Positions 1 to 64,000 of a stretch of 64,000 nt of DNA are shown here, piece by piece. The notes beneath the pieces were generated by a model, which was given only the letters and a program-made list of their open reading frames with translations, was not told the origin of the DNA and made no database searches. The stretch lies in NCBI GenBank assembly GCA_024875585.1, contig GCA_024875585.1_4107.1; one strand, written 5' to 3'. The stretch is from a phage. Position numbers and translations under genes: made by a program. How positions within the stretch are numbered: position 1 is the stretch's first letter; each line of letters starts with the position of its first letter.

Positions 1-92
1 AATTGAATCATATAATGTACAAGAACTTGATGTGAACAGTATTAAGTAGTATAATAAATAATAATATATTATATGTTAAAGGAGGGCACACG

Positions 93-1334
93 ATGCCTAG
101 TGATTATAATAATGGTGATATGAAGCACAGAAATGGTGCAATTGTTCAACATTCAAAACGCAAGTCGGAGTACCGCCCTGCTGGAAACTATCATAGTGGT
201 AGAAAAATGAGTCGTAACCAAAGCACTGGTGCACAAGGTGTAGAAAATGCAAAGCCAGGTGAAGTAACAGATACTTCCAAAATGAATCAACATGAAAAAT
301 TAAAATACATGAATGCTTTGGGATTACTTAATGCTCATCAAAAAGAGCAACTAGCTGCAATGGATAAAGCACAAGAACGACCAGAAGCAGCAGAAGCCCC
401 CGCACAATCAAAAGCGACTAACCCTGTCAAAGAACTGTCTGATAAGTTAGGTAAGATCTTTGCAAATAAACCCCAACTTATTCAAGGTATTGTCAAAGAA
501 TTGCAATCTGTACCTAAAGAAGAATTAAAAGTCAAAGCACAAGCTGTTCTGGATGCAATGAAAGGAAACACCAGTACTGAACCAACCGAAGTATTCAGTA
601 CTATTATGCGTGCACTGGAAGGTAAACAACAAGGTGAAGAACGTGGTGATGAAGTAAGTCTTGAACGTGTTCTTAAAACATTTGATAGTATTGGGAAAGA
701 AGACCGTGTTAATGCACAACAGGTTAAAAATGTACTAGCAAAATTGGAAAACCGTCTAGAAGGTAAAGATGATAAGATTAAATTGGTATCCGATGCAGTT
801 GAAAATGCACTTAAATCTTATGTACAAGGTGAAAAGAGTCGTTTTGTAACTGCTATGGATGCTGCATTCAATACTATGAAAAAGTACGAAGCGGATCATG
901 GAGAGAAGGTAACACGAGATGGTTATTTGATGCGTGATGATGAAGAAGGTGCAGTGGAACAGAATGATGTTCATTCTGACGAAGATATTGATGACATGGA
1001 AGCAGAACTGTCACAGGACCGCCAAATGACTGAAAAATCTCACAATGAACTAAAGAAATTAATGCAGTGGGTTGCAGACGTAGGTGAAAAGGCGGGTGCT
1101 GACAAGAAGAGTATCAACCGAAACCTAAGTTGGATTAAAGATAAGGTTGGTAATAACGCTCGTAAACTACAAAAAGCATGGACTGATGTAGTGAATGGTG
1201 CAGTAGATATTGACGTTGAATCTGGTGAAGCATATGATTATGCATTGATTACACTTGATGATTCTTTTCGTGACTACGAAAAAGGAAACGTGACTCCTTG
1301 GGAAAAAGACATAATGAGCAAATACGGTAAATGA
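93..1334 (+). CDS. hypothetical highly charged protein (413 aa)
   Basis: long ORF; SD AAGGAGGG 7 nt before ATG; terminator hairpin follows stop. Confidence 0.7.
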   Translation: MPSDYNNGDMKHRNGAIVQHSKRKSEYRPAGNYHSGRKMSRNQSTGAQGVENAKPGEVTDTSKMNQHEKLKYMNALGLLNAHQKEQLAAMDKAQERPEAAEAPAQSKATNPVKELSDKLGKIFANKPQLIQGIVKELQSVPKEELKVKAQAVLDAMKGNTSTEPTEVFSTIMRALEGKQQGEERGDEVSLERVLKTFDSIGKEDRVNAQQVKNVLAKLENRLEGKDDKIKLVSDAVENALKSYVQGEKSRFVTAMDAAFNTMKKYEADHGEKVTRDGYLMRDDEEGAVEQNDVHSDEDIDDMEAELSQDRQMTEKSHNELKKLMQWVADVGEKAGADKKSINRNLSWIKDKVGNNARKLQKAWTDVVNGAVDIDVESGEAYDYALITLDDSFRDYEKGNVTPWEKDIMSKYGK

Positions 1335-1343
1335 TAACAAAAA

Positions 1344-1367
1344 GGTTGACTTCGGTCAGCCTTTTTT
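1344..1367 (+). terminator. rho-independent terminator (GGTTGAC-UUCG-GTCAGCC hairpin + T6)
   Basis: stem with UUCG tetraloop then TTTTTT just after stop of 93..1334; stem contains TTGACT. Confidence 0.65.
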
Positions 1368-1375
1368 GTTATCAT
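1346..1375 (+). promoter_or_regulatory. candidate promoter with -35 TTGACT inside terminator stem, -10 TATCAT
   Basis: TTGACT-N18-TATCAT; same architecture repeated at other terminators. Confidence 0.35.
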
Positions 1376-1400
1376 AGCTTTCCTAACTACAAAGGATGAC

Positions 1401-2045
1401 GTGATGACTAAGCAAGAAATATTCAAAACATTAATTGACATTTTACGTTCATCTAAAACTCGTTGTGCAATGGAGTTTGATATTCCTTACGCTGAACGAG
1501 TCATCTTTCCACAAGTAAAAGAGGCAGGGCTTACTTTACTTGGTATGGGGATGTACTCTGTAGTAGTTGAACATAAAAACTATCCAGGTCGTGCATTTAA
1601 AGTAACCACGTCACGATGGGATGGTTTTCGTGCTTATGCAAAGTACTGTATTGATAACACAGGAACTAAGTTTCTTCCTGTAATATACAGTGCAAATGAA
1701 CAAGGAAACTTTGGATGGTATGAAATGGATAAGTACTACCCTATCATTAAACAAAAAAATAATTATGATGACTTTGTTAGTACTAAAATTGGAGATTTGT
1801 ATTCGTATGCACATGCTGGTCAGCACGTAACTTCAGTGAATGAACTGCGTGGAAATTCAGAAGAGATTGCAATTGCAACTGTTGTAGCTAACATAATGAA
1901 AGAGTTTCATGGTCGTTTTGTACCAGACATTCATTCCAGTAATGTAATGATGGATAAAGATGGAAATTTATTCATCACTGACCCTATTTCGTGTGATGTA
2001 CGTCGAGAAATACCAATCACTGAAGAAGACCCAATTTTTTATTGA
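1401..2045 (+). CDS. atypical protein kinase-like protein (214 aa)
   Basis: Gly-rich loop LGMGMYSVV, Lys in RAFKV, catalytic-loop-like DIHSSN, ITD (DFG-like); SD AAGGATGA. Confidence 0.45.
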   Translation: MMTKQEIFKTLIDILRSSKTRCAMEFDIPYAERVIFPQVKEAGLTLLGMGMYSVVVEHKNYPGRAFKVTTSRWDGFRAYAKYCIDNTGTKFLPVIYSANEQGNFGWYEMDKYYPIIKQKNNYDDFVSTKIGDLYSYAHAGQHVTSVNELRGNSEEIAIATVVANIMKEFHGRFVPDIHSSNVMMDKDGNLFITDPISCDVRREIPITEEDPIFY

Positions 2046-2108
2046 CAGAACTTGTGTTCTGGTGTATATTAAGTGAATTATAAACAAATTGTGACACAGG
2101 ATTAAATC

Positions 2109-2390
2109 ATGCGTTCATTTGAAAACTTAATAGGTAAACTTCTTTTATCTGAAATTAGTGAAGACGTTAAGGAATTATGCAAATCAAAAAGTTACATTCA
2201 TTTGGATGAACTGTTTGTTAAGTACGGAGAGATTAGTTTTAAATCATTATTTGTTTTTACTATGAAAGTACATAGTTTAAAGTACTTCGATTTAAGTTAT
2301 AAAAATGGTCAACCAAATCTATATCATATGTATTATCTCAAGAATATAGAAGAAGCTCATATCTTATTTTCTGAATATCTGAAGGTATAA
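2109..2390 (+). CDS. hypothetical protein (93 aa)
   Basis: ORF with ATG start, abuts next gene. Confidence 0.5.
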   Translation: MRSFENLIGKLLLSEISEDVKELCKSKSYIHLDELFVKYGEISFKSLFVFTMKVHSLKYFDLSYKNGQPNLYHMYYLKNIEEAHILFSEYLKV

Positions 2391-2391
2391 A

Positions 2392-2730
2392 ATGGAACAA
2401 TATTTTGAATTAGTTAATAAAGTGTCATTCTATGTAGTGTCATTGGTTTGGGTTTATTTCATGTTTTGCTACATTATTGCATTCTTCCGATATACTACTT
2501 TATATGAACGTATCTATTATGATGCACCAATATCATTCTTGGTGTTCTGTGCATGTACCTGGGGAATATTAGAAGTACTGATATGTGGATATAGTACTGA
2601 TGAATTAAATCTGGTATCGGTATTGACTGGGTTATCACTTGGTGTTATGATATCTTTCTTTCCAGTATGGTTGTTCTTTGAACTGATCCATCGCATTGAT
2701 GTATGGCGTTCTAATATCCCTGAAAAATAA
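2392..2730 (+). CDS. small multi-pass membrane protein, family M paralogue
   Basis: hydrophobic helices; C-terminal RSNIPEK tail shared with family M; SD GAAGG. Confidence 0.6.
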   Translation: MEQYFELVNKVSFYVVSLVWVYFMFCYIIAFFRYTTLYERIYYDAPISFLVFCACTWGILEVLICGYSTDELNLVSVLTGLSLGVMISFFPVWLFFELIHRIDVWRSNIPEK

Positions 2731-2739
2731 GGATTGATA

Positions 2740-3081
2740 ATGATTTATTACACTAACGTGTTTGCCTATGCTGTTGCTTGCATTTACATTGTTTACTTCT
2801 TATTTGGTGGAGTGCTTTGCTTCTTTAAGTACAAAACACTGTTTAATAGGATGTATCCAAATCATCCTATTGTAGTTGTACTTTTGATTCTTTCTCTTTC
2901 CCAAATAATCGTTGAAACTACATTGGGTATCAGTAGTGTACATTATAGTTTTGGCACTATAGTAATTATTACTATGCTTATTGCATACATTTTAGTACTT
3001 GGATATGGTATATTTGGTAATGTTGGAATGAAAATGTATCATCGAATTAAAACCTTACGTGATAATCTACCGGAGCGTTAA
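2740..3081 (+). CDS. small membrane protein, family M paralogue
   Basis: first ATG after SD AAGGATTGA (track start 2734 is TTG); C-terminal RDNLPER. Confidence 0.6.
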   Translation: MIYYTNVFAYAVACIYIVYFLFGGVLCFFKYKTLFNRMYPNHPIVVVLLILSLSQIIVETTLGISSVHYSFGTIVIITMLIAYILVLGYGIFGNVGMKMYHRIKTLRDNLPER

Positions 3082-3082
3082 G

Positions 3083-3427
3083 ATGTATAATTTAAACCTA
3101 ATCTCATATATTATAACAACCCTGTTTACATTTTATGTCTATGTTGGTATAATCCTACTGTACTTTAAATTTTATAAAGTGTTTAACCGTTTCTATCCTT
3201 CAATGGAGAATGAGTTCTTCTTTGTGTTGTACGTCTGCTACACGCTAATGGCTACTTGTTTCACTGTAGTTGATGGTATCATTGGTATTAAAGCAGATGG
3301 ACCAAATGGTAGTACGCTGGTTGCATTTATTCTTACCGGATTCTTGGCAACTTATATTACCTTCATTTCAACATGGTCAGTGGTTGAATTTCTCTTACGA
3401 CTACGAAAGAATATGCCGAATCGATAG
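3083..3427 (+). CDS. small membrane protein, family M paralogue
   Basis: ATG after SD GGAG, just past upstream stop (track start 3059 is GTG); C-terminal RKNMPNR. Confidence 0.6.
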   Translation: MYNLNLISYIITTLFTFYVYVGIILLYFKFYKVFNRFYPSMENEFFFVLYVCYTLMATCFTVVDGIIGIKADGPNGSTLVAFILTGFLATYITFISTWSVVEFLLRLRKNMPNR

Positions 3428-3436
3428 GAGACATAT

Positions 3437-3694
3437 ATGTTTGCATTGCGTAACAAAAACACTAAAGAATTATTATGTATTGATACAGTATGGGATTGTG
3501 CGGGTTCAACTACTGTTCTTGAAGAAGGTACTGGATATTGCGTGTTTGTTGTTCATGATAGGAATGAACTCGAATCATTGCTTGCTGAGTTTAATGCTGG
3601 TGGTAATCCTAACAGTACTAAATTCCCTGTGATTGTTAATCCAGCACCACCTGGTTCTTATGAAATTCTAACACTATGTGAGATGGATAAGTAA
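3437..3694 (+). CDS. hypothetical protein (85 aa)
   Basis: SD GGAGAC before ATG; TAATG junction with next gene. Confidence 0.55.
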   Translation: MFALRNKNTKELLCIDTVWDCAGSTTVLEEGTGYCVFVVHDRNELESLLAEFNAGGNPNSTKFPVIVNPAPPGSYEILTLCEMDK

Positions 3695-4074
3695 TGCGTC
3701 AAATGTACAAAGTGACCGAGCTAAACAAGCGTCTAGTTAAACAATCAATGTTCGAGGATAAAGAGTCTTATTATAACTTTAAACGTGCTGTAGAGGCTGC
3801 TATCCACATTCAGAAGCTTAAAGAACGTGGTTGTATTATTTTGGAAAATGGATCGGAAGTTGTATCGGATGACTTTAGTGTAGCGTTTGATGTTTCACCT
3901 GATGGGACGCTATCAATGCCCCGCTTAGGAACTGGAAACATGACTGTTTGGGTTGGCTTCACTATGGGTAATGTACCAGGCACAGTGTATGTAGATGATA
4001 TGGAGTTGAAAGAAAGCTTCAAAAACTTATCTTATCTTGAACCACAATACGCACATGAAATGAATTTATTTTGA
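3694..4074 (+). CDS. hypothetical protein (126 aa)
   Basis: ORF start overlaps upstream stop (TAATG). Confidence 0.55.
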   Translation: MRQMYKVTELNKRLVKQSMFEDKESYYNFKRAVEAAIHIQKLKERGCIILENGSEVVSDDFSVAFDVSPDGTLSMPRLGTGNMTVWVGFTMGNVPGTVYVDDMELKESFKNLSYLEPQYAHEMNLF

Positions 4075-4075
4075 G

Positions 4076-4103
4076 TTGACAAACACATTCAGTACTGTAT
4101 AAT
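4076..4103 (+). promoter_or_regulatory. sigma70-like promoter TTGACA-N16-TATAAT
   Basis: consensus -35/-10 hexamers; leader hairpin GGGATGA/TCATCCC at 4114..4132. Confidence 0.55.
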
Positions 4104-4150
4104 GCTTATCAAGGGGATGAACTTCTCATCCCTACAATCGAGGAACGACC

Positions 4151-4705
4151 ATGATTACTTTTAAGAAAACTGCTAACCACATCCATGAAATCTACATTAA
4201 CGGTCACAAAGCTGGCCTTCTTCGTTTACTCAGCCATCATCCTGATGTTATTGTATCTGATAATGAACCCAAAGATTGGCGTGTCTTTTTCTTTGGGAAG
4301 TACAGTGATTTTCAAGTATCAAATCTGAAGAACATTCGTTCAGTATGCACGTTAACTGAAATTAAAGAAAAGTTAGTAAAAGCATTGAAAACTAATCCAG
4401 ATGCAGTTCTTCCACCAGATAACTTTGTAGAGAAAGGTTATGCCTTAGCTCATTTCAAAGATGGCACTATTCAATCTATCAGCACTGCATATGAATATCA
4501 ATGGACTGAGTACTTCACTTATGGCTCCCGTGAAACTTTGATGGCTTCACGTAGTGAATTGGAAGAAGTAATAACTATTATAAATGAACGTGAACGTCAT
4601 TTATATGATAAACCTGAAATGTGGAGTTCAAATTACATTGACCGTATTGACTATGTTATTATGACTCCAATCTTTGACACTGCTTACTATGATTCTTTGA
4701 AATAA
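4151..4705 (+). CDS. hypothetical protein (184 aa)
   Basis: ORF downstream of promoter 4076..4103; SD GAGGAA. Confidence 0.65.
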   Translation: MITFKKTANHIHEIYINGHKAGLLRLLSHHPDVIVSDNEPKDWRVFFFGKYSDFQVSNLKNIRSVCTLTEIKEKLVKALKTNPDAVLPPDNFVEKGYALAHFKDGTIQSISTAYEYQWTEYFTYGSRETLMASRSELEEVITIINERERHLYDKPEMWSSNYIDRIDYVIMTPIFDTAYYDSLK

Positions 4706-4716
4706 GGATAACTTAT

Positions 4717-4893
4717 ATGAAACTACGTACTCGTAATCGTTTGATGGATGCACTGTACCACGAACAATGTACAATGAATGATGTAAAGCGTCAGTTAATG
4801 TATACATATCAGTTACCAGCCCGTGCTGCGAAACAACGTTCCAAAGAATTACTGAAAGAAGCTATCGAGTACTGGGAATCTGATTCGTACTAA
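4717..4893 (+). CDS. small hypothetical protein (58 aa)
   Basis: ORF below track cutoff; SD AAGGATA 7 nt upstream. Confidence 0.4.
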   Translation: MKLRTRNRLMDALYHEQCTMNDVKRQLMYTYQLPARAAKQRSKELLKEAIEYWESDSY

Positions 4894-4932
4894 TATTACG
4901 TGATATGTCACGTTAATTAAGTGAGACTATAA

Positions 4933-5193
4933 ATGAAAATTTTATTAGTTCTAATACTACTAATACTACTAATTGTTTTACCATTTACTTTAGTATCTCC
5001 TGAACTTGCATGGAATGTGTTTGTGTACTTAGTATGTACTATTGCGGTAAATGGTATCTTGTTCTTAGTTCTATTCATAAATGGAATAGGACACGGGGGT
5101 GGGTGGACCAGTACTGCTGATATTGTACATAAAACCACTATGTCTTTATTTGTAGTGTGGAATTTATTCTGGACTTGGTTTGTGTTCTTCTAA
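4933..5193 (+). CDS. small hydrophobic membrane protein (86 aa)
   Basis: two long hydrophobic segments; SD GAGACT. Confidence 0.55.
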   Translation: MKILLVLILLILLIVLPFTLVSPELAWNVFVYLVCTIAVNGILFLVLFINGIGHGGGWTSTADIVHKTTMSLFVVWNLFWTWFVFF

Positions 5194-5577
5194 ATGAAAA
5201 AAAATATGAATATAGATTTGAAAGGTGCAACCAGAACTGTTATCCTCATTGGTGAATACGCTATCAAGATTCCAACCTTCAAAAGCTGGAAGTTATTCTT
5301 AACGGGAATGATAGCTAACCTAAATGAACGTTCGTGGATGCAGTACTCCAATCGTAGTGACAGTAGTATCTGTCCTACGTTGTGGTCATCATGTACTGGA
5401 CTAATAACTGTACAGAAACGTTGTAAGCCAGTACAACATAGGGGTTTATTTTGGGTGGAGTTGTGTGCTTTAGCATTGAATTCTGAGTTAAGTATTGACT
5501 TCTTCTATTCAGATGCGAAGCCAGAAAACTTTGGGTATCTGGGTGGTAAGTTAGTTAAACTTGATTATGGAGATTAA
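5194..5577 (+). CDS. minimal protein kinase-like protein (127 aa)
   Basis: Lys in EYAIKIP, catalytic-loop-like DAKPEN, KLDYG (DFG-like); ends right after DYGD. Confidence 0.4.
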   Translation: MKKNMNIDLKGATRTVILIGEYAIKIPTFKSWKLFLTGMIANLNERSWMQYSNRSDSSICPTLWSSCTGLITVQKRCKPVQHRGLFWVELCALALNSELSIDFFYSDAKPENFGYLGGKLVKLDYGD

Positions 5578-5578
5578 T

Positions 5579-5848
5579 ATGTACGCATTGTATAATAAAG
5601 AAAAGAAACAATTTGCTAAGGTTGAAATTTCGATTGATACATTTGATATGTTGGAGTACTGTATTGTAACGGACCCATGTGCTAACTTGTATTACGTTCA
5701 TGATGACGTATCAGTACTGCAACGATTGCTTGAGAGTTCAAAAAGTCAATGTCAGGGAATCCATGATGGTTCATCCTATGAAACTCCTGAGTGTTCATAT
5801 GGCTGTCTGGATGGATATGAGATTGTTAAGTTAGGGATCGTTGAATAA
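5579..5848 (+). CDS. hypothetical protein (89 aa)
   Basis: ATG after SD GGAG (track start 5561 is TTG); followed by terminator. Confidence 0.5.
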   Translation: MYALYNKEKKQFAKVEISIDTFDMLEYCIVTDPCANLYYVHDDVSVLQRLLESSKSQCQGIHDGSSYETPECSYGCLDGYEIVKLGIVE

Positions 5849-5854
5849 AGAAAA

Positions 5855-5880
5855 GGGTTGACTTTAGTCAGCCCTTTTTT
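5855..5880 (+). terminator. rho-independent terminator (GGGTTGAC-UUUA-GTCAGCCC + T6)
   Basis: 8 bp stem, T-tract; contains TTGACT. Confidence 0.65.
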
Positions 5881-5887
5881 CTATAAT
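5858..5887 (+). promoter_or_regulatory. candidate promoter TTGACT-N18-TATAAT embedded in terminator
   Basis: -35 inside hairpin, perfect TATAAT at 5882..5887. Confidence 0.45.
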
Positions 5888-5915
5888 CATTTCATCGGAA
5901 CGGAAGGATGTTGAA

Positions 5916-6398
5916 ATGAACTATTTAGATTTAATTAATACGTATGTCATCAGCCCATATCTTAACGATGAAAGTATCAAATGTGTAGTATCTGTTGATA
6001 ATCATCCAAATGGTGCATTAGAACTATTCGGTGCAGGACAGATTAACAATCGTTGTGGGTATACTTTTGAGTACTTACCAGAAAGAGATGTATTTGGTTG
6101 TTATGACCACAAAATCAAAAAAGGTGCTATATGGGGTAATCACAAAGATATTGCACAATCTTCACTTTTCGAAGATCATAATGGATATATGTGGCGTTCT
6201 CTTGGTGCAGTCCTACTTGATATCGCCCGTAGATATAAAAAGCGTATAACTCTTACTTATACACATACAGTTGAATATAAAAATGAAGTACAAGTAGAAG
6301 ATGAAGAATTTTTTAAAAGTATCCCGTACATTGAATTCAACTTCCAAAACGGGTATGCTATATATCCTGATGATTTTATTGGTGAAAAATATTTTTAA
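5916..6398 (+). CDS. hypothetical protein (160 aa)
   Basis: SD GGAAGGATG; ORF after terminator/promoter cassette. Confidence 0.65.
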   Translation: MNYLDLINTYVISPYLNDESIKCVVSVDNHPNGALELFGAGQINNRCGYTFEYLPERDVFGCYDHKIKKGAIWGNHKDIAQSSLFEDHNGYMWRSLGAVLLDIARRYKKRITLTYTHTVEYKNEVQVEDEEFFKSIPYIEFNFQNGYAIYPDDFIGEKYF

Positions 6399-6405
6399 AA
6401 AATAT

Positions 6406-6433
6406 TTGAAAAGAAAAGAATAAGTGCTATAAT
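6406..6433 (+). promoter_or_regulatory. candidate promoter TTGAAA-N16-TATAAT
   Basis: hexamers upstream of 6490 gene. Confidence 0.4.
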
Positions 6434-6489
6434 TATTACATCAAGACAACAAACACTAACATGTAAACGCTACTAATTAGGAGACACAC

Positions 6490-6900
6490 ATGATTAACAA
6501 ACATTTCGCAGTTTCTAAAACAGTAACCATCGATAACGAATGGGAAATTACTATTCTTAATGATCCTGCTCGTGGGTTGCTTGCAGAGAATCTTGTACAG
6601 AAATACATCGACTGTAAGTCTGAATTGATTATTCACGACCGTACCAAATTTCTTCTCATCAATGGCAAGAAGTGTAAAGTATTAGTATTCACGGATAAAA
6701 TGAGCCGTGCAGACATTATCACCAAATTGGTAAGTTCTTCACGTCACCGCCCAGGAGTTAACAAATCTATCGAAGAAGTTAAAGATATGAAGCCTGGTGA
6801 TTTATTCATTATTGCGGGTTTTGATTCTAAAACAAGAGAAATGTACATTTCAGAAATGTACACTAATGCTGAAATGCGTAACAAATTCTTCTCTAACTAA
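6490..6900 (+). CDS. hypothetical protein (136 aa)
   Basis: SD AGGAGA before ATG. Confidence 0.65.
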   Translation: MINKHFAVSKTVTIDNEWEITILNDPARGLLAENLVQKYIDCKSELIIHDRTKFLLINGKKCKVLVFTDKMSRADIITKLVSSSRHRPGVNKSIEEVKDMKPGDLFIIAGFDSKTREMYISEMYTNAEMRNKFFSN

Positions 6901-6931
6901 TCAACCTAATTATGTATTATACAAATCTATA

Positions 6932-8149
6932 ATGGATAAAAATATGATCTTCGAAACAGAAAAAACTTTACTTGAAACTTATACTTTAGAAAATCTTGTA
7001 CAACTTAATCTGGCCCGTCCTGATATTCAACGAAACTGGCAATGGAAAAGTAATAATCAAAATAATCTTATAATTTCTATTCTAAAGAATTCACCAATTG
7101 GACAATTTTTGGTATGGAATGAAACTTCTTCAAATACAATGTACATTACTGATGGACGCCATCGTTATACTGTAATTTCAAACTTCATTAATAATAAGTT
7201 CCCAGTAACAGTTAAAACCGAAAGTGGAACCAAAGATTATTATTATGGTTCTGACGATCCAATCGAAGAAGAAAACATTTCACTAAAACTTGGTGGTAAA
7301 AGTAAGACTTGGAATTTCTTATCAAAAGAAGAGCGTAATGCTTTTCGCAATAAAGAAGTATCAGTAACATTTGTTCATACAGATGATGCTGAGAAGATTT
7401 CTGAAATGTTTATGGCTATCAACACTGCTTCATCTAATTTGTGTAAAGTAGACTTGCTGGTATGCAAGCACCACAAAAATGCATACATGAAACGTATTGA
7501 TAAACTATTTTCAATTGAGATTGAAAAAGATGACCAAATGGCAGTTCTAGTTAGCGATTTCTATCGTGCAATCGGACACTGTAATGTCAACGGTAATTAC
7601 GAGAAACATTTAGCTAAACTTAAAGCTAACCCAAAAGTTCAGAAGCGTGAATTTTTTGAGATGTATTTTATGGTACGAGCCTTCACCAAATTGTGTCGTG
7701 ATGCTTTAAACGATACATTGAATTCATATCGTATGCCTAAGATGAATAAACAAATTGAAGATGCTATTATTAGTACTGAATCACTGAGTGAACAGCAAGC
7801 TAACGCCGATTTTGTTCAGTTCGTGAATGCAGTTCGTGAGATGAACCTTGTATCTCCAATAAAAGATTTACAAAAGTTTCAATTCATCCACGAAGATATG
7901 AAGAATACCTTTAACAAGCGTCTTTTTTGTATCTTAATGGGATTATATTATGCTTACGGTACACGTTTACCATTGCATTTTCGTGATGTTTGGTGTGCCA
8001 TTTATAATGAAATGTCAGAAAAAAGTACTGAACTACCAACAAACGGGACTGATAGTTCTTCTGCTATTGTAGCTGGTATCCAATTGATTGAACCGTACTT
8101 TAGTTCAGCCTTTAATAATATTTCATTGAGTGCTCGCGTGGGAAAGTGA
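6932..8149 (+). CDS. DUF262 / ParB-like nuclease-domain protein (GmrSD N-terminal-like)
   Basis: motifs RPDIQRNWQW, SPIGQFLVW, ITDGRHRY (DGQQR-type); start uncertain (first ATG after upstream stop; track start 6797 overlaps previous gene). Confidence 0.6.
   Translation: MDKNMIFETEKTLLETYTLENLVQLNLARPDIQRNWQWKSNNQNNLIISILKNSPIGQFLVWNETSSNTMYITDGRHRYTVISNFINNKFPVTVKTESGTKDYYYGSDDPIEEENISLKLGGKSKTWNFLSKEERNAFRNKEVSVTFVHTDDAEKISEMFMAINTASSNLCKVDLLVCKHHKNAYMKRIDKLFSIEIEKDDQMAVLVSDFYRAIGHCNVNGNYEKHLAKLKANPKVQKREFFEMYFMVRAFTKLCRDALNDTLNSYRMPKMNKQIEDAIISTESLSEQQANADFVQFVNAVREMNLVSPIKDLQKFQFIHEDMKNTFNKRLFCILMGLYYAYGTRLPLHFRDVWCAIYNEMSEKSTELPTNGTDSSSAIVAGIQLIEPYFSSAFNNISLSARVGK
8140..8146 (+). other. 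candidate -1 ribosomal frameshift heptamer G_GGA_AAG
   Basis: X_XXY_YYZ pattern one codon before DUF262 stop; -1 slip enters HNH frame. Confidence 0.3.
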
Positions 8150-8358
8150 AAAATCGTGGAATACTAAATATTTCACAAAAACAATATATTTTGAAAAAAT
8201 ATCCCGTTTGTTATCTTTGTAAACAATTTATATTAGATACAGATAAACCACACTTTGATCATGTACAGTCATTGAAAAATGGTGGTAGTAATGACCTAGA
8301 AAATATTAGACCAACGCACCCCATTTGTAATTTACGCAAAGGTGCTAAAAGTATGTAG
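8146..8358 (+). CDS. HNH endonuclease motif ORF (70 aa, no ATG start)
   Basis: CYLC...HFDHV...GGSNDLEN...HPICN; GTG at 8146 overlaps upstream TGA. Confidence 0.5.
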   Translation: MKNRGILNISQKQYILKKYPVCYLCKQFILDTDKPHFDHVQSLKNGGSNDLENIRPTHPICNLRKGAKSM

Positions 8359-8407
8359 AATAAAGACTCCCATTGACTGGGAGTCTTGTTATATTAAAAG
8401 GATTTAT

Positions 8408-9244
8408 ATGAGTATTAAAAATAAATTAGATCAGTATTATACAAAACCAGAGTATGCTGTAGATTGTTATACTAAATCATTAGAATTAATTTCTGAACGT
8501 ATGGATATTAGTTCATCGTATTTTATGGAACCATGTGTCGGTACTGGTTCATTTTATCTACAATTTCCTGAAGAACGTCGTTTTGGTTGTGATATCGAAC
8601 CAGTACATCTTGATGAAAATGTTATACATTCTGATTTTTTGCTTGAGTTCGGGATTAATGCAAGAAGTAAAGGTGAGCCAATAATTGTTATAAGTAATCC
8701 ACCATTTGGTAAGATTTCTTCTTTGGCTATCAAATTCTTTAATAAATGTGCATCTATGCCTGAAGTGAAATATATTTGTTTTATTGTACCTAAGACATTC
8801 CGTAAAGTTGCAACACAGAATAAACTAAACGAGATGTTCCATCTTGTTCTTGATGAAGATTCACCACATGATGCTTTTATTCTGCATGGCGAACCGCATC
8901 ATGTACCATGTGTATTTCAGATATGGGAGCGTAGAGATGAAGTTCGTGAACAACACGAAATTAAAAATAAATCAAACTACTTCCAGTTTTGTACTAAGGA
9001 TGAAGCGGATATTTACATTAAGCGTGTAGGAACTAAAGCTGGTGAGTATGCTGCACCTGGTAAAGAACACAAAGATGCAAGTATGTACTACATTAAAACT
9101 GATTATGTTGATGAAATTATTAGAATTTTGCAAAGTGAAGACTACATTGACGAGATTAAACGTATACGCAAAACCACCGCTGGTGTATTCTGTGTATCTA
9201 AATCTGAACTTGTACTGAACATTGAAAAACGTTTGAATTTTTAA
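8408..9244 (+). CDS. N6-adenine DNA methyltransferase (gamma-type motif order)
   Basis: DQYYTKPEYA (motif X), EPCVGTGSF (motif I), ISNPPFG (motif IV); SD AAAGGATT; track start 8342 is GTG. Confidence 0.65.
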   Translation: MSIKNKLDQYYTKPEYAVDCYTKSLELISERMDISSSYFMEPCVGTGSFYLQFPEERRFGCDIEPVHLDENVIHSDFLLEFGINARSKGEPIIVISNPPFGKISSLAIKFFNKCASMPEVKYICFIVPKTFRKVATQNKLNEMFHLVLDEDSPHDAFILHGEPHHVPCVFQIWERRDEVREQHEIKNKSNYFQFCTKDEADIYIKRVGTKAGEYAAPGKEHKDASMYYIKTDYVDEIIRILQSEDYIDEIKRIRKTTAGVFCVSKSELVLNIEKRLNF

Positions 9245-9250
9245 AATACA

Positions 9251-9275
9251 GGGTTGACTTAGGTCAGCCCTTTTT
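9251..9275 (+). terminator. rho-independent terminator (GGGTTGAC-UUAG-GTCAGCCC + T5)
   Basis: hairpin + T-tract after MTase stop. Confidence 0.65.
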
Positions 9276-9283
9276 GCTAAAAT
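9254..9283 (+). promoter_or_regulatory. candidate promoter TTGACT-N18-TAAAAT embedded in terminator
   Basis: same cassette architecture as 5858..5887. Confidence 0.4.
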
Positions 9284-9311
9284 TCTTTCATCGAAACGTG
9301 AGGATGAATAC

Positions 9312-9827
9312 ATGACACGCATTAACTTAGTACACGTTAAAGAACTTGCAGACCAACATCTGATGGCTGAATATCGTGAACTACCACGTGTATTTGGTGC
9401 TGTACAAAAACACGTTCAAGCATGTAAGCGTGTACGTGATTTCAAAATTAACAGTACTTATCTGTTAGGTTCAGGTCATGTGACATTCTTTTACGACAAG
9501 TTGCTGTACTTACAGAAGCGTCATATCGATATTGTCAACGAATGTTTGCGTCGTGGTATGAAGATTCAAAATACTGAAGTAAACGACATTAGCAGCTTCC
9601 CTGCTGAGTTTTGTAATGACTATGTACCATCGGAGTCAGAGATTGAAATGTCTCGTAAGCGTTTGATTGAGAAGCTTCAGATGAAGCCTACGTGGTATAA
9701 GTTTACTGATGTTGAATGTCCACAGTACGTTACAGATATGCTGAACGTAAGTAGTAAGTTCGAATATAGTACGGCTATGTTAGACGAAATTGAAGAACAA
9801 ATCAAAGATGAAATGAATAATTATTAA
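9312..9827 (+). CDS. denV: pyrimidine-dimer DNA glycosylase / endonuclease V (T4 DenV homologue)
   Basis: N-terminus [31 protein letters not shown] nearly matches T4 DenV as I recall it; [14 protein letters not shown]. Confidence 0.85.
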
Positions 9828-9865
9828 AGGAAAGGATTGACTTCGGTCACATAAAGGAACATAAC

Positions 9866-10060
9866 ATGTTATTAGTATATTCAAAGCGTTTCTGGATTTC
9901 TTTTATTGTACTATCGCTAATCGGCTTCGGTGTGAGTATACTCTTTTCGTGGGATGAATTGGGCACATGGTATTATGAAGTCCCGTGGTACATGAAGATA
10001 GCTCCTTGTTACGCGGCATTGTTCGTATCATTCCTTATTGTTGTCTTCAGCGAGGATTAG
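9866..10060 (+). CDS. small membrane protein (64 aa)
   Basis: two hydrophobic segments; SD AAGGAA. Confidence 0.5.
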   Translation: MLLVYSKRFWISFIVLSLIGFGVSILFSWDELGTWYYEVPWYMKIAPCYAALFVSFLIVVFSED

Positions 10061-10112
10061 TTGATGTAGTATGTTCTACATCAAAAGTATTTGGATATTT
10101 GAGATATAAACA

Positions 10113-10141
10113 TTGACACATGTTCTATCTTTCTGTATTAT
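10113..10141 (+). promoter_or_regulatory. sigma70-like promoter TTGACA-N17-TATTAT
   Basis: hexamers upstream of 10168 gene. Confidence 0.5.
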
Positions 10142-10167
10142 GTACATCACCAAATGAGGAATACAAC

Positions 10168-10527
10168 ATGGCATCTTTAAGTGAAATCGCGGAATACAAT
10201 CCACTAACAATCTCAACAATTCAACGTACAAAAACTTTTTATTTCCGTCCTGTTGATGGATGGAAACGTGGAATGAATAGTGACTATCGAGTACTGGAAG
10301 ATTCACTCATCGAGCGTATCAACTCTGAACTACAGAAGTATGAAGGTGTTAAAGTTGTACGTTCAACTTCTCGTTATTTTGAGTACTATATTGAGTCTTT
10401 AACAGTAAATGAAAACTCATCATCATCTGTGGATAACACTGATATTCTTCGTAATGCAGTTGGTCTGTTATGCAACATTGCAGAAGAAATGGGATTAACT
10501 ATCACAACAATGAGTGAAATAGAATAA
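10168..10527 (+). CDS. hypothetical protein (119 aa)
   Basis: ATG 7 nt after SD GAGGA; track start 10120 lies in promoter. Confidence 0.6.
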   Translation: MASLSEIAEYNPLTISTIQRTKTFYFRPVDGWKRGMNSDYRVLEDSLIERINSELQKYEGVKVVRSTSRYFEYYIESLTVNENSSSSVDNTDILRNAVGLLCNIAEEMGLTITTMSEIE

Positions 10528-10534
10528 CAAAAAA

Positions 10535-10559
10535 GGGTTGACTTTAGTCAGCCCTTTTT
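10535..10559 (+). terminator. rho-independent terminator (GGGTTGAC-UUUA-GTCAGCCC + T5)
   Basis: hairpin + T-tract. Confidence 0.65.
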
Positions 10560-10567
10560 GCTATAAT
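10538..10567 (+). promoter_or_regulatory. candidate promoter TTGACT-N18-TATAAT embedded in terminator
   Basis: perfect TATAAT at 10562..10567. Confidence 0.45.
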
Positions 10568-10595
10568 CATTTCATCAACTGATGAGGATAACGAA

Positions 10596-11369
10596 ATGAA
10601 CCGTACAGAGAAAGCACTCCAAATTGAAAAGAACTTCAACTCCATGATGGCAGCACTGGAATGTCTTCTTGATACACAAACTAACTCGATCAACTCGCTG
10701 ATCGTTTCTGGTAAAGGTGGTGTTGGTAAAACTTACAATGTTGACCAACGGTTACAGAAAGCTGATGACAACTTTGAAATCGACTACAAGAAAATCAGTG
10801 GTAAAGTAACTACTGTAGGTCTGTACGAAGCACTGTATCGTTCACGTCATGCTGCTTCAGTACTGTTACTTGACGACGTTGATATCTTCTCTGATGAAAC
10901 GAATATTGATTTGCTTAAAGCTGTATTGGATACTTCTGAGAAGCGTGTAGTGTCTTATGCTACATCTGCGAAGTACCTGGAACAGCAGGGTATCCCTAAA
11001 CAGTTTGAATTCCGTGGTAAAGTAATCTTTCTGACTAACAAAAATCTGTCACAGATTGCTAAAGGTAAAAGCAGTTTAGCACCACACATTGATGCACTGA
11101 TTACTCGTAGTATCTTTGTTGACCTGCAACTGTTCACCAACGAAGAAGTTATGATTCACATTGAGAATATCATGAACAAAACTAACATCCTTGAGAACAA
11201 TGGTGTTAACAAAAATGGTTGTAAAGCAATTTTGAACTGGATGTTGAGTAATGAAGATCGTCTGCGTTCACCTTCACTGCGTATGCCAGTACTGATCGCT
11301 GGACTGTATAATAAATTCCCATATGATTGGGAGTCAATGGCAGAGAATATGTTCCTTGAGAAAAATTGA
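10596..11369 (+). CDS. P-loop NTPase, AAA+-like (257 aa)
   Basis: Walker A GKGGVGKT, Walker B LLLDDVD about 50 aa later, sensor-1-like FLTNKN. Confidence 0.55.
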   Translation: MNRTEKALQIEKNFNSMMAALECLLDTQTNSINSLIVSGKGGVGKTYNVDQRLQKADDNFEIDYKKISGKVTTVGLYEALYRSRHAASVLLLDDVDIFSDETNIDLLKAVLDTSEKRVVSYATSAKYLEQQGIPKQFEFRGKVIFLTNKNLSQIAKGKSSLAPHIDALITRSIFVDLQLFTNEEVMIHIENIMNKTNILENNGVNKNGCKAILNWMLSNEDRLRSPSLRMPVLIAGLYNKFPYDWESMAENMFLEKN

Positions 11370-11425
11370 TCACGAGCATTAACCGAACTAACAATGTGTA
11401 GTATTTAATTTACTGGAGACACCCA

Positions 11426-11767
11426 ATGTGTGAGTTTTTTGAATCTAATATAATGCTTGGTATTACATTGATATACATGTATGTATTCTTGTTTTATCAT
11501 TCAATTGTAATTAGTCTTTGGTATTTTAAAAGGAAAATGGTTTTTAAATTATATTCATATGATAATGTATTCTTAGTTATATATAGTATCATACAAGGTG
11601 GGTTTGTTCTATTTGGTATTATGACGTATGTGATTTATAGATTACAAATTGATAACACACCATACATTACACAATATGTTGTGTTTTCAGGACTAATCGT
11701 ATGGTTATTGGTGTGTATAATTTATTTTATAATTAAAGCTCGTGATAAAATTAAAGGGGATTTCTAA
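11426..11767 (+). CDS. small membrane protein, family M paralogue
   Basis: LWYFKRKMVFKLY core; C-terminal ARDKIKGDF. Confidence 0.6.
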   Translation: MCEFFESNIMLGITLIYMYVFLFYHSIVISLWYFKRKMVFKLYSYDNVFLVIYSIIQGGFVLFGIMTYVIYRLQIDNTPYITQYVVFSGLIVWLLVCIIYFIIKARDKIKGDF

Positions 11768-12105
11768 TGTTAGAATTTTTTAAATCAGATGTGATGCTTA
11801 GTATTACATTGATTTATATGTTTGGTTTTTTATTTTATCATCTACTAGTTGTAGTTCTATGGTATTTTAAAAAGAAAATAGTTTTCAAACTGTATCCACC
11901 TAGTAACATTTTATTGTTTCTTTACACACTTATTCAAGGTATGTTTGTTATTATTGGTGTTATCACACACTTAATCTATTGTTATAATCCACATTTAAAA
12001 TCAATAACACAATATATTGTTTTCTTTGGGTTGTTCATTTGGTTAATTATATACTTAATTGAACTCATTATTCATAGTAGAGAAAAAATTCGTGGAGACT
12101 TCTAA
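11767..12105 (+). CDS. small membrane protein, family M paralogue
   Basis: near-duplicate of 11426 gene; TAATG coupling; C-terminal REKIRGDF. Confidence 0.65.
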   Translation: MLEFFKSDVMLSITLIYMFGFLFYHLLVVVLWYFKKKIVFKLYPPSNILLFLYTLIQGMFVIIGVITHLIYCYNPHLKSITQYIVFFGLFIWLIIYLIELIIHSREKIRGDF

Positions 12106-12452
12106 TGTTTGAAGCTTATCTTGATTTTTTAAGAAATAGTCCAGTTGCACATTCACTTGCAGGAATTATACTAACAACTTATATCACATTTTGGGGAGTT
12201 ATGTTTCTAGGATGGTATTTTAAACGACAATTCTATAAACGTAATGGCGAACATTTTATGAATTCTGTCATTAATCAATCGTTGTTTGCATCAACATTTA
12301 TAGCATCTATTTTAGCCATACTCACAGGAAAGGTTCTGCCAGCGTATTCAGTAACTTACGGAACACTTTGGATGATATGTTTAACTTTTATATTGACCAT
12401 TAAAATTTGTTGTGTTATGATTGAACTTCGAAATAAGATACCGGAGGAATGA
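12105..12452 (+). CDS. small membrane protein, family M paralogue
   Basis: TAATG coupling; C-terminal RNKIPEE. Confidence 0.6.
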   Translation: MFEAYLDFLRNSPVAHSLAGIILTTYITFWGVMFLGWYFKRQFYKRNGEHFMNSVINQSLFASTFIASILAILTGKVLPAYSVTYGTLWMICLTFILTIKICCVMIELRNKIPEE

Positions 12453-12787
12453 TGGAGTATTTTATTGATTTACTGCCGTGGTATATGAAAGTGAGTATTT
12501 TATACTATATTATTAGTACTGGATTCTACTTCCTGATGTGGTTTTTTAAACGACCAATTTCAGTGTACATTGCTAATAACATGCTGCAATTAAAATTACA
12601 CGCATGGTTTTTTATGGCGATGTTTATGCCTATTATTCACTACTCAATGATTAGTATAGGTTTACGTTCTAATGGTGAACCAATTGTATTAGTATTCTAT
12701 TGGGGTTCAACTATAGTATATTTCGGTTTGCTATTGTTCCCCATCATTCATAAATTACGTGCTAAAGTTCCTGATGCGAGGTATTAA
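12449..12787 (+). CDS. small membrane protein, family M paralogue
   Basis: ATGA coupling; C-terminal LRAKVPDARY. Confidence 0.6.
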   Translation: MMEYFIDLLPWYMKVSILYYIISTGFYFLMWFFKRPISVYIANNMLQLKLHAWFFMAMFMPIIHYSMISIGLRSNGEPIVLVFYWGSTIVYFGLLLFPIIHKLRAKVPDARY

Positions 12788-13101
12788 TGGATATCGTAAC
12801 ATTGATCTACACGTTGTATTCATTCTATTTCATTATGTGTTGGGTTGGATTTTTATTTGTACTCAAGATGTTTGATTATGTTGAAAAACAGATAAAAGAT
12901 TTTTGTATTCCTTTTATCGGTTCAACCATTATTAGTGTTTCTTGTGTTTATTTTTTAGTGTTTGATCCACCAGATAACACTGCGATGATTGACTTCATGT
13001 TACTACCAACCACTGTAATTTTTTTATGTAGTCTGATGCCACCTATTAGTCGTGGATTAACTGAATTTAGACGCAAACAAAAGCGTAAAAGAGGGATGTA
13101 A
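12787..13101 (+). CDS. small membrane protein, family M paralogue
   Basis: TAATG coupling; basic C-terminal tail. Confidence 0.55.
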   Translation: MDIVTLIYTLYSFYFIMCWVGFLFVLKMFDYVEKQIKDFCIPFIGSTIISVSCVYFLVFDPPDNTAMIDFMLLPTTVIFLCSLMPPISRGLTEFRRKQKRKRGM

Positions 13102-13469
13102 TGGAAATTGCTCTTATTATCTTAACTGCTATGCTGTTTATTAGTACATTGGTTATAATTGGCAAATTCTTTTGTGTATCATTTTTAGAAACGGTATACG
13201 ATGAAATTGCTGATGATTATGAATTACACGCCGGATTTTTCATTACGTATTGGCTTAGTTTATTTTGTCTAGTCATTGTTTGGATTTTACATATCTTTAA
13301 ATGGGGTATGGTGGACGGTGATCCTATCATGGCAATTATTGTTCTAGTGTTTGGTATCCTAGGTGGTGCAGTACATAATATGATGGTTATTTGGCAAACT
13401 GTTCAATGTGTATTGGTTCCTTATTTCGAAAAAATGCACAGTACAATTAAAAAACGTAAACGAGGTTAG
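13101..13469 (+). CDS. small membrane protein, family M paralogue
   Basis: TAATG coupling; basic C-terminal tail KKRKRG. Confidence 0.55.
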   Translation: MEIALIILTAMLFISTLVIIGKFFCVSFLETVYDEIADDYELHAGFFITYWLSLFCLVIVWILHIFKWGMVDGDPIMAIIVLVFGILGGAVHNMMVIWQTVQCVLVPYFEKMHSTIKKRKRG

Positions 13470-13470
13470 T

Positions 13471-13833
13471 ATGAACGGGATTGAATTATCTTTCATTGGT
13501 CAAATACTAGTAATGGTGAATACTTTCTTTTTCTCACTTATTGCATTAATGTGCATTGGAAAGTATTTTCATAAACAACCATTCTCAAATTTATATGATG
13601 TAATAAAAAAGAAATATAGTCCTGCACATAGTGTACTTATTTGCAGTTTCAATTTTGGTTTTGTTGTATTAATAATTGGATTGTTAACATCAACGTCAAA
13701 TGTAATGATCTTCGGTCTTATGATCTGTTCATTGGTATTAGCAGTAATTGTATGTTGTTTAGTACTGCACCTTGTAGTACTATTATATATAAAGCTCGTT
13801 GAAATCCATCAACGTTTAGGTATGAGGAAATAA
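13471..13833 (+). CDS. small membrane protein, family M-like
   Basis: ATG after SD GAGGT (track start 13408 is internal to previous gene); hydrophobic. Confidence 0.5.
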   Translation: MNGIELSFIGQILVMVNTFFFSLIALMCIGKYFHKQPFSNLYDVIKKKYSPAHSVLICSFNFGFVVLIIGLLTSTSNVMIFGLMICSLVLAVIVCCLVLHLVVLLYIKLVEIHQRLGMRK

Positions 13834-13834
13834 T

Positions 13835-14206
13835 ATGAGTTACCGTGAGATATTTTCCATTATTTCAATTATTATGTTCAGTGCTGGGACATTGGTGTGG
13901 GTATTATATTTTTTCTGTGTATCACCAGTGTATAATATGTTATGTAATATTAAATCAAGTTCTGGATATATGACTTTTATGATCTTTATGGGATATTATT
14001 GTCTAAGCATTTTAGGTGTTGTTTTGGTTGTTATATTTGATGTAGGGCCAAATAAGGATGGTCTGAAAATGTATGAGTTAATAACTATGTTTGGGTGTAT
14101 GATACCAACTGCACTAATGTTTGTAGCTATTGGTGCTGGATGTATAAAGTTATACAATTATTTAAAATCCATTCATCATTCCATTCATAATAAACGTATG
14201 TCATAA
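13835..14206 (+). CDS. small membrane protein, family M-like
   Basis: SD GAGGAAA; hydrophobic; basic C-terminus. Confidence 0.5.
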   Translation: MSYREIFSIISIIMFSAGTLVWVLYFFCVSPVYNMLCNIKSSSGYMTFMIFMGYYCLSILGVVLVVIFDVGPNKDGLKMYELITMFGCMIPTALMFVAIGAGCIKLYNYLKSIHHSIHNKRMS

Positions 14207-14247
14207 TAAAAATCCAGTACTGAATAGTACTGGACTAATAAGGAGTT

Positions 14248-14898
14248 ATGATGAAATCAAAATTAGGTTTGTTTTATGGAAACTACTTCATTAAACAGCG
14301 TAAATTCATAAAAAAATACTTCTCCACAGAGAAATCTAGTCCTATAATTTTTAAAAGACCAAAATATAATTTTTACTTAGCAGGTGCTAAACAGTCTAAG
14401 AAATTCATTACATTTTTAAATAAAAACAAAATTAAAGCTTCTTATGTTGAAACTAGAAAGAACTCATCGATAATTCCTGGTGATTTCATTGAATACGGAT
14501 GTTTCAATATTAAGTACAATGATAGCACATACTGTATGGATATTGATTGCAATACATCAAATCTTTTTAACATTGTAATAAATCCATCGAAACAATATAA
14601 TGTTTATGGTGATTCAATTATCAAATTAATAAAAAACAAAGATTGGTTTGATTTTGAAATAAATGTTTTAGATGAAAATTATGATGAAGTTCCAGTTAAC
14701 CCTGAAATATGTGATATATTAAACAGTTTAAAAGGTAGTAGCTACAATATACCATCTGATTTAATGTTTCAGTACTCTTTAATACATAAAGATATTGAAC
14801 ATTATATTGTGTGTGCTAAAATCTTGAATTATCTGTATGATGAATTTAAAATGAGTTCTAAAATAACAGCATATACTCTTTATAATATTTCTATATAA
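14248..14898 (+). CDS. hypothetical protein (216 aa)
   Basis: SD AAGGAG; basic N-terminus. Confidence 0.6.
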   Translation: MMKSKLGLFYGNYFIKQRKFIKKYFSTEKSSPIIFKRPKYNFYLAGAKQSKKFITFLNKNKIKASYVETRKNSSIIPGDFIEYGCFNIKYNDSTYCMDIDCNTSNLFNIVINPSKQYNVYGDSIIKLIKNKDWFDFEINVLDENYDEVPVNPEICDILNSLKGSSYNIPSDLMFQYSLIHKDIEHYIVCAKILNYLYDEFKMSSKITAYTLYNISI

Positions 14899-14911
14899 TT
14901 TAAAATATTAA

Positions 14912-14938
14912 AGCCAGTACGAGAGCACTGGCTTTAAT
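14912..14938. terminator. bidirectional terminator hairpin between convergent genes
   Basis: AAAGCCAGT-ACGAGAGC-ACTGGCTTT flanked by A/T runs. Confidence 0.5.
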
Positions 14939-14939
14939 A

Positions 14940-16085
14940 TTATTTTTTCCAAGGAAGTAACGAAGTTGGAATCTTGATAGGTATATTTGATGCAACAACA
15001 TCAGGAAAATTTGCATCTCCACAAACATACAAATTATCGATTTCGTCTATCAATAATGTATAGTTGTAACTTCTACAAAAACCACTTAAGACTCTTCCCT
15101 CTAATGCAGATAAATTCATTTCAGTGAATTGAGTGATATATGTTTCATTTGAACCAACACCACATTGACCATTAGCATTTATACCACAAGTAAGCAATTT
15201 ATTATTGTTTTGAATTACACATGATGGTCCAGCAAGGTTCGTACCTAGTTCACCTACAACATTAACTTCACCTTTTAATGATAAATTTGGGATCACTGTA
15301 CTCATTGGGACTCGAGATGTATTTCCGACACCTGCTTGCCCTGAGCCATTAGTGGATGCTACTTTAACAGTACCGTCATTAAGAAAAATATAAGATGTTT
15401 CGATTGTATTAACTGCTTGAGTAGCTGATGTTATTGACGTATCCTGTTTGAATTTAAGTACATTTGTCGTTGTTGAACCAGAGATAAATGTAGCACCTGC
15501 GTACCAATATGTTCCATCCTGGAGTACTAAACCAGTACTTCTAATTGAACACCCAGCACTTCGAACATTTTCTATATGACTATATGTAAAGGTTGATACG
15601 ATTGAAGATTCACCATTACCGAACACCCCACCAGTACCTGCACCACAGAAAAACCATTTACCGTTTTTCAAAAATACACGCATACAAGCAGAAATAACCA
15701 CACTATCAATATCACTTGCAGTTACACCAAAATCGGTAAAGAAATGAGTTATATCAATCCAATTACCACCAGTATTTGATGGGAGATGTGGAATTACAAC
15801 TCTAGTCCCTGTGTACCAGATTGTATCATCATCTTTAATAACAAGCGTACCTTGAACACCACCCCAATACCTGGTTACATTAGTATTAACAAGTGTCCAC
15901 TCATTAGATGATTCCGTTGAGCCATTACCACCTTGACCATATGATGATGAACCGCACCAGTATAAATTGCCATTTTTATTTAAATAAAATTTTGCATCAG
16001 CCGAACATTGTAATCTGTATTTGAATACAGTTTTTGGTGCTGGTGCAATATTTGCATACTTAATCATTCTTCCAAAAGGTAACAT
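14940..16085 (-). CDS. RCC1-like 7-bladed beta-propeller protein, paralogue 1 (381 aa)
   Basis: N-terminus MLPFGRMIKYAN; repeats YGQGGNG, FGNGES, GQAGVGN, GQCGVGS. Confidence 0.7.
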   Translation of the reverse strand: MLPFGRMIKYANIAPAPKTVFKYRLQCSADAKFYLNKNGNLYWCGSSSYGQGGNGSTESSNEWTLVNTNVTRYWGGVQGTLVIKDDDTIWYTGTRVVIPHLPSNTGGNWIDITHFFTDFGVTASDIDSVVISACMRVFLKNGKWFFCGAGTGGVFGNGESSIVSTFTYSHIENVRSAGCSIRSTGLVLQDGTYWYAGATFISGSTTTNVLKFKQDTSITSATQAVNTIETSYIFLNDGTVKVASTNGSGQAGVGNTSRVPMSTVIPNLSLKGEVNVVGELGTNLAGPSCVIQNNNKLLTCGINANGQCGVGSNETYITQFTEMNLSALEGRVLSGFCRSYNYTLLIDEIDNLYVCGDANFPDVVASNIPIKIPTSLLPWKK

Positions 16086-16110
16086 ATTTTCCTCCTTTAT
16101 TCATTATACT
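16086..16110 (-). promoter_or_regulatory. conserved RBS/-10 cassette (AGTATAATGAATAAAGGAGG)
   Basis: near-identical upstream block shared by all five paralogues; no clear -35. Confidence 0.45.
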
Positions 16111-16133
16111 GTATTTAACCCAATTAAGAAAAG

Positions 16134-16150
16134 CCAGTATCAAGTACTGG
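16134..16150 (-). terminator. intergenic hairpin CCAGTA-loop-TACTGG with flanking T-tract
   Basis: follows stop of 16158..17507. Confidence 0.45.
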
Positions 16151-16157
16151 TATTTTA

Positions 16158-17507
16158 TTATTGTAATGGAATTTCAGTGAGTGTTTTATATGTACTTCCG
16201 TTATACACCCCTCTCCAATATACTTTACCATCAGTACTAACCACTAATAATCCATATGTTGTAAACCCAAGAGTACCACCAACATACATAGCATCTTTGA
16301 TTCTAATACCAATGTCTTCATATGTAAATGACGCGACTGCACCCGCTTGCCATGACGGACTAGCGTAGTAATCACTATAAACACCATGTGCTTTATATAT
16401 TGATGTTGTTCCTGGTTCAAAAATTACAGTTCCACAGTAGTTCATTCGTATTTTAGTACTGGATGAAGTTGGTACATTTATACCCACGTCATCTTTTATC
16501 CCTGTGGTTAGAACGTTAAAACCCCCCGCCACACGGTTGACATCATTCTCACCGATTGAATACATACCAACGTTGTAGCCCATATAATACACACTAGAAC
16601 TTCCATTCCAGAAAGAAAAACCACCACCATTACCACAGCGATATAGTTGTGAATTTGAGCAGTACATCATACCTTCGTTTGTTGCATCAAATTCATCTGC
16701 TGTTCCGATCACAGCCACTGTAGTCCATGTTTTAATCACTTGGTTTGCACTAGCGGGTTTTTGAATACCATATCGTATATTATATCCTTTACCGACTATT
16801 GTACCATCTTCTAATTTGGCATAAAGTACAGGTCTATTACCAACAAAATACATATTATTGTGTGACATGTCTATTGTACGTCTTAATGAAACTACTTTTT
16901 TTGTCAATTGATTATCTTTAGTAAAAGACGTAAAGTAGTAATCCGATGTTGAATTGTTTATTAAACCTTGTATTGACAACCCCATATACCAGATTTCTCC
17001 CTTACTATTCAAAGATGCCAAAATACAACTATATTTTGAAGTGTATGTTGGGTTTACTGAAGTTGCTGGTCCTTTGTCATATCCACCACAGAATACCATC
17101 TCCACAACTTCACCTACGTTAGCAAAATAAGAAGATACATTGATAAAACCATTTGTTATAAAAGGTGCTGTATTTATACTTGAATGTGTGAATATCCCAT
17201 TTGCATATACACCACAAAAATGATATGAACCATCATTATCTTGGACTATTATTCCATTTGATAGTAACCAAAAATTGTTTACATTTTTTCTTACTAATTC
17301 GATTCCTGCCCCATTAGTTGGCGTTATACCAAAAGAAACATATTTTGTTTGACCAATTCCATATAAATTTCCATTTGATGCTAATATTGCACCAAACCAA
17401 TTACCACCACCATTCTTGTTATGACCCATACCTATAGAATCAAATTTCTTAACAGTAGGAGCTTGTACTTTGTTCCCATAATTCACCATTCTTCCAAAAG
17501 GTAACAT
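16158..17507 (-). CDS. RCC1-like beta-propeller protein, paralogue 2 (449 aa)
   Basis: N-terminus MLPFGRMVNYGN; Gly-rich repeats. Confidence 0.7.
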   Translation of the reverse strand: MLPFGRMVNYGNKVQAPTVKKFDSIGMGHNKNGGGNWFGAILASNGNLYGIGQTKYVSFGITPTNGAGIELVRKNVNNFWLLSNGIIVQDNDGSYHFCGVYANGIFTHSSINTAPFITNGFINVSSYFANVGEVVEMVFCGGYDKGPATSVNPTYTSKYSCILASLNSKGEIWYMGLSIQGLINNSTSDYYFTSFTKDNQLTKKVVSLRRTIDMSHNNMYFVGNRPVLYAKLEDGTIVGKGYNIRYGIQKPASANQVIKTWTTVAVIGTADEFDATNEGMMYCSNSQLYRCGNGGGFSFWNGSSSVYYMGYNVGMYSIGENDVNRVAGGFNVLTTGIKDDVGINVPTSSSTKIRMNYCGTVIFEPGTTSIYKAHGVYSDYYASPSWQAGAVASFTYEDIGIRIKDAMYVGGTLGFTTYGLLVVSTDGKVYWRGVYNGSTYKTLTEIPLQ

Positions 17508-17532
17508 ATTTCCCTCCTTTATTCATTATACT
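17508..17532 (-). promoter_or_regulatory. conserved RBS/-10 cassette
   Basis: TATAAT about 18 nt upstream of ATG, SD GGAGGGA. Confidence 0.45.
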
Positions 17533-17554
17533 ATATTTAATACTAAAAGAAAAA

Positions 17555-17573
17555 GCCAGTATCAAGTACTGGC
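17555..17573 (-). terminator. intergenic hairpin GCCAGTA-UCAAG-TACTGGC + T-tract
   Basis: follows stop of 17580..18689. Confidence 0.5.
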
Positions 17574-17579
17574 ATTATG

Positions 17580-18689
17580 TCATTTTGGTAAATTAATTTT
17601 AGTAAAGACTGCAACATCCTCGATTGCACCAGGAATTGCGTAATACGATCCAGTACTATATACATCTCCGTCTTTGGTTAATATTGATGTTAAACCATCA
17701 CTAAAAAGAACATCCCTAATCTCACTAACTTCAACGGGTAATTGTAAATTAGTAGCACTATATATTGCACCAGTTTGAGAATTGTTTAATCCCAAACCAC
17801 GGTTCGCCCCAACACCCTTCTGATATGTACTAGTAATTACCATTTGTGTAGCAGTATTTAAGGCAGGTGAATTCGTCATAAACAACGGTGAACTATTAGG
17901 CAAAGTACTTGCAGGAACTGCACGAAATGTAGTTGTATCTGAACTAAGAAAGTTTGGCGTTTGACCACATACGAAATATGATGTACCATTATAGTAATTA
18001 AATGCATTACCACCAATGACTGCATCGATTACACCAGAGCTACGTAATCCCCACGTGTTAATTTGTGTTCGGTTCCCCGTGCCATGCTGACCCCTGTCAT
18101 TCCACCCAGAACTATATAACTTATTATCTAATGTAATATACATACTGTCATTTGCATTCGTCATTACTTTACGCACATTAGTAGCACATTGAGTTAATGT
18201 GTAAATTGATGATGAACCAATACCTAAAGCACCACGATATCCATTAGCTCCTGCACCATAGAGTACTGAACTAGTGCTAAGTACAAATATTAAACCATAC
18301 GAACATACAATATTAGCAATTTCACTCACTGGTATAGCACTGGTAAACCAATTAGTTCTTTCAACTAATACTGTGCTGTAAGAAGTAGTTGTAGACGATG
18401 TGAACCAATATGTTTCCCCTGATGTCCATATAGTATTATCATTTTTAATAATAACAAGTGCACGATCACCTACGAAAAAATTAGAAACATCTGCACTTAC
18501 TAATATCCATGAAGATACCGTGTTTTTATTACCATTTCCAGATTCACCACCTTGATTTCTACCTATGTAATATAAATCATGTGAATCAGTTAATAAGAAT
18601 TGACCCTGTGTAGATGCACCAACTTTAATTATATTTTTAGGACCAGGTACAATATTCCCATAATCAAACATTCTTACAAAAGGTAACAT
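17580..18689 (-). CDS. RCC1-like beta-propeller protein, paralogue 3
   Basis: start set at conserved MLPFVRM (SD GGAG upstream); repeats GESGNGN, GALGIGS, GQHGTGN. Confidence 0.7.
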   Translation of the reverse strand: MLPFVRMFDYGNIVPGPKNIIKVGASTQGQFLLTDSHDLYYIGRNQGGESGNGNKNTVSSWILVSADVSNFFVGDRALVIIKNDNTIWTSGETYWFTSSTTTSYSTVLVERTNWFTSAIPVSEIANIVCSYGLIFVLSTSSVLYGAGANGYRGALGIGSSSIYTLTQCATNVRKVMTNANDSMYITLDNKLYSSGWNDRGQHGTGNRTQINTWGLRSSGVIDAVIGGNAFNYYNGTSYFVCGQTPNFLSSDTTTFRAVPASTLPNSSPLFMTNSPALNTATQMVITSTYQKGVGANRGLGLNNSQTGAIYSATNLQLPVEVSEIRDVLFSDGLTSILTKDGDVYSTGSYYAIPGAIEDVAVFTKINLPK

Positions 18690-18718
18690 AACTAAAATCT
18701 CCATATAATAATTATAAT
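18690..18718 (-). promoter_or_regulatory. RBS/-10 cassette variant
   Basis: TATAAT on minus strand about 22 nt upstream of ATG. Confidence 0.4.
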
Positions 18719-18732
18719 GTATTTACAAAAAA

Positions 18733-18760
18733 ATACCAGTACGTATTTCAGTACTGGTAT
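18733..18760 (-). terminator. intergenic hairpin ATACCAGTAC-loop-GTACTGGTAT + T-tract
   Basis: 10 bp stem after stop of 18764..19945. Confidence 0.55.
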
Positions 18761-18763
18761 CAT

Positions 18764-19945
18764 TTATGGTAAAATGATAGATTGTAACGAACTCATACCC
18801 AATGCTGGAACACTAGCCTGTGGTGCTGGAGAATTCAATTTTGGTGATGAAACCGCATATGACATTCCTGAACCCAAATCTGGATCAAAAACTACAGCAC
18901 AATAATTCCCACTATATATAAGTCCATTCTTGTATCCTTGTGCACTTTGAATGCATTTCGTGAACGTACCAATATCTGTCGTGGCATTTATTAAGTTCCT
19001 CCCACGATAACCGCAGGTGTATATGAAATTATCATCGCCTATGTACATACTAGAATCCCCAGAAGAACTACATAGATACGACATATAAGCACGCATGTTT
19101 TTAGGAGCAACTGACAATGTACCTGCATAGAATTTATTATTCGAACCCGTAATATCACCATCACCCAATGCACCAAAACTTCCCCAGCCAGTACCGTAAT
19201 ATCTCTTATCACTCAAAAATATAATACAGTTGTTATTACACATCTTGATTTGATATATCAATGAAGGATCAACCCCAGGGAATGATTCAGTGAATGTTAG
19301 AACAGCCGGATCAGTACTAGCATTACATTGATGATATGTATTAGTACCAGCGGACAAGATTGTTCCATTAGCTAACAGAATTCTCGCAGTACCAGTACCA
19401 GCAGTACAAGCAACTGCACTTCCTGCACTTCCGGTGTATATTTGTCTGAAAGTAAAGAAACCAACAGTTTTACTTCCCTGCCCACTCCAACCAGTATTAT
19501 CAACTCCACACGCCCATACTGAACCATCTTGCATGATCATCATTACACCAAAGCGTTCTATTGAAATATAAACAATCTTCGTTGTATCAACTGCACTAAA
19601 TCTAGAAGTTATATCAGTCCATACCTTAACACTTACCGCCGTCGCACTGGAAGTAGGATCTTCACCAGCTATCATTATCCTCCCATTGTTAGTAAGATAC
19701 ATTGTCTGACTATAACCAGTACTACAAAACTTAACACTATCAGTCTCTGGAACTTTTAACCACTCGTTGTAACGTGTTACGTTAGTGTTATTACCTAACT
19801 GATAATAGTTATTCATCCCAGATACATATAACACACCATCCTTTATTAAACTATAAGTCGCACTATAGTCACTACAGGTATAACGTGTACCCACAGGTCG
19901 CTCAACGACGTTCCCGTACTTAACCATTCTCCCAAAAGGTAACAT
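18764..19945 (-). CDS. RCC1-like beta-propeller protein, paralogue 4 (393 aa)
   Basis: N-terminus MLPFGRMVKYGN; repeats YQLGNNT, GSFGALGDGD. Confidence 0.7.
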   Translation of the reverse strand: MLPFGRMVKYGNVVERPVGTRYTCSDYSATYSLIKDGVLYVSGMNNYYQLGNNTNVTRYNEWLKVPETDSVKFCSTGYSQTMYLTNNGRIMIAGEDPTSSATAVSVKVWTDITSRFSAVDTTKIVYISIERFGVMMIMQDGSVWACGVDNTGWSGQGSKTVGFFTFRQIYTGSAGSAVACTAGTGTARILLANGTILSAGTNTYHQCNASTDPAVLTFTESFPGVDPSLIYQIKMCNNNCIIFLSDKRYYGTGWGSFGALGDGDITGSNNKFYAGTLSVAPKNMRAYMSYLCSSSGDSSMYIGDDNFIYTCGYRGRNLINATTDIGTFTKCIQSAQGYKNGLIYSGNYCAVVFDPDLGSGMSYAVSSPKLNSPAPQASVPALGMSSLQSIILP

Positions 19946-19970
19946 ATTTTCCTCCTTTATTCATTATACT
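19946..19970 (-). promoter_or_regulatory. conserved RBS/-10 cassette
   Basis: same block as 16086..16110. Confidence 0.45.
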
Positions 19971-19990
19971 ATATTTAATACAAAAAGAAA

Positions 19991-20011
19991 TGCCAGTATC
20001 AAGTACTGGCA
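19991..20011 (-). terminator. intergenic hairpin TGCCAGTA-UCAAG-TACTGGCA + T-tract
   Basis: follows stop of 20019..21167. Confidence 0.5.
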
Positions 20012-20018
20012 TATTAAT

Positions 20019-21167
20019 TCATTGTATAAATGACATATCTACTTCTGTATAATTAAGAACGTTCTGTCCAGAAATACCACCCATTACTACTATTGCAAGG
20101 CCACAATAATATAATTTTCCAGTATCCGTAAGTATAAGTGATCCAGATGGACTGCGTACCAAATCACACGAACTATTAAAAGAAGTATAAGAAGGAGTAT
20201 AGGAGTACTGATTATTATTATTACCAACACCTAATTGCCCAAACCCATTCGATCCAGAAGCATATAGAACTTCATCTGCTTTGACAATATGTGATGCCAT
20301 GTTACCAACACAAGTATATAGAGTATAAACTCCTGAACTCAATAATGTCGGAGTTTTATATTGTATATCTGTAGATGTAGAAGTACCACCTGTACCAAAT
20401 TCGTTCCCATATTGTGCACCGAACTGTTTACCACAAGCGTACAAATTATTATCCGATTTGATAAAAAATGTACTCTGATAACTTACATTAAAATCTATAA
20501 CATCCGAAGAAATCATCGTCACCCCAGTAATAGAAGTTTGATTACCCGTGCCCAACTGGTAGTAATAGTTAAAACCACAACCCCATAAAGTATTATCTTC
20601 TCGCAAATAAATGTTACCAACTGCCTTTTTAACCGAAGTTATAGTATCTACTCTTTTGAATGTGTTAAAAGAATTAATGTTTGTACCATCACCAAATGAT
20701 GATATGTTCGATATATTGTTAACTCCACAACAATACAATGTACCATCTTTTGTTATCAAATTCACCTTCATATCATAAAAACTACTCATGTATTTTATAT
20801 CAGAAACATTAACACCACTTGATGTTATCCACGTAGTACAGTCCGTCCACAAAGTTTTTCTATCAGTTACACCAGTGAATGCCTTCGTGTTACCAGTGAT
20901 AAAAACTTTTCCAGTACCTTTCTCTTCATACAATTGACAATCACTACTGTTATCTTCCAATAGAACTCGTTTAACATTCTCCGCACAAAGAATAAATTTA
21001 CTCGATGCTACACCTGTACCAGTACCCCAATTCGTCGCAGAAGATGCATACAACTTATCAGTATAAGTATCATGAAGATACATAGAATCACTGGAATATA
21101 TTTTAAAACGCCCTTCTTTCTCAGGTATAATATTCCCGTACTTAACCATTCTCCCAAAAGGTAACAT
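20019..21167 (-). CDS. RCC1-like beta-propeller protein, paralogue 5 (382 aa)
   Basis: N-terminus MLPFGRMVKYGN; repeats YYQLGTGNQ, GFGQLGVGNN. Confidence 0.7.
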   Translation of the reverse strand: MLPFGRMVKYGNIIPEKEGRFKIYSSDSMYLHDTYTDKLYASSATNWGTGTGVASSKFILCAENVKRVLLEDNSSDCQLYEEKGTGKVFITGNTKAFTGVTDRKTLWTDCTTWITSSGVNVSDIKYMSSFYDMKVNLITKDGTLYCCGVNNISNISSFGDGTNINSFNTFKRVDTITSVKKAVGNIYLREDNTLWGCGFNYYYQLGTGNQTSITGVTMISSDVIDFNVSYQSTFFIKSDNNLYACGKQFGAQYGNEFGTGGTSTSTDIQYKTPTLLSSGVYTLYTCVGNMASHIVKADEVLYASGSNGFGQLGVGNNNNQYSYTPSYTSFNSSCDLVRSPSGSLILTDTGKLYYCGLAIVVMGGISGQNVLNYTEVDMSFIQ

Positions 21168-21190
21168 ATCCCCTCCTTATTCATTATATC
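21168..21190 (-). promoter_or_regulatory. conserved RBS/-10 cassette (TGATATAATG)
   Basis: same block; extended -10-like TG. Confidence 0.45.
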
Positions 21191-21209
21191 ATATTTACCC
21201 AAAAAACAC

Positions 21210-21238
21210 TTGACACCCTTTCAGTACTGTTGTACGAT
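21210..21238 (+). promoter_or_regulatory. sigma70-like promoter TTGACA-N17-TACGAT
   Basis: divergent from minus-strand cluster; precedes family Y array. Confidence 0.45.
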
Positions 21239-21263
21239 AGAAGGAATATTAGGAGAACTACAC

Positions 21264-21491
21264 ATGACAAATACCCTTAAGTACTACCTCAATACTCTGC
21301 CCGACCTAGAGTACGGGAAGTTTCTCGCAGATAGTTCGTGGCTGATTGAGCTAAAAACACATAACAGCCCTGGATGCACCCTTATGATGAACAATGCAAT
21401 TGATACCCTTATAGTGAGTATTTTACATAGCAATATCTACGAGGATAACAATAAACAATTAACAAAAATCTTAGTACTGCTATCTCTATGA
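21264..21491 (+). CDS. family Y small protein (75 aa)
   Basis: ATG after SD AGGAGA; MTNTLKYYLNTL start; track start 21210 is TTG in promoter. Confidence 0.5.
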   Translation: MTNTLKYYLNTLPDLEYGKFLADSSWLIELKTHNSPGCTLMMNNAIDTLIVSILHSNIYEDNNKQLTKILVLLSL

Positions 21492-21700
21492 ACACTATGA
21501 GCACTGAACAGTTCTACATCAATGCACTACCAACTAAAAGTCTTCAAGAAAGCTTACTGTATACACAAAAGAATTTTAAAAACTTCAAACGTTGCCCTAA
21601 ACTACTGAACTCGTACAGGAATAATATTATAAGAAATGTTTTACAAGGAGAAGAAAGTATGCAATACTATCACATCCTTATCCTTATATTGGAGTACTAA
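21488..21700 (+). CDS. family Y small protein
   Basis: ATGA coupling; TEQFYINAL...ILILEY. Confidence 0.5.
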   Translation: MNTMSTEQFYINALPTKSLQESLLYTQKNFKNFKRCPKLLNSYRNNIIRNVLQGEESMQYYHILILILEY

Positions 21701-21701
21701 T

Positions 21702-21911
21702 ATGAATACTGAACATAAAGAATTCTACACCAAATACCTCAGTAACGAAGAACAATTGTTTCTAAGAAGTGTATCACCTGTAAGTACCAATACTCAATTC
21801 GGTAGAGATTGCTTTAATAATTGTATACGTAGTACCCTAGAAGCTATCGAATACAATAACAAAAATATTATGTACTCAGGTTTAATAGGACTAATATTCT
21901 TCTATGAATAA
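21702..21911 (+). CDS. family Y small protein
   Basis: MNTEHKEFYTKYL...LIFFYE; TAATATG junction. Confidence 0.55.
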   Translation: MNTEHKEFYTKYLSNEEQLFLRSVSPVSTNTQFGRDCFNNCIRSTLEAIEYNNKNIMYSGLIGLIFFYE

Positions 21912-22098
21912 TCATAAAGATTTCTATGGTAGTAAACTACACAAACATGAACAGCTATCATTCTCTTTAGCACCACCTATGAGAAAGGATAATCTATATT
22001 ATAATTACGATTTCAGGATGGCGACACGTTATGCAATAGAACATCAGTTCCCTGAAACTAAGTACCGCTCTATCCTGAACCTCATCTTTAAGTTCTAA
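21904..22098 (+). CDS. family Y small protein
   Basis: MNNHKDFYGSKL...LIFKF. Confidence 0.55.
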   Translation: MNNHKDFYGSKLHKHEQLSFSLAPPMRKDNLYYNYDFRMATRYAIEHQFPETKYRSILNLIFKF

Positions 22099-22145
22099 AA
22101 ACCGCACCAGGGTCCGAGTACTTTAACATAGTAAGGCTAATTACA

Positions 22146-22331
22146 ATGAATCACATAAGCTACTACTACCAACAACTATCCGACAGAGACAAGTACAGCC
22201 ACAATTCCCATGTATGGTACTACAAACGCGGCAGTATAAGAGACAAACAACATTACTTCTGTATTTCTATTAAAGAAGCACTAACAACTAAGTACACGTA
22301 CAGAGCAGTACTTAAACTAATCTCTATCTAA
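22146..22331 (+). CDS. family Y small protein
   Basis: MNHISYYYQQL...LKLISI. Confidence 0.5.
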   Translation: MNHISYYYQQLSDRDKYSHNSHVWYYKRGSIRDKQHYFCISIKEALTTKYTYRAVLKLISI

Positions 22332-22339
22332 GGAATACT

Positions 22340-22519
22340 ATGCAAGAATTCTATATAGAACATATAACCATAAAAGACCGTTTCATGTACGACACCTTCG
22401 TGAAATACTACAAACTGGGAACAAAAAGTACTAAAAATATAAATCTCAATAGCTGCATTCATTCTGCACTAACAAAAGAAAATCCCTTCAGGGAAATCCT
22501 TGCACTTGCATCTGTATAA
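22340..22519 (+). CDS. family Y small protein (59 aa)
   Basis: MQEFYIEHI...; below track cutoff; SD AAGGAAT. Confidence 0.45.
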   Translation: MQEFYIEHITIKDRFMYDTFVKYYKLGTKSTKNINLNSCIHSALTKENPFREILALASV

Positions 22520-22529
22520 AGGAATTCAA

Positions 22530-23189
22530 ATGAAACTTAATCCACACAGTAAACAATACCTTAAGCACTTTAAATACCTCAACAGTATTCAAGCAGAATC
22601 AGTTACATCATCTTATACGTATCACCCGAATATACTAAAGAAACGAAATAAAAAGAAAAAATCCAGACCTGTTCTCGTATCTAAGAACCTCAAATCGTAC
22701 TTGAAGAAAAATAATATAGCTCTTGCTTTTATTAGTATCTATAATACTGATTTAAAAGTATTGAGTACTAATACCAGCACAAAAGCACTAAAGAATGCAT
22801 CTATCTATATACACATGGATAATATCCCGTGCACTATAATTCTATCTTTCGGGAATGTATACTTCTTCGGGAATTGTAATAGCACCCATGATATCAGTAC
22901 TGCACAATTCCAAATCGGAGATATGTACTGCATGGGTTCAGAAAAAATACACGATAACATGCACTTCTTCCAAAAGCAACGTACTAACGAAACTGATACA
23001 GTACTGCAATTCCTCAAAGAATTACAAAACAAAGAATTATCCGAGGAAGAAGAATTCATGTACAGTACTGTAATCGATAATCCAGGACTCTATAAAAACG
23101 CGTACAAACTAACAAAACATGTACAGGAACTTATCAGTACTGATAAGAAATTCCATCACCTCATTACGTATATTTCAAACTATGTATAA
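22530..23189 (+). CDS. hypothetical protein (219 aa) inside family Y array
   Basis: ATG after SD AAAGGAATT; track start 22500 overlaps previous ORF. Confidence 0.55.
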   Translation: MKLNPHSKQYLKHFKYLNSIQAESVTSSYTYHPNILKKRNKKKKSRPVLVSKNLKSYLKKNNIALAFISIYNTDLKVLSTNTSTKALKNASIYIHMDNIPCTIILSFGNVYFFGNCNSTHDISTAQFQIGDMYCMGSEKIHDNMHFFQKQRTNETDTVLQFLKELQNKELSEEEEFMYSTVIDNPGLYKNAYKLTKHVQELISTDKKFHHLITYISNYV

Positions 23190-23364
23190 AGAATTCTACA
23201 AAGATAAAATCCCAATGCATCTACAACACCATATACCAAACGTTGCATTGGGCATAAAAGATCACGCAAAGATAATGTTCCAACAATGTACTAAGTACAC
23301 GCTCATATACGATGATAATCCATATATGCTGTACTACGTAGTAATGCTAACATTCAGGTACTAA
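23182..23364 (+). CDS. family Y small protein (60 aa)
   Basis: MYKEFYKDKI...MLTFRY; overlaps upstream stop. Confidence 0.55.
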   Translation: MYKEFYKDKIPMHLQHHIPNVALGIKDHAKIMFQQCTKYTLIYDDNPYMLYYVVMLTFRY

Positions 23365-23365
23365 T

Positions 23366-23545
23366 ATGCACAAATATAAAGAATTCTACCTCTCGTACCT
23401 TAATTCCGATATAGTAACATCCAATACCTTCAGTACTAAAATTATCTATAATGAAGTAATGAAAGAATGTATTAAAGGTGCTATTAACCCTAAAGATACG
23501 TATGACTTGTACTATGCAGTACTAACCCTTGTTTTCACGAAATAA
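23366..23545 (+). CDS. family Y small protein (59 aa)
   Basis: MHKYKEFYLSYL...TLVFTK; below track cutoff. Confidence 0.5.
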   Translation: MHKYKEFYLSYLNSDIVTSNTFSTKIIYNEVMKECIKGAINPKDTYDLYYAVLTLVFTK

Positions 23546-23553
23546 CACATAAT

Positions 23554-23742
23554 ATGAATAACCACAAAGAATACTACATACAATTTCTCCCCAGTATTTT
23601 TGAACACTACGCCAGATATAAAGTCCCCCTGGATAACGATTTGGCAGTACTGGGATTCAATCACTGCATAGAACGAAGTATAGAAAATAGTAATAGCTAT
23701 GAACAATTATATAACACTATCCTACTTATATTCAGGTACTAA
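23554..23742 (+). CDS. family Y small protein
   Basis: MNNHKEYYIQFL...LLIFRY. Confidence 0.6.
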   Translation: MNNHKEYYIQFLPSIFEHYARYKVPLDNDLAVLGFNHCIERSIENSNSYEQLYNTILLIFRY

Positions 23743-23743
23743 T

Positions 23744-23932
23744 ATGCACAAAGAATACTACGCAAAATATTTCCCAATGTATCTCAGAACTAATCTATTA
23801 GATAAACCTCGCGATATCAATGCACAAAACGATAAAGTGTACTTTATTATGTGCACTAAAGCATGTATACTAGATCATGACAGCTACCATCGAGTACTGT
23901 ATCATACACTGTACCTAGCTTTCGTATTCTAA
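23744..23932 (+). CDS. family Y small protein
   Basis: MHKEYYAKYF...YLAFVF; TAATATG junction. Confidence 0.6.
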   Translation: MHKEYYAKYFPMYLRTNLLDKPRDINAQNDKVYFIMCTKACILDHDSYHRVLYHTLYLAFVF

Positions 23933-23941
23933 GAGAACAAT

Positions 23942-24127
23942 ATGCATAAAGAATTCTACTTAAGCCATCTGGATCTAAACTCCCAAATGCTTATACCACT
24001 AATCCCAATAGATATCAAGGATAAGAAAAATACCGAACAATTCATTTACCATACACAGTGTGCGATCACCCCAAATTACATTCCATATGAATTGTACTAC
24101 ATTCTCGCCCTAATATATAGGTACTAA
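23942..24127 (+). CDS. family Y small protein
   Basis: MHKEFYLSHL...LALIYRY. Confidence 0.6.
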   Translation: MHKEFYLSHLDLNSQMLIPLIPIDIKDKKNTEQFIYHTQCAITPNYIPYELYYILALIYRY

Positions 24128-24128
24128 T

Positions 24129-24314
24129 ATGCATAGAGAATACTACACACAATTTGTTAAAGGGAACTACAAACATGCCGTACCCAGAACCCCTTTAAAT
24201 TCTCATGACCCAAGTACTATATTCCTGTTTAATGACGCAATACGTACAGTACTCAATACTAAAGATGAACAAGTGCAGTACGTATTCTTACTTTTACTTA
24301 TATACAGACACTAA
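24129..24314 (+). CDS. family Y small protein
   Basis: MHREYYTQFV...LLLIYRH. Confidence 0.6.
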   Translation: MHREYYTQFVKGNYKHAVPRTPLNSHDPSTIFLFNDAIRTVLNTKDEQVQYVFLLLLIYRH

Positions 24315-24336
24315 CTAATATACAGACACTAACTAA
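24301..24336 (+). repeat. 18 bp perfect tandem duplication (TATACAGACACTAACTAA x2)
   Basis: spans stop codon of 24129..24314 and reaches the next start codon. Confidence 0.8.
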
Positions 24337-24337
24337 T

Positions 24338-24520
24338 ATGAATAAAGAACATAAAGACTTCTACATAAGAAAACTAACATTCGTCCCCGTAAGAATATAC
24401 AAAGAATGCGACCCAAGATTATACCTATGGCACTTCAATGAGTGCATAAAAGATTCTATATACCCTAAGAACTATAAAGAACAATTGTGCTCAGTACTAA
24501 CACTAGTACTATCATATTAA
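24338..24520 (+). CDS. family Y small protein
   Basis: MNKEHKDFYIRKL...LTLVLSY. Confidence 0.6.
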   Translation: MNKEHKDFYIRKLTFVPVRIYKECDPRLYLWHFNECIKDSIYPKNYKEQLCSVLTLVLSY

Positions 24521-24533
24521 TAGAGATAATACT

Positions 24534-24725
24534 ATGTATAAAGAGTACTATATAAGTAAACTCAAAGAGAATGAACAAGCATGGATTAAATCTATAATAG
24601 CACTTGCATTTAATAGATATGCATTTAACAGATGCACAGAGATTGCTATAGAACCTTGTCCTATTAAAGAGAAGGCACAGTACAATCAGTACTACTATAT
24701 GTTAATGCTTATATATAGAAAGTAA
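24534..24725 (+). CDS. family Y small protein
   Basis: MYKEYYISKL...MLIYRK. Confidence 0.6.
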   Translation: MYKEYYISKLKENEQAWIKSIIALAFNRYAFNRCTEIAIEPCPIKEKAQYNQYYYMLMLIYRK

Positions 24726-24847
24726 TTCAACATAGAGACAGGGGAAGCTCCGCAGGGTAAGCATTGGACAGGCTTTAACATATGTTATATATGTTAAAAT
24801 TCAGCCTGGACAAATGCGATCACTAGGATTCTCCCCAGGCTAAACCC

Positions 24848-25088
24848 CGTAATCATATATAAACATTTAAGTAATCATTTATAATCATTGTGGTGATCAG
24901 TAGTGATTAGTATTGAGTACTAGAGTGTAATAGAGTACAGGAATGTGCACGTTTAATCAAGAACGTAGCAGTACTGATATGCCACTAAGTAGGCAGAGGA
25001 AGTCTGCCGTACTTTGTAGTTTCCAAGCTCCTTTTCCATTTTGCAAATTACATCAAATGTAATCAAAAGTAATCACGTAATGATTAGT
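24848..25088. repeat. cluster of at least 9 short (G)TAATCA / TGATTA(G) motifs
   Basis: motif recurs in both orientations in non-coding DNA; candidate protein-binding array. Confidence 0.4.
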
Positions 25089-25135
25089 ACTGAAATATTA
25101 GTTTCATCTTTTTTCAAATACCTTTTTACCCTTCG

Positions 25136-25158
25136 GGATAAATGTATTTTTATCCATT
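25136..25158. promoter_or_regulatory. inverted repeat GGATAAA-N6-TTTATCC with DnaA-box-like TTATCCATT
   Basis: 7 bp perfect inverted repeat; loose match to TTATCCACA consensus. Confidence 0.25.
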
Positions 25159-25198
25159 TACCTTTGGGGTAAAATCCCATTACCCCTTGAGGCTCCAG

Positions 25199-25300
25199 CA
25201 AAAAGTTGGAAAGTACTCCATCGTAAATATGGATCGTAAAAATTTTGGAGTACCTATGAAATAAAAGTTGGATCTTCGAAAGTTGAAATTTACGTTGGGA
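25199..25300. repeat. AT-rich repeat block (AAAGTTGGA direct repeats; GTACTCCA/TGGAGTAC inverted repeat flanking ATCGTAAA x2)
   Basis: nested direct and inverted repeats in non-coding DNA. Confidence 0.4.
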
Positions 25301-25381
25301 CATTGATGTTTTTTGGGATATAATGAGTTTTGTAGTGATGAAGTTTGTACGATTACAGTACTGAATAATGAAAGAAAGCTA

Positions 25382-25409
25382 TTGACATTATGATTCAGTA
25401 CTGTATAAT
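25382..25409 (+). promoter_or_regulatory. sigma70-like promoter TTGACA-N16-TATAAT with no obvious ORF downstream
   Basis: consensus hexamers; may drive a non-coding transcript. Confidence 0.45.
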
Positions 25410-25789
25410 GTTCTACATAGAGAGATGAGTTGCCGCAAACAATTCATTCACTCTACCTCCTGTCGTGAGACAGTACAGAAAAGATAGTTCCTCCTATGCG
25501 TGGTACATCTTTTTATAACCTCTTTTTTAGTAATATAAACAGTACTGGTATTAACAGAATGGTATCAGTACTGACTTTAATCTAATACATTATACCACCA
25601 GCACAAGCTGGTGGATTCCCTCTAACAGTATTCAGTACTACATGATAGTCTTCATCCTCCTAGGGTAACATAGTGAGGGCTATTGTGGGAGTACTGAATA
25701 CTCCTTTCAAAAGATAGAATAATGGTATAGTACCGACGGATTTTGGGCGTAGTTACCCTGGGTGGATTTTGGACGTAGATATGTCTAGC

Positions 25790-25926
25790 CCTCCAGAAGT
25801 CTGGAAGTAAAGATGGCTATCCATCTAGACGGCTAAACGGATAGATTTCTAGATGGCTGTATGGCTAGACGTTTGGATGGCTAAACGGCTAGATGGTTAC
25901 ACGTCTGGAAGTATAGACGGCTAAAT
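25790..25926. repeat. iteron-like repeat cluster (GGCTAAAC / CTAGAYGG / TCTGGAAGT units)
   Basis: at least 5 GGCTA-containing units and 2 TCTGGAAGT units in about 140 bp. Confidence 0.5.
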
Positions 25927-26104
25927 CAAAATTTTTATTTTGTTTTTCCAATAGTTCCCCTACCGCGTGAGGATATTTTTCCCCGCAGTATCTGGAGTTA
26001 GATTTTTCTGAATCTGGAATCATTATCTAATAAACTGGGGGCAATGTCAACCGCCTGGATGAATATTTTTAAAAATAATCTAGTACTGAATTTTGGGCGT
26101 AACT

Positions 26105-26126
26105 ATGCACCCGGTGGGCTTGAGTC
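26105..26126. repeat. dispersed intergenic repeat, orientation B (GCACCCGGTGGG core)
   Basis: preceded by AATTTTGGGCG box; copies at 28244, 30397. Confidence 0.45.
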
Positions 26127-26265
26127 TTTCTCGACTTGATGAAACTATTATACAGTACTAGAAAAATAAAGCAATACCCTAAACGCAAAAAAATTTAATT
26201 AATTTGCTTGCTATCCTGGGCCGTAATATGGTACTATTAGTTCAGTACTGAGAAAGTGCTTTAAC

Positions 26266-26289
26266 CTGCTAGGGTGCGGGAGTGTATCC
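26266..26289. repeat. dispersed intergenic repeat, orientation A (GGGTGCGGGAGTGTATC)
   Basis: copies at 28188, 34916, 38327, 41334, 43624. Confidence 0.45.
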
Positions 26290-26320
26290 TTTTTAAATTA
26301 TATGAATTTTGGGCGGATCT

Positions 26321-26342
26321 CGGCACCCTGTGGGTCAGTGCC
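26321..26342. repeat. dispersed repeat variant (GCACCCTGTGGGTCAGTG)
   Basis: preceded by AATTTTGGGCG box. Confidence 0.4.
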
Positions 26343-26628
26343 TTGTGTCCGGCTTATGTAGTAATTATACGCTTTTTCAGTACTGAGTCAATAGCTAAAA
26401 ACAAAAATAATTGAAAATAATTTAACGCGTTTAAACGGCCCGTAAAGCCCTGGAGTGATTGGAATGGTACAAATGTATAGCTTAGGTGTATTAATGCGTT
26501 AGAATGCGATTGAGGCCGTTTTATGGGGTGTAGTGGTGATTTGATTGATTCAGTACTGAATAATAGTACTGAAAGATAGTTCCCCTATATAGAAAGAAAA
26601 CTATTTTAAAAGTACATGTAGAAAGTAC

Positions 26629-26656
26629 TTGCAAACTATCTCAATTGGCGTATAAT
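26629..26656 (+). promoter_or_regulatory. early promoter AAAGTACTTGCAA-N16-TATAAT
   Basis: A-rich upstream, TTGCAA -35, TATAAT -10; leader hairpin at 26670..26688. Confidence 0.6.
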
Positions 26657-26669
26657 GTTTTACATCGAG

Positions 26670-26688
26670 AGCGGGAACACTTCCCGCT
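26670..26688 (+). promoter_or_regulatory. 5' leader hairpin AGCGGGAA-CAC-TTCCCGCT
   Basis: perfect stem a few nt after predicted TSS. Confidence 0.5.
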
Positions 26689-26711
26689 GCACATAAAGAG
26701 AGATTAAAACG

Positions 26712-27074
26712 ATGGCTACTCAAATCAATAAAATTATTGCTAACCTGGTTAACTTCCGCGACGAGATGAAAGGTCTTCCGGCTGAAACGGTAAAAATTCA
26801 CATTTCAGCTTATCGGGAACTTATTGCAATGTTACCGCTTAAGCGTGAACAATACGCCGCTACCGTGATGCTTGATGCGATGATCCATAAGATGATCGCC
26901 AGTGATTTAACGATGGTTTATCAGTACATGGGCGAAAATTTCGCGGTGTCTGGTAAGCCAGTACCAGGGATGGCAACTACTGAGGAATTGCACGGTTTAA
27001 ATTTAAAACAAGATGCATGGGATAATATGCCTCGTTTCCTGGTATGGGCTGACAGTGGCAAAATTTACAAATAA
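26712..27074 (+). CDS. hypothetical early protein (120 aa)
   Basis: promoter + hairpin + SD AGAGAG upstream. Confidence 0.65.
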   Translation: MATQINKIIANLVNFRDEMKGLPAETVKIHISAYRELIAMLPLKREQYAATVMLDAMIHKMIASDLTMVYQYMGENFAVSGKPVPGMATTEELHGLNLKQDAWDNMPRFLVWADSGKIYK

Positions 27075-27088
27075 GTTTAATAAAGTAC

Positions 27089-27116
27089 TTGCATACTAAG
27101 TTAAAACAAGTATAAT
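27089..27116 (+). promoter_or_regulatory. early promoter TTGCAT-N16-TATAAT
   Basis: AAAGTACTTGCAT...TATAAT. Confidence 0.55.
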
Positions 27117-27135
27117 ACTTTCTATCAGGTGCAAC

Positions 27136-27174
27136 GGGAAGTTTTTAAACTTCCCTATAGGGGAATAGTTCCCC
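27136..27174 (+). promoter_or_regulatory. conserved double leader hairpin (GGGAAGTTT-loop-AAACTTCCC + GGGGAATAGTTCCCC)
   Basis: near-identical element also at 35486, 37580, 41762. Confidence 0.55.
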
Positions 27175-27195
27175 ACTATATAAGAGGATTAAAAA

Positions 27196-27435
27196 ATGGC
27201 TAAATCAAAAATGTTCTTAGGTCACAAAAACAAAACTCATTGGAATGTAAGCCTTTGGATTAATAACGATGAGTCATTGTACCGGTTGGCCCAGGACTTT
27301 ATTGCCGCCAACACTAATCGCAATGATGCGGCCCGTCATATGATGTTATTTTTAGAACAGACTGGACAAGATAAAACACCGGACGGATTCAAATATAGCA
27401 CTACTGCGATCCGTGCGGCGATGGTTGGAATGTAA
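27196..27435 (+). CDS. hypothetical early protein (79 aa); paralogue of 29228..29467
   Basis: shared GHKNKTHWNVSLWINNDESLYR...STTAIRAAMVGM. Confidence 0.65.
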   Translation: MAKSKMFLGHKNKTHWNVSLWINNDESLYRLAQDFIAANTNRNDAARHMMLFLEQTGQDKTPDGFKYSTTAIRAAMVGM

Positions 27436-27520
27436 TAGAATTTATTTAAAGTACTATCGCAAAAAATGATAGTACTTTATAATAGTGTTTTATTCATACA
27501 CCAACGATAAGGGCAACAGC

Positions 27521-27787
27521 ATGAATATTAAGTATTTTGCGACGCGTGAACAAGCTCGGAAGGCGGCGAAAGTGGAAGGTGCAACGTTTAAAGATATGGG
27601 CATACAATCGGAACGTGGTAAACGTTGGGCCATTGTAAAGCGTAGTACAGCCAGATCATTACAGTACTGGCTATCAGCTTTAAAAAGTCCTGATAGTGTA
27701 TCGCGTCGAGTGGTAGAAATAAAGCTCGACCGTAAGGGGAATCGTGTTACCGTGTACCGTACTAAAAAGATTGCAGTGCTTGAATAA
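27521..27787 (+). CDS. hypothetical early protein; paralogue of 39641..40036
   Basis: ATG after SD AAGGG; shared KYFATREQAR...RKGNRVTVY. Confidence 0.6.
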   Translation: MNIKYFATREQARKAAKVEGATFKDMGIQSERGKRWAIVKRSTARSLQYWLSALKSPDSVSRRVVEIKLDRKGNRVTVYRTKKIAVLE

Positions 27788-27794
27788 AAAGTAC

Positions 27795-27822
27795 TTGCAA
27801 ACTATGTTTAATGGCGTATAAT
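27795..27822 (+). promoter_or_regulatory. early promoter TTGCAA-N16-TATAAT
   Basis: same consensus as 26629..26656, with GCGGGAA hairpin after it. Confidence 0.6.
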
Positions 27823-27873
27823 GTTTTACATCGAGAGCGGGAACACTTCCCGCCTATAACCTGGAGTAATAAA

Positions 27874-28104
27874 ATGACTAATATGTATATGACTGAAGTT
27901 AAAACCGTAAAAGATACTACCACTAATAAAACTACTTACTTACAGCGGATCTGTGGTGTATGGCAACGTATCAGCAAATCAAAGTACTTTAAATTAACAT
28001 CATATGCCAATCGTTCGGATTCATTCAGTACTGAAATAAAAGGTAATAAAGTACACCAATACGGCACTTATTATTATTATAGCCTGGCCGCGATTGCAGT
28101 ATAA
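27874..28104 (+). CDS. hypothetical early protein (76 aa)
   Basis: ATG after SD GGAGTAA; track start 27811 lies inside the promoter. Confidence 0.55.
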   Translation: MTNMYMTEVKTVKDTTTNKTTYLQRICGVWQRISKSKYFKLTSYANRSDSFSTEIKGNKVHQYGTYYYYSLAAIAV

Positions 28105-28187
28105 GTAGTTTACAAATCTTTACAATTGCCGGTATTGACTTAAAATGTCAGTACTGGCATAATGTATCTATTGAAACGAACAATTTG

Positions 28188-28214
28188 GCCCACGGGGTGC
28201 GGGAGTGTATCTAT
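28188..28214. repeat. dispersed intergenic repeat, orientation A
   Basis: GGCCCACGGGGTGCGGGAGTGTATCTAT. Confidence 0.45.
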
Positions 28215-28243
28215 AGAAAAAGTAGTTTAGTACAGTTACAATT

Positions 28244-28269
28244 GTGCACCCGGTGGGTTAGCTGTTGTC
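28244..28269. repeat. dispersed intergenic repeat, orientation B
   Basis: GTGCACCCGGTGGGTTAGCTGTTGTC. Confidence 0.45.
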
Positions 28270-28352
28270 ATGGGATATATTATACCAGTACTGGATAGTG
28301 CTGTCAATACCTTTTTACTATTCAGTACTGAAAACTATTTGATAAAAAGTAC

Positions 28353-28380
28353 TTGCAAACTATGTTTAAAGGCGTATAAT
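28353..28380 (+). promoter_or_regulatory. early promoter TTGCAA-N16-TATAAT
   Basis: consensus; followed by conserved 83 nt leader element. Confidence 0.6.
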
Positions 28381-28386
28381 GTTTTA

Positions 28387-28469
28387 CATCAGGACGGGGA
28401 ATGAAATAAGTAACTTCCCGTTAAGTAGCCCAGGAGTAAGGCATACGAAAAACTCCCCTGATAAAATAG
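28387..28469 (+). ncRNA. conserved leader element / candidate small RNA (about 83 nt)
   Basis: near-identical copy at 38447..38529; sits between two promoters; no ORF. Confidence 0.25.
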
Positions 28470-28470
28470 T

Positions 28471-28498
28471 TTGACAATTGTTTTTAAAAGCGTATAAT
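28471..28498 (+). promoter_or_regulatory. early promoter TTGACA-N16-TATAAT
   Basis: consensus hexamers before 28531 gene. Confidence 0.6.
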
Positions 28499-28530
28499 AC
28501 TTACATCAACTACTGAATGAGGGTTACAAA

Positions 28531-29142
28531 ATGAAAACTATCACTACTACTACTTATGTTATGGATTTTTCTGAATTGAACGCAGAACAAAAAACGTCAG
28601 CTATCGAACTGGTTCGGGAACGTGAAAAAAACTTAAACGACGATTATTTTTCTGAAAGTGAAATTGAATACTATAAAGAAACAGTATTGCCGGAATATGG
28701 CATTAATGAAGCTGAAATACAATTCAGTGGTTTTTGGTCGCAGGGTGACGGTGCATCAATTAGTACTGACCACGTTGACGCAGTGAAGTTTTTACGTAAG
28801 GTAAGAGCATTAACTAAGTATCGCTCAATCCGTCACCTGCTGAATGAAGATGATTTGGCGATGAGTGTAAAGCGTTCTCACTCCCGCTACTCACATGAGA
28901 ACACTGTAAGCGGGTACATTGAATCGGCTTACACTGATTTAACCGCAAAACAAGAAACGTTAGTTAATGAGCTTGAGGAACTACTCACTGATACTATTCG
29001 TGAATTATCCCGCAAGTTGTACCGTGATTTAGAAAATGCATATGAGGATCAATTCACTACTGAAAACATCGTATCACTGATTGAGGGTAACGAATATCAA
29101 TTCAATGTTATTGATGGCGTAGTAGAATCAATTGCATATTAA
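28531..29142 (+). CDS. hypothetical acidic protein (203 aa)
   Basis: ORF after tandem promoters; SD GAGGG. Confidence 0.65.
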   Translation: MKTITTTTYVMDFSELNAEQKTSAIELVREREKNLNDDYFSESEIEYYKETVLPEYGINEAEIQFSGFWSQGDGASISTDHVDAVKFLRKVRALTKYRSIRHLLNEDDLAMSVKRSHSRYSHENTVSGYIESAYTDLTAKQETLVNELEELLTDTIRELSRKLYRDLENAYEDQFTTENIVSLIEGNEYQFNVIDGVVESIAY

Positions 29143-29227
29143 AAAGTACTTGCAAACTAAGTTTAAAAGCGTATAATACTTTATATCGAGGCGGGGAATG
29201 GTTCCCCGCTCAAACGAGGATTTAAAA

Positions 29228-29467
29228 ATGGCTAGTACTAAAACTTACAACGGACACAAAAACAAAACTCATTGGAATGTAAGCCTTTGGATCAATAACG
29301 ATGAATCATTGTACCGGATTGCTCAAAATTGCATCGCTCAAAGTAAAACGAAAGATATTGCAGCGGAATTTATGTACCGCAGATTAAAAGCCAACGGTAT
29401 TACTACAACGCCGGACGGATTCAAGTATAGCACTACGGCGATCCGTGCTGCAATGGTTGGAATGTAA
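29228..29467 (+). CDS. hypothetical early protein (79 aa); paralogue of 27196..27435
   Basis: ATG after SD GAGGA; track start 29198 lies in the leader hairpin. Confidence 0.6.
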   Translation: MASTKTYNGHKNKTHWNVSLWINNDESLYRIAQNCIAQSKTKDIAAEFMYRRLKANGITTTPDGFKYSTTAIRAAMVGM

Positions 29468-29524
29468 TATTCAGTACTATAACAATGGCGGGGAATAGTT
29501 CCCGCCTTTACTAAGGGTTATCTA

Positions 29525-29806
29525 ATGAGTAAAGTAATAAAGTACAATGTGTTAAGCAAATCATTGTCTATCAGTGAATGCACCGATGGTTTTTGGCTGT
29601 ACGATGAAACGCGTGGCATGAATTTAGCTATGCAGGAGAAAACTGCTGATGCGGCATATCTTAAAGCACTGGAATACTACCAGAAGCGTTTAACGGAAGT
29701 AGAAAACGATTATAATAACCTTAAAGCGAAAGTGGATAATTTCGTTGGTCAATTCGTTGACGATGACGAGGGGCACTACTGCGACCGTTGTGGATCTTAC
29801 AGTTAA
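29525..29806 (+). CDS. hypothetical protein (93 aa)
   Basis: leader hairpin GGCGGGGAATAGTTCCCGCC upstream; SD AAGGG. Confidence 0.55.
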   Translation: MSKVIKYNVLSKSLSISECTDGFWLYDETRGMNLAMQEKTADAAYLKALEYYQKRLTEVENDYNNLKAKVDNFVGQFVDDDEGHYCDRCGSYS

Positions 29807-29823
29807 GTACTAAGGATTATATA

Positions 29824-30027
29824 ATGAGTGATTTAATTGAACGTATCAAAGAGCTTGAAGAAAAAGAATTGCAGTTGATCGGTTTACAGAATAAAATCTA
29901 TCATGATTTGGGGAGTTTTATCAATGCGTGGGATAATGGCGATCCTGATGCGTTACCTGCTAACCGCCAGGCAATGATCAATGATGTGCGTGGTGTCTTT
30001 GAGTATGTTTTAAAGCAATTAAATTAA
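29824..30027 (+). CDS. hypothetical protein (67 aa)
   Basis: ATG after SD AAGGATT; track start overlaps previous gene. Confidence 0.5.
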   Translation: MSDLIERIKELEEKELQLIGLQNKIYHDLGSFINAWDNGDPDALPANRQAMINDVRGVFEYVLKQLN

Positions 30028-30036
30028 AAAAAGTAC

Positions 30037-30064
30037 TTGCAATTAGTTTTTAGTACTGTATAAT
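30037..30064 (+). promoter_or_regulatory. early promoter TTGCAA-N16-TATAAT
   Basis: consensus; leader hairpin GGGAGAAATGGTTCTCCC at 30078..30095. Confidence 0.6.
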
Positions 30065-30114
30065 GTTTTACATAGAGGGGAGAAATGGTTCTCCCTGGTA
30101 ATGAGGAAAATACA

Positions 30115-30336
30115 ATGGCTAATATCACTACTCTTTCTCAACTGGAAGCACTGGTTAAATCTATGCGGGAACATGCCGACAAAATCGGCGTAAAAGATCC
30201 AGCCGTTTGCTTCTGCGACGAAATGAATGATGATACATTGGTAATAGCAGAAGTTCAGGACGTTTCTAACTATTCATCGCGTTACACTGGCGGCGTAGCA
30301 AATAAAGGTGACTTCTGTTTATACCTTACAAAATAA
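30115..30336 (+). CDS. hypothetical early protein (73 aa)
   Basis: ATG after SD GAGGAAAA; track start is the ATG inside the hairpin loop. Confidence 0.6.
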   Translation: MANITTLSQLEALVKSMREHADKIGVKDPAVCFCDEMNDDTLVIAEVQDVSNYSSRYTGGVANKGDFCLYLTK

Positions 30337-30342
30337 CAACGA

Positions 30343-30369
30343 GGGGATCAATTGATCCCCTTTCTTTTT
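30343..30369 (+). terminator. rho-independent terminator (GGGGATCAATTGATCCCC + T-tract)
   Basis: palindromic stem followed by TTTCTTTTT. Confidence 0.65.
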
Positions 30370-30396
30370 CAGTACTGAATAATTTAATAGACGGAT

Positions 30397-30429
30397 CTAT
30401 GCACCCGGTGGGTTAGTGACTGTTTCGTC
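30397..30429. repeat. dispersed intergenic repeat, orientation B
   Basis: CTATGCACCCGGTGGGTTAGTGACTGTTTCGTC. Confidence 0.45.
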
Positions 30430-30502
30430 TTTATGTAGTAATTATGCCAGTACTGGATGCACTTGTCAACAACTATTTTTCAAATACTTTTTATTAAAAT
30501 AC

Positions 30503-30530
30503 TTGCAATTAGTTTTTAAACGCGTATAAT
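30503..30530 (+). promoter_or_regulatory. early promoter TTGCAA-N16-TATAAT
   Basis: consensus; hairpin GGGGGAGCGGTTCCCC follows. Confidence 0.6.
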
Positions 30531-30577
30531 GTTTTGCATAGGGGGAGCGGTTCCCCTGGTAACTAAGGAATAAGAAA

Positions 30578-30814
30578 ATGGTCGAACAAATCAAATCAAC
30601 GTCTTCGAATGTAACGGGAACGGTAGCACACTTTACTTGTGATGAATCGCGGGGCGTTCCCTATTGTGCTGTACATGTAAACACTGAGGGTAACTACTGG
30701 TTTACGGTTTACGGATCATATTCATTTGGACGGCCAGGGCATCAAAAAATTCTGGATAAAGTACAACCAACGGGTAAAAATATCACTGCCGAAATGTTTT
30801 ATAAAAACAAATAA
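30578..30814 (+). CDS. hypothetical early protein (78 aa)
   Basis: SD AAGGAATAAG. Confidence 0.6.
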   Translation: MVEQIKSTSSNVTGTVAHFTCDESRGVPYCAVHVNTEGNYWFTVYGSYSFGRPGHQKILDKVQPTGKNITAEMFYKNK

Positions 30815-30908
30815 AAGTACTTGATAATAGTTTGACTATGTATTACAGTACTGTATAATAGATACATAAGGGGCGAATAGTTTGCCCCTAGTACAAAGGG
30901 GAAACATT

Positions 30909-31139
30909 ATGCCAGGCCGAATAGTTTTACTTAACGCTGGAAGTACTACACAACTCCTTAACGCCGTGTATTATGATATTGAAACGAGCGTCAATCTTAT
31001 CAGTACTGTAGTATTGTTGGACACTGGAAAGGTCGCAAATGATAAAGCGATTGCAGGTATACTAACGGATCTTAAACCAGGTTGCAGTACTCCAATAACT
31101 TTAAATGATAAAGTGTTTAATATTTTACTAACTGATTAA
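30909..31139 (+). CDS. hypothetical early protein (76 aa)
   Basis: ATG after SD AAGGGG; promoter TTGACT...TATAAT and hairpin GGGGCGAATAGTTTGCCCC upstream. Confidence 0.55.
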   Translation: MPGRIVLLNAGSTTQLLNAVYYDIETSVNLISTVVLLDTGKVANDKAIAGILTDLKPGCSTPITLNDKVFNILLTD

Positions 31140-31145
31140 GTACAT

Positions 31146-31174
31146 AGCCCACCTGGTGGGCTTTTTTGTTTTTG
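31146..31174 (+). terminator. rho-independent terminator (AGCCCACC-UGG-UGGGCU + T-tract)
   Basis: hairpin + TTTTTTGTTTTT. Confidence 0.65.
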
Positions 31175-31211
31175 TAGTACTGCATACTTTGAAAATAGTT
31201 TTAAAAAAGTA

Positions 31212-31239
31212 GTTGACATTACCGCAAAAAGGCGTAGAA
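31212..31239 (+). promoter_or_regulatory. early promoter TTGACA-N16-TAGAAT
   Basis: followed by a diverged copy of the conserved leader element. Confidence 0.5.
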
Positions 31240-31363
31240 TGTATTACATCAAGACGGGGAGCACTAAGTAGACCGCCAGTAAGTCGAACGAAAAACTGGA
31301 CACGTCGAGAAAACTTTGATACACTAACTAACATAAACTAAACTTTAATTGAGGATTTATAAA

Positions 31364-31846
31364 ATGGCTAATGTAAAATCATTTCTGAAAGCACTGATTT
31401 CTAACGATACTGCTATTGCTGCTGAATTGCTGGCGGATCTGGATAGCGATACCATGAAAGCGGTACGCAACAATTTTAACATTGCGTACAGTGAAGCTAA
31501 AGAACTGCAAGCCAAAAAGATAGCAGAACTGGAAGAACAGAAAAAAGCCCGTGAAGAAGAATTACAAGCAACTATTGAAAGTATTCAGGCGGCGGTTGCA
31601 GGGTTGGATCTGGATGTAGTTGTAGAAATGGCACATAAAGCCCTGGCAGTTAAGTACGGTGAAGATAAGCCAGTATCTAAACCTAAAAAATGGATTCAGG
31701 AACGCGTAACGGTTGTTCTTGATAATGGCGAGGAACATTTAATTCCCGTGCGTGGTAACTGCATTGCGGTAGTTCTGGATGCTATCAAAGAAAGCGGATT
31801 GACTCGCGAGGAATGGATCGAAGCTCACCGCAAGATTGAAGCATAA
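31364..31846 (+). CDS. hypothetical protein (160 aa), predicted helical
   Basis: ATG after SD GAGGATT. Confidence 0.65.
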   Translation: MANVKSFLKALISNDTAIAAELLADLDSDTMKAVRNNFNIAYSEAKELQAKKIAELEEQKKAREEELQATIESIQAAVAGLDLDVVVEMAHKALAVKYGEDKPVSKPKKWIQERVTVVLDNGEEHLIPVRGNCIAVVLDAIKESGLTREEWIEAHRKIEA

Positions 31847-31867
31847 CAATTAAAGTACTGAATCAAT

Positions 31868-31895
31868 AGCCCACTTTTTATAGTGGGCTTTTTTG
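31868..31895 (+). terminator. rho-independent terminator (GCCCAC-loop-GTGGGC + T6)
   Basis: hairpin + TTTTTTGTG. Confidence 0.6.
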
Positions 31896-32122
31896 TGCTT
31901 ATCGTTTACCATGCCACCAGCACCGCCTAGAATCGATTCTAACGCATTAAACTGATTATCTGATGAATCGCCCTAGCTGGTGGCGTTAATGCCGTTAGAA
32001 CGCGATTGAGGATGTTTAAAGTATTTTTGCAAAAAGTAATAAAAAGTACTTGCACGATTAAGAGATTAGAGTATAATTAATTACATCAAGACAAGACACC
32101 TTAACTAACTGAGGATATAAAG

Positions 32123-32275
32123 ATGAATACTTATGAACTGGATTGTTTTACTTTACAAGTAATGTCAGTATGCAGTAAAAAAGATTGGTCATCAAAGGAA
32201 TTTAAAGCAGTTATTGCGTGTGCAAAACACGGCAAGACTATCAATGAAACGGCATCAATCATTGATAAACTTTAA
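32123..32275 (+). CDS. small hypothetical protein (50 aa)
   Basis: promoter TTGCAC...TATAAT upstream; SD GAGGATA; below track cutoff. Confidence 0.4.
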   Translation: MNTYELDCFTLQVMSVCSKKDWSSKEFKAVIACAKHGKTINETASIIDKL

Positions 32276-32345
32276 AAAATAGTTTGACAATAGTTTTAAG
32301 TACTGCGATAATACATACATCAACTACTGAATAGGAATAAAAACA

Positions 32346-32573
32346 ATGGCTATCGTAATCACTCGCGTAACTGGTACTACTGGCACTGCTTCAACTGTTG
32401 CTGTAATTACTAATAAGAAAGGTGCAGAATTACATTTTGCAATGGATAAATGGGCCGTTAATGAGTTTGGTCAGTGGGCAAGTGTAGAATACATTGAAAC
32501 CTATCAAGTGCCATCGATTAGCTTAACTGATTTAGGTGTAGAACGTATCCTTTGTCTGGATGAATTAAATTAA
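32346..32573 (+). CDS. hypothetical early protein (75 aa)
   Basis: promoter TTGACA...CGATAAT upstream; SD AGGAATAA. Confidence 0.6.
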   Translation: MAIVITRVTGTTGTASTVAVITNKKGAELHFAMDKWAVNEFGQWASVEYIETYQVPSISLTDLGVERILCLDELN

Positions 32574-32660
32574 AAAAGTACTTGCAAAGTAAATCGAATA
32601 AAGTATAATACATTACATCAAGGGGAGAAAATGGTTCTCCCCACTAAGAGGAAACTAAAA

Positions 32661-32804
32661 ATGAAAACTTGTCAATGTGGTAAAAAATCTATTACTGGTT
32701 TGAAACGGGGCGTTTCACTTTGCCAGTACCATTATAATTTACAAGTATGGGGTAAAGAATGGGCCGACCAGGTTGAAGCATCAAAGAAAGCAAAAAGTAA
32801 GTAA
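32661..32804 (+). CDS. small Cys-rich protein (47 aa), possible zinc ribbon
   Basis: CQCG...CQYH; promoter + hairpin + SD AAGAGGAAA; below track cutoff. Confidence 0.4.
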   Translation: MKTCQCGKKSITGLKRGVSLCQYHYNLQVWGKEWADQVEASKKAKSK

Positions 32805-32823
32805 AATTATTATCACAGTACTA

Positions 32824-32852
32824 TTGACATAGATTGATAGTACTGGCATAAT
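32824..32852 (+). promoter_or_regulatory. repeated promoter cassette TTGACA-N17-CATAAT (copy 1)
   Basis: about 80 bp block incl. RBS and ATGGCT repeated at 33119, 35781, 42948. Confidence 0.55.
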
Positions 32853-32885
32853 AGATTTTATCAAGACAACTAAGAGGAAATTAAA

Positions 32886-33098
32886 ATGGCTATCATTATT
32901 AAAAACAAAGTTAATAAGACTATCGTTAAACTGGCAGAAGTGAAAGAAGGTTATAAAGTATCTTGGGAGGGTTTTTATCGGACGTTTACTGATATTGACG
33001 ATGCAATCAATTACTACACTGATACGGTTAAAAACTTTGTTCGTGCTGATGTGGTTATGGCAGTGGCAACATATAAAGCATCAAAAGAAAGTAAGTAA
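32886..33098 (+). CDS. hypothetical early protein (70 aa)
   Basis: MAII... start shared with 35841 gene; SD AAGAGGAAA. Confidence 0.6.
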   Translation: MAIIIKNKVNKTIVKLAEVKEGYKVSWEGFYRTFTDIDDAINYYTDTVKNFVRADVVMAVATYKASKESK

Positions 33099-33118
33099 AA
33101 AATATTATCACAGTACTA

Positions 33119-33147
33119 TTGACATAGATTGATAGTACTGGCATAAT
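33119..33147 (+). promoter_or_regulatory. repeated promoter cassette (copy 2)
   Basis: identical to copy 1. Confidence 0.55.
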
Positions 33148-33180
33148 AGATTTTATCAAGACAACTAAGAGGAAATTAAA

Positions 33181-33525
33181 ATGGCTAACATCAATACTAT
33201 AGCAGCACAAAATATCAACCTGTCTTCTGTTGAAGTTGTACACATTGCCGCCCGGCGTTGGTTCCAGGCGTCTTATGGTAATACGTATTTCTCTTTAACG
33301 GTAGATGTTGAAATCAATGGCGAATTTATTGAAGTAGTAAACGTGCCGTTCCAATATGGCTACGGGGATCATTTTGACACTGTAGCAATGGAAGAATTAA
33401 GCAAGGTTATTAATATGGAAGGTAAAGAGTTTTTACGCGGTTCTTATCTTTCCCGTTTTTGCCGTGATAATAATATTACTGTTTATAGTTCTGTTAGTGA
33501 TGTTAAACGCAAAAAAGATCTTTAA
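33181..33525 (+). CDS. hypothetical early protein (114 aa); paralogue of 39222..39545
   Basis: shared FQYGYGDHF / FTYGYGTQG and C-terminal VKRKKD. Confidence 0.65.
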   Translation: MANINTIAAQNINLSSVEVVHIAARRWFQASYGNTYFSLTVDVEINGEFIEVVNVPFQYGYGDHFDTVAMEELSKVINMEGKEFLRGSYLSRFCRDNNITVYSSVSDVKRKKDL

Positions 33526-33538
33526 TTAGCTTTACTTT

Positions 33539-33567
33539 ATGCAGATACTTTGATACAGTGTCTGCAT
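33539..33567. promoter_or_regulatory. inverted repeat ATGCAGA-N15-TCTGCAT
   Basis: 7 bp perfect inverted repeat after 33181 gene; operator or weak terminator. Confidence 0.3.
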
Positions 33568-33605
33568 AGGGGAAAGAAATTAAATCAACTTAAGAGGATA
33601 GTAAA

Positions 33606-33875
33606 ATGAAAAATATCAGTACTTTAATCGATGCAGGTACACATGTTCGTCGGTCTATGGTTGCAACCAGTTCTACAAAACAAGTAGCGAGCGGTTATCT
33701 TGTATTTGTGCACGATGGTAAACTCCTGGAACGTTCAATCAATTTTGATGTTAAAAACAATTGCCGTTTTATTATCTTTAAGCGTGAGCAATATAAAATT
33801 GATTTACCAGCGAAGCCCATTAGTGGGGCGTACAACGTTCAATCATTGTTTGAGCGTCAACCATACACCTATTAA
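33606..33875 (+). CDS. hypothetical protein (89 aa)
   Basis: SD AAGAGGATAG. Confidence 0.6.
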   Translation: MKNISTLIDAGTHVRRSMVATSSTKQVASGYLVFVHDGKLLERSINFDVKNNCRFIIFKREQYKIDLPAKPISGAYNVQSLFERQPYTY

Positions 33876-33926
33876 TCAAAACAACGTTAGCGGTCGATTT
33901 AGGCCGCTTATACTGGGGATTATATA

Positions 33927-34199
33927 ATGAATACTAATCAAGTACTGAATGAGATTGAAAGCATCATTAAACCGATGAAGCGTACTGATGCTATGTTAAC
34001 ACCGGAAGAATGCCGCCTTTATGAGCGTTACAGCGTCGAACAAGTCCAGGCAATGGCTATGGCTACCCCAGCCGTTAAACAGCCTGAGAACGCGTTACAG
34101 GACGTTACAGGGGATTATATCATCAATCCAGTACTAGGGAAGATGGAAGCAATCACCGAAGAACAAAAAGACTACTTAAGCCAGTACTTAAAAGGTTAA
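33927..34199 (+). CDS. hypothetical protein (90 aa)
   Basis: ORF, ATG start. Confidence 0.55.
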   Translation: MNTNQVLNEIESIIKPMKRTDAMLTPEECRLYERYSVEQVQAMAMATPAVKQPENALQDVTGDYIINPVLGKMEAITEEQKDYLSQYLKG

Positions 34200-34204
34200 T
34201 TAAT

Positions 34205-34414
34205 ATGCTTACTGTACAGGATAAGATCGACATCTTAAAGGTTAATATGTATGTGATTGATGCAGATCCTGAAAAAGTATTTGCATACGATGATTCTAAT
34301 CGTAGTCCTTTTTATTGTAGTCATGTAGTTGGATATGTGCCGTTATCGTATGTTATCGAAAGAGTGGTTGATTCAGCATACAAACATTTTTTAGAAAATA
34401 GTACTTGCAATTAG
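34205..34414 (+). CDS. hypothetical protein (69 aa)
   Basis: TAATTAATATG junction. Confidence 0.55.
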   Translation: MLTVQDKIDILKVNMYVIDADPEKVFAYDDSNRSPFYCSHVVGYVPLSYVIERVVDSAYKHFLENSTCN

Positions 34415-34482
34415 TTTTTAGTACTGTATAATGTTTTACATGAAGGGGGGAAATGATTCTCCCCAATAACAGGAGAAACAAA

Positions 34483-34635
34483 ATGAAACAATACAACGCT
34501 CGGTTTGATGTTACTATCGGCAACGGCAAAGGTCAATTCTCTTTCAGTACTCGTAAGAGTTATACAGAAAACTTCTTGCGTAATTGTGCACTGACCGCCG
34601 CACAAATTAAACATTATTTTCAGGCTAAAAAATGA
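34483..34635 (+). CDS. small hypothetical protein (50 aa)
   Basis: ATG after SD AGGAGAAA; track start 34453 lies in the leader hairpin. Confidence 0.45.
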   Translation: MKQYNARFDVTIGNGKGQFSFSTRKSYTENFLRNCALTAAQIKHYFQAKK

Positions 34636-34721
34636 AATCATTAGCTTATTATAGCTCGGCCCTGGTCGGTGCATTGATCGCGGCATTGTTAGTAGCTTAT
34701 CTATTCTTTATGGTGATTTAA
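34632..34721 (+). CDS. tiny hydrophobic peptide (29 aa)
   Basis: ATGA-coupled; single TM-like segment; speculative. Confidence 0.3.
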   Translation: MKSLAYYSSALVGALIAALLVAYLFFMVI

Positions 34722-34859
34722 ATGAATCCTAACGGTATAATTTACAGTACTCCTAAAACGAAAGCAGATAAAGCGGAAGCACGTAAAGCGAAAGTAAAGG
34801 AGTACATCAAGCAAGGTATGACACGAAAGGCGGCGATTCTAAAAGCTAAAAATAAATGA
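34722..34859 (+). CDS. small basic protein (45 aa)
   Basis: TAAATG-coupled; Lys-rich; speculative. Confidence 0.3.
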   Translation: MNPNGIIYSTPKTKADKAEARKAKVKEYIKQGMTRKAAILKAKNK

Positions 34860-34866
34860 AAAAAAG

Positions 34867-34889
34867 TGGTTGACTTCGGTCAGCCATTT
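34867..34889 (+). terminator. terminator hairpin (GGTTGAC-UUCG-GTCAGCC) with weak T-tract
   Basis: start of a 130 bp repeated intergenic module. Confidence 0.5.
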
Positions 34890-34915
34890 TGCTATTATAT
34901 ATTCATTGAGAGATA

Positions 34916-43352: not shown

Positions 43353-43553
43353 ATGTCTATCGCTATCGCCCTGGTCGAAGTACTGAAAGAAGCTAAAGCC
43401 AACCTTATCGATGTACAGATTAAGGAATTGCAAAATGGCTTAATCGGCTGTACTTGTACCGCTGGTGGCCCGTCAGACTATCGGGAATTCGAATCACTTG
43501 AATCGATGGTCCGTTATCTTACAATCATCGTAGAAGATTGGAGAATCATCTAA
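43353..43553 (+). CDS. hypothetical early protein (66 aa)
   Basis: promoter TTGACA...TATAAT + hairpin GCGGGGGAATAGTTCTCCCGC. Confidence 0.6.
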   Translation: MSIAIALVEVLKEAKANLIDVQIKELQNGLIGCTCTAGGPSDYREFESLESMVRYLTIIVEDWRII

Positions 43554-43572
43554 CAAAAAAAAAGAATAAAAA

Positions 43573-43597
43573 GGGATTGACTCCGGTCAGTCCCTTT
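43573..43597 (+). terminator. terminator hairpin (GGGATTGAC-UCCG-GTCAGTCCC + TTT)
   Basis: same cassette as 41282. Confidence 0.5.
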
Positions 43598-43623
43598 GCT
43601 ATTATATACGCATAGACAAAAAC

Positions 43624-43655
43624 TAGCCCACAGGGTGCATAGGTGTATCTAAAAT
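43624..43655. repeat. dispersed intergenic repeat, orientation A (diverged)
   Basis: AGCCCACAGGGTGCATAGGTGTATCTAAAATAT. Confidence 0.4.
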
Positions 43656-43799
43656 ATATAGTTAATAACGGTGAGTAACCATCTGCTGGTGGAGTGAAAA
43701 CTATTAATAAAAAGTATTGACAAAGTATATCAGTACTGCAATAATGTATCTCGTAGGGCGGCAATGGTGCGACGGCCCACAAAGTTAGGAGATACACAA

Positions 43800-44132
43800 A
43801 TGAGTACTTCAATCGCTATCGTTAAAGCTTTCATCCGTACCAACGTTTCATCTGTATTCATTGACGGATTGGATCGGGAAGTAGAATACTCAATCATTAT
43901 CGCACAAACGGCAAACGGTGCTCGGTACATCCTTAATGATAGTGAAGCAAATCACTACTACTTCACTAAAGCCACTGGCTTTAAACGCATCGATGCTGAT
44001 GTAGTATACGCTAAGATGAATAAGCTGGTAGATAAGATTAACACTAAAGGTACTATCGATTTACAGTACTGGACCGAAACCGATCCAGAATATGGATCTC
44101 ACCGCTACCTGAATCCAGGTATTAAAATGTAA
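43800..44132 (+). CDS. hypothetical protein (110 aa)
   Basis: ATG after SD AGGAGATA; promoter TTGACA...TGCAAT upstream. Confidence 0.6.
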   Translation: MSTSIAIVKAFIRTNVSSVFIDGLDREVEYSIIIAQTANGARYILNDSEANHYYFTKATGFKRIDADVVYAKMNKLVDKINTKGTIDLQYWTETDPEYGSHRYLNPGIKM

Positions 44133-44221
44133 AAAGTACTTGTGTAGCACTTAGATTTAAGTATAATGTTTTTCATAGAGAGGGGGAAATGGTTCTCCCT
44201 CATAAATTAAGGAGTTTTATC

Positions 44222-44623
44222 ATGACCTTCTCAATCACTTCCTTCGCTGACGTTTTAGTACTGGCTCGGACTTTTGGCAAAGCTGGCCTTGAGCACGCTG
44301 TAAGTAATGGTTATATGCACCCGGAATATTGCCGCATTATCGGTAGCTGCAAACGTTGGGCCGTGTCCCGTAATATTGAGATTGAAAACTTCAATGATGG
44401 TAACAACGAATATACAGTTGATGCAGTATTCGAATCCGTTGATCTCGGCGGTATCTATAACACTAACCTGAATGATGTGCGTATCGTTCGCACGGGGTTC
44501 GGTGCTTATGATGTATCTATCCGTGAAGCGATGGACAAGGGATACATTAGCAAGGATCAGTTAGCTTACATTATGCAGCAGACTAAAGAGCGTAATGAAG
44601 CACGCACTATCTTAGGTCTGTAA
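44222..44623 (+). CDS. hypothetical protein (133 aa)
   Basis: ATG after SD AAGGAG; track start lies in the hairpin. Confidence 0.6.
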   Translation: MTFSITSFADVLVLARTFGKAGLEHAVSNGYMHPEYCRIIGSCKRWAVSRNIEIENFNDGNNEYTVDAVFESVDLGGIYNTNLNDVRIVRTGFGAYDVSIREAMDKGYISKDQLAYIMQQTKERNEARTILGL

Positions 44624-44647
44624 GCATTACACATCACTAAACATCAT

Positions 44648-44667
44648 AGGCCGCTCTCTAGCGGCCT
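44648..44667 (+). promoter_or_regulatory. perfect hairpin AGGCCGCT-CUCU-AGCGGCCU (no T-tract)
   Basis: 8 bp GC-rich stem after 44222 gene; weak terminator or RNA stabiliser. Confidence 0.35.
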
Positions 44668-44691
44668 TAACTATATCAGGAGTACATACAC

Positions 44692-44901
44692 ATGATCTAT
44701 ACAGTATACAGCGTTCTAGGCACTATTGCAGGTGTACACGATAACGTCGATGATACTATGAGTACAGTACTGCAACAGGTTCCACTAAAGCCTAAGACAG
44801 TTAAGAAGATGACCGCACGACTAACCAGGGCGACGGCTGGCGTGGAAGTATGGCAGGACTACGGGGATACACAGGTAATCGTAAGCGTAACGAGGGATTA
44901 A
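44692..44901 (+). CDS. hypothetical protein (69 aa)
   Basis: SD CAGGAG. Confidence 0.55.
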   Translation: MIYTVYSVLGTIAGVHDNVDDTMSTVLQQVPLKPKTVKKMTARLTRATAGVEVWQDYGDTQVIVSVTRD

Positions 44902-44929
44902 TACGTAAAATGATTTAGTACTGATTCAG

Positions 44930-44995
44930 AAAAAAGTCAAGGCGTTTTTAAAATTATGCGTTAAAAAAATGCATAGGTAATCCCTTGACTTTTTT
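44930..44995. promoter_or_regulatory. 13 bp inverted repeat AAAAAAGTCAAGG / CCTTGACTTTTTT separated by 40 bp
   Basis: perfect inverted repeat in non-coding DNA ahead of family L array. Confidence 0.4.
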
Positions 44996-45093
44996 GAAAT
45001 AAAAGGGATTGGACTATGGCAAAATGCGTAGGGGGGCTAAAGTGCGGGTAACTTAGCGGCTTCGATAAAGGGGTATTACGAATAAAATGTTAT

Positions 45094-45123
45094 TGACTTT
45101 TTATATAAATCGTATAAAATATG
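45094..45123 (+). promoter_or_regulatory. candidate promoter for family L array (TTGACT...TATGAT)
   Basis: hexamers with about 18 bp spacing; weak. Confidence 0.3.
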
Positions 45124-45150
45124 ATTGATAATAATTTTAAGGGAGTCCCT

Positions 45151-45348
45151 GTGCGTATTTTAACTCAAGCAGAACACCACGAAAGACTTATCAATAACAT
45201 GGCTATGATAATGTATAAGTCCCATGACCGTGGTATTGCCTATAAGCGTGAATTAGTACTGGAACTATTCATTGGAACTAACTTTCAGGAAAGGTATGTC
45301 AACGATTGGATTTGGTATTTAATTGAAGATATAACGAGTAAACTATGA
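45151..45348 (+). CDS. family L small protein
   Basis: GTG start 5 nt after SD AAGGGAG gives MRILTQAEH (family-like N-terminus); motif FIGTNFQERYV. Confidence 0.5.
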   Translation: MRILTQAEHHERLINNMAMIMYKSHDRGIAYKRELVLELFIGTNFQERYVNDWIWYLIEDITSKL

Positions 45349-45539
45349 TCATTTTAAATAAAGAAGAATATCAAGAACTGTTACGTAAAAACTTTGTAAA
45401 GATTTATAATACAGACACACACGTAGAACGAATGGAGTTATACCTTTTGATTACATTGGGAACTAACTATCAGGAAAGATGGGTGATTCAATATATGGAT
45501 ACATTGAAAAATAAAATATTGTCCACGAGGAAACAATGA
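45345..45539 (+). CDS. family L small protein
   Basis: motif TLGTNYQERWV; ATGA coupling. Confidence 0.65.
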   Translation: MIILNKEEYQELLRKNFVKIYNTDTHVERMELYLLITLGTNYQERWVIQYMDTLKNKILSTRKQ

Positions 45540-45745
45540 AAACTATAACACGAACCCAATCATACGGACTTATCTTGAAATACATGGACTTAATGGTGGA
45601 TATCAGCAAAGACCTGCCTAAAACTGCAATTGAAGTTGCAAGAGCAGAGATCCGCATGTTGGCTGTACTGAACACAAACCATCAGGAAGAGTATGTTGAC
45701 GATTGGATTCGATTTTTAATAGAAGATATTAAGAGTAAACTATGA
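45536..45745 (+). CDS. family L small protein
   Basis: motif VLNTNHQEEYV; ATGA coupling. Confidence 0.65.
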   Translation: MKTITRTQSYGLILKYMDLMVDISKDLPKTAIEVARAEIRMLAVLNTNHQEEYVDDWIRFLIEDIKSKL

Positions 45746-45954
45746 TTATATTAACACCTGAAGAATATAAGAAACGTTTTAATTCTGTCCAGACTGAAAT
45801 ATTACTTATATACCTTTCAAATGCAGATCTTAACTTATCAAGGGTAATGGAGAAGGATTTACTTATGGGTGCATTTTTGGATACAGACTTTCAGGAGTAT
45901 TATGTAGGGGAATACTTTATTGCACTTCAGAACCACATTAAGAGTAAACTATGA
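45742..45954 (+). CDS. family L small protein
   Basis: motif FLDTDFQEYYV; ATGA coupling. Confidence 0.65.
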   Translation: MIILTPEEYKKRFNSVQTEILLIYLSNADLNLSRVMEKDLLMGAFLDTDFQEYYVGEYFIALQNHIKSKL

Positions 45955-46166
45955 TTATTCTAGAAAAATCATATCAATATACTGAACGCATCGCTGCCAG
46001 ACAACTTGAAATCCTCATAATATACGAAGAGACTTCTGATTTAAACTTAGCCGAGGTATTGGAAAATGAAATACTTTTGGGTGCATTCTTGGGAACAGAC
46101 TATCAGGAGTATTATGAGGAAAAGTATTTGTCATCTCTTGAGAAATACGTCAGGAGCAAACTATGA
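45951..46166 (+). CDS. family L small protein
   Basis: motif FLGTDYQEYY; ATGA coupling. Confidence 0.65.
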   Translation: MIILEKSYQYTERIAARQLEILIIYEETSDLNLAEVLENEILLGAFLGTDYQEYYEEKYLSSLEKYVRSKL

Positions 46167-46390
46167 AACATTTAAGTAATATAGAGAAGAATAAAATTAT
46201 CATTGCTGTAATAAACAAATATTTTACACTTCCACAAAAAGAATGTTTATCTATAAGGGAACACAGGATAAACACCACCGAGATTCGCATGTTGGCTGTA
46301 CTGGGGACTAACTTCCAAGAAGGCTATGTTCATGAGCACATCGTTGCACTCACTAATTACATAATGGACAAATGTAATGAACATCATTAA
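46163..46390 (+). CDS. family L small protein
   Basis: motif VLGTNFQEGYV. Confidence 0.65.
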   Translation: MKHLSNIEKNKIIIAVINKYFTLPQKECLSIREHRINTTEIRMLAVLGTNFQEGYVHEHIVALTNYIMDKCNEHH

Positions 46391-46601
46391 TAACTTTGAA
46401 TACGAGGCCCGTGCTAAGAGTGCCAGAAAAAAAGAGAACACCATTTACTTCACTATGATGTACTTACAATGGACTGAAATTGAAGAAAAGGTTGCTGAAG
46501 TATGGATGTTGGAATTCATGGGGACGCAGTATCAGAATAGGTTTGCGGGTGAGTATATCAATGTTCTTATGAAACAAATAGAAAGGAAGGAAAAGAACTA
46601 A
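46377..46601 (+). CDS. family L small protein
   Basis: motif FMGTQYQNRF. Confidence 0.6.
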   Translation: MNIINNFEYEARAKSARKKENTIYFTMMYLQWTEIEEKVAEVWMLEFMGTQYQNRFAGEYINVLMKQIERKEKN

Positions 46602-46690
46602 TGGAGGGATGCTGTACTTTATTGGAACTTTTATATATTCATGAACACATAGTTGCCCTCACAAATCTAATAAAGGATAAATGTAAATGA
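46601..46690 (+). pseudogene. family L gene remnant (29-codon ORF matching only the C-terminal third)
   Basis: HEHIVALTNLIKDKCK matches C-terminus of 46163 gene; GTNYQE core absent; still start/stop-coupled. Confidence 0.4.
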
Positions 46691-46944
46691 AACACTTGAC
46701 TGATGATGAACATGAAACTATAATTCGTAAACTAACCCCCATCACAAGGATAGTCTACGGTGATCCCAGCCTCACATGGAACCAAATGCGAGCTAAAGTT
46801 AATGAGCTATGGTTGCTGTACTTTATGGGGACTCAATATCAAGATAAGTTTTGCACAGAATATATCGAACAATTAACGAATGTTATACAGGATAAACTAA
46901 ATGAACGAATTGTGGAAAAATATGAAAACTTTATCAAGCATTGA
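46687..46944 (+). CDS. family L small protein
   Basis: motif FMGTQYQDKF. Confidence 0.65.
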   Translation: MKHLTDDEHETIIRKLTPITRIVYGDPSLTWNQMRAKVNELWLLYFMGTQYQDKFCTEYIEQLTNVIQDKLNERIVEKYENFIKH

Positions 46945-47173
46945 GTATCAGACTGCCCTCTTCTCTCTTCTAAACACCCTCCGCACGAACAATAAACTTT
47001 ATAATTCCCGTGAAGCTGATATTGTCAACGCTGATGTATATCTTAATAAATTTATAGGGACTAACTATCAAGAACTGTTTGTTTTACGATATATCTCTGC
47101 ACTAAGAAACGAAATATCAGATAAAACCCGCCAAGCCAGAAGAGAATGGAAGAGACAATGCAACAAAGACTAA
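46901..47173 (+). CDS. family L small protein
   Basis: motif FIGTNYQELFV; start may be internal ATG at 46922. Confidence 0.6.
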   Translation: MNELWKNMKTLSSIEYQTALFSLLNTLRTNNKLYNSREADIVNADVYLNKFIGTNYQELFVLRYISALRNEISDKTRQARREWKRQCNKD

Positions 47174-47409
47174 ATCACAAAATGTATTGTAAACTATTAC
47201 AGAATCTAGGACAAAAACACTATGATACAGTATCTGAAATATTACCCTATGATATCATGCGTTTAATTCATAGTGAGGCAGAGATGCTTGTACTGATGAC
47301 CGGTACTGATAAAACAGCAATCACCAGATCGATAGAGCAATATATTGATGCACACTGTCAATGTATTAGAACTGAGATATGGAGGCGAGTAAATGAAAGT
47401 ACTGAATGA
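47146..47409 (+). CDS. family L small protein (diverged)
   Basis: motif LMTGTDKTAI. Confidence 0.5.
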   Translation: MEETMQQRLNHKMYCKLLQNLGQKHYDTVSEILPYDIMRLIHSEAEMLVLMTGTDKTAITRSIEQYIDAHCQCIRTEIWRRVNESTE

Positions 47410-47608
47410 GTATCAGTATCATTGGAGGTTACAAACTATAAGAGGGAAAGTTGTTAGTATTTCTTTAGATAAGTCTATTGCACAAGAGGACAAATGTGTT
47501 ATAATAGCTGAAATGAAGTTGGGTGTATTTGTAGGAACAAACTATCAAAACATCTACACTGACGTATTATTAAGTGCCTTACGCAACAAGGTGTTATCCA
47601 GAGAATGA
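47393..47608 (+). CDS. family L small protein
   Basis: motif FVGTNYQNIY; SD GGAGG. Confidence 0.65.
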   Translation: MKVLNEYQYHWRLQTIRGKVVSISLDKSIAQEDKCVIIAEMKLGVFVGTNYQNIYTDVLLSALRNKVLSRE

Positions 47609-47823
47609 GAAAATTAATAGGTTACGAATATGTTAAGCTTCTGAAAACCTGTAGTATTAGCAGGGTAAAGATTCAATCTGATAAGAGTATTCCTGTTGAA
47701 CTAAAGTACGCAATGATGGCTGAACTTTATGTAGGTGCACTATTGGGGACAAACTATCAACAAATGTATGTAGACCTATGGGTTGACGCACTACTGAAAG
47801 AGGTCCAAAGTAAATGCAAATGA
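47605..47823 (+). CDS. family L small protein
   Basis: motif LLGTNYQQMYV. Confidence 0.65.
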   Translation: MRKLIGYEYVKLLKTCSISRVKIQSDKSIPVELKYAMMAELYVGALLGTNYQQMYVDLWVDALLKEVQSKCK

Positions 47824-48035
47824 TTCATTTATCTTACTATGAATATCAAAAACGTTTAAATGCATCAAGGGATATAAGGATTAAAATCTACAATAACAAA
47901 AGATTGAAATCTGAAGCCAAAAAAATCAAAATGATAGAAGCTGAATTATGCAACTTCCTTGGGACGAACTATCAGGATGATAAGGTAACAAACTATCTTA
48001 GAGAACTAATGATTAGTATCAAGAGTAAATGTTAG
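47814..48035 (+). CDS. family L small protein
   Basis: motif FLGTNYQDDKV. Confidence 0.65.
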   Translation: MQMIHLSYYEYQKRLNASRDIRIKIYNNKRLKSEAKKIKMIEAELCNFLGTNYQDDKVTNYLRELMISIKSKC

Positions 48036-48039
48036 GCAG

Positions 48040-48297
48040 ATGTACATGAAAATGATTAAATTATCTCAAGCAAAATATAAAGAACGCCTGGTGAAAATTG
48101 CACCTAGACTTAATGAAATCCATCACGGAGAAGTCATTAAACACGGAAATAAGATGATTATGAAACTTGAGTTAAAGGTGGGTGCATTCATAGGAACAAA
48201 CTATCAGGAGTATTATGTAGATGAATACATAATCGCACTTAAGAGATACATTGGAAGAAAACTATATCTACAAACTAAAGAATTGTATTGCAAATAA
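48040..48297 (+). CDS. family L small protein
   Basis: motif FIGTNYQEYYV. Confidence 0.65.
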   Translation: MYMKMIKLSQAKYKERLVKIAPRLNEIHHGEVIKHGNKMIMKLELKVGAFIGTNYQEYYVDEYIIALKRYIGRKLYLQTKELYCK

Positions 48298-48314
48298 ATG
48301 CAAGGATAATGAAT

Positions 48315-48578
48315 ATGAAAATGATCAATTTAAGTAAAGATGAATATACCGAGCGTATGACAAAAATTACGCACAAACGTAATACAATCTATCACAACCC
48401 AGAAATTCAACACAGTAAGAAAATGATTATGATGCGTGAGTTAAAGATGGGTGTATTCTTAGGAACAAACTATCAAGATACAGAAGTAAATCGCTTAATC
48501 GCGGAGTTACTACTGGAAATCAGAGGTAAGCTGTACTTTCATCAAATGACCCAACCACTGAGGTGTACTAAGAAATGA
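48315..48578 (+). CDS. family L small protein
   Basis: motif FLGTNYQDTEV; ATG after SD AAGGATA (track start 48288 further upstream). Confidence 0.6.
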   Translation: MKMINLSKDEYTERMTKITHKRNTIYHNPEIQHSKKMIMMRELKMGVFLGTNYQDTEVNRLIAELLLEIRGKLYFHQMTQPLRCTKK

Positions 48579-48790
48579 TCAACATCACATTGCAAGAAAG
48601 ATTCATCCGAATCAACTATGCAATTACCAAATTAGATGCTACTATAGGATTCCAAAGTCTACCGTTCCAAACAAGAATGATATTAGAGTGCGAAGCTAAA
48701 TTGGGTGTACTGTTAGGAACGCAACACCAACAACGATATGTGGAAATCTGGATTGATCTTTTAACCCAAAATGTACATGAGAAAATGTAA
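48575..48790 (+). CDS. family L small protein
   Basis: motif LLGTQHQQRYV. Confidence 0.65.
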   Translation: MINITLQERFIRINYAITKLDATIGFQSLPFQTRMILECEAKLGVLLGTQHQQRYVEIWIDLLTQNVHEKM

Positions 48791-49027
48791 ATGAAAAATG
48801 AAATGATATACTTAACGAATGAAGAGTTTCAAGAGAAGATGTTAAAAATCTATGATAATACTCTTGAGTACGTTCCAAATCAATCAATATATGAAGTGTC
48901 TGCGAATGTATTATTTCAGAAGCTACCATACGTTCTTGGAACGGATAAACAAGAATTTATGGTCAAAAATATGATTGAACATCTTATGATGAGTATTAAG
49001 GAAAAAGTGAATGCAAAAGAAAAATGA
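48791..49027 (+). CDS. family L small protein
   Basis: motif VLGTDKQEFMV. Confidence 0.6.
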   Translation: MKNEMIYLTNEEFQEKMLKIYDNTLEYVPNQSIYEVSANVLFQKLPYVLGTDKQEFMVKNMIEHLMMSIKEKVNAKEK

Positions 49028-49274
49028 AATGATATACTTAACACCTGCTGAGTTAACAGAAAGACTAGTTAAATCCAGAAGATATACAAATCAACTTCCT
49101 CACAACCCAAATCAAACCCCAGCGGAAAGGAGTGCAGAAGTTTTATTCCAATCACTACCATACCTTCTTGGAACTAATAGACAAGAGTATCATATCGAAC
49201 GTATAATTAAATATCTTAAAATTACTATTAAGGAAAAAGTAAATGCTCAAGAATTTAAAAATCCTAACAGTTAA
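49011..49274 (+). CDS. family L small protein
   Basis: motif LLGTNRQEYHI; N-terminus near-duplicate of 48791 gene. Confidence 0.6.
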   Translation: MQKKNEMIYLTPAELTERLVKSRRYTNQLPHNPNQTPAERSAEVLFQSLPYLLGTNRQEYHIERIIKYLKITIKEKVNAQEFKNPNS

Positions 49275-49485
49275 TGAATATCATAAGATTGTAATGAAAA
49301 CTAATAGTGCAATTTCTAAAAAATCAAACCCAAAGTACATACTGGAACACACATTTGAAGAACGTCAATTAGCTTTAGTTGAAGCAAAACTTCTTGCACT
49401 ATTAGGAACAAACTATCAGGAAGAATACATCAGAAAACTAATATACCTTTTAACTAAACACATCAGGAAAAGAAAAAAAGCATGA
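49243..49485 (+). CDS. family L small protein
   Basis: motif LLGTNYQEEYI. Confidence 0.65.
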   Translation: MLKNLKILTVNEYHKIVMKTNSAISKKSNPKYILEHTFEERQLALVEAKLLALLGTNYQEEYIRKLIYLLTKHIRKRKKA

Positions 49486-49712
49486 AGCACTTGACAGATG
49501 ATGAACATGGGCTTATAGTAATGGATGTAATCAACATCGAATACAAAAAGTTGATACGCTATCGTTGTTATGAAGATAAGCAACTAGTTCTAGCAGAACA
49601 GAAGTTGTTTCGACTCTTAAACACAAACTTCCAAGCACAATACGAAGAATCGTATATGTACCTTTTGGCGAGGAAAGCAAAAAGAGATTATGAAAATTTT
49701 AAGCAAAGGTGA
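49482..49712 (+). CDS. family L small protein
   Basis: motif LLNTNFQAQY. Confidence 0.6.
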   Translation: MKHLTDDEHGLIVMDVINIEYKKLIRYRCYEDKQLVLAEQKLFRLLNTNFQAQYEESYMYLLARKAKRDYENFKQR

Positions 49713-49911
49713 TTCAGTAATATTACTTATAGAGAGTTCAAATAAATTCTTAAACATAACACTGTCTGATATAGATGAAGATGATAAAGAAGTACTGAGA
49801 GCAGATTTAAGAGTACTGTTACATCTCGGAACAAACCTACAAGAAGAATATGTAGAGTACTACATTGATGAACTTAAAGAATCAGTACTGAGAAGATGCA
49901 AATGCGAATGA
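49690..49911 (+). CDS. family L small protein
   Basis: motif HLGTNLQEEYV. Confidence 0.6.
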   Translation: MKILSKGDSVILLIESSNKFLNITLSDIDEDDKEVLRADLRVLLHLGTNLQEEYVEYYIDELKESVLRRCKCE

Positions 49912-50123
49912 TTACCGACGAAGAATACCTAACAATTATAAATGGATTGTTTTTGAAGTTGTTTGTTATTAACACATCAGATATACCAGATATGGATAAA
50001 ATTATTAAGAGAAATGAAATCTATGTTCTAGCTACCCTGGGAACTAACTATCAAGAATGCAATATTAATGATTATATTAATACACTTAAAGGAGCGATTG
50101 AACTAAAATGCCAAAACCACTAG
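49896..50123 (+). CDS. family L small protein
   Basis: motif TLGTNYQECNI. Confidence 0.65.
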   Translation: MQMRMITDEEYLTIINGLFLKLFVINTSDIPDMDKIIKRNEIYVLATLGTNYQECNINDYINTLKGAIELKCQNH

Positions 50124-50323
50124 GAACAGCAGAATACATTGAACTCATGGGATTACACTTCTCATCCTTTCAGAAACTTATGCGAGAATCAAAGAATGAT
50201 TTAGAATATACCATCAGAGGTTCAGATTTAAGAATGCTTCTCACCCTAGACACAGATTCCCAAGAGAGATTTGTCAATGAGCATATTAGAGCACTTTTAA
50301 TGGAAATTAAAAGTAAACTATGA
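50108..50323 (+). CDS. family L small protein
   Basis: motif TLDTDSQERFV. Confidence 0.6.
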   Translation: MPKPLGTAEYIELMGLHFSSFQKLMRESKNDLEYTIRGSDLRMLLTLDTDSQERFVNEHIRALLMEIKSKL

Positions 50324-50535
50324 AGGTAATATCAAACCAAGAGTACTTGGCACTATTCAGGAAGAATAATCACAAATATATGGCACTTGATTCAAGAACT
50401 GATATAGGGGAACTTGAAAAAAATCTTTTGCGTTCAGAGATGATAGTACTGACACTCTTAGGAACACAACATCAAGAGAGAACTGTTGATTCATATATTG
50501 AGATTCTTAAGAAGCTTATACAGGAAAAACTATGA
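50320..50535 (+). CDS. family L small protein
   Basis: motif LLGTQHQERTV. Confidence 0.65.
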   Translation: MKVISNQEYLALFRKNNHKYMALDSRTDIGELEKNLLRSEMIVLTLLGTQHQERTVDSYIEILKKLIQEKL

Positions 50536-50762
50536 GAATCATAACACAAACAGACATATTTAAGTTAGCAAGGGAACATACATCTGAAATTGATGCTATA
50601 GTATCAAAAAGTTACAATGACCCTTATACACAAGATGTGCACTACAATGAATTATGGGTGTATATACTTTTAGGTACAAATTATCAAGAGCAAGCAGTAC
50701 AGAAGTATTTGGCAGCTTTAAGTACTGCTACTGCTAATAGTATAGGTATTAAAAAATGCTAG
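50532..50762 (+). CDS. family L small protein
   Basis: motif LLGTNYQEQAV. Confidence 0.65.
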   Translation: MRIITQTDIFKLAREHTSEIDAIVSKSYNDPYTQDVHYNELWVYILLGTNYQEQAVQKYLAALSTATANSIGIKKC

Positions 50763-50992
50763 TACTGACAGAACTAGAAATGTATCATAGATTTAATAAG
50801 TACTATCATTTACTTAAGCCTATACAGAGGATTAAATGTCCATTTGAAGAGAAACAGGTATTAATTTATGAGCATAAGTTATTTGTATCATTAGGTACGA
50901 ATGAACAAGAGTATTATTTGAAGTTGTACTTAATTACTTTAATTGAATTGATTAATCACAAAACACAGAAAGCTAAGAAATCTAAAAAATGA
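50756..50992 (+). CDS. family L small protein
   Basis: motif SLGTNEQEYYL. Confidence 0.6.
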   Translation: MLVLTELEMYHRFNKYYHLLKPIQRIKCPFEEKQVLIYEHKLFVSLGTNEQEYYLKLYLITLIELINHKTQKAKKSKK

Positions 50993-51327
50993 AAACTAAT
51001 ATTCAACTCAAGGTATACATATCTTATGAATCTATATACATCAAATGCAGTCTATGTAAAGATGTAATGGATTATAAAGGTAAGCCATTCACAATTACTT
51101 ACAGTCTAACAGGAGGCTTTTATATATCTTTTGTTGATTACGAAAATAAAATATACAAGCACATTGATATTAAAGATTTAAGTACCTTGTCAGATGAGGA
51201 ATACTTTCAAGAATCATTAGTATGGGATTTAGAGTTTCCTATGACATTAGTACACAAAATGATAGTACTAATGAAAGAAACTAAACCTGAGCCGAGTGGT
51301 TATGAAGAATTCATTATTGAGTATTAA
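50989..51327 (+). CDS. family B protein (112 aa) interleaved in family L array
   Basis: motif DEEYFQESLVWD. Confidence 0.6.
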   Translation: MKTNIQLKVYISYESIYIKCSLCKDVMDYKGKPFTITYSLTGGFYISFVDYENKIYKHIDIKDLSTLSDEEYFQESLVWDLEFPMTLVHKMIVLMKETKPEPSGYEEFIIEY

Positions 51328-51339
51328 GAGTACTGATAT

Positions 51340-51555
51340 ATGAAAAGATTATCATACAAAGATTACAGTAAACTTATCAGTACTTTACAACCAGAAATTA
51401 GAAGAATTAATTATCTTCCTATACCCAACGAAGAACGTGTAGTACTGAAAAATGAGTTAATATTAAAACGCACAGTAGGTACTAACTATCAAGATAATAG
51501 TGTTTGCGATTTAATTAGAGGGTTAATGATCACAATAAAGGCCAAGTGCTATTGA
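51340..51555 (+). CDS. family L small protein
   Basis: motif TVGTNYQDNSV. Confidence 0.65.
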   Translation: MKRLSYKDYSKLISTLQPEIRRINYLPIPNEERVVLKNELILKRTVGTNYQDNSVCDLIRGLMITIKAKCY

Positions 51556-51561
51556 CAGTAC

Positions 51562-51590
51562 TTGACGGAGCTTTTCATTACTGATATAGT
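51562..51590 (+). promoter_or_regulatory. sigma70-like promoter TTGACG-N17-TATAGT
   Basis: internal promoter within the array. Confidence 0.45.
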
Positions 51591-51619
51591 ACACTAACGT
51601 TAATCATAGGGTAGAAATT

Positions 51620-51865
51620 ATGTTAAAATTTTTAAATTTCCTTATCGTCTTGTGTATTGTTCTTGGGATTGCACCGTTTGTACTGGTGTATATGGATTCA
51701 GATGAAATGCAAAAGATGAATTGCACAAAGACGGGACAGAGTAGAGAAGAGACGATTCTTATGCCTGTTACTGTTATTGTTAATAATATGCCCATTACAA
51801 ACATGGTCCCTACCCTAACGACAACGTACCAGTACTCTTGTACAGACGGGGAGAGGTGGAGATGA
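51620..51865 (+). CDS. small protein with N-terminal hydrophobic segment (81 aa)
   Basis: MLKFLNFLIVLCIVLGIAPFVLVYM looks like a signal peptide or TM helix. Confidence 0.5.
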   Translation: MLKFLNFLIVLCIVLGIAPFVLVYMDSDEMQKMNCTKTGQSREETILMPVTVIVNNMPITNMVPTLTTTYQYSCTDGERWR

Positions 51866-52182
51866 AATTTAATATAGCAAAAACATCGAATGTATGTATA
51901 TTTGGTTATGCAGAAGAGTTAGGTGATATTGACATTCTTTTGTACAAAAAGGATGGTGTTATGCATTTCAAGTACCAGGATGAAGAGGCAGACAATTATC
52001 TTTTGCCTAATTTAGTACAAATGCAGGAAGAGGAATTATTCCAGTACAGCTTAGTATATGACATTGATATTTGCACGATGCCAGTACTAATTAATATTCA
52101 AAAAGTGATGCTCGATGTGTTTGATAGGCTAATACAAGGCACACAAGGAAGAACCATATATGTCAATGTACAAGACAATTAA
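51862..52182 (+). CDS. family B protein (106 aa)
   Basis: motif EELFQYSLVYD; ATG after SD GGAGAGGTGGAG (track start 51838). Confidence 0.6.
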   Translation: MKFNIAKTSNVCIFGYAEELGDIDILLYKKDGVMHFKYQDEEADNYLLPNLVQMQEEELFQYSLVYDIDICTMPVLINIQKVMLDVFDRLIQGTQGRTIYVNVQDN

Positions 52183-52375
52183 TCAAGAATGGAAGAATCA
52201 AAAGTACAGAGAATTCAATAGGAATTTTACAAAAGACGAATTGAATATAAAAACAACAGAATTTGATATGTTTATTTTTCTCGGAACACGTTCTCAGGAG
52301 CAATTTGTTCATTATTATATAAATTCGTTGCGAGCGGAGATAGTATGCAAAACAAAGGGTATTATAAAAAGGTAA
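52160..52375 (+). CDS. family L small protein
   Basis: motif FLGTRSQEQFV. Confidence 0.6.
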   Translation: MSMYKTINQEWKNQKYREFNRNFTKDELNIKTTEFDMFIFLGTRSQEQFVHYYINSLRAEIVCKTKGIIKR

Positions 52376-52611
52376 ACCAACATTTGTACGCTACAAAGTA
52401 CAGGGATTTTTGTTTAAAGGGTGGTGATGAAGATTTTTCTTTGCGATTATCAGAATTTAATCTGTTATTTTATCTTGGTACATCGGAACAAGAAGAAATG
52501 GCACAGAAATTTCTCAATCACCTTGTACAAAAAATTAATATGCAAATTTTGATGCTTAAGTTACAGGATGAGATAAATGAATATGAACCCAACAATAGTA
52601 CAGGATCTTAA
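52345..52611 (+). CDS. family L small protein (diverged)
   Basis: motif YLGTSEQEEM. Confidence 0.55.
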   Translation: MQNKGYYKKVNQHLYATKYRDFCLKGGDEDFSLRLSEFNLLFYLGTSEQEEMAQKFLNHLVQKINMQILMLKLQDEINEYEPNNSTGS

Positions 52612-52972
52612 ACAAGTAATATTCCTTTTGAATACAAGAAGTGAATTGTATACAGAGTTTAAAGAGATTAATGCATTTTATCAGAATTTTGTAATTCAAG
52701 AGTTCAGTGATTTAATTACAGATGCATTATTTGAATTATCGGAAAAATACAAAGGAACAGAGTTCAGTGTTAAAAATGTATTACGTTCTTTATCAACGCG
52801 TATAATAAAATTAGATCATTTCAAATTTGAAAATAAAGATTTATTCAGTCACAATCCAAGTACAGCTTTATATTTTATTCCTGATTCAGACAAAAATCAT
52901 CCTATTCATTACGGATGGATTTTGTCGTACATAGTACAAGGAAAGGAGTATCCTATTAAATGGAACGATTAG
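52577..52972 (+). CDS. hypothetical protein (131 aa)
   Basis: ORF, ATG start. Confidence 0.55.
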   Translation: MNMNPTIVQDLKQVIFLLNTRSELYTEFKEINAFYQNFVIQEFSDLITDALFELSEKYKGTEFSVKNVLRSLSTRIIKLDHFKFENKDLFSHNPSTALYFIPDSDKNHPIHYGWILSYIVQGKEYPIKWND

Positions 52973-53120
52973 GGCGATTAGATTATTACACAATTAATAC
53001 AAATTATTTGTTGCGTAATATAAAATCCGATTACAAAATATGGATAAAGAACAGAGATAGCATGTGTTATGAATTTTATTTAGATTATGCTATCAAACGA
53101 TTTTTAAGAGAAGAACATTA

Positions 53121-53324
53121 GTGCAAAATAGTAATACGATAACATTAAATGCATTACAGGATTCATTATTAGATAGTATTAAGATGTATTACAATATACA
53201 TTTGAGGGGTGGCATTGATGATTATAATTATTATTTGAGTTTAATTGTAATTGAGCACCTTTCAGTACAGGACAGGATTTTACATCCTACAAATCCTAGG
53301 TATCCATCGATAGGTAAATTATGA
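53121..53324 (+). CDS. hypothetical small protein (GTG start; uncertain)
   Basis: ORF with GTG start; internal ATG at 53184 possible. Confidence 0.3.
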   Translation: MQNSNTITLNALQDSLLDSIKMYYNIHLRGGIDDYNYYLSLIVIEHLSVQDRILHPTNPRYPSIGKL

Positions 53325-53878
53325 ATGAGATAGAGTTATTAGCACACAAGATAAGTACAATAATGCTTATCCTCAATAACAACCATCCTATATCGCAGAT
53401 AGATGGAATCCTGAGTCAGAGGACAGGTGGTAGTTTATATTTGTCCCTAAACGCAAATATCGCAAGGAAATACATTGACATTGGTGATGTTGATGCTGAA
53501 ATCGAATGTGATACAACTGGAATTGTTGATGTAGGTGCATTAATCAGTTCAAATCCTGTATCAGTATCCCCGTTGACCAAAGGTGTTAGTACAGGATTCG
53601 AAGGATATTTGTGGTATAATGCTAATGATAATTATTTTATATATCAGCATTCTAATACAAATTATGATGAAGATAAATTTGAGTTCATTGACCCTTATGA
53701 TGAAGCTGGAGTATTTCAACAATCATTAATCACAAAACCACATCAAATGATGTATCTAATGTTATTCAGTACAATGAATTTGAATCCATTAATTAATGGT
53801 TTAAAGTTTTATATTCAATTGAATTTGGTTCATGTAGTTTATGATTTATTAATGCAAGGATATAGTTATGAAGTATAA
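53321..53878 (+). CDS. family B protein (185 aa)
   Basis: motif AGVFQQSLITK. Confidence 0.55.
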   Translation: MNEIELLAHKISTIMLILNNNHPISQIDGILSQRTGGSLYLSLNANIARKYIDIGDVDAEIECDTTGIVDVGALISSNPVSVSPLTKGVSTGFEGYLWYNANDNYFIYQHSNTNYDEDKFEFIDPYDEAGVFQQSLITKPHQMMYLMLFSTMNLNPLINGLKFYIQLNLVHVVYDLLMQGYSYEV

Positions 53879-54170
53879 AATGATGTATACTCCAGATATG
53901 ATTTATGTTGAATTAGAAGACGATGACGACGGCTGGAATTTGATTTATTCAATTAGTTCAGGTTGGTACATGGCACATTTAAATGATAACAAAGTTACAG
54001 ATTATTTTGTAGATTTCAACACCTTATCCGATGAAGAATTGTTTCAACAACAATTAGTGATTGATACAGGTGGTTATGATGTGTTATTATTAAAAAAGAT
54101 ACAGAAAGCTGTTATTGATTTTAAGCCCAATATGTTGCAAAGGAAATATTATGACATCGAAGTACAATAA
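53868..54170 (+). CDS. family B protein (100 aa)
   Basis: motif EELFQQQLVID. Confidence 0.6.
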   Translation: MKYKMMYTPDMIYVELEDDDDGWNLIYSISSGWYMAHLNDNKVTDYFVDFNTLSDEELFQQQLVIDTGGYDVLLLKKIQKAVIDFKPNMLQRKYYDIEVQ

Positions 54171-54504
54171 TGTATTTGATATTAAGAAATTAAAAGAATG
54201 GGTTTATAGTATTGAAATTGAAGCAATTCCTTATCATAGATACAAACAATATGATTTATGTAATATAGATATTCGTGAGTTGTACGCATATTATCAGAGT
54301 GCATTAGAGATGCATAAGATATTTTTGAGTTCAAATTACATGACACGTTGTAATGATGCTTTTAAAGAATTTAATAATTATAATTTAGTACAAAAATATG
54401 TCGTATCAAAGTACATGTACAATCAAGGAATTAAAGGTTGTATTGAATTCAATTCGGTCTTTGCTTTAGTTGAGATAATTTTATGCAGTACATGTCTGAT
54501 TTAG
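54151..54504 (+). CDS. hypothetical protein (117 aa)
   Basis: ATG after SD AAGGAAA; no family motif. Confidence 0.45.
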   Translation: MTSKYNNVFDIKKLKEWVYSIEIEAIPYHRYKQYDLCNIDIRELYAYYQSALEMHKIFLSSNYMTRCNDAFKEFNNYNLVQKYVVSKYMYNQGIKGCIEFNSVFALVEIILCSTCLI

Positions 54505-54980
54505 AGTTTAGTTTAGATGCTGCTTTTAAATTTGTACACAAGATAGAAACAATATATCGTACATTATGTGCAATACGATTAGTAACATCTGAACTTGATG
54601 TTGGTAAAAGGTATCAGGTATGGAATAACACATTTCTAGACAAAGAGCGTTGTTCAACTGGGTTTAATATTTTATCATTTAATCCAAGTAATTGTTACCC
54701 AGAGAAGCATGAGCGTTATCCGAATGATGACATGTGGTTTGAGTACAAAGAAGATGGTGATATGTCGTTCATTGAAGTTCCTGATGATTTTAATGCACAA
54801 GATTTAACAGAAGAATGGTGGTTCCAGCAGAATTTAGTCCACGATGATATTGATTTATTTTTTTATGTAGTATTTAAAATGCTTTATCACAACAAGATAG
54901 TACAAGATAGTGTATTTTTTTCATGTCTATATATTGATGATTTGTACAATGAAATTCAAATCAACATGCCTGTATCGTAA
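54483..54980 (+). CDS. family B protein (165 aa)
   Basis: motif EEWWFQQNLVHD. Confidence 0.6.
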   Translation: MQYMSDLEFSLDAAFKFVHKIETIYRTLCAIRLVTSELDVGKRYQVWNNTFLDKERCSTGFNILSFNPSNCYPEKHERYPNDDMWFEYKEDGDMSFIEVPDDFNAQDLTEEWWFQQNLVHDDIDLFFYVVFKMLYHNKIVQDSVFFSCLYIDDLYNEIQINMPVS

Positions 54981-55005
54981 GATATGGGCTTTTTTTGTTT
55001 TGGTA

Positions 55006-55034
55006 TTGACATAGAAGTACAAAACTGTTATCAT
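55006..55034 (+). promoter_or_regulatory. sigma70-like promoter TTGACA-N17-TATCAT
   Basis: precedes 55061 gene, which has strong SD AAAGGAGGA. Confidence 0.45.
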
Positions 55035-55060
55035 GGGTAATCATTTTAAAGGAGGAATTT

Positions 55061-55594
55061 ATGGCGAGTTTTATGGTTCCAAGTACATACGAAGATGCAT
55101 CAAGTGCAGTGCATAAGGTTCATCATATTTTTAATTTAATTATTAATGCATCAAAAAATAAAATGTATGCACCTCTAGTGAAATTTAATAAAAATGAGGA
55201 AATTTTTGTTAGTACAGAACAAACGATTTTTCCATATTTCAATAAAGATAGATTATGGTTCATGCATTCAGTTGCATTACAAAGATATAATATAACAAGA
55301 TCCAACGAAAATCATAATCCAGGATATTTGCATATATCGTTATACCATCCCGATATTGGAGAGGATGTATATTTTCAGTACAGCACAGTACACTGCCATG
55401 AAGATATCTTTGCTGCTATGCTTATTGCTAAACTGAACACCGTTGATTTGGAGTACCACAAATACAATAATAAATCATTTAAGATCATAATCCCTGCATT
55501 CATAGCTCTTTATGATTATGTGGTGCATAACAAAAAAGATGATACATATGCTTTCAATGAAGAGTATTTGGATTTTTTTAAGGAGAACATATGA
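55061..55594 (+). CDS. family B protein (177 aa)
   Basis: motif DVYFQYSTVHC. Confidence 0.6.
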   Translation: MASFMVPSTYEDASSAVHKVHHIFNLIINASKNKMYAPLVKFNKNEEIFVSTEQTIFPYFNKDRLWFMHSVALQRYNITRSNENHNPGYLHISLYHPDIGEDVYFQYSTVHCHEDIFAAMLIAKLNTVDLEYHKYNNKSFKIIIPAFIALYDYVVHNKKDDTYAFNEEYLDFFKENI

Positions 55595-56136
55595 GCAGTA
55601 CAACAGTACAGAAAGCAATGACATTCAATGAAATTGGTGCATTTAAAGATAAGATTATTGATAGTATTGAATATTTGATTTGTTGTAACATCAATAAGAT
55701 AGATGTATATAACAAGGTAAATGGTTCATATCACACAATGTACATGACAAACAACAATGGAACTATTCCATTTATTTCGGATAGTACAATATGGTACGCA
55801 TGTGATACAACAAAATACACAGCAGGTTCGTATGTGTTAGGGACACATAAGGAATTAATTATTCCTGAGCATTGTATACAAGAAGAAGAATATTTTCAAA
55901 TGCAGTTAGTACACGCACCATTAGAGATGGTTGCTTTATATATGATACCTTATATCTCTAAATGTGTTCATGAGAATAAAGCTCCATGGAATCATGAATT
56001 TGGTTCGTTGAAGTTATTGTATAATGTTTTAGCACAATATTATGATTACAGACACGAGGGTACAATCAGCGATGTATGGGATTTTGAATCACTAAGGGTG
56101 AAAACATACACAGGTGAATTATATGTCCAGAATTAA
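55591..56136 (+). CDS. family B protein (181 aa)
   Basis: motif EEYFQMQLVHA; SD AAGGAGAA. Confidence 0.6.
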   Translation: MSSTTVQKAMTFNEIGAFKDKIIDSIEYLICCNINKIDVYNKVNGSYHTMYMTNNNGTIPFISDSTIWYACDTTKYTAGSYVLGTHKELIIPEHCIQEEEYFQMQLVHAPLEMVALYMIPYISKCVHENKAPWNHEFGSLKLLYNVLAQYYDYRHEGTISDVWDFESLRVKTYTGELYVQN

Positions 56137-56737
56137 AATGTGTGATTTGATGCAGTACAGTAAAATTGCAATTCCAGTACTTAATAAAGTTCTTGATGCA
56201 TTCATTGCAAAATACCCTGAGAATTCAGAATTACGTATTCCGTTTCGTGTACCAGACATAGATGATACATTCTATGTAAATGTCAGTACACGTGGTATTA
56301 CATTGCAGCAGAAATACAGGGATACAGAATACTATGGAATAAAGTTGGATTCGGGGCAGGGTTCTAAATCATCCTATGATTTTTTTGTTCCTAATAATAT
56401 AGAGTCATGGGAAACAAACATTTCAAAGAAAGATGAAAATGATGTTCCTATTAGTGGTGAATTAAGCAATAAAGTTTTTTATTATTACGAAACTGATAAA
56501 TTCCCTGAAGAGTTATATTACAATTCAGAAATGAGTGAAGATGTAGATGCATTCATGTTTCAATTATCTTTAGTACAGGATATAATTAATGTTCAAGAGT
56601 TAAGAGCAGAAATCAATTTAGCTAAAGAGTTGTCGGACATGTTGCCACCGTTTAGTATGATTTTTTGTGAAGGAGGTTATTTTACAAAAGAAGTGTTTGA
56701 ACATTTCGTAGATGTTGTAAAAGGGTTGGATATATAG
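56123..56737 (+). CDS. family B protein (204 aa)
   Basis: motif DAFMFQLSLVQD; first ATG (track start 56114 is GTG). Confidence 0.55.
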   Translation: MSRIKMCDLMQYSKIAIPVLNKVLDAFIAKYPENSELRIPFRVPDIDDTFYVNVSTRGITLQQKYRDTEYYGIKLDSGQGSKSSYDFFVPNNIESWETNISKKDENDVPISGELSNKVFYYYETDKFPEELYYNSEMSEDVDAFMFQLSLVQDIINVQELRAEINLAKELSDMLPPFSMIFCEGGYFTKEVFEHFVDVVKGLDI

Positions 56738-56738
56738 T

Positions 56739-56969
56739 ATGCTTACTGATGATATTAAACAAAAATACCGTAAGTTTGATTGGTTCACCGACAGTTTCCA
56801 GCTTGAATTACTGTATTTGAATATAAGTGAGACATTATGTGCAGAAACACAAGATGAATTTGATGACAGAGTTCTTAACATAGTAATGCTTTCTTGCTTT
56901 AAACACTTTGGTTATTTTTCGAACAGGATTAAGGTACAAAATGCATCAACACAAGCATCATTCATATGA
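56739..56969 (+). CDS. hypothetical small protein (76 aa)
   Basis: weak family B-like DSFQLELLY. Confidence 0.4.
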   Translation: MLTDDIKQKYRKFDWFTDSFQLELLYLNISETLCAETQDEFDDRVLNIVMLSCFKHFGYFSNRIKVQNASTQASFI

Positions 56970-57456
56970 TTTTGCAATTAACATTATGAAGTTCATTCGA
57001 GCGTTGGAGGATGGGAAGCTTAGTCATAAGTACAGGAAAGAGGGTAACAATTGGTTCAGAAATGATTCCGAGTTCAGGAGTCATAACATCGTGTATAGCA
57101 ATCAGTACAGTGCTAATTACCTACAAGATGTAGTGATGTGTTTTGAATATGTATTGCAGTTCAGGGGTACAATCCAGAATGAATTAATGGATCACATGTA
57201 CATCCGATACCTTCCAATGCATAAAGATGAAAATGCATTATTAGGTTCAATATACCAACGAGTAAGGGAAATTGAGTGCAGGGATATATTAGATACAGAA
57301 GAATCGTATTTCCAGCAATCTCTTATTACTGCACCTGATTCATTACAGGCACATAATTTGTTTAATACATTACGTCAGAACATCAGTACAGACATATTTT
57401 TGTCATTATTGGATTATGATACATTTGTCAAAGATTTAGAGGAAATAGGTTTATGA
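56941..57456 (+). CDS. family B protein (171 aa)
   Basis: motif ESYFQQSLITA; first ATG (track start 56908 is TTG). Confidence 0.55.
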   Translation: MHQHKHHSYDFAINIMKFIRALEDGKLSHKYRKEGNNWFRNDSEFRSHNIVYSNQYSANYLQDVVMCFEYVLQFRGTIQNELMDHMYIRYLPMHKDENALLGSIYQRVREIECRDILDTEESYFQQSLITAPDSLQAHNLFNTLRQNISTDIFLSLLDYDTFVKDLEEIGL

Positions 57457-57809
57457 GTATATTTTCGGTTTATATAGTAAACGTCCACAACGATGGTAGT
57501 TTAATTGAATTTGATCTAGTTGATAACGATGATAATGCATATGGTATTAAAGTGCAGGGAGATGAAGTGCAGTTCACTACAAGAACAAATTTTGAAAATC
57601 CAGTCCAAGTTCCTAATTTCATAGAAGATGAAGCTGCACGATTCCAATACGAAACGATATACGAGAATGTACATATGCATACTGTTATGCAACAAAGTTT
57701 AGTTCAATTAGTTCCTTTGTTTAAACAAAATATATATGTACATGAATTGTCGATTAATGACGTTCGCAGTTCCGTTTTGTTCGGTTCCAGGGATACCGAT
57801 GATATGTAA
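57453..57809 (+). CDS. family B protein (118 aa)
   Basis: motif ARFQYETIYEN. Confidence 0.55.
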   Translation: MSIFSVYIVNVHNDGSLIEFDLVDNDDNAYGIKVQGDEVQFTTRTNFENPVQVPNFIEDEAARFQYETIYENVHMHTVMQQSLVQLVPLFKQNIYVHELSINDVRSSVLFGSRDTDDM

Positions 57810-57818
57810 GGAAGTGTT

Positions 57819-58367
57819 ATGAGTTTATTAGATACATTAGAAAAAGACCGAAGTGCAATTAAACGATTAAAAAAGCAAATTCAAAAGATTGTATACAACG
57901 TTGATAAGTTTGAGGTTCCTGGGAGAGTAGGTGATATTTCCCATACTGAGATCAAATCCCTTAAGTCAGATTTGTTGGTTAAAAATAAAAATGAGTTGAT
58001 TTTAGTTTTGAGTTCAGATATGATGGGGGTAAGATATGGTTTTAATTCAGTATCAGTGCATCCTAAGAGTGAAGGGATATATCTATCACAGGGTTTCAAT
58101 AGCAACGAGCAGAAGTGTTTTTACGATGCTGTACATGAACCTTTGAAGTTTACGAGAAGTGAAGCTCAAGCGTTATTAGAGCTATCAGACGAGAGTTTGT
58201 TTCAGTACAGTACAATGTACGACAATGACAAGCTTCGTTGTATGTACGCAGTGAAGCATTATGCACATGAGTTCTCTGGATTTGAATACCTTTTAGTTAG
58301 AACCAATACAATGTATCTTGATATGTTAGAAGAATACATCGATAAAGTTGTTAATGAGTATCACTAA
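57819..58367 (+). CDS. family B protein (182 aa)
   Basis: motif SLFQYSTMYDN. Confidence 0.6.
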   Translation: MSLLDTLEKDRSAIKRLKKQIQKIVYNVDKFEVPGRVGDISHTEIKSLKSDLLVKNKNELILVLSSDMMGVRYGFNSVSVHPKSEGIYLSQGFNSNEQKCFYDAVHEPLKFTRSEAQALLELSDESLFQYSTMYDNDKLRCMYAVKHYAHEFSGFEYLLVRTNTMYLDMLEEYIDKVVNEYH

Positions 58368-58528
58368 TGAAAGAGTTATTTGAAGATCAGTTCAATACCT
58401 ATGTGGATAATATTCTTTATTCCAATCGTGCCAGTCAACGAGGAAATCGTGCTTACAATATTGATTACCTATTAGTGGTACTGAGTTCACAGTACACACA
58501 CGCTGTACAGAGGATGTATTATGAATAG
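58367..58528 (+). CDS. small hypothetical protein (53 aa)
   Basis: TAATGA-coupled ORF below track cutoff. Confidence 0.35.
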   Translation: MKELFEDQFNTYVDNILYSNRASQRGNRAYNIDYLLVVLSSQYTHAVQRMYYE

Positions 58529-58724
58529 TTATCACGATATTGCAAAGGAGAAGTTGGAGTGTAGTTTAGATTACGGTTTAAATAATTTTCTTACATGCAC
58601 AATGTACAGGGATGAAGATTATGAACAATCCGTAATTTCGTTGCATAGATATTTCGAAATAATTTACGCAAGATATCTTAGAAGGTTAAACGGGATAGGG
58701 GATTGGAATTATGATTACGTTTGA
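58521..58724 (+). CDS. hypothetical small protein (67 aa)
   Basis: ORF, SD AGAGGATG. Confidence 0.45.
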   Translation: MNSYHDIAKEKLECSLDYGLNNFLTCTMYRDEDYEQSVISLHRYFEIIYARYLRRLNGIGDWNYDYV

Positions 58725-58965
58725 AGAACCAGAAACAATGAGTCCATATACGATGAAAGGTTTTGAATTCATGATGGATTCGATTTTGAAGAATTCGTGT
58801 TTAGTACACAATCCTGGATGTGCTACAGTGAGGGAATATCAGGACAATGCATTGCATCGTGTAATGAATATGTACAGGAATACGAGCCGTAAGCTTTGTG
58901 CGATTAAAAGGATTAAAGAAATCAAGGCTTCTAAGATGAATAAAATCAATCCGTGTGATTTTTGA
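58711..58965 (+). CDS. hypothetical small protein (84 aa)
   Basis: ORF overlapping upstream stop. Confidence 0.45.
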   Translation: MITFEEPETMSPYTMKGFEFMMDSILKNSCLVHNPGCATVREYQDNALHRVMNMYRNTSRKLCAIKRIKEIKASKMNKINPCDF

Positions 58966-59001
58966 AATCTTCGTATTCATATATCATAAGGTTTAATAAA
59001 A

Positions 59002-59730
59002 ATGAAATATAAAGAATTTTGTATAAAAACATGGATGTACACTGGTGAATTGCTTACGTGCTGTAATTTGTACAAGCGTGATGTAAACTTCACAAAGGAC
59101 AAAGTTATCAAGTATGAAAATTCTCAATTTTATTTGATGGATTTTAGTACTGGGTTTCATGGTAAATCAACCGAGATGCTGGATTATACATTAATGGATG
59201 AGGCGGCACTATTTCAAGAATCATTAGTATTTGATAAGAAGTACATCTGTACATTAGAAGAGATGATTGAAATTCAGAATAAAATTAAATGTGTTCACAG
59301 GGAATGTATTGATAAATGGTGTAAAACGGGTGAAACTGATTTTAGTAATCATTTTAATCTAGGAGAAAGAGTGATGGAATTTGATTTTTTAATATCAGTG
59401 CATACATTCAAGAATACACATCAGTACTTTTGTAATTTAAACAAAGGTGATTTAATGCACAGTGCGAATGAGTATATTCATTTTATGGATGGTAAATTCA
59501 CATTCATTGATTACAGTTCATTACAATATCCACATCAAGATATGCCGGACTATACAATAATGAATGAGGCTGAACTATTTCAAGCTTCATTAGTATTTGA
59601 CAAGAAGTACATCTGTACATTTGAAGAAGTAATTACTATACAAAATGAAATGAAGGAGTATGCATCTTTGAATAAACCCAATGAAGGTATTAATCAAGAA
59701 TACAAATTCAATATAGAGATTCCAAAATGA
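59002..59730 (+). CDS. family B protein with internal tandem duplication (242 aa)
   Basis: two copies of ...LFQ(E/A)SLVFDKKYICT(L/F)EE...IQN(K/E)(I/M)K module. Confidence 0.65.
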   Translation: MKYKEFCIKTWMYTGELLTCCNLYKRDVNFTKDKVIKYENSQFYLMDFSTGFHGKSTEMLDYTLMDEAALFQESLVFDKKYICTLEEMIEIQNKIKCVHRECIDKWCKTGETDFSNHFNLGERVMEFDFLISVHTFKNTHQYFCNLNKGDLMHSANEYIHFMDGKFTFIDYSSLQYPHQDMPDYTIMNEAELFQASLVFDKKYICTFEEVITIQNEMKEYASLNKPNEGINQEYKFNIEIPK

Positions 59731-60086
59731 CATATGATTACTCTATGTACTATTATAAGTTACCTAAAGGATGGGACTTGTGCTGTAATCTTATTAAGGG
59801 AGACTCGGAACATGAGTTGAATTTATATATGCACTACAAAGATTCTTGTTTTAAATTTATTCATGTATCACATGATGACTATGACTATGAATCTGAGAGT
59901 CTTATAGATTATACAGTACTGGACGATGGCGAACTATTTCAGGAAGCATTAGTGTTTGATAAGAATAAGTACTCCTGTACATTTGAAGAAATGGTTTCTT
60001 TGCAAACTGAAATGAAGAGATTTGAAAAAGAAAACGTATTTAATCCATCCCCATCAAGAACGAATAATTATTATTTCAATATATGA
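59727..60086 (+). CDS. family B protein (119 aa)
   Basis: motif GELFQEALVFD. Confidence 0.6.
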   Translation: MTYDYSMYYYKLPKGWDLCCNLIKGDSEHELNLYMHYKDSCFKFIHVSHDDYDYESESLIDYTVLDDGELFQEALVFDKNKYSCTFEEMVSLQTEMKRFEKENVFNPSPSRTNNYYFNI

Positions 60087-60095
60087 GATTATAAA

Positions 60096-60578
60096 ATGAC
60101 ATTACAGAGTTCATTGGAAAAAGCAAAGAAGATCCATGAGTACATGAATATGGCAAAAGAAGGTTCAGTTTACGGTGTTTTCAAAGACACAAGTACTCAA
60201 TATTTTGTGCCGGATAACCTCCTTTATAATGACTACTCAGATACAGAAACGTGCGTACTGGATACCGACCCTAAAGATTATGAATGTTTCATTGATATGC
60301 ATTATGAGTACATGGTCTATATTAATGATGCAGATATTACCATCTACAGTACTGACTGCAATTCCGATGATATTATAATTCCTAGTGAAGTTCTGAATGG
60401 CCCGTGGGATAGTGAAGAGTATTACTTCCAACAAAGTACTGTATACAATGAAGAAGTACTTGATGTTATTATAATTATGTGGTACTTTAAAAATATTGGT
60501 TCTGATAACTTCTATTTCGATTACAGATACGTAAAGAAAGCTATAGATAACGATATTAATAAACCACACGGGGGTTGA
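60096..60578 (+). CDS. family B protein, MSLQSAL subfamily (160 aa)
   Basis: N-terminus MTLQSSLEKAKKIHEYM; C-terminal GPWDSEEYYFQQSTVYNEEVLD...MWYFKN. Confidence 0.65.
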   Translation: MTLQSSLEKAKKIHEYMNMAKEGSVYGVFKDTSTQYFVPDNLLYNDYSDTETCVLDTDPKDYECFIDMHYEYMVYINDADITIYSTDCNSDDIIIPSEVLNGPWDSEEYYFQQSTVYNEEVLDVIIIMWYFKNIGSDNFYFDYRYVKKAIDNDINKPHGG

Positions 60579-60579
60579 A

Positions 60580-61050
60580 ATGAGTTTAGAAAGAGCATTA
60601 GAGATTGCGAAGTTAATTGATTTATGCAGCAAAGAAATTGTATCAAATTGTCTCAATGGATATCTATTCAAGGAAGGTAAATCATATTGTCGAATGAGAT
60701 ACGATGACAGTAGTGAGTATATTCACATGTATGAAGAAGACCTTGATGATTCCGAAATAACACTGAATGGGTGTGATGTTAATCTGGAAGATAATTACAT
60801 TTACTTCAGTCGTGGTGCTGATATTTTAATACAAGAAACATCAATTCAACATGTGAATCCAGATGTATATCTTCCATATTCAGTACTGGATAATGACTGG
60901 GGAAGTGAAGAGGTTTACTTTCAGCATAATACTATCTACGATGAAGATGTGCTTGACAAGCTTGTCATTCTGTGGTACTTTAAGAACACTGATACTCCCA
61001 ACTTCTATATGGATTTGGATCTACTACGAGTTATAAAAGAGGATATATGA
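60580..61050 (+). CDS. family B protein, MSLQSAL subfamily (156 aa)
   Basis: motif EEVYFQHNTIYD...LWYFKN. Confidence 0.65.
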   Translation: MSLERALEIAKLIDLCSKEIVSNCLNGYLFKEGKSYCRMRYDDSSEYIHMYEEDLDDSEITLNGCDVNLEDNYIYFSRGADILIQETSIQHVNPDVYLPYSVLDNDWGSEEVYFQHNTIYDEDVLDKLVILWYFKNTDTPNFYMDLDLLRVIKEDI

Positions 61051-61490
61051 GTTTAGCAAGTGCACTTAAACTGGCACACAAAATACATCACTTCCACGAT
61101 AACATAAAAAGTGGGTTCTATGGTGATAAAGTAAGTGCATTGGGTAATGAGTATTATCTATCAGGTATAAAGACATACTCTGATGATATTTTACTTATGG
61201 GACATGATAAAGACAATACTATACAGTACTCTTCATGTAGTCAATATACTAGTTTTATGGTATATATTCCAGGTACTAAGATTACGTTTGACACATCAAA
61301 TTCACCTGTTGACTTCGGGGTACTTGATGGCCCGTGGGGTACTGAAGAGTATTACTTCCAACAGAGTCTTATTTTCAACCAAGAAATTCTTGATTCCTTG
61401 GTTGTTTTGTGGTACTTTAAGGAATTGAATTTTGAACCATTCTTTCTTGACTGGGGAGCATGTGAGTATTTAAGTACAGGGGATTTGTAA
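61047..61490 (+). CDS. family B protein, MSLQSAL subfamily (147 aa)
   Basis: motif EEYYFQQSLIFN...LWYFKE. Confidence 0.65.
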   Translation: MSLASALKLAHKIHHFHDNIKSGFYGDKVSALGNEYYLSGIKTYSDDILLMGHDKDNTIQYSSCSQYTSFMVYIPGTKITFDTSNSPVDFGVLDGPWGTEEYYFQQSLIFNQEILDSLVVLWYFKELNFEPFFLDWGACEYLSTGDL

Positions 61491-61978
61491 TGTCGTTACA
61501 AAGTGCATTAAAAGAAGCAAAGAAAATCCATGAGTACATGATTATGGTACAAGAAGGTTCAGTCCCAGGTGTGTATAAAACATCTGATACTGAATTTTTT
61601 GTAAAAGACCGTGACGATTATGATGAGTCAGAGATATGTGCAGAAACGTTAGTACTGCACACTGATACTGGTGATAGTGATAACTGTGAATATCATATGT
61701 ACAATCAGTACATTAGTTATTGCCGTAATGAAGATATTACCATCTACAACACAGATATTGATGCTGATGACACTATCATTCCGTATTCAGTACTGGAAGG
61801 TCCGTGGGATAGTGAAGGGTATTACTTTCAGAATAGTACTATCTACAATGAAGAAGAACTGGATGTTATTGTGATTATGTGGTACTTTAAAAGTATTGAC
61901 TCCAGTAGTTTCTATTTTGATTATGAATATGTAGAGAATACAGTAGGAGAAGGTAATGTCATTACAAAGTGCTCTTGA
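61490..61978 (+). CDS. family B protein, MSLQSAL subfamily (162 aa)
   Basis: motif EGYYFQNSTIYN...MWYFKS. Confidence 0.65.
   Translation: MSLQSALKEAKKIHEYMIMVQEGSVPGVYKTSDTEFFVKDRDDYDESEICAETLVLHTDTGDSDNCEYHMYNQYISYCRNEDITIYNTDIDADDTIIPYSVLEGPWDSEGYYFQNSTIYNEEELDVIVIMWYFKSIDSSSFYFDYEYVENTVGEGNVITKCS

Positions 61979-64000: not shown

What the first reader, a model, noticed from the sequence alone, without database searches (positions are those of the whole stretch)
5855..5887. Fused terminator-promoter cassettes: UUCG-loop terminator stems that contain a TTGACT -35 box
At 1344, 5855, 9251, 10535, 34867, 38275, 41282 and 43573 (with variants at 8369 and 9835) the terminator is (G)GGTTGAC-UU(C/U)(G/A)-GTCAGCC(C) plus a T-tract. 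The 5' arm reads TTGACT, and about 18 bp downstream lies a -10-like hexamer (TATAAT, TAAAAT, TATCAT, TATTAT). The same roughly 40 bp may therefore terminate the upstream transcript and re-initiate the next one. The element recurs with gene-sized spacing like a punctuation cassette, and the stable UUCG tetraloop is conserved in most copies.
Basis: partly seen in the sequence, partly recalled or inferred. Interest (0 to 1): 0.55.

Follow-up and report, generated by a model that had tools for sequence, protein, structure and literature searches.

The report
Combined terminator-promoter cassettes in a jumbo phage
A roughly 45-bp sequence repeated eight times in this giant E. coli phage most likely both stops the upstream transcript and restarts transcription, and it also marks where gene blocks are swapped; the same kind of element (PeSL) is already known from T4-like phages.

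Summary
Eight full copies and one truncated copy of A-tract / GGGTTGAC-loop-GTCAGCCC / T-tract / (TGn) -10 lie on the + strand, against about 0 expected by chance. The window comes from an Asteriusvirus (121Q/G17-like) jumbo coliphage. The dual-function reading is well supported indirectly. The hairpin covaries. Its loops are enriched in UNCG and GNRA. A -10 hexamer is locked at 17-18 nt from the TTGAC in 93 of 98 hairpins that were chosen without requiring a -10. Every copy starts 9-23 nt after a stop codon. The four copies in the first 15 kb sit exactly at the edges of every indel seen against four relatives (two cassettes versus one), so they also act as recombination joints. All of this matches the 'promoter-early stem-loop' (PeSL) cassettes described in T4-like phages in 2010 and 2014, including the subclass whose stem overlaps the -35 box. 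Public records and one related paper list these hairpins as terminators only. Position 9835 is a truncated scar. Position 8369 is not a member. The spacing corresponds to modules of one to roughly a dozen genes. Verdict: new member of a known kind, of moderate interest.

The parts
1336..1375 (+). Cassette 1. A-tract; stem GGTTGAC/GTCAGCC with loop TTCG (1344-1361); T6; TGt; -10 TATCAT at 1370-1375. Follows the stop codon of ORF 93-1334. SD and start codon at about 1392-1404.
   Evidence: (-16.7 kcal/mol)
5848..5887 (+). Cassette 2, the focal copy. Stop codon TAA 5846-5848; A-rich 5849-5854; 5' arm GGGTTGAC 5855-5862 (-35 TTGACT 5858-5863); loop TTTA 5863-5866; 3' arm GTCAGCCC 5867-5874; T6 5875-5880; -10 TATAAT 5882-5887. 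Predicted transcription start about 5894; SD 5904-5908; ATG 5916. It is the left edge of the 3.4-kb insert.
   Evidence: (-18.7 kcal/mol)
5916..9244 (+). Gene module bracketed by cassettes 2 and 3: five ORFs, including a GmrSD_N/DUF262 protein, an HNH protein and a putative N6-adenine methyltransferase. It is absent from UE-S1 and G17, which have a single cassette at this position.
9247..9283 (+). Cassette 3. GGGTTGAC-TTAG-GTCAGCCC, T5, TGc, -10 TAAAAT at 9278-9283. Lies upstream of the denV-like gene 9312-9827 and is the right edge of the 3.4-kb insert.
   Evidence: (-15.1 kcal/mol)
9832..9849 (+). Truncated cassette (GGATTGACTTCGGTCA only), a recombination scar. ph0011 has one intact cassette where the window has this stump, then 684 bp, then cassette 4.
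   Evidence: (-3.2 kcal/mol)
9850..10537 (+). Two-ORF module (9866-10060 and 10120-10527) lying between the truncated cassette and cassette 4. It is absent from ph0011.
10528..10567 (+). Cassette 4. AAAAAAGGGTTGAC-TTTA-GTCAGCCC, T5, TGc, -10 TATAAT at 10562-10567; SD and ATG at 10596. G17 carries a 1.4-kb two-gene insert between two copies of this cassette.
   Evidence: (-18.1 kcal/mol)
34860..34898 (+). Cassette 5 (group B). GTGGTTGAC-TTCG-GTCAGCCAT, T4, TGc, -10 TATTAT at 34893-34898. Followed by a ~190-nt leader that contains a second promoter.
   Evidence: (-15.9 kcal/mol)
38268..38307 (+). Cassette 6 (group B). GGATTGAC-TTCG-GTCAGTCC, T5, TGc, -10 TATTAT at 38302-38307.
   Evidence: (-17.0 kcal/mol)
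41276..41314 (+). Cassette 7 (group B). GGGATTGAC-TCCG-GTCAGTCCC, only T3, TGc, -10 TATTAT at 41309-41314.
   Evidence: (-19.5 kcal/mol)
43567..43605 (+). Cassette 8 (group B). GGGATTGAC-TCCG-GTCAGTCCC, only T3, TGc, -10 TATTAT at 43600-43605.
   Evidence: (-19.5 kcal/mol)
8363..8387 (+). NOT a member. Hairpin AAGACTCCCA-TTGAC-TGGGAGTCTT with TTGAC in the loop, no T-tract, and no -10 at a usable distance.

Best explanation
Each copy is a compact composite regulatory cassette of the PeSL (promoter-early stem-loop) kind. It sits between gene modules in the early, highly variable part of an Asteriusvirus jumbo coliphage genome, and almost every base does two jobs.

On RNA made from upstream, GGGTTGAC-loop-GTCAGCCC plus the U-tract forms an intrinsic terminator. 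The upstream A-tract can pair with the U-tract and lengthen the stem.

On DNA, the same bases form a sigma-70 promoter. The A-tract plus GGG lies where an UP-element proximal subsite would be. TTGACT in the 5' arm is the -35. The rest of the loop, the 3' arm and the T-tract make up the 17-18-bp spacer. TGn plus TATAAT-like is an extended -10. Transcription would restart about 7 nt further on, so the new transcript does not contain the hairpin.

Incoming transcription is therefore stopped or attenuated, and a fresh transcript is launched for the next module. The terminators with only 3 T's (41286, 43577) are probably leaky.

Because the ~65-75-bp unit, including its leader, is repeated in direct orientation, it also serves as homology for recombination that inserts, deletes or swaps the modules between copies.

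Shown here: the sequence architecture, selection on the structure, the position-locked -10, the intergenic placement, clustering in one genome region, and indels bracketed by cassettes.

Inferred: actual termination, actual initiation by host RNA polymerase, and the recombination mechanism.
For: Identity of the window: Asteriusvirus.

Copies and chance.

RNA folding: -15 to -19.5 kcal/mol on the sense strand against -11 to -12.5 antisense.

Outer-stem covariation, in 51 contexts chosen without specifying the outer stem: 90.7% of cells paired against 79.4% shuffled; 51 compensatory cells against 11.4; 0 of 500 shuffles reach the observed value.

Loops: UNCG 30 of 97 and GNRA 20 of 97, against 1.1% and 3.3% expected.

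Position of the -10: 93 of 98 at spacer 17 or 18, against 8-9% in the antisense control; TG in 56 of 93; upstream A-tract 64-93% A. A at +7 after the -10 in 79%, with SD and start codon usually within about 25-35 nt.

Window copies: 9-23 nt after a stop codon; 7 of 8 with TGn; stem length trades off against T-tract length so that the spacer stays at 17-18.

Genome-wide census in a complete relative (EC22.5-2, 352 kb): 10 cassettes, all on one strand, all within about 62 kb, none in the other 290 kb. One copy keeps the hairpin and T-tract but has lost the -10.

Indels: all 5 events in window 1-15 kb, against UE-S1, G17, ph0011 and EC22.5-2, have their edges in cassettes. Three of them show two cassettes versus one, with the alignments overlapping by 64, 75 and 17 bp.

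Linkage to a module: GAP32, in another genus, keeps a cassette directly after the same DUF262-methyltransferase module.

Precedent: PeSLs have five subclasses, one with the stem overlapping the -35, and lacZ tests showed promoter and terminator activity (PMC2839356; PMC4122927).

Annotation elsewhere: ARNold independently calls these hairpins terminators in G17 (-17.0) and in CBB (-16.8).
Against: There are no transcript 3' or 5' ends, reporter assays or in vitro data for this phage or any Asteriusvirus. I found no paper on the subject.

An 18-bp spacer is one longer than the optimum.

Cassettes 41286 and 43577 have only three T's after the stem, so termination there may be weak.

The four group-B copies are conserved in place and are not indel edges in JP4 or EC22.5-2. 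Over the whole window the link between indels and this cassette class is therefore only moderate.

The copies compared across contigs are related sequences, so the shuffle statistics overstate independence.

The PeSLs that were tested experimentally have different sequences.
Confidence: 0.8

Rival explanations
1. The elements are plain intrinsic terminators. The TTGACT in the stem and the downstream TATAAT-like hexamer would then be by-products of AT-rich sequence and of a stem sequence that happens to be popular.
For: Public annotation and the CBB paper list them only as terminators. Some copies lack a -10: EC22.5-2 345686 and CBB Torf515. In the window, consensus-like promoters overall are no more frequent than in shuffled sequence.
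Against: The -10 hexamer is locked at 17-18 nt in 93 of 98 hairpins that were selected without it, against 8-9% on the mirror side and 8% or less at other offsets. TG is present at -15/-14 in 56 of 93. A purine sits at +7 and an SD with a start codon follows. The T-tract is shortened to 3 nt when the stem is longer, which keeps the spacer length and is the opposite of what a pure terminator would favour.
Confidence: 0.07
2. The elements are promoters only. The inverted repeat over the -35 would then act on DNA, for example as an operator for a dimeric phage regulator that shuts off early promoters, or as a cruciform, and would not terminate transcription.
For: A palindrome centred on the -35 is a classic operator layout. 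The other promoter family in this window also carries a palindrome (CAGTACTG) in its spacer. Two copies have only three T's after the stem.
Against: The position opposite the first T of TTGAC is G in 37 of 51 cases. That gives a G.U pair in RNA but a mismatch in a DNA palindrome. The outer-stem sequence varies while pairing is kept. Loops are enriched for the RNA-stabilising UNCG and GNRA types. T-tracts directly follow the stem, and the element starts right after stop codons. A copy without a -10 still keeps the hairpin and T-tract.
Confidence: 0.08
3. The elements are primarily selfish or mobile DNA: miniature repeat elements, or target sites of a homing endonuclease or site-specific recombinase. 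Any regulatory resemblance would be secondary.
For: They are repeated and sit at indel edges, and one copy is truncated inside the hairpin. HNH genes occur nearby, at 8146-8358 and at GAP32_520. The same core occurs in several unrelated phage groups.
Against: All copies are co-oriented with the genes, lie precisely between a stop codon and the next SD, have no terminal inverted repeats or target-site duplications, and are confined to one genome region. The group-B copies are stable in position across relatives. The position-locked -10 and the stem covariation show selection for regulatory function.
Confidence: 0.03

Closest known systems
PeSLs (promoter-early stem-loops) of T4-like phages: RB49/phi1 (Arbiol et al. 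2010, PMC2839356); T4/PST and KVP40/nt-1 (Comeau et al. 2014, PMC4122927)
   Same: Both are composite units made of an AT-rich tract, a sigma-70-like promoter and a stem-loop terminator. Both lie between a stop codon and the next SD and start codon, occur in many copies concentrated in variable regions full of small ORFs, and sit at the edges of indels between close relatives, including degraded half copies. One described subclass has the stem overlapping the -35. A contig of KVP40's exact length (244,834 bp) carries sites with the same core, GGGTTGAC-N4-GTCAGCCC-TTT...TATTAT.
   Different: The host genome here is an Asteriusvirus (Rak2-like jumbo phage, about 350 kb), which is not a member of Straboviridae, and I found no paper describing PeSLs in that group. 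Here a single architecture dominates (the -35 inside the 5' arm), whereas RB49/phi1 have five mixed arrangements. Promoter activity, terminator activity and mini-circles were shown for RB49/phi1 but not here. The figures of those papers are not held, so I could not check whether the KVP40 sites I found are the ones they drew.
Intrinsic (Rho-independent) terminators of E. coli and its phages
   Same: A G/C-rich 8-9-bp stem, a 4-nt loop that is often UUCG, a U-tract, an upstream A-tract that can pair with the U-tract, and placement just after a stop codon. ARNold predicts them as terminators in G17 and CBB.
   Different: The stem sequence is constrained to contain TTGAC. The U-tract is capped at 3-6 nt because it must fit within a promoter spacer, and it is followed at a fixed distance by an extended -10.
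T4-type early promoters and extended -10 sigma-70 promoters with UP elements (from my own knowledge of the T4 early promoter consensus and of the UP proximal subsite AAAAAARNR, Estrem et al. 1999; neither was checked here)
   Same: A -35-like TTGAC(T/A), a 17-18-bp spacer, TGn plus a TATAAT-like -10, and an A-rich tract directly upstream. The 'RpoD-like promoters preceded by an UP-like element' reported for CBB include one with the same hairpin (Porf_41).
   Different: The spacer and the -35 are also an RNA hairpin plus U-tract. The window's other, larger promoter family (about 23 copies) lacks this and instead has a CAGTACTG box and a hairpin in the leader.
Morons of lambdoid phages (a single gene carrying its own promoter and terminator)
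   Same: Accessory genes are delimited by their own promoter and terminator. The cargo here, a GmrSD-like protein, an HNH protein, a methyltransferase and denV, is of the accessory type.
   Different: Moron regulatory sequences are neither fused into one unit nor conserved repeats, and they are not thought to mediate the insertion (as discussed in PMC2839356).

Membership tests
PeSL (promoter-early stem-loop) cassette | Sigma-70-like promoter with -35 and -10 boxes at about 17 bp | tested here: met
   TTGACT, then 17 or 18 nt, then TATAAT/TATTAT/TAAAAT/TATCAT in 8 of 8 copies, with TGn in 7 of 8. Position-locked in 93 of 98 related hairpins.
PeSL (promoter-early stem-loop) cassette | Stable stem-loop inside or next to the promoter (here the subclass overlapping the -35) | tested here: met
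   -15.1 to -19.5 kcal/mol, z -3.8 to -6.6. Covariation: 0 of 500 shuffles reach the observed value.
PeSL (promoter-early stem-loop) cassette | AT-rich tract upstream of the -35 | tested here: met
   A-tracts in all 8 copies. 64-93% A at positions -10 to -4 relative to TTGAC in 98 contexts.
PeSL (promoter-early stem-loop) cassette | Intergenic placement: upstream stop codon on the 5' side, SD and start codon on the 3' side | tested here: met
   A stop codon lies 9-23 nt before TTGAC in 8 of 8 copies. In the 4 group-A copies the SD lies about 17 nt and the start codon about 26-29 nt after the -10. The group-B copies instead have a ~190-nt leader containing a second promoter.
PeSL (promoter-early stem-loop) cassette | Many copies concentrated in variable regions rich in small ORFs | tested here: met
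   8 full copies plus 1 truncated copy in the window. In the complete genome EC22.5-2, 10 copies lie within about 62 kb and none in the remaining 290 kb. The regions consist of 60-130-aa ORFs.
PeSL (promoter-early stem-loop) cassette | Association with insertions, deletions or replacements between close relatives (two cassettes versus one; degraded half copies) | tested here: met
   All 5 indel events in window 1-15 kb have cassette edges, with overlapping alignments of 64, 75 and 17 bp, and there is a truncated copy at 9837. This is not seen for the 4 group-B copies.
PeSL (promoter-early stem-loop) cassette | Measured promoter and terminator activity (lacZ fusions) and PeSL mini-circles | not testable with these tools
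   This needs wet-lab work. It has been shown only for RB49/phi1 PeSLs (PMC2839356).
Intrinsic terminator | G/C-rich stem, short loop, and a U-tract directly 3' of the stem | tested here: met
   8-9-bp stems with 4-6 G-C pairs and a 4-nt loop. T5-T6 in 5 copies, T4 in one, and only T3 in 41286 and 43577, which is marginal.
Intrinsic terminator | Transcript 3' ends at the U-tract | not testable with these tools
   No transcriptome data are available for this phage group.

The most novel reading that the evidence does not exclude
The cassettes may be more than punctuation: they could be the shared joints of a gene-exchange system that crosses phage families.

The same core, down to the G.U wobble and often the CATCGAAAC leader, occurs in Straboviridae (a KVP40-length contig, Aeromonas phage 65), in Rak2-like jumbo phages of at least seven host genera, and in many uncultivated viral contigs. 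A DUF262-methyltransferase module keeps its cassette in two different genera.

In addition, the four group-B cassettes and five other promoters launch transcripts that carry a conserved (A/G)CCCAC-N-GGGTGC box about 30-35 nt after the -10. That placement is similar to lambda nut sites. If the box recruits an antiterminator, the cassette terminators would work as a timed gate between immediate-early and delayed-early expression.
Probability: 0.15. Interest if true: 0.6.

Novelty: new member of a known kind. Interest (0 to 1): 0.35.

Why it matters
It extends PeSL-type composite cassettes from T4-like phages to the ~350-kb Rak2-like jumbo phages. In that group they are currently annotated, if at all, as plain terminators, so operon maps of the early regions are probably wrong: every such 'terminator' is likely also a transcription start.

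It gives a concrete mechanism for the gene-by-gene mosaicism of these genomes. Defence and anti-defence cargo, such as a GmrSD-like/methyltransferase module, is bracketed by cassettes.

The element is also a natural ~45-bp part in which almost every base serves both a terminator and a promoter. That could be useful as an insulating junction in synthetic operons.

Tried and rejected
- Rfam scan of the whole window: no family reached threshold. tRNA scan: none found. The conserved sequence after the group-B cassettes is therefore not a known RNA gene.
- My hypothesis that the base opposite the first T of TTGAC is never A (to avoid a -35 on the other strand): rejected as a rule. A occurs in 9 of 51 contexts, and perfectly palindromic forms are common (59 strand-counts). 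G is only the preferred base, at 37 of 51.
- The hairpin at 8363 as a variant cassette: rejected.
- A conserved RNA fold for the group-B leader motif: RNAalifold finds only a 4-bp mini-hairpin with no covariation.
- Association of group-B cassettes with indels: not found in JP4 or EC22.5-2.
- Literature on Asteriusvirus or phAPEC6 promoters and terminators: nothing found. The PA5oct RNA-seq paper reports TTGAC/TATAAT promoters and ARNold terminators separately. The supplement of the 2014 PeSL paper is not held.
- My first pair-register for the outer stem was off by one. It was corrected.
- Convergence versus common descent of the identical core in Aeromonas phage 65: this cannot be decided, because given the functional constraints an exact match by convergence is not improbable.

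Full report
WHAT THE WINDOW IS. Megablast of 5,000-12,000 and of 25,000-49,000 against phage records hits only ~350-kb E. coli, Salmonella and Klebsiella jumbo myophages of the 121Q/PBECO4/G17 group (genus Asteriusvirus), at 85-97% identity with patchy coverage. The complete genome of phage EC22.5-2 (351,992 bp) is about 90% identical to the window and colinear with it. The window is packed with 60-130-aa ORFs on the + strand, apart from a minus-strand block at about 14-24 kb.

THE OBSERVATION. The stated site reads GGGTTGAC-TTTA-GTCAGCCC, then TTTTTT, C, TATAAT. The 18-mer consensus, with up to 2 mismatches, occurs 6 times against 0.00 expected. The looser TTGAC-N4-GTCA occurs 9 times, all on the + strand, against 0.41 expected. 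The alignment shows that conservation extends well beyond the hairpin: an upstream A-tract, the stem, the T-tract, TG-C, the -10, and then a leader. Two groups can be distinguished.
- Group A (1346, 5858, 9254, 10538): the leader runs CATTTCATC...AGGAT to a start codon about 26-29 nt after the -10.
- Group B (34870, 38278, 41286, 43577): the cassette is the first part of a ~250-bp repeat that continues with a conserved ~60-nt leader and a second promoter.

The eight full copies fold at -15.1 to -19.5 kcal/mol (z -3.8 to -6.6). The antisense strand folds 4-7 kcal/mol less well, because a conserved T.G wobble becomes a C.A mismatch there.
- UUCG is the loop in 3 of 8 full copies, not most.
- 9837 is a stump without a 3' arm extension, T-tract or -10 (-3.2 kcal/mol).
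- The hairpin at 8363 has TTGAC in its loop and neither a T-tract nor a usable -10, so it is not a member.
- The spacing corresponds to modules of one to roughly a dozen genes.

IS THE HAIRPIN SELECTED AS A STRUCTURE? I scanned the viral contig collection for TTGACTTCGGTCA-N10-12-TATNAT, a pattern that leaves the outer stem unspecified. In the 51 unique contexts, the six outer positions pair in 78-90% of cases against 60-70% when partners are shuffled. The alternatives include GGG/CCC, CCC/GGG, GCC/GGC, GAG/CTC, CCAC/GTGG and TGG/CCA. The formal count over the whole helix gives the following:
- 90.7% of cells paired, against 79.4 +/- 0.9 in shuffles
- 51 doubly changed cells, against 11.4 +/- 2.9
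- covariation score 0.328, against 0.128
- 0 of 500 shuffles as high as observed, and all slid registers lower

In a second set, selected on the hairpin plus TTT only, loops are UNCG in 30 of 97 and GNRA in 20 of 97, against 1.1% and 3.3% expected. The G.U wobble, the covariation and the stable tetraloops all point to selection on an RNA hairpin rather than on a DNA palindrome. One caveat applies: the contexts are related sequences, so these statistics overstate independence.

IS THE PROMOTER REAL? In that second set, chosen with no requirement for a -10, 93 of 98 non-palindromic hairpins have TANNNT exactly 17 nt (55%) or 18 nt (40%) after TTGACN. Other offsets give 8% or less, and the mirror-image position on the antisense side gives 8-9%. 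TG occupies -15/-14 in 56 of the 93, and the seven positions just 5' of the G-run are 64-93% A. The base 7 nt after the -10 is A in 79% of cases, and an SD and start codon usually follow within about 25-35 nt.

In the window, 7 of 8 copies have TGn. Stem length trades off against T-tract length so that the spacer stays at 17-18 nt: a 9-bp stem goes with T3, and an 8-bp stem goes with T5-T6. That trade-off makes sense only if spacer length is under selection. From my own knowledge, not checked here, AAAAAAGGG directly 5' of the -35 matches the UP-element proximal subsite consensus AAAAAARNR.

PLACEMENT. Every full copy begins 9-23 nt after the stop codon of an ORF of at least 45 codons and is co-oriented with the genes. 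In EC22.5-2 there are ten genuine copies, all on one strand. They lie at 340.7-351.7 kb and 40.1-49.6 kb, with none in the remaining ~290 kb. One copy (345686) keeps the hairpin and T-tract but has no -10.

RECOMBINATION JOINTS. Five indel events were found in window 1-15 kb.
- UE-S1 and G17 align to window 1,988-5,910 and 9,242 onward, and their single cassette aligns to both window copies with a 64-65-bp overlap. The window therefore carries a 3,396-bp insert exactly between cassettes 5858 and 9254.
- G17 carries a 1.4-kb two-gene insert between two cassettes where the window has only cassette 10538, with a 75-bp overlap.
- ph0011 has one intact cassette where the window has the stump at 9837, then a 684-bp two-ORF module, then cassette 10538. 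The joint lies inside the hairpin, with a 17-bp overlap.
- ph0011 also has an extra 406-bp ORF abutting the left edge of cassette 5858.
- EC22.5-2 has a replacement running from 5,849 to 10,557.

These five events use four sites, and all four carry cassettes. By my own count from the ORF list, about 29 gene junctions lie in that stretch and five of them carry cassettes, so a chance probability is roughly 2e-4 (hypergeometric, my estimate).

The 3.4-kb insert encodes a GmrSD_N/DUF262 protein (E 1.4e-17), an HNH protein and a putative N6-adenine methyltransferase. Among 50,697 phage records it is shared in full only by ph0011. GAP32, in another genus, has a DUF262-methyltransferase module that is again followed at once by a cassette.

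By contrast, the four group-B cassettes are conserved in place in JP4 and EC22.5-2 and are not indel edges. In that region several single-gene indels are bracketed by copies of the other promoter family instead.

COMPARISON WITH WHAT IS KNOWN. Arbiol et al. 2010 (PMC2839356) described PeSLs in the T4-like phages RB49 and phi1. These are repeated ~50-100-bp cassettes that combine a strong sigma-70-like early promoter, an upstream AT-rich tract and a stem-loop. The cassettes lie between a stop codon and the next SD and are concentrated in hyperplastic regions. There are five subclasses, including stems that overlap the -35. lacZ fusions showed promoter strength and terminator activity, and inverse PCR showed mini-circles formed by recombination between neighbouring PeSLs, in one case within the loop. 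Comeau et al. 2014 (PMC4122927) extended the concept to T4/PST and KVP40/nt-1 and described degraded half-PeSLs.

The present element meets every feature of that definition that can be tested in silico. The same core is present on a contig of KVP40's exact length, in Aeromonas phage 65 (AAAGGGTTGACTTCGGTCAGCCCTTTTTGCTACTAT), in RaK2 upstream of denV (as in this window), and in CBB, GAP32, Serratia BF, Yersinia fHe-Yen9-04 and many uncultivated contigs.

For the Rak2-like group I found no description of the composite nature. G17's record labels the hairpins 'terminator, -17.0, ARNOLD'. The CBB paper lists GGGTTGACTTCGGTCAGCCC three to four times in its terminator table, and a hairpin-containing site (Porf_41) in its promoter table, without comment. 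The finding is therefore a new member of a known kind.

MECHANISM AND CONFIDENCE. I put 0.8 on the dual terminator-plus-promoter function. I put somewhat less, about 0.6, on the cassettes being the actual substrates of the recombination that moves modules. The architecture, the selection signatures and the indel topology are shown here. Termination, initiation by the host polymerase and the recombination pathway are inferred from these and from the RB49/phi1 experiments. The terminator-only, promoter/operator-only and mobile-element readings each fail on specific data, as set out under the rival explanations.

OTHER THINGS SEEN. The following turned up in passing and are listed separately:
- a second promoter family of about 23 copies
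- a 60-fold excess of the palindrome CAGTACTG
- a conserved leader box downstream of nine promoters
- evidence that 24,988-45,056 is the ~20-kb terminal repeat

Noticed in passing
window 25382-43297 (+ strand), also 4076 (+) and 26391 (-): A second promoter family of about 23 copies: aaaaAGTAC-TTGCAA/TTGACA-N16-TATAAT. It often has CAGTACTG directly before the -10, followed by gTTTTACAT, a G/C hairpin (GGGGnAA..TTCCCC) in the 5' leader, and an SD. One copy stands in front of almost every small ORF. Several single-gene indels against EC22.5-2 are bracketed by two copies (30832, 34405, 35003, 36834/37262, 41715). It looks like a second PeSL-like class, with the stem-loop downstream of the -10.
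   Followed up: partly
whole window, e.g. 4090, 25396, 28286, 30846, 36838: The 8-bp palindrome CAGTACTG occurs 46 times against 0.75 expected. It is found in promoter spacers, in hairpin stems and inside ORFs. It may be a binding site for a phage protein; its function is unknown.
   Followed up: partly
+ strand 28189, 34925, 38334, 41341, 43627; - strand 30412, 28257, 26334, 26118: The conserved box (A/G)CCCAC-N-GGGTGC lies about 30-35 nt downstream of the -10 of nine promoters, always on the promoter's strand, including all four group-B cassettes. Only a 4-bp mini-hairpin is predicted, with no covariation. Similar AACCC-N3-GGGTGC boxes follow cassettes in many Rak2-like contigs. The placement recalls lambda nut sites, which is speculation.
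   Followed up: partly
window 24988 and 45056: 24,988-45,056 (about 20.07 kb) behaves as the genome's direct terminal repeat. The JP4 record joins ...GGGTAACCTAG (corresponding to window ~45056) directly to TAGGCAGAGGAAGTCTGCC (window 24988). Several relatives' records start at about window 25,000, and G17's record ends at about window 45,053. A hairpin, GGCAGAGGAAGTCTGCC, sits at the left boundary. The group-B cassettes and nearly all class-II promoters lie inside this repeat.
   Followed up: partly
window 13760-18761, mostly - strand (14236, 16150, 17573, 18761); also 25540 (+): A different family of terminator-like hairpins whose stems are built on CCAGTAC...GTACTGG punctuates the minus-strand gene block. 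CBB's terminator table contains similar AGTACT hairpins, Torf26 and Torf113.
   Followed up: no
window 26022-30469, - strand: Near-consensus promoters point against the + strand gene array: 28307 (12 of 12 consensus matches, with TG), 30469, 26391 and 26050. Each is followed by the leader box. The pair at 28135(+)/28307(-) is convergent and its transcripts would overlap by about 70 nt, so these may be antisense or small RNAs.
   Followed up: no
window 6797-9244; GAP32 locus L170: A GmrSD_N/DUF262 protein (E 1.4e-17), a separate 70-aa HNH protein and a putative N6-adenine methyltransferase form an accessory module. It is shared with ph0011 (82.6% identity) and in part with GAP32 (72.9% over the methyltransferase gene).
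   Followed up: partly
window 18640-18691, 19911-20016, 53706-53925, 59372-59456: Other indels against EC22.5-2 also have overlapping alignment ends (51, 105, 219 and 84 bp). This means other direct repeats, not the cassettes, flank them. I did not examine which repeats they are.
   Followed up: no
EC22.5-2 345686 (L135); CBB Torf515: Terminator-only relatives of the cassette: the same GGTTGACTTCGGTCAGCC hairpin and T-tract but no -10 at 16-19 nt. The promoter half can therefore decay while the hairpin is kept.
   Followed up: no

What the first reader, a model, noticed from the sequence alone, without database searches (positions are those of the whole stretch)
6932..9244. Split GmrSD-like nuclease (DUF262 + start-less HNH) with a candidate -1 frameshift site, next to an N6-adenine methyltransferase
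ORF 6932..8149 has the DUF262/ParB-like signature (RPDIQRNWQW, SPIGQFLVW, ITDGRHRY). The next ORF (8146..8358) encodes a complete HNH motif (CxxC...HxDH...GG..N...H..CN) but has no ATG. It begins at a GTG overlapping the DUF262 stop and lies in the -1 frame. The heptamer G_GGA_AAG (8140..8146) sits one codon before the stop and fits X_XXY_YYZ with the shifty AAG lysine codon, so a -1 slip would yield a DUF262-HNH fusion (the domain order of GmrSD-type modification-dependent nucleases) as well as a truncated DUF262-only product. An N6-adenine methyltransferase with its own promoter follows, and DenV lies just downstream. A phage-borne nuclease/modification module like this could act in inter-phage competition or host-DNA attack.
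Basis: partly seen in the sequence, partly recalled or inferred. Interest (0 to 1): 0.75.

Follow-up and report, generated by a model that had tools for sequence, protein, structure and literature searches.

The report
Frameshift-made nuclease in jumbo phages
A jumbo-phage gene for a DNA-sensing (ParB/DUF262) protein ends at the same slippery sequence phage lambda uses (G_GGA_AAG), and in nine loci a start-less HNH nuclease follows in the -1 frame, so a minority of ribosomes probably slip and attach the nuclease: an apparently undescribed, conserved recoding event in a restriction-like gene.

Summary
A DUF262/GmrSD_N ORF (6944/6932..8149) ends ...GTG GGA AAG TGA. An HNH ORF (PF01844, all catalytic residues) follows in the -1 frame, then an N6-adenine-type methyltransferase and denV.

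A full HMMER scan of 1.84 billion proteins found only about five clusters of full-length homologs, down to 22-25% identity. Every one ends in Gly-Lys.

In all 9 loci examined, including cultured phages ph0011 and Cronobacter phage GAP32:
- the DNA carries in-frame G_GGA_AAG;
- a 0-frame stop lies 0, 1 or 6 codons later;
- an HNH ORF follows in the -1 frame.

The junction codon is GTG, GCC or GTA. Two lineages have no ATG/GTG/TTG before the HNH CxxC. Given Gly-Lys, the chance of this heptamer in the four other deep lineages is about 1e-9.

The best reading is conserved programmed -1 ribosomal frameshifting. It would yield a major sensor-only protein and a minor sensor-HNH fusion. No protein evidence exists yet.

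It is GmrSD-like in layout but not a strict member, because the nuclease is HNH rather than DUF1524. The module, with a co-evolving 136-aa ORF, is a 3.4-kb accessory insertion. Its biological role is inferred only.

The parts
5846..5919 (+). Left copy of a 74-nt direct repeat: stem-loop, sigma-70-like promoter (TTGACT-18-TATAAT), SD and ATG. It marks the left edge of the 3.4-kb accessory insertion.
   Evidence: the repeat finder (78% identical to 9242-9315). Promoter scan. Phage 121Q and others join the left flank directly to denV.
5916..6398 (+). orf160, the first gene of the insertion. Function unknown. Found only in ph0011 among the related loci.
   Evidence: no Pfam or PHROG family
6406..6433 (+). 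Sigma-70-like promoter (TTGAAA-16-TATAAT with TG) upstream of orf136 and the nuclease gene.
   Evidence: 11 of 12 matches
6490..6900 (+). orf136, a small protein that co-occurs and co-diverges with the DUF262/HNH gene. It may have a restriction-endonuclease-like fold, but this is weakly supported.
6944..8149 (+). 0-frame ORF encoding ParB-DUF262 plus a helical (ParBDB/GmrSD-M-like) domain, 401 aa ending ...VGK. An alternative upstream ATG lies at 6932.
   Evidence: Pfam GmrSD_N 1e-17. PADLOC NsnA 2e-12 over residues 29-338. AF2 pLDDT 82. Foldseek best match is BrxU 7p9k, probability 0.98. Motif residues Q29 R30 W34, D70 R74 and F81 N83 N84 are invariant.
8140..8146 (+). Slippery heptamer G_GGA_AAG, the proposed site of tandem -1 tRNA slippage (Gly-Lys in both frames).
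   Evidence: Present in frame in all 9 loci. P(heptamer | Gly-Lys) is 0.002-0.03 per lineage; the product over the 4 other deep lineages is 1.4e-9. It is the same heptamer as lambda G/GT (PMC3296357) and is 'highly shift-prone' in E. coli (PMC5009743).
8147..8149 (+). 0-frame stop codon TGA abutting the heptamer. It may act as a 'shifty stop' stimulator.
   Evidence: The stop directly follows the heptamer in 7 of 9 loci, and lies 1 or 6 codons later in L002 and L005.
8146..8358 (+). -1-frame extension of 70 codons: a basic linker (VKNRGILN...) followed by an HNH nuclease domain (CxxC...DH...GG...N...HxxCN).
   Evidence: PF01844 2.3e-10. PDB 4h9d HNH 2e-5. Invariant C423 C426 D439 H440 N454 H459 C462 N463. 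Substitutions are biased to the third codon position, e.g. 11/5/32. No conserved start codon.
8156..8176 (+). Hairpin (GTGGAATA/TATTTCAC) 9 nt after the heptamer. It may be a lineage-specific stimulator.
   Evidence: -6.3 kcal/mol, z -2.7. ph0011 keeps it through compensatory changes (-10.2, z -3.7). Unrelated hairpins lie 4-7 nt downstream in L008 and L011, and none in 5 other loci.
8363..8387 (+). Terminator-like hairpin between HNH and the MTase, with a weak T tract.
8408..9244 (+). DNA methyltransferase of N6-adenine type (motif I EPCVGTGSF, then motif IV NPPF).
   Evidence: PADLOC MTase_II 1.3e-34. phrog_5172 3e-88. Adjacent to the nuclease gene in the window group, L008, L010 and GAP32.
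9242..9315 (+). Right copy of the 74-nt repeat: stem-loop, promoter, SD and the ATG of denV. It marks the right edge of the insertion.
   Evidence: Homology of other Asteriusviruses resumes at about 9243-9250.

Best explanation
One gene is decoded in two ways by programmed -1 ribosomal frameshifting.

Most ribosomes translate the 0-frame ORF (6944..8149) and terminate at TGA. This gives a 401-aa protein with a ParB-type DUF262 NTPase/sensor domain and a helical DNA-binding domain.

A minority slip back one base. At G_GGA_AAG (8140-8146), the P-site tRNA-Gly re-pairs GGA to GGG and the A-site tRNA-Lys re-pairs AAG to AAA. Those ribosomes continue into the -1 frame and append a basic linker and an HNH nuclease, giving a fusion of about 471 aa with the GmrSD/BrxU-like order sensor, helical region, His-Me nuclease. 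The adjacent stop codon, and in some lineages a downstream hairpin, probably raise the slip rate.

What is shown: the sequence anatomy and its conservation.

What is inferred:
- that the slip occurs, and at a low percentage as for the identical lambda G/GT site;
- that the two products co-assemble so the frameshift sets nuclease dosage;
- that the module (orf136 + DUF262^HNH, usually with an adjacent N6A-type MTase) is a phage-borne restriction-like weapon against host or rival-phage DNA.
For: 1. Family-wide conservation. The exhaustive HMMER search found only five clusters of full-length homologs at 50% identity. All end in Gly-Lys.

2. DNA-level conservation. All nine loci carry in-frame G_GGA_AAG followed by an HNH ORF in the -1 frame. 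They are the window, ph0011, L002-4, L005-6, L007, L008, L009-10, L011 and GAP32.

3. Codon choice. Given Gly-Lys and local codon usage, the exact heptamer has P = 0.002-0.03 per lineage, or 1.4e-9 over the four other deep lineages.

4. No independent start.
- The codon at the junction is GTG, GTG, GCC, GCC, GTA, GTA, GTA, GTA, GTA.
- L008 and L011 have no ATG/GTG/TTG between the heptamer and the CxxC.
- Candidate starts elsewhere lack SD pairing (at best -3.4 kcal/mol), whereas four of the five neighbouring gene starts tested score -5.6 to -7.0.

5. Narrow shift window. The -1 frame opens only 1-9 codons before the heptamer, and just 1 codon before in L005 and L009.

6. The linker is coding. 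A basic linker begins right after the slip site. The fusion proteins align colinearly across the junction over about 465-490 residues.

7. HNH is under purifying selection and has a complete active site.

8. Fused relatives exist. These include P0117, seven weaker hits (P0011, P0018, P0033, P0040, P0041, P0099, P0114) and the phrog_29172 profile.

9. The heptamer is proven elsewhere. G_GGA_AAG is the lambda G/GT site, where the 0 frame is kept about 96% of the time. It is highly shift-prone in E. coli.
Against: - There is no protein, ribosome-profiling or reporter evidence.
- No universally conserved stimulatory RNA structure exists. The consensus fold is only -1 kcal/mol, and 5 of 9 loci have no significant hairpin.
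- No conserved upstream SD-like stimulator was seen on inspection.
- In the window and ph0011 a GTG overlaps the stop (GTGA), so coupled re-initiation is formally possible there.
- The family is small, about five 50%-identity clusters, so the number of independent observations is limited.
- The functional role (target DNA, link to the MTase, role of orf136) rests only on domain homology and gene neighbourhood.
Confidence: 0.8

Rival explanations
1. There are two separate proteins. HNH is translated on its own, by initiation or termination-coupled re-initiation at the GTG that overlaps the DUF262 stop. It then binds the DUF262 protein non-covalently, as in a two-subunit GmrS/GmrD arrangement.
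For: GTG 8146 overlaps TGA in the window and ph0011. GmrSD has been described as encoded by two separate genes in some genomes (PMC4619093).
Against: - The junction codon is GCC or GTA in 7 of 9 loci.
- L008 and L011 have no start codon before the CxxC.
- Candidate starts lack SD sequences.
- This reading does not explain why xxG GGA AAG is fixed at synonymous positions in every lineage.
- It also does not explain why the linker upstream of the first possible start is conserved as protein.
Confidence: 0.08
2. The split is a frameshift mutation or assembly error in an originally fused DUF262-HNH gene, that is, a decaying pseudogene.
For: Single-ORF DUF262-HNH proteins exist in other subfamilies. 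The GmrSD survey warns that adjacent split genes can be sequencing errors (PMC4619093).
Against: - Nine independently assembled loci from different studies share the same -1 arrangement at the same site.
- No in-frame version of this family was found among 1.84 billion representative proteins.
- HNH keeps all catalytic residues and shows third-position-biased substitutions.
Confidence: 0.03
3. The frame change happens in the mRNA through transcriptional slippage by RNA polymerase, not on the ribosome.
For: A-rich sequence follows the site in some loci, for example GTGAAAAAT in the window.
Against: The conserved element has runs of only three G and three A. The downstream A run is not conserved; L002 has GCCCTAAAG and L007 has GTAAGAACC. 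Productive slippage normally needs long homopolymer runs, typically about 7-9 nt or more (general knowledge).
Confidence: 0.04
4. Functional rival: the nuclease is a selfish, homing-type endonuclease cassette rather than a restriction-like weapon. The MTase is an unrelated anti-restriction gene that happens to lie next to it.
For: - The module is a 3.4-kb accessory insertion bounded by 74-nt promoter/stem-loop repeats. It is present in only 2 of about 40 Asteriusviruses.
- Nearby slots hold genes annotated HNH or homing endonuclease in relatives.
- The MTase is about 70% identical between lineages whose nuclease is only about 24% identical.
- L007 has no recognisable MTase nearby.
Against: - The DUF262 + helical domain architecture matches NTP-dependent sensor nucleases (BrxU, NsnA), not known homing enzymes.
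- The MTase is adjacent in 3 of the 5 deep lineages, by my count.
- In GAP32 the MTase start overlaps the HNH stop (ATATGA).
Confidence: 0.25

Closest known systems
Phage lambda G/GT tail-assembly chaperone -1 frameshift
   Same: It uses the identical slippery heptamer G_GGA_AAG, encoding Gly-Lys in both frames. It makes a short major product and a C-terminally extended minor product from one start, with the 0 frame kept about 96% of the time (PMC3296357; PMC5009743).
   Different: The gene family and function are entirely different: virion assembly rather than a nuclease. In the family here the 0-frame stop usually abuts the heptamer.
IS3-family transposase OrfA/OrfAB and dnaX tau/gamma (bacterial -1 PRF at A_AAA_AAG)
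   Same: In IS3 elements the frameshift appends the catalytic domain to a DNA-binding N-terminal protein. The unshifted product lacks catalysis and can modulate activity. This is the closest logical analogue of sensor-only versus sensor-nuclease products (general knowledge; review PMC5009743).
   Different: The heptamer differs. Those systems have well-defined SD-like and hairpin or pseudoknot stimulators, which are not conserved here. The enzyme classes also differ.
GmrSD / BrxU Type IV restriction enzymes
   Same: They share the N-terminal DUF262 ParB-like NTPase domain with QRxxxW and DGxQR-type motifs, a long helical middle region and a C-terminal His-Me-finger nuclease. The best structural match of the 0-frame product is BrxU 7p9k (PMC4619093).
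   Different: The nuclease here is PF01844 HNH, not DUF1524. It is joined through a frameshift and is phage-encoded. It sits with an MTase and a small co-evolving ORF. Modification dependence is unknown.
Menshen NsnA (ParB-DUF262 + ParBDB sensor)
   Same: It is the best PADLOC hit (2e-12, residues 29-338), covering both the DUF262 and the helical DNA-binding region. The 0-frame product has the NsnA-like 'sensor only' architecture (PMC12065111).
   Different: There are no NsnB ATPase or NsnC effector genes. The effector here is supplied in cis by recoding.
Single-ORF DUF262-HNH proteins (e.g. P0117; phrog_29172)
   Same: The same two Pfam domains occur in the same order on one polypeptide.
   Different: They are only distantly related, with similarity limited to the N-terminal ~100-200 residues. 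They need no frameshift.

Membership tests
Programmed -1 ribosomal frameshift (tandem-slippage type) | X_XXY_YYZ heptamer in the 0 frame inside the overlap of the two ORFs | tested here: met
   G_GGA_AAG at 8140-8146 lies in register. The -1 frame is open only from 8119.
Programmed -1 ribosomal frameshift (tandem-slippage type) | The downstream ORF lacks its own initiation signal and is conserved as coding from the slip site | tested here: met
   There is no conserved start codon, none at all in L008 and L011, and no SD. The linker and HNH are conserved, with third-position-biased changes.
Programmed -1 ribosomal frameshift (tandem-slippage type) | Phylogenetic conservation of the shift site beyond amino-acid constraint | tested here: met
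   9 of 9 loci carry it. The product of P(heptamer | Gly-Lys) over the 4 other deep lineages is 1.4e-9.
Programmed -1 ribosomal frameshift (tandem-slippage type) | A stimulatory element: 3' structure, 5' SD-like sequence or adjacent stop | tested here: inconclusive
   The stop abuts the heptamer in 7 of 9 loci. Significant hairpins lie 4-9 nt downstream in 4 of 9 loci, but there is no common structure.
Programmed -1 ribosomal frameshift (tandem-slippage type) | Trans-frame protein actually produced | not testable with these tools
   This needs a Western blot, mass spectrometry, ribosome profiling or a reporter assay.
GmrSD family (Type IV restriction) | N-terminal DUF262 (PF03235) with NTPase motifs | tested here: met
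   PF03235 scores 1.1e-17, above the cutoff. QRxxxW and DGxHR/DGxQR are invariant. BrxU is the top fold match.
GmrSD family (Type IV restriction) | C-terminal DUF1524 (PF07510) nuclease domain | tested here: not met
   The -1 extension hits only PF01844 HNH and PF14279 HNH_5, with no DUF1524 at E<=0.1. It belongs to the same His-Me superfamily but to a different family.
GmrSD family (Type IV restriction) | Cleavage dependent on modified (hmC / glc-hmC) DNA | not testable with these tools
   A biochemical assay is required.
HNH endonuclease (PF01844) | CxxC...DH...N...HxxC(N) ββα-Me/zinc motif | tested here: met
   PF01844 scores 2.3e-10. C423 C426 D439 H440 N454 H459 C462 N463 are invariant in 8 sequences. 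PDB 4h9d scores 2e-5.
Restriction-modification system (nuclease + protective MTase) | Nuclease and MTase genes linked across relatives | tested here: inconclusive
   The MTase is adjacent in the window group, L008 and L010/GAP32. None is recognisable in L007, and L011 is cut at the contig end. The MTase is about 70% identical where the nuclease is about 24% identical.
Restriction-modification system (nuclease + protective MTase) | Methylation protects DNA from the nuclease | not testable with these tools
   This needs a methylome and cleavage assays.
Menshen (NsnABC) | An NsnA-like gene followed by the NsnB ABC-ATPase and the NsnC effector | tested here: not met
   The NsnA profile hits at 2e-12, but the neighbours are orf136 (no PADLOC family) and MTase_II.

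The most novel reading that the evidence does not exclude
This could be a conserved, previously unrecognised recoding event in phage nucleases. Programmed -1 frameshifting at G_GGA_AAG would fix the ratio between a nuclease-less ParB-DUF262 sensor and a sensor-HNH fusion. The two would co-assemble into a dosage-limited, restriction-like weapon that jumbo and T4-like phages carry on a mobile promoter/stem-loop-bounded cassette together with a co-evolving small partner (orf136) and an m6A methyltransferase. It would be, to my knowledge, the first restriction/defence-type nuclease whose effector domain is attached by ribosomal frameshifting. It would also suggest that other 'split' sensor/effector gene pairs in defence systems are recoded rather than broken.
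Probability: 0.45. Interest if true: 0.85.

Novelty: new variant of a known kind. Interest (0 to 1): 0.72.

Why it matters
- Recoding catalogue. If confirmed, this adds a new gene family to the short list of conserved bacterial and phage -1 frameshift cases, which is dominated by tail chaperones, dnaX and IS transposases. It uses the well-studied lambda heptamer, so it is directly testable in E. coli.
- Nuclease regulation. It would show a new way to regulate a potentially toxic nuclease: translational stoichiometry between sensor-only and sensor-nuclease subunits.
- Annotation. The HNH part is unannotated in the deposited genomes (ph0011, GAP32) and in all the metagenome gene calls examined. 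Similar recoded effectors may therefore be overlooked systematically.
- Phage biology. It points to a phage-encoded GmrSD-like module that may act in phage-phage or phage-host conflict.

Tried and rejected
- IMG/VR scans. The scan with the single fusion protein found nothing. The scan with the fusion alignment used only the generic HNH motif, and all 39 loci proved to be unrelated HNH genes without the heptamer/DUF262 arrangement.
Only the 0-frame protein was searched and modelled.
- Common stimulator rejected. A shared downstream RNA structure was looked for and rejected: the consensus is -1 kcal/mol, and hairpins are lineage-specific.
- Independent HNH initiation was tested and rejected as the general mechanism.
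- No added information. Pfam on the neighbouring genes of L007, L008 and L011 and on orf160 gave nothing. A PDB sequence search gave nothing for the MTase.
- Literature. Six full-text searches, and term look-ups inside the PRFect paper and the Atkins review, found no prior report of frameshifting in DUF262, GmrSD or HNH genes.
- Not run. The metagenome-wide scan was not run, because the exhaustive protein search indicated the family is nearly fully sampled.
Full report
**What is in the window**

The window belongs to an Asteriusvirus-like jumbo coliphage of the 121Q/PBECO4 group. Only Escherichia phage ph0011 shares the whole region, at 84% nucleotide identity.
- ORF 6932..8149 matches Pfam GmrSD_N/DUF262 (E=1.1e-17).
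- It ends GTG GGA AAG TGA, so G_GGA_AAG occupies 8140-8146 in X_XXY_YYZ register and abuts the stop.
- ORF 8146..8358 lies in the -1 frame, matches PF01844 HNH (2.3e-10), begins at a GTG and has no ATG. That frame is open only from 8119.
- ORF 8408..9244 is a DNA methyltransferase with an NPPF motif (PADLOC MTase_II 1.3e-34).
- denV follows at 9312..9827 (Pyr_excise 9e-15).

GGGAAAG is rare in the window: 6 copies on both strands. Only this copy has a long ORF upstream, an adjacent stop and a long -1 continuation.

**Comparative test of the frameshift**

Word-index searches found four close clusters, all of 'DUF262-only' length. An exhaustive HMMER scan of 1.84 billion representative proteins found only five clusters of full-length homologs, at 74, 34, 30, 25 and 23% identity. 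All have the same 388-421-aa length, and every one ends in Gly-Lys.

I recovered the encoding DNA for all of them. I also recovered a further relative in the cultured Cronobacter phage GAP32, gene GAP32_518. The anatomy is the same in all nine loci: in-frame G_GGA_AAG, a 0-frame stop, and an HNH ORF of about 70-80 codons in the -1 frame.

| Locus | 0-frame stop after the heptamer |
|---|---|
| window, ph0011, L007, L008, L009/10, L011, GAP32 | immediately |
| L002 | 1 codon later |
| L005 | 6 codons later, where a second heptamer G_GGA_AAC abuts the stop |

- The -1 frame opens only 1-9 codons before the heptamer, so the heptamer is essentially the only place to change frame.
- The first -1 codon is GTG in the window and ph0011, GCC in L002 and L005, and GTA in the other five.
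- L008 and L011 contain no ATG/GTG/TTG between the heptamer and the first zinc-binding Cys.
- Candidate starts elsewhere have no SD pairing.
- A K/R-rich linker begins directly after the slip site. The conceptual fusion proteins align colinearly across the junction.
- HNH keeps every catalytic and zinc residue. Its substitutions concentrate at third codon positions, for example 11/5/32.
- Given Gly-Lys and each locus's codon usage, the exact xxG GGA AAG has probability 0.002-0.03 per lineage. That is 1.4e-9 across the four deep lineages other than the query.

These results exclude assembly error and pseudogenisation. They make independent initiation untenable as the general mechanism.

**Mechanism**

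G_GGA_AAG is the lambda G/GT slip site, where the 0 frame is kept about 96% of the time and tRNA-Lys(UUU) modification tunes the rate (PMC3296357). The Atkins review lists it as highly shift-prone in E. coli (PMC5009743).

I therefore propose tandem -1 slippage giving a major 401-aa product and a minor ~471-aa fusion. This step is inferred from sequence, not observed.

Stimulators are not uniform:
- The adjacent stop (a 'shifty stop') is present in 7 of 9 loci.
- Significant hairpins lie 4-9 nt downstream in the window (-6.3 kcal/mol, z -2.7), ph0011 (-10.2, kept through compensatory changes), L008 (-14.7) and L011 (-12.9).
- L002, L005, L007, L009 and GAP32 have no such hairpin, and there is no consensus structure.

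Transcriptional slippage is unlikely because no long homopolymer is conserved.

**What the proteins are**

The 0-frame product has the invariant DUF262 residues corresponding to motifs QRxxxW, DGxHR/DGxQR and F-x-N-N (motif definitions in PMC12065111). Its AF2 model is confident (pLDDT 82): an α/β ParB-like domain followed by a helical domain.

The best PDB match is the GmrSD-family enzyme BrxU (7p9k, probability 0.98), followed by ParB N-domains. The best PADLOC profile is the Menshen sensor NsnA, over residues 29-338.

The -1 extension matches stand-alone and Cas9-type HNH domains (4h9d). So the fusion reproduces the GmrSD order of sensor, helical region and His-Me nuclease. It uses PF01844 rather than the defining DUF1524, so I do not file it as a GmrSD member. 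Single-ORF DUF262-HNH proteins do exist in distant subfamilies.

**Genomic context**

The module is a 3.4-kb accessory insertion.
- Other Asteriusviruses join the left flank directly to denV.
- The insert is bounded by 74-nt direct repeats at 5846-5919 and 9242-9315 (78% identical). Each repeat is a stem-loop with an embedded sigma-70-like promoter, an SD and an ATG. From memory, this resembles the promoter/stem-loop cassettes implicated in modular shuffling in T4-type phages.
- A strong promoter-like site (6406-6433) precedes orf136 (6490..6900).
- A terminator-like hairpin (8363-8387) follows HNH, and no promoter was found for the MTase.

The MTase is adjacent in the window group, L008, L010 and GAP32. 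In GAP32 its ATG overlaps the HNH stop. However, it stays about 70% identical between lineages whose nuclease is about 24% identical, and L007 has no recognisable MTase nearby. The orf136-nuclease pair therefore looks like the co-evolving core. The MTase link is plausible but unproven.

**Function (inference)**

By analogy with BrxU, GmrSD, SspE and NsnA, the DUF262 + helical part is an NTP-dependent DNA sensor and HNH is the effector.

A frameshift-set excess of nuclease-less subunits could limit toxicity. It could also build mixed oligomers, as OrfA versus OrfAB does in IS3 elements.

Whether the target is unmethylated host or rival DNA (R-M-like logic with the MTase) or modified DNA of competing phages (Type IV logic) cannot be decided here. 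A selfish, homing-type role is a real alternative given the cassette's mobility.

**Novelty**

Six full-text literature searches, and look-ups in the PRFect paper and the Atkins review, found no report of frameshifting in DUF262, GmrSD or HNH genes. The HNH ORF is unannotated in ph0011 and GAP32 and uncalled in every metagenome contig examined.

Both the mechanism (-1 PRF at a known heptamer) and the domain families are known. Their combination, a conserved recoding event that attaches a nuclease effector to a ParB-DUF262 sensor in phages, appears new. It is directly testable in E. coli with cultured phages.

Noticed in passing
window 5846-5919 and 9242-9315: These are 74-nt direct repeats (78% identical). 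Each holds a stem-loop with an embedded TTGACT -35 box, a -10 box, an SD and an ATG. They bound a 3.4-kb insertion (orf160, orf136, DUF262^HNH, MTase) that is absent from 121Q, UE-S1, SP27 and about 35 other Asteriusviruses. This looks like a promoter/stem-loop-mediated cassette exchange site.
   Followed up: partly
window 6932 vs 6944: All relatives begin at MIFE..., which corresponds to ATG 6944. The 6932 ATG (MDKN) is window-specific, so 6944 is probably the real start. Neither has a good SD.
   Followed up: partly
L005 6197-6224 (also L006): A second in-frame heptamer, G_GGA_AAC, abuts the displaced 0-frame stop 6 codons after the conserved G_GGA_AAG. It leads into the same -1 frame. It may be a back-up slip site, and the local duplication GCGTGGGAAA(G/C) suggests how it arose.
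   Followed up: no
L051 (Cronobacter phage GAP32) 4128-4360: GAP32_518 (DUF262) has the same heptamer plus TAG. The HNH ORF in the 220-nt 'intergenic' gap is unannotated. Its stop overlaps the ATG of MTase GAP32_519 (ATATGA), which suggests translational coupling of the MTase to the frameshifted product.
   Followed up: partly
window 8408-9244 vs L010 1999-2832 / L051 4358-5191: The MTase is 70-72% identical between lineages whose neighbouring DUF262-HNH is only about 24% identical and whose orf136 is about 20% identical. Either the nuclease pair evolves very fast or diverged alleles have been swapped next to a conserved MTase.
   Followed up: partly
[not shown]
   Followed up: partly
L001 3034-3447 (ph0011) / L052 3100-3513 (JP4): ph0011 and JP4 carry a 137-aa gene just upstream of the repeat or denV. 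It is annotated 'HNH endonuclease' in JP4. The window appears to lack it, because the ph0011 match is about 400 nt longer than the query. JP4 also has a 'homing endonuclease' 1.6 kb downstream of denV. The denV neighbourhood is a variable slot rich in nuclease genes.
   Followed up: no
L008 5172-5217; L011 1366-1396: Strong, unrelated hairpins (-14.7 and -12.9 kcal/mol, z -4.8 and -3.5) start 7 and 4 nt after the heptamer in two deep lineages. Five other loci have none. If these stimulate frameshifting, they evolved independently.
   Followed up: partly

What the first reader, a model, noticed from the sequence alone, without database searches (positions are those of the whole stretch)
11426..14206. 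Eleven paralogous small multi-pass membrane proteins in two clusters (family M)
Eight coupled genes at 11426..14206 and three at 2392..3427 encode 104-141 aa proteins with two or three hydrophobic helices, a conserved WYFK(R/K)..(V/I)FKLY-like stretch after the first helix and a charged C-terminal tail (e.g. REKIRGDF, RNKIPEE, RSNIPEK, KKRKRG). Repeated small inner-membrane proteins in a phage early region are candidates for superinfection exclusion, lysis timing or channel-like functions. The two clusters about 8 kb apart imply duplication and transposition of the unit.
Basis: partly seen in the sequence, partly recalled or inferred. Interest (0 to 1): 0.55.

Follow-up and report, generated by a model that had tools for sequence, protein, structure and literature searches.

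The report
Jumbo-phage array of small membrane proteins
Eleven related genes in this giant E. coli phage encode small three-helix inner-membrane proteins, a fast-diverging family found only in RaK2/121Q-like jumbo phages and never characterised; they look like early accessory factors acting at the host membrane, but their function is untested.

Summary
The window comes from an Asteriusvirus jumbo coliphage (121Q/PBECO4 group).

What is there:
- Three ORFs at 2392-3427 (A1-A3) and eight at 11426-14206 (B1-B8) are real genes. dN/dS against 121Q is 0.06-0.37.
- They encode 104-123 aa proteins with three TM helices, N-out/C-in.

Homology:
- All eleven belong to one superfamily with two subfamilies. 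Subfamily I is A1-3 and B1-4 (LWFFK and LRxKIPER motifs). Subfamily II is B5-8 (GKFFCV and H..I..KR.G motifs).
- Profile-profile probability is 96.5% (E 9e-10). Each subfamily HMM picks members of the other out of 375 window ORFs; the subfamily I HMM recovers all four of subfamily II.

Distribution and evolution:
- The family has no Pfam, NCBIfam, PADLOC or PDB relative. Only 44 representative clusters match among 1.84 billion proteins.
- Members lie downstream of a conserved AAA+ ATPase gene, adjacent or within about 2.6 kb, in every RaK2-like lineage fetched.
- Arrays are hypervariable: 28-53% identity where flanking genes are 75-95%. Copy number varies, and a viable Salmonella phage has lost B1 and B3.
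- Strong sigma-70-like promoters precede both operons.

Interpretation: most likely an early, diversified set of accessory inner-membrane factors (exclusion of competing phages or counter-defence). A holin role, a conserved channel and an obligate complex are each disfavoured. Function is untested.

The parts
2042..2070 (+). sigma-70-like promoter (TTGACA-17-TATATT, 11/12) upstream of the operon g93-A1-A2-A3-g85-g126
   Evidence: lies in an intergenic gap; consensus match only, not shown to be active
2392..2730 (+). A1, 112 aa, 3-TM N-out/C-in, subfamily I (AFFRY...; C-term WRSNIPEK)
   Evidence: HMM_I 86.8 bits; phrog_19285; dN/dS 0.14 vs 121Q
2740..3081 (+). A2, 113 aa (115 aa if TTG 2734 is used), subfamily I (CFFKYK; LRDNLPER)
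   Evidence: 66.4 bits; phrog_19285; dN/dS 0.06
3083..3427 (+). A3, 114 aa (ATG 3083 with GGAG upstream; not GTG 3059), subfamily I (LYFKFY; LRKNMPNR)
   Evidence: 84.9 bits; dN/dS 0.17
10535..10567 (+). composite terminator-hairpin/promoter element GGGTTGACTTTAGTCAGCCCTTTTTGCTATAAT. The -35 box lies in the stem and the -10 box after the T-run. It sits directly upstream of the AAA+ gene and the B array.
   Evidence: 4 copies in the window, 0 expected by chance
10596..11369 (+). 257-aa AAA+ ATPase (Walker A GKGGVGKT, Walker B LLLDDVD). It is the conserved upstream neighbour of the array in all RaK2-like phages fetched. It is probably DNA-related rather than membrane-related.
   Evidence: AF2 pLDDT 92.7; Foldseek matches RuvB, DnaA domain III, Hda, RFC and ORC. 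Distant homologues sit in replication modules without arrays.
11426..11767 (+). B1, 113 aa, subfamily I (LWYFKRK; ARDKIKGDF). Recent duplicate of B2 (54% identity).
   Evidence: phrog_19454; absent from phAPEC6/PBECO4-type arrays
11767..12105 (+). B2, 112 aa, subfamily I (LWYFKKK; SREKIRGDF)
   Evidence: phrog_19454; dN/dS 0.37
12105..12452 (+). B3, 115 aa, subfamily I (GWYFKRQ; LRNKIPEE)
   Evidence: 94.4 bits; phrog_19046; AF2 model; deleted except for 27 residues in Salmonella phage SD-1_S14
12449..12787 (+). B4, 112 aa, subfamily I (MWFFKRP; LRAKVPDARY). The most conserved orthogroup (53-66% within the genus).
   Evidence: phrog_27396
12787..13101 (+). B5, 104 aa, subfamily II (GFLFVLK; FRRKQKRKRGM). 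The weakest link to the rest. Split into two annotated CDSs (gp228/gp229) in 121Q and duplicated in Turkey5/JNE01.
   Evidence: z 2.3; HMM_I 20.8 bits; phrog_33258
13101..13469 (+). B6, 122 aa, subfamily II (GKFFCVSF; HSTIKKRKRG)
   Evidence: (z 7.9); phrog_26405
13471..13833 (+). B7, 120 aa from ATG 13471 (not the 141-aa GTG 13408 ORF), subfamily II (GKYFHKQ; IHQRLGMRK)
   Evidence: orthologues start at the equivalent ATG
13835..14206 (+). B8, 123 aa, subfamily II (LYFFCVSP; IHHSIHNKRMS). About 40% identical orthologue in Klebsiella RaK2-type phages.
   Evidence: phrog_27618
14211..14236 (.). hairpin just after the B8 stop codon. There is no T-run on the + strand, so it is probably not a + strand terminator.
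14904..14941 (+). terminator-like hairpin plus T-run after the 216-aa gene (14248-14898). Likely end of the AAA+/B1-B8 transcription unit, at the convergence with the - strand RCC1-like array.

Best explanation
SHOWN.
- The eleven genes are members of one lineage-restricted superfamily of about 110-aa inner-membrane proteins with three TM helices. The N-tail and loop 2 are periplasmic; loop 1 and the basic C-tail are cytoplasmic.
- The family expanded by ancient tandem duplication into orthogroups kept in a fixed order: (B1/B2)-B3-B4-B5-B6-B7-B8, with subfamily I before subfamily II. A separate A1-A3 triplet lies about 8 kb upstream.
- Sequence conservation is concentrated on the cytoplasmic face: the end of TM1 (Y......LWFFK or G..FC) and the C-tail (LRxKIPER or H..I..KR.G). 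TM2, the periplasmic loop and TM3 are free to vary.
- The arrays behave as hypervariable cassettes in an otherwise conserved genome. They gain and lose copies. They recombine independently of the adjacent AAA+ gene. Each allele is nevertheless under purifying selection.

INFERRED.
- Both operons are transcribed early by host sigma-70 RNA polymerase and translated by coupling, so the proteins fill the host inner membrane soon after infection.
- There they most likely act as a diversified set of accessory factors that condition the infected cell's cytoplasmic membrane. Individual paralogues would use their variable TM/periplasmic surfaces against different targets, such as DNA entry by superinfecting phages or membrane-acting host defence effectors.
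- The conserved cytoplasmic motifs would serve a common step such as insertion, stability or a shared partner.
- They are probably not virion, lysis-cassette or essential replication components.
For: - Real genes: dN/dS 0.06-0.37 against 121Q for all eleven.
- Topology.
- One superfamily.
- Restricted distribution: only 44 representative clusters among 1.84e9 proteins, all 56-124 aa (42 of them 101-124 aa). Word-indexed searches found only Asteriusvirus-like sequences plus a Klebsiella phage B8 orthologue.
- Arrays in every RaK2-like lineage fetched, with conserved order.
- Cytoplasmic-face conservation.
- Hypervariability: window against Turkey5 gives A1-3 at 28-41% and B1-8 at 31-53%. Flanking genes are 75-95%, including another membrane protein at 93% and the AAA+ at 95%.
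- Reciprocal mosaicism against 121Q: AAA+ 58%, B genes 77-95%.
- Copy-number change: B1/B2 duplication only in the 121Q/UE-S1/window lineage, B5 duplication in Turkey5/JNE01, B5 annotated as two CDSs in 121Q.
- Dispensability: Salmonella phage SD-1_S14 lacks B1, has almost all of B3 deleted, and has two thirds of the AAA+ gene deleted.
- Early-type promoters in the intergenic gaps.
- Absence from the phAPEC6 virion proteome (PMC7247149).
Against: - No experiment, transcriptome or homologue of known function supports any specific activity. The exclusion/counter-defence role rests on evolutionary pattern and analogy only.
- Conservation on the cytoplasmic rather than the periplasmic side is not what a simple periplasm-facing exclusion protein would show.
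- Pairwise dN/dS is below 1, so there is no direct signal of positive selection.
- Fast divergence could partly reflect weak constraint on TM residues, although the neighbouring 86-aa membrane protein is 93% conserved.
- Conserved gene order of ancient paralogues and translational coupling would also fit a multi-subunit complex.
- Promoter calls are consensus matches. The overall count is not enriched over shuffles (77 found against 80 expected).
- The SD-1_S14 deletions depend on the accuracy of that deposited assembly.
Confidence: 0.35

Rival explanations
1. The paralogues assemble into one hetero-oligomeric inner-membrane complex. Translational coupling would produce them in fixed proportions. 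The complex would work with the co-transcribed AAA+ ATPase, for example by tethering a DNA-handling AAA+ (replication or recombination) or the phage genome to the membrane through the conserved cytoplasmic LWFFK and C-tail motifs.
For: - The AAA+ gene precedes family members in all lineages examined.
- Ancient paralogues are retained in a fixed order.
- Stop and start codons overlap throughout.
- The conserved residues are all cytoplasmic.
- The AAA+ resembles RuvB, DnaA, Hda, RFC and ORC, and its distant homologues lie in replication modules.
Against: - All these phages are collinear relatives, so conserved adjacency is weak evidence of a functional link.
- AAA+ and array alleles assort independently.
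- Distant AAA+ homologues have no arrays.
- The A cluster has no AAA+ partner.
- Member number varies from 7 to 13 per array, and B1, B3 and most of the AAA+ are missing from a deposited viable phage.
- In several lineages 1.5-2.6 kb of other genes separates the AAA+ gene from the first detected downstream member.
Confidence: 0.2
2. They are holin/antiholin-like proteins of class I holin architecture that set or modulate lysis timing. They could, for example, depolarise the membrane to release the SAR-type endolysin reported for this phage group.
For: - Size 104-123 aa, three TMDs N-out/C-in and a basic, highly charged cytoplasmic C-tail match the textbook description of class I holins such as lambda S (my own knowledge).
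- No holin has been identified for RaK2-like phages, and their endolysin has an N-terminal TM domain (PMC5259590).
Against: - No match to any Pfam holin family at E up to 1.
- Not next to an endolysin or spanin: 121Q endolysin is gp532, the array is gp224-232.
- Early-type sigma-70 promoters.
- Eleven copies that diverge rapidly are not expected of a lysis clock.
- No dual-start motif is conserved.
Confidence: 0.1
3. They form ion-conducting pores (viroporin-like channels) or modulators of host transporters, which reset membrane potential or ion content early in infection.
For: - Small multi-pass helical proteins produced early.
- Scattered His, Gln, Glu or Asp residues within TM segments. A-type members carry an acidic residue near the periplasmic end of TM2.
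Against: - TM2 and TM3 show no conserved polar positions across the family; relative entropy is at most about 2 bits.
- No structural or sequence neighbour among known channels.
Confidence: 0.1

Closest known systems
Class I holins (e.g. lambda S105, P22 gp13)
   Same: Small size, three TM helices with N-out/C-in topology, and a short basic cytoplasmic C-terminal tail.
   Different: No sequence match to any holin family. Not in a lysis cassette. Preceded by early-type promoters. Present as 7-13 rapidly diverging paralogues. Conservation lies at the cytoplasmic membrane interface rather than in the TM helices.
Phage superinfection-exclusion or immunity inner-membrane proteins (T4 Imm, P22 SieA, HK97 gp15)
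   Same: Small phage-encoded inner-membrane proteins made early or constitutively. They are accessory and dispensable, fast evolving and lineage-specific. This comparison is by analogy from my own knowledge.
   Different: No sequence relationship; no Pfam family was hit at E up to 1 (I did not check that an Imm model is in this Pfam copy). Different TM number (as I recall, two in Imm and one in gp15). No multi-copy arrays are known for those proteins. No exclusion phenotype has been tested here.
PHROG families 19454, 19046, 27396, 33258, 26405, 27618, 19285 (all 'unknown function') and 16874 ('membrane protein')
   Same: Nine of the ten window proteins scanned are full-length members of the first seven families (E 1e-45 to 1e-67). 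B7 matched no PHROG family strongly, and A3 was not scanned.
   Different: PHROGs treats them as separate, unannotated families. Here they are joined into one superfamily with two subfamilies and a conserved genomic setting.
Tandem RCC1-like gene array of 121Q/phAPEC6 (Hua et al. 2017, PMC5646251; PMC7247149)
   Same: Another product of tandem gene duplication in the same genomes, starting 700 bp downstream on the opposite strand.
   Different: Those are about 380-aa soluble beta-propeller-like proteins, found in virions and already described. The membrane-protein array is not mentioned in those papers.

Membership tests
Class I holin | Small protein (under about 150 aa) with three TMDs, N-out/C-in | tested here: met
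   Kyte-Doolittle segments plus the positive-inside rule for all eleven. AF2 helices of B3. TMHMM notes on relatives in the Muenster record.
Class I holin | Hydrophilic, highly charged C-terminal cytoplasmic domain | tested here: met
   C-tails carry 2-8 K/R. They are partly constrained by the overlapping ribosome-binding site of the next gene.
Class I holin | Gene lies in a lysis cassette next to an endolysin or spanin | tested here: not met
   Neighbours are a kinase, denV, HNH, GmrSD-like, methyltransferase-like, AAA+ and RCC1-like genes. The predicted endolysin is 121Q gp532, while the array is gp224-232 (PMC5259590).
Class I holin | Sequence membership of a curated holin family | tested here: not met
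   No holin family in Pfam at E up to 1 for the ten members scanned (A3 was not scanned in Pfam), none in NCBIfam at E up to 0.1, and no PHROG with a lysis annotation.
Class I holin | Late expression and triggered, lethal hole formation | not testable with these tools
   Only promoter-like consensus sites are available. They are of the early sigma-70 type.
T4 Imm-type superinfection immunity protein | Sequence match to the Imm family | tested here: not met
   No such Pfam hit at E up to 1.
T4 Imm-type superinfection immunity protein | Blocks DNA entry of a superinfecting phage | not testable with these tools
   Needs efficiency-of-plating and DNA-injection assays.
Known anti-phage defence system components (PADLOC) | Match to a PADLOC model | tested here: not met
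   No hit for any of the nine members scanned at E up to 0.1.
Family M superfamily (defined here) | About 100-125 aa, three TMDs, an aromatic-Phe-basic motif with invariant F at the cytoplasmic end of TM1, a basic C-terminal motif after a conserved R or H, and reciprocal profile detection | tested here: met
   Alignments. HMM cross-detection. hhalign 96.5%. B5 is the weakest member (z 2.3). Detection by the subfamily II HMM is not reciprocal for B4 and A2, and is marginal for A1.
AAA+ ATPase (flanking gene 10596-11369) | Walker A and B motifs and an AAA+ fold | tested here: met
   G39/G42/G44/K45 and D93/D94 are invariant in 27 homologues. AF2 pLDDT 92.7. Foldseek probability 1.0 to RuvB, DnaA-III, RFC, Hda and ORC, with TM-scores of about 0.5. 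Pfam AAA_16 is below its cut-off.

The most novel reading that the evidence does not exclude
The 7-13 paralogous three-helix proteins are subunits of a modular inner-membrane platform specific to RaK2-like jumbo phages. The platform would use the conserved cytoplasmic LWFFK and C-tail motifs to dock the adjacent DNA-type AAA+ ATPase, and through it the incoming or replicating 350-kb genome, at the host membrane. This would be a membrane-anchored replication or organisation centre in jumbo phages not known to form a nucleus-like shell.
Probability: 0.08. Interest if true: 0.75.

Novelty: new variant of a known kind. Interest (0 to 1): 0.4.

Why it matters
RaK2/121Q-like jumbo phages devote about 4 kb, roughly 1% of the genome, to this one uncharacterised membrane-protein family in every lineage examined. 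The family is among the most variable parts of otherwise conserved genomes.

If these proteins exclude competing phages or neutralise membrane-acting defences, they would bear on host range and on the design of phage cocktails using these therapeutic-candidate phages. They would also add a new protein family to the short list of known inner-membrane exclusion factors.

This analysis merges eight PHROG families into one superfamily. It defines diagnostic motifs, including an invariant Phe and a near-invariant Arg that can be mutated. It also shows that single members are naturally dispensable, so the question can be tested directly.

Tried and rejected
- Plain BLASTP among the eleven: significant only for B1-B2, A1-A2 and A2-A3.
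- hhalign with thin 3-6 sequence orthogroup profiles: B5 stayed unlinked and several pairs were ambiguous. Enriched profiles resolved this.
- Pfam, NCBIfam and PADLOC scans: no meaningful hits.
- PDB sequence-profile search with the 52-sequence alignment: best E 0.047, unrelated membrane proteins.
- Foldseek of the B3 model against PDB and BFVD: best E about 2.
Bacterial or prophage homologues were therefore not surveyed.
- tblastn of distant metagenomic members against cultured phages: P0062 gave nothing, and P0053 matched only Erwinia phage Kaldavass.
- Cluster look-up of 10 distant representatives: nearly all are unnamed metagenomic singletons.
- Literature searches (Asteriusvirus, phAPEC6, RaK2, Alcyoneusvirus transcriptomes): no description of this array and no expression data.
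- Escherichia phage CMSTMSU (L005): a fragmented, UNVERIFIED record, not used.
- A first script hung on hhalign output options.
- Considered and rejected: that the ORFs are spurious hydrophobic frames of AT-rich DNA (rejected by dN/dS, orthologues and ribosome-binding sites); that the AAA+ gene is a membrane-specific partner (its distant homologues lie in replication modules).


Full report
**Source and gene models**

The region 11000-14600 matches 37 jumbo coliphage and Salmonella phage genomes of the genus Asteriusvirus (121Q, PBECO4, phAPEC6). The best match is UE-S1 at 94% identity.

Three start codons need correcting:
- B7 most plausibly begins at ATG 13471 (120 aa, GAGG upstream), not GTG 13408.
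- A3 begins at ATG 3083 (114 aa).
- A2 begins at TTG 2734 or ATG 2740.

The proteins are therefore 104-123 aa long. The junctions in the B cluster are TAATG or ATGA overlaps or 1-nt gaps, and every gene has a Shine-Dalgarno-like motif.

All eleven are under purifying selection against their 121Q orthologues (dN/dS 0.06-0.37), so they are real genes.

**Topology**

Every protein has three hydrophobic segments (19-residue Kyte-Doolittle means of 1.6-3.1). Lys+Arg counts are 0-2 in the N-tail and loop 2, 3-5 in loop 1 for nine of eleven, and 2-8 in the C-tail. This gives N-out/C-in.

Two independent lines agree:
- An AlphaFold2 model of B3, built on a 52-sequence alignment, has pLDDT 82.5 and long helices at 13-38, 55-80 and 84-111.
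- The GenBank record of Klebsiella phage Muenster labels five of its eight family members in this array 'TMHMM: 3 TMDs; N-out, C-in'.

**Are all eleven paralogues?**

BLASTP alone supports only B1-B2 (54% identity), A1-A2 and A2-A3. PHROGs places nine of the ten proteins scanned in seven separate families of unknown function, with only weak cross-hits.

I collected orthologues from Turkey5/JNE01, A4, Muenster/RaK2, a metagenomic contig and the protein databases. Two subfamilies emerge.

- Subfamily I (A1-3, B1-4) has an invariant Phe in [LI][LW][WYF]-F-K-[RKYF] at the cytoplasmic end of TM1. It also has a near-invariant Arg in a C-terminal L-R-x-[KN]-[ILM]-P-[END]-[RK].
- Subfamily II (B5-8) has G-[KF]-[FY]-F-x-[VI] at the same position and H-x-x-[IQ]-x-x-K-R-x-G at the C-terminus.

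Four tests join the two subfamilies:
1. An HMM of subfamily I contained no subfamily II sequence. Run on all 375 six-frame window ORFs of at least 50 aa, it ranks its own seven first (65-94 bits) and then exactly B6, B7, B5 and B8 (20.5-23.5 bits). Noise is at or below 8.8 bits.
2. The converse HMM recovers A3, B2, B1 and B3 clearly above its noise of 9.0 bits. A1 is marginal at 9.7 bits, and B4 and A2 are not recovered.
3. With shuffles that preserve TM segments, the 99th percentile is 15.9 bits against a real median of 17.8. Z-scores are 7.9 for B6, 5.7 for B8, 3.9 for B7 and 2.3 for B5.
4. hhalign of the enriched profiles (80 against 33 sequences) gives probability 96.5% and E 9e-10 over 106 columns end to end, aligning motif on motif. 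Reversed controls give 12%.

B5 is the weakest member. No other ORF in the window belongs to the family.

**Distribution and setting**

A full HMMER scan of 1.84 billion representative proteins found 44 clusters at E of 1e-3 or better. All are 56-124 aa, 42 of them 101-124 aa, and most matches are full length. The word-indexed searches found only Asteriusvirus-like sequences and a B8 orthologue in Klebsiella phages.

The array always lies downstream of a conserved 255-262 aa AAA+ ATPase gene, which is 51-87% identical across lineages. This holds in:
- Asteriusvirus;
- Alcyoneusvirus (Muenster, RaK2);
- a 358,663-bp IMG/VR contig, which I recall is the size of Cronobacter phage GAP32;
- four further 360-371 kb IMG/VR contigs;
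- Erwinia phage Kaldavass;
- metagenomic contigs, one of which carries 13 members.

Orthogroup order is conserved: (B1/B2)-B3-B4-B5-B6-B7-B8, with subfamily I before subfamily II. Detected A-type clusters of two or three subfamily I genes lie about 6.5-8 kb upstream of the AAA+ gene in several lineages. A1-A3 are each other's closest relatives. This points to one relocated founder followed by local triplication.

**Expression signals**

The best sigma-70 consensus matches (11-12 of 12 positions) nearly all fall in + strand intergenic gaps. They include 2042-2070 ahead of g93-A1-A3 and 10538-10567 ahead of the AAA+ gene and B1-B8.

The second of these is part of a 33-nt composite element. The -35 box lies in a terminator-like stem and the -10 box follows the T-run. 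The element occurs four times in the window against zero expected by chance.

A hairpin follows B8 but has no T-run on the + strand. A terminator-like site at 14904-14941 ends the unit.

None of the array proteins appears in the phAPEC6 virion proteome, which lists gp003-gp010 and then gp035c (PMC7247149).

**Evolutionary behaviour**

| Comparison | Flanking genes | AAA+ gene | Family M genes |
|---|---|---|---|
| Window vs Turkey5 | 75-95% (another membrane protein 93%) | 95% | A1-3 28-41%; B1-8 31-53% |
| Window vs 121Q | about 82-98% | 58% | B genes 77-95% |

The AAA+ gene and the array therefore recombine independently.

Copy number also changes:
- phAPEC6 and PBECO4 have a single B1/B2 gene.
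- Turkey5 and JNE01 have two B5 genes.
- 121Q has B5 annotated as two CDSs.
- Salmonella phage SD-1_S14 lacks B1, has all but 27 residues of B3 deleted, and retains only residues 1-94 of the AAA+ protein.

**Where the constraint lies**

Relative entropy peaks at the cytoplasmic end of TM1 and in the C-tail in both subfamilies. TM2, the periplasmic loop and TM3 are poorly conserved.

Part of the C-tail signal is a nucleotide-level constraint. The last seven codons are enriched for G-rich codons that form the next gene's ribosome-binding site:

| Codon | Last seven codons | Gene body | Fisher p |
|---|---|---|---|
| CCG (Pro) | 11/25 | 18/180 | 8e-5 |
| GAG (Glu) | 19/41 | 47/210 | 0.003 |
| GGG (Gly) | 8/24 | 53/428 | 0.009 |

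The conserved Arg or His lies further upstream, and terminal genes of arrays keep the motif. So the tail is not only a ribosome-binding-site artefact.

**The AAA+ neighbour**

Its AF2 model (pLDDT 92.7) matches RuvB, DnaA domain III, Hda, RFC and ORC with TM-scores of about 0.5.

Distant homologues (27-40% identity) in unrelated phage contigs sit among DnaB-type helicase, DNA polymerase, UvsX or primase genes. They have no small-gene arrays nearby. It is therefore probably a DNA-handling AAA+ and not a dedicated partner of the membrane proteins.

**Comparison with known systems**

There are no Pfam, NCBIfam or PADLOC matches. No PDB sequence relatives were found, and no structural neighbours.

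The architecture equals that of class I holins. However, the genes are not in a lysis cassette, have early-type promoters, and match no holin family. The group's predicted endolysin is gp532 in 121Q (PMC5259590).

The resemblance to superinfection-exclusion proteins such as T4 Imm is by analogy only.

The papers on 121Q, phAPEC6 and CBB discuss the RCC1-like tandem array but not this one.

**Verdict**

The family is real, restricted to RaK2-like jumbo phages and uncharacterised.

The best-supported reading is an early, diversified set of accessory inner-membrane factors, confidence about 0.35. Rivals are a multi-subunit complex with the AAA+ (0.2), holin-like (0.1) and channel-like (0.1) roles.

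The family is moderately interesting phage dark matter and can now be tested directly.

Noticed in passing
window 5855-5887, 9251-9283, 10535-10567, 38275-38307 (+ strand): A 33-nt composite element, GGGTTGACTTnnGTCAGCCCTTTTTGCTAnAAT. A terminator-like hairpin carries the -35 hexamer in its stem, and the T-run is followed by a -10 hexamer. There are four copies against 0 expected by chance, all in intergenic gaps ahead of + strand genes.
   Followed up: partly
window 6490-9244: A block found in the window but not at the corresponding place in 121Q, where gp216 is followed directly by denV gp217. It holds a 136-aa ORF, a 450-aa GmrSD_N/DUF262-type protein (6797-8149, Pfam E 1e-17), a 70-aa HNH endonuclease (8146-8358), and a ~280-300 aa protein with an NPPF motif suggesting an N6-adenine methyltransferase (8342-9244). 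It looks like an inserted nuclease/methylase island.
   Followed up: partly
window 10596-11369 compared with L001 (121Q), L006 (Turkey5), L009: The AAA+ gene exists as deeply diverged alleles within one genus. The window copy is 95% identical to Turkey5 and 87% to a metagenomic contig, but only 58% to 121Q/A4. Neighbouring genes show the opposite pattern, so there are sharp recombination breakpoints on either side.
   Followed up: partly
window 14940 to about 24000 (- strand): A tandem array of RCC1-like (WD40_RLD) genes starts right after the B operon. This is the known >30-gene array of 121Q/phAPEC6, whose products are found in virions.
   Followed up: partly
L002 (Escherichia phage vB_EcoM_CRJP21, OQ708376) 2596-4798: In this GenBank record the AAA+ gene and four family M membrane genes are labelled 'regulator of chromosome condensation' or 'DNA condensation protein'. 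The product names appear to have been shifted from the neighbouring RCC1-like array.
   Followed up: no
L004 (phage A4) 7136-7687 and L007 (Muenster) 6779-7366: In A4 and in Alcyoneusvirus the array is followed by a 183-195 aa predicted outer-membrane lipoprotein (lipobox ...TGC/...SAC, Gly/Ser-rich C-terminal half). In Muenster a ClpP-like protease gene follows that. The window has an unrelated 216-aa gene at this position.
   Followed up: no
window 4933-5193 and 9866-10060: Two further small hydrophobic proteins (86 aa and 64 aa) lie in the same early region. They are not family M members (HMM scores at noise level). The 86-aa protein is highly conserved (93% to Turkey5), in contrast to family M.
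   Followed up: partly
L024 (Salmonella phage SD-1_S14, 310.6 kb): This Salmonella-infecting Asteriusvirus genome is about 40 kb smaller. At this locus it carries deletions that remove two thirds of the AAA+ gene, B1 and most of B3. This could be natural genome reduction or an assembly artefact.
   Followed up: partly
window 1401-2045: A 214-aa gene annotated 'protein kinase' in 121Q (94% identical) lies one gene upstream of the A cluster. A 237-aa gene on the related metagenomic contig L008 carries Pfam Phage_T7_kinase. Homology between the two was not tested, and the window protein itself gives no Pfam hit at E of 0.01 or better.
   Followed up: no

What the first reader, a model, noticed from the sequence alone, without database searches (positions are those of the whole stretch)
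14912..21209. Five minus-strand RCC1-like beta-propeller paralogues with identical promoter/RBS/N-terminus cassettes and private terminators
Five genes on the opposite strand to nearly everything else encode 374-449 aa proteins with about seven RCC1-like blades (DG.(L/I)(Y/W)..G.N..GQ.G.G). Their bodies are highly diverged, yet all start MLPFGRM(V/I)(K/N)Y(G/A)N and share a near-identical 50 bp upstream block (AGTATAATGAATAAAGGAGG...ATGTTACCTTTTGGAAGAATGG). Each is followed by a similar hairpin (GCCAGTA-UCAAG-TACTGGC). This modular layout, conserved expression cassette plus variable propeller, is typical of diversifying loci such as receptor-binding or host-interaction proteins, and the conserved N-terminus could be a virion-targeting tag. 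The lack of a recognisable -35 and the opposite orientation suggest a different temporal class from the early genes.
Basis: partly seen in the sequence, partly recalled or inferred. Interest (0 to 1): 0.7.

Follow-up and report, generated by a model that had tools for sequence, protein, structure and literature searches.

The report
Swappable tagged virion proteins, jumbo phage
Five tandem genes of a giant E. coli phage encode very different propeller-shaped binding proteins that share a 12-residue N-terminal tag (MLPFxRMxxYGN) and a repeated terminator-promoter cassette; the tag marks virion proteins across this phage clade and the cassette is where genes are swapped between phages.

Summary
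Window 14940-21167 (minus strand) holds five genes. Their bodies share 22-31% amino-acid identity, but their 81-nt 5' modules share 77-93% nucleotide identity. Each gene is followed by a stable hairpin and a U-run.

The window comes from an Asteriusvirus (121Q/phAPEC6-like jumbo coliphage). The genes are the RCC1-like "DNA condensation proteins" annotated in those genomes.

New here:
- The conserved coding block is exactly 12 codons and lies outside the propeller fold.
- The same tag sits on unrelated bodies (Kelch, ConA-like lectin, glycine-rich, RCC1+Kelch) in four phage genera.
- Tagged proteins are strongly enriched in published virion proteomes: CBB 8 of 10 versus 55 of 554 overall; phAPEC6 8; also GAP32 gp1 and Erwinia phages.
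- The slot holds 5-17 genes drawn from at least 26 orthogroups in shuffled order. Every homology breakpoint lies in the cassette or tag.
- The cassette has an invariant TAAATA, like the clade's late promoters.

The "DNA condensation" label is unsupported (median pI 6.5).

Best reading: a late-expressed, recombination-shuffled repertoire of low-copy virion accessory binding proteins, attached through a common N-terminal tag. Whether they sit outside the virion as adhesins or inside the head is unresolved. I rate it a new variant of known kinds (T4 CTS/IP loci, PeSL shuffling).

The parts
14940..16085 (-). g1, 381-aa tagged RCC1-like propeller (orthogroup B)
   Evidence: ORF; Pfam WD40_RLD 8.8e-16 and PHROG 4219 1.7e-95; 97% identical to the UE-S1 and ph0011 copies
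16158..17507 (-). g2, 449-aa tagged, strongly diverged RCC1-like family member (orthogroup L); C-terminal ~150 residues unresolved
   Evidence: No Pfam hit; PHROG 4219 8e-16; hhalign 99% to the other propellers over residues 1-296; AF2 pLDDT 63 with best fold matches being RLDs
17580..18689 (-). g3, 369-aa tagged RCC1-like propeller (orthogroup C), start MLPFVRMFDYGN
18764..19945 (-). g4, 393-aa tagged RCC1-like propeller (orthogroup E)
   Evidence: the same body is found behind three different 5' contexts in other genomes
20019..21167 (-). g5, 382-aa tagged RCC1-like 7-bladed propeller (orthogroup A); 97% identical to phAPEC6 gp549, which was detected in virions
   Evidence: AF2 pLDDT 93.4; Foldseek; identity; phAPEC6 Table 1
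16050..16085 (-). 12-codon tag of g1 (MLPFGRMIKYAN)
   Evidence: per-codon identity profile shows a sharp boundary after codon 12
17472..17507 (-). 12-codon tag of g2 (MLPFGRMVNYGN)
   Evidence: homology blocks to UE-S1, WPEC3, 121Q, G17 and EJP2 start at 17473
18654..18689 (-). 12-codon tag of g3 (MLPFVRMFDYGN)
19910..19945 (-). 12-codon tag of g4 (MLPFGRMVKYGN); adjacent homology blocks to UE-S1 overlap at 19911-19946
21132..21167 (-). 12-codon tag of g5 (MLPFGRMVKYGN)
16086..16157 (-). cassette before g1: g2 terminator hairpin (16134-16150), U-run, TAAATACAGTATAAT (16103-16117), AAGGAGG
17508..17579 (-). cassette before g2: g3 terminator hairpin (17555-17573), U-run, TAAATATAGTATAAT (17525-17539), AAGGAGG
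18690..18763 (-). type-2 cassette before g3: g4 terminator hairpin (18732-18761), U-run, TAAATACATTATAAT (18711-18725), GGAG
19946..20018 (-). cassette before g4: g5 terminator hairpin (19990-20012), U-run, TAAATATAGTATAAT (19963-19977), AAGGAGG
21168..21240 (-). first-gene cassette before g5: TAAATATGATATAAT (21183-21197), back-to-back with a + strand TTGACA-17-TACGAT promoter-like site (21210-21238)
14904..14941 (.). terminal hairpin after g1 (-22.9 kcal/mol), shared with the convergent + strand gene 14248-14898

Best explanation
The locus is the window's copy of a hyperplastic slot present in all Asteriusvirus genomes and, in other layouts, in other RaK2-like jumbo phages. It encodes a swappable repertoire of low-copy virion accessory proteins. 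Each protein has three parts: a 12-residue N-terminal tag (MLPFxRMxxYGN), a short proline-containing linker, and a globular binding module. Here all five modules are RCC1-like beta-propellers; elsewhere they are Kelch propellers, ConA-like lectin domains or glycine-rich domains. Shown: the tag lies outside the fold, occurs on unrelated folds, and tagged proteins are strongly over-represented in published virion proteomes. Inferred: the tag docks every family member onto one common site of the particle, so the virion carries whatever mix of modules the genome encodes. I judge it most likely that they sit on the outside as adhesins for host-surface or environmental ligands. Most genes are autonomous transcription units: the previous gene's intrinsic terminator, then a promoter with no -35 and an invariant TAAATA core of the clade's T4-like late type (timing inferred), then a strong Shine-Dalgarno sequence. 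The roughly 110-bp terminator-promoter-RBS-tag module is repeated before each gene. It therefore also serves as the homology patch where recombination inserts, deletes and reorders genes. Breakpoints are shown; the mechanism is inferred.
For: Tag: conserved block of exactly 12 codons with a sharp boundary; pLDDT 49-58 for residues 1-20 against 93 overall; Pro in residues 13-20 in 124 of 154 distinct tagged proteins. The tag is kept in the 12 of 72 copies that have no promoter cassette and in coupled arrays of Yersinia phage fHe-Yen9-04. It is also on Kelch (EJP2_508, CBB_550/552/554), Laminin_G_3 (CBB_548/551), glycine-rich (121Q_243, CBB_144) and RCC1+Kelch bodies. PVP-SE1 gp018 has the glycine-rich body without the tag. 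Virion association: phAPEC6 Table 1 lists gp003/005/006/007/009/010/549/551. CBB Table 4 lists CBB_144/536/537/548/549/551/552/553, that is 8 of 10 tagged against 55 of 554 overall, odds ratio 42, p=2e-7. GAP32 gp1 was detected and starts MLPFSRIIQYGN. Erwinia Eneladusvirus Table S5 is also consistent. Late-type promoter: TAAATA in 60 of 60 cassettes against TATAAT in 49 of 60; (T)ATAAATA lies 35-53 nt before the phAPEC6 capsid, scaffold and baseplate genes; RaK2 tailspike genes have the same hairpin/T-run/TAAATA architecture; GAP32 gp1 and CBB_144 keep TAAATA but not TATAAT. Shuffling: 78 copies form 26 orthogroups with 5-17 copies per genome in shuffled order; all homology block ends against six relatives lie in a cassette or at codons 12-17; variable tag codons 5, 8 and 9 are unlinked from body orthology. 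Function is retained: dN/dS 0.18. External-adhesin lean: lectin-like or propeller folds; cellular homologues carry T9SS sorting, dockerin or Listeria-Bacteroides repeat domains; RCC1-like domains occur in Pseudomonas phage tail-fibre proteins.
Against: No experiment localises these proteins on or in the particle. The mass-spectrometry lists also contain obvious non-structural proteins (topoisomerase, RecA-like, thymidylate synthase), so some co-purification is possible. Peptide counts are low (1-8). Promoter class and timing are inferred from motifs only: the two bases before TAAATA differ from the late consensus (AT, TG or GG rather than TA), and a sigma-70-like TATAAT sits 3 nt downstream. 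A 12-residue tag is short for a permanent external anchor and resembles the T4 capsid-targeting sequence in size. No binding partner or ligand is known. The invariance of M-L-P-F in the wider survey is partly imposed by the search pattern.
Confidence: 0.6

Rival explanations
1. The tag is a capsid-targeting sequence like that of the T4 internal proteins. The propellers would then be packed inside the head (possibly in the 'inner body' seen in phAPEC6) through the scaffolding core, and perhaps ejected into the host as variable counter-defence or takeover proteins.
For: A short N-terminal tag on otherwise unrelated, hypervariable, virion-associated proteins encoded in a hyperplastic locus flanked by promoter/stem-loop elements matches how the T-even IP loci are described. 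The clade has a T4-like prohead protease/scaffold (phAPEC6 gp226c/227c). phAPEC6 has an unassigned inner body.
Against: There is no conserved T4-type (L/I)xE cleavage site after the tag: 32 of 154 proteins have one in residues 5-40, against 26 of 154 in a control window, at scattered positions. The bodies are 25-75-kDa rigid lectin-like or propeller folds whose cellular relatives are extracellular, unlike the small T4 IPs. A proline-containing linker after the tag suggests a permanent tether. The proteins are not basic.
Confidence: 0.22
2. The proteins are not true structural components. They would be abundant late cytoplasmic proteins that co-purify with particles, and the conserved 5' block would be an mRNA-level element (translation initiation region) homogenised by gene conversion rather than a protein tag.
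For: Synonymous sites of the tag are far more uniform than codon bias predicts: TTA 99% against 45%, CCT 100% against 31%, AGA 85% against 40%. The MS tables include clear non-structural contaminants. Peptide counts are low.
Against: The tag's amino-acid pattern is kept across genera where the nucleotide sequence and the upstream region differ (CCG/CCA codons, coupled genes). Detection is reproducible in four independent proteomic studies of three genera. In CBB, 8 of 10 tagged proteins were detected against about 9% of untagged ones.
Confidence: 0.1
3. They are DNA-condensation (chromatin-like) proteins that organise the 350-kb genome in the capsid, as annotated in GenBank and suggested in the phAPEC6, BF17 and Eneladusvirus papers.
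For: The name of the Pfam family; speculation; presence in virions.
Against: The label comes from the eukaryotic RCC1 name; RCC1 is a Ran exchange factor, not a DNA-compacting protein (established knowledge). Median pI is 6.5 and median net charge -1.2. Abundance is low relative to the capsid protein (8-25 against 834-1337 spectra). Copy number and repertoire vary 5-17 between phages with the same genome size. CBB packages a larger genome without any RCC1-like gene. The same tag is attached to lectin and Kelch folds.
Confidence: 0.03
4. The repeated 5' blocks are an assembly or collapse artefact of a repeat-rich region.
For: None beyond the presence of repeats. The phAPEC6 record does carry a duplicated end.
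Against: The same organisation, with different gene content, is seen in more than 30 independent complete genomes and in metagenome contigs. Cassette copies differ from each other by 7-23%.
Confidence: 0.01

Closest known systems
RCC1-like 'DNA condensation protein' arrays of Asteriusvirus (121Q gp234-248, PBECO4, phAPEC6 gp549-gp010) and GAP32 gp1
   Same: These are the same genes. g5 is 97% identical to phAPEC6 gp549 and 100% identical to UE-S1_212. The multi-copy nature and MS detection are published (PMC7247149, PMC5259590).
   Different: In the papers I searched, the literature treats them as DNA-condensing proteins by name. It does not describe the 12-residue tag, its presence on non-RCC1 folds, the cassette structure or the cassette-bounded shuffling.
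T-even internal protein (IP) loci and the T4 capsid targeting sequence (CTS)
   Same: A short conserved N-terminal peptide on otherwise unrelated, highly polymorphic virion proteins, with genes clustered in small hyperplastic loci flanked by promoter + stem-loop elements.
   Different: No sequence similarity to the T4 CTS (from my own knowledge of the T4 sequence; not tested here). No conserved (L/I)xE processing site. Bodies are large lectin-like or propeller modules rather than small basic proteins. Internal location is not shown. The promoter is late-like rather than early.
PeSL (promoter-early stem-loop) cassettes of T4-type phages (Arbiol 2010; Comeau 2014)
   Same: A composite terminator stem-loop plus promoter repeated between non-essential genes of a hyperplastic region, with indel and replacement breakpoints inside the repeat.
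   Different: PeSLs carry consensus sigma-70 early promoters with -35 and UP elements and GGGG/CCCC stems, and they flank unrelated ORFans. Here the promoter lacks a -35 and has a TAAATA late-type core, the stem is GCCAGTAC/GTACTGGC, and the repeat extends 36 nt into the coding sequence, so that swapped genes all keep the same N-terminal tag.
Multi-tailspike clusters of Klebsiella phage RaK2 / K64-1 (same phage clade)
   Same: Tandem, individually terminated and promoted (hairpin, T-run, TATAAATA) genes for paralogous virion proteins that share short conserved N-termini and have divergent C-terminal bodies.
   Different: The N-terminal motifs differ (MxNxLIQPKGSVSKE or MSLSNLSSSN, not MLPF). 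The bodies are 60-120-kDa tailspikes. The genomic position differs. There are no MLPF starts in the RaK2 region examined.
Eukaryotic and bacterial RCC1-like domains (UVR8, HERC2 RLD, RPGR, RCC1; BLIP-II by recollection)
   Same: Seven-bladed propeller fold, TM 0.6-0.74, with the GxNxxGQLG repeat signature.
   Different: 14-18% identity. No Ran or other known partner exists in the host. An N-terminal tag is appended.

Membership tests
RCC1-like domain (RLD) beta-propellers | Seven-bladed propeller fold | tested here: met
   g5 model has pLDDT 93.4; Foldseek to UVR8, HERC2, RPGR and RCC1 gives E 2e-19 to 1e-13 and TM 0.60-0.74 over about 385 columns. For g2 the result is only inconclusive (pLDDT 63, TM 0.4-0.5).
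RCC1-like domain (RLD) beta-propellers | RCC1 repeat sequence signature (Pfam RCC1 / RCC1_2 at gathering score) | tested here: inconclusive
   Above cut-off in g3, g4 and g5; just below in g1 (20.9 against 22); absent in g2. WD40_RLD is always below its 150-bit cut-off. All five match PHROG 4219.
RCC1-like domain (RLD) beta-propellers | Guanine-nucleotide exchange on Ran or chromatin binding ('chromosome condensation') | not testable with these tools
   There is no Ran in bacteria. Acidic to neutral pI (median 6.5) argues against histone-like DNA binding.
PeSL regulatory cassettes | Repeated composite of terminator stem-loop plus promoter between genes of a hyperplastic region | tested here: met
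   60 of 72 copies in eight genomes
PeSL regulatory cassettes | Promoter is a consensus sigma-70 early promoter (-35, -10, AT-rich UP) | tested here: not met
   There is no -35 (the position is occupied by the terminator T-run; one search lists only 9/12 matches). The invariant element is TAAATA.
PeSL regulatory cassettes | Indel or replacement breakpoints between related genomes fall inside the cassette | tested here: met
   All block ends against UE-S1, ph0011, WPEC3, 121Q, G17 and EJP2 lie in cassettes or at codons 12-17.
PeSL regulatory cassettes | Formation of excised mini-circles | not testable with these tools
   Needs inverse PCR on infected cells or virions.
T4-type capsid targeting sequence / internal proteins | Short conserved N-terminal peptide shared by otherwise unrelated proteins | tested here: met
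   A 12-residue tag on RCC1, Kelch, LamG, glycine-rich and unclassified bodies.
T4-type capsid targeting sequence / internal proteins | Proteins present in mature virions | tested here: met
   From published proteomes cross-referenced here; no new experiment.
T4-type capsid targeting sequence / internal proteins | Tag removed by the prohead protease at a conserved (L/I)xE site | tested here: not met
   32 of 154 against 26 of 154 in a control window, with no preferred position.
T4-type capsid targeting sequence / internal proteins | Location inside the capsid and ejection with the DNA | not testable with these tools
   Needs localisation experiments.
T4-like late promoter (gp55-type sigma) | TATAAATA element, no -35 | tested here: inconclusive
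   The TAAATA core is invariant in 60 of 60 cassettes and there is no -35, but the preceding two bases are AT, TG or GG instead of TA.
T4-like late promoter (gp55-type sigma) | Same element precedes bona fide late/structural genes of the clade, and a late sigma is encoded | tested here: met
   phAPEC6 MCP, scaffold, gp231c, gp232, gp238 and gp245 carry it; gp237c is annotated as the late sigma factor; RaK2 tailspike genes carry it; the CBB/GAP32 ATAAATA motif is reported. The sigma gene itself is outside this window.
Intrinsic (rho-independent) terminators | GC-containing hairpin followed by a U-run at the 3' end of the gene | tested here: met
   Five of five genes. ARNold-based terminator annotations sit at the same positions in G17.

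The most novel reading that the evidence does not exclude
MLPFxRMxxYGN is a portable, clade-wide virion-incorporation signal. Any protein carrying it is loaded onto (or into) RaK2-like jumbo phage particles. The terminator-promoter-tag cassette is a dedicated recombination joint that lets these phages trade binding modules of unrelated folds while preserving expression and attachment. It would work like an 'integron-like' exchange system for virion accessory proteins, and if the cargo is internal and ejected, as a delivery system for large folded effectors.
Probability: 0.3. Interest if true: 0.8.

Novelty: new variant of a known kind. Interest (0 to 1): 0.62.

Why it matters
This analysis replaces a widely copied but unsupported annotation ('DNA condensation protein') with a testable model. 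It identifies a 12-residue peptide that predicts virion incorporation for at least five fold classes in at least four jumbo-phage genera. Such a peptide would be useful as a display or packaging tag for phage engineering, and for assigning the unassigned hairy fibres, decorations or inner body of these particles. It also extends the idea of cassette-mediated modular shuffling (PeSL) in two ways. The cassette is of late type, and it reaches into the coding sequence, so that swapped genes inherit both expression signals and an attachment signal. The array is the most variable part of otherwise 90-99% identical therapeutic-candidate phages, so it is a prime suspect for differences in adsorption or host range.

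Tried and rejected
1. An exact scan of IMG/VR with ATGTTACCTTTTGNNAGNATG found only 121Q plus two chance matches inside unrelated genes. A degenerate pattern was needed.
2. I suspected a gp38-like polyglycine-II adhesin fold for the glycine-rich tagged protein. It has no PDB sequence match at E up to 10 and no Pfam hit, so this remains only a recollection.
3. I looked for the tag in RaK2's tailspike region. There is none; only an analogous design.
4. CTS processing site: tested and not found.
5. DNA-condensation role: rejected on charge, abundance and distribution.
6. Sigma-70 promoter: the scan gives no more promoter-like sites than shuffles (49 against 45.3 +/- 6.3). The cassette's best match has only a poor -35 formed by the terminator T-run.
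7. Rfam and tRNA scans of the locus and its surroundings found nothing.
8. The g2 structure prediction with the few available homologues stayed at low confidence for residues 294-417.

Full report
**1. What is there**

Window 14940-21167 carries five tandem minus-strand ORFs of 381, 449, 369, 393 and 382 aa. Every other ORF of at least 150 aa in the 64-kb window is on the + strand.

- The bodies (residues 16 to the end) share only 22-31% amino-acid identity.
- The 45 nt upstream plus the first 36 coding nt share 77-93% nucleotide identity (alignment).
- TAAATA-N3-TATAAT occurs exactly five times in the window, always 31-40 nt before one of these start codons.
- Each gene ends with a hairpin plus U-run, -6.6 to -22.9 kcal/mol, z -2.7 to -9.6.

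- g3 starts MLPFVRM and has a second cassette type.
- The 374-aa length for g3 comes from an upstream ATG.
- The cassettes are similar rather than identical.
- g2 is only a remote family member.

**2. Source and fold**

The locus matches 37 phage records, all 121Q/PBECO4/phAPEC6-like jumbo coliphages (Asteriusvirus). No record covers more than 61% of it. The genes are those annotated as 'regulator of chromosome condensation / DNA condensation protein'.

- Four of the five proteins hit Pfam RCC1 models, and all five hit PHROG 4219.
- AlphaFold gives a confident model for g5 (pLDDT 93.4, pTM 0.89).
- Its best PDB matches are seven-bladed RCC1-like domains: UVR8, HERC2, RPGR and RCC1, with TM up to 0.74.
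- g2 has no Pfam hit. It aligns profile-to-profile with the others (99%, E 4e-18, residues 1-296). Its model is weak (pLDDT 63).
- Residues 1-20 of g5 are the only low-confidence part (pLDDT 49-58). The conserved N-terminus is therefore an appendage, not a propeller strand.

**3. The locus in relatives**

The array always fills the same slot, between a 121Q_233-like gene and a 121Q_249-like gene. Approximate copy numbers (ORFs recovered):

| Phage | Copies |
|---|---|
| This window | 5 |
| ph0011 | 5 |
| UE-S1 | 9 |
| G17 | about 12 |
| 121Q | about 13 |
| phAPEC6 | about 13 |
| EJP2 | 14 |
| WPEC3 | 17 |

Seventy-eight copies fall into 26 orthogroups at 50% identity or more. Their order differs between genomes: the window reads A-E-C-L-B, UE-S1 reads A-I-E-C-F-D-P-B, and ph0011 reads I-K-D-L-B. 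Orthologous bodies are under purifying selection, with median dN/dS 0.18 over 82 pairs.

**4. Anatomy of the repeated module**

Sixty of 72 copies have a cassette made of hairpin, T-run, TAAATA, three bases, TATAAT, then a Shine-Dalgarno sequence.

- Type 1: GCCAGTACTTGATACTGGC...TTAAATATAGTATAATGAATAAAGGAGG.
- Type 2: ACCAGTACTGAAATACGTACTGGT...GTAAATACATTATAATTATTATATGGAGA.
- TAAATA is invariant (60 of 60). TATAAT varies (49 of 60; variants include TATAAC and TATGAT).

Twelve copies have no cassette and are coupled to the preceding gene, yet still begin ATGTTACCTTTTG..AGAATG.

Between different orthogroups, nucleotide identity stays at 0.82 or higher at codons 1-4, 6, 7 and 10-12. It falls to background by codon 16, so the conserved coding block is 12 codons, MLPFxRMxxYGN. 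The variable codons 5, 8 and 9 are no more alike in orthologues (0.60-0.69) than in unrelated copies (0.57-0.67), so the 5' module is unlinked from the body.

Synonymous sites in the tag are more uniform than codon bias predicts:

| Codon | Share of tag copies | Share among synonymous codons in bodies |
|---|---|---|
| TTA (Leu) | 99% | 45% |
| CCT (Pro) | 100% | 31% |
| AGA (Arg) | 85% | 40% |

**5. Breakpoints**

I ran BLASTN of the locus against six relatives. Every homology block ends in a cassette or at codons 12-17 of a gene, never inside a body. Adjacent blocks against UE-S1 overlap by exactly the 36-nt tag of g4 (19911-19946). The same body (orthogroup E) is found behind a type-1 cassette, a type-2 cassette, or no cassette. 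This is the footprint of homologous exchange within the repeated module.

**6. The tag is portable and clade-wide**

The tag occurs on bodies that are not RCC1-like:

- In Asteriusvirus arrays, a 245-aa glycine-rich protein (121Q_243 type; PHROG 4474) and a 298-aa Kelch propeller (EJP2_508; several Kelch Pfam models above cut-off) carry the tag and a cassette.
- GAP32 gp1 starts MLPFSRIIQYGN.
- Yersinia phage fHe-Yen9-04 has a coupled array starting MLPFPIISNTN or MLPFPVIVKYGN.
- CBB has no RCC1-like gene, but it has tagged CBB_144 (glycine-rich), CBB_536/537, and seven tandem genes CBB_548-554 with Laminin_G_3, Kelch and unclassified bodies.
- Uncultivated 355-371-kb contigs and metagenome contigs add dozens more, including RCC1+Kelch double propellers.
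- A homologue of the glycine-rich body in the rV5-like phage PVP-SE1 lacks the tag.

Over 154 distinct tagged proteins, the consensus is M-L-P-F-[PAVGS]-[RIQ]-[MLI]-x-x-Y-G-N. Proline occurs in residues 13-20 in 124 of them. One caveat: MLPF itself was part of the search pattern outside Asteriusvirus.

**7. Virion association (published data cross-referenced here)**

- phAPEC6 ESI-MS/MS lists gp003, 005, 006, 007, 009, 010, 549 and 551. Seven of these map to array copies in my loci, and gp549 is 97% identical to g5. gp010 lies beyond the stretch I fetched.
- CBB Table 4 lists CBB_144, 536, 537, 548, 549, 551, 552 and 553. That is 8 of the 10 numbered tagged proteins, against 55 of 554 overall (Fisher odds ratio 42, p = 2e-7).
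- For phAPEC6 the corresponding figures are an odds ratio of about 14 and p about 1e-5, with an approximate tagged-gene count.
- GAP32 gp1 was a detected structural protein.
- In Erwinia Eneladusviruses, 41.5-kDa 'DNA condensation' proteins and a 25.9-kDa PE-PGRS-like protein were detected at 1-25 spectra, against 834-1337 for the capsid protein. This implies low copy number, which is my inference.

**8. Promoter class**

Bona fide late genes of phAPEC6 carry (T)ATAAATA 35-53 nt upstream. These include the capsid, scaffold, gp231c, gp232, gp238 and gp245 genes. A late sigma factor is annotated as gp237c.

The CBB paper reports ATAAATA before structural genes of CBB and GAP32. RaK2 tailspike genes show the same hairpin/T-run/TATAAATA/TATA-like layout. 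GAP32 gp1 and CBB_144 keep TAAATA but not TATAAT.

I therefore read the cassette as a late-type unit. This is inferred, and the two bases before TAAATA deviate from the late consensus.

**9. What it is not**

- It is not an artefact: more than 30 independent genomes show the same arrangement.
- It is not a histone-like DNA condenser. Median pI is 6.5, abundance is low, copy number varies 5-17 at constant genome size, and the genes are absent from CBB.
- A T4-type processed CTS is not supported: there is no conserved (L/I)xE site. An unprocessed internal-targeting role cannot be excluded.

**10. Comparison with known systems**

- The design combines features of the T-even IP loci and CTS with features of PeSL cassettes.
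- It is also analogous to the N-terminally conserved multi-tailspike sets of RaK2.
- It fails the defining early sigma-70 promoter of PeSLs and the processing site of the CTS, so I do not file it as a member of either.
- No paper in the searchable library mentions the MLPF motif in phages or describes the cassette-bounded shuffling.

**11. Verdict**

The genes are already known as a multi-copy family and as virion-associated.

New here:

- The 12-residue portable tag.
- Its predictive link to virion incorporation across folds and genera.
- The late-type terminator-promoter-tag module acting as the recombination joint.

The function of the modules (adhesin or internal cargo) remains open.

- Confidence in the composite best explanation is about 0.6. 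Within it, I am more confident about virion association and shuffling, and less confident about external location.

Noticed in passing
window 24730-26700: An ORF-poor stretch of about 2 kb. The equivalent stretch is also unannotated in 121Q, UE-S1 and G17. Short 24/16-nt repeats (CTAGATGGCTAAACG, three copies) lie at 25824-25909. No Rfam family or tRNA was found.
   Followed up: partly
window 21210-24725: A run of about 15 consecutive + strand ORFs of 59-93 aa. Relatives have matching runs of ~60-aa hypothetical proteins. GC skew here is negative (-0.22) although the genes are on the + strand.
   Followed up: no
window 21168-21240: The cassette before the first array gene is a distinct variant, back-to-back with a + strand TTGACA-17-TACGAT site. 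It is conserved in 121Q, G17, UE-S1, WPEC3, ph0011 and phAPEC6 whichever body follows (orthogroup A or I).
   Followed up: partly
window 14211-14236: A hairpin with the same CCAGTACT...AGTACTGG core as the array terminators lies between two + strand genes outside the array.
   Followed up: no
L017 2501-3265 (CBB_144): A tagged glycine-rich virion protein gene, with TTAAATA at -31, is inserted between the nrdD and nrdG genes of CBB, far from the main tagged cluster.
   Followed up: partly
L022 6413-8416; L028, L050, L054, L060, L062: Tagged 667-690-aa proteins in uncultivated 355-371-kb contigs. The one scanned (L022, 667 aa) combines an RCC1-like and a Kelch propeller in one chain.
   Followed up: partly
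L033 17765-40683 (RaK2 ORF525w-534): RaK2 tailspike paralogues fall into two groups with conserved short N-termini (MxNxLIQPKGSVSKE and MSLSNLSSSN). Each has a hairpin/T-run/TATAAATA cassette.
   Followed up: partly
L009 2433-3543, 6062-7253, 7325-8056; L003 4309-9130: The GenBank records are incomplete here. phAPEC6 lacks CDS calls for three array genes and duplicates two at the record ends. Several 121Q copies are split into fragments (234/235, 237/238, 239/240), from frameshifts or sequencing errors.
   Followed up: no
L007 22457-23581 (WPEC3_CDS115): One tagged propeller gene (start MLPFVLLFDYGN) lies beyond the usual left boundary gene of the array (CDS114, the 233-like gene).
   Followed up: no
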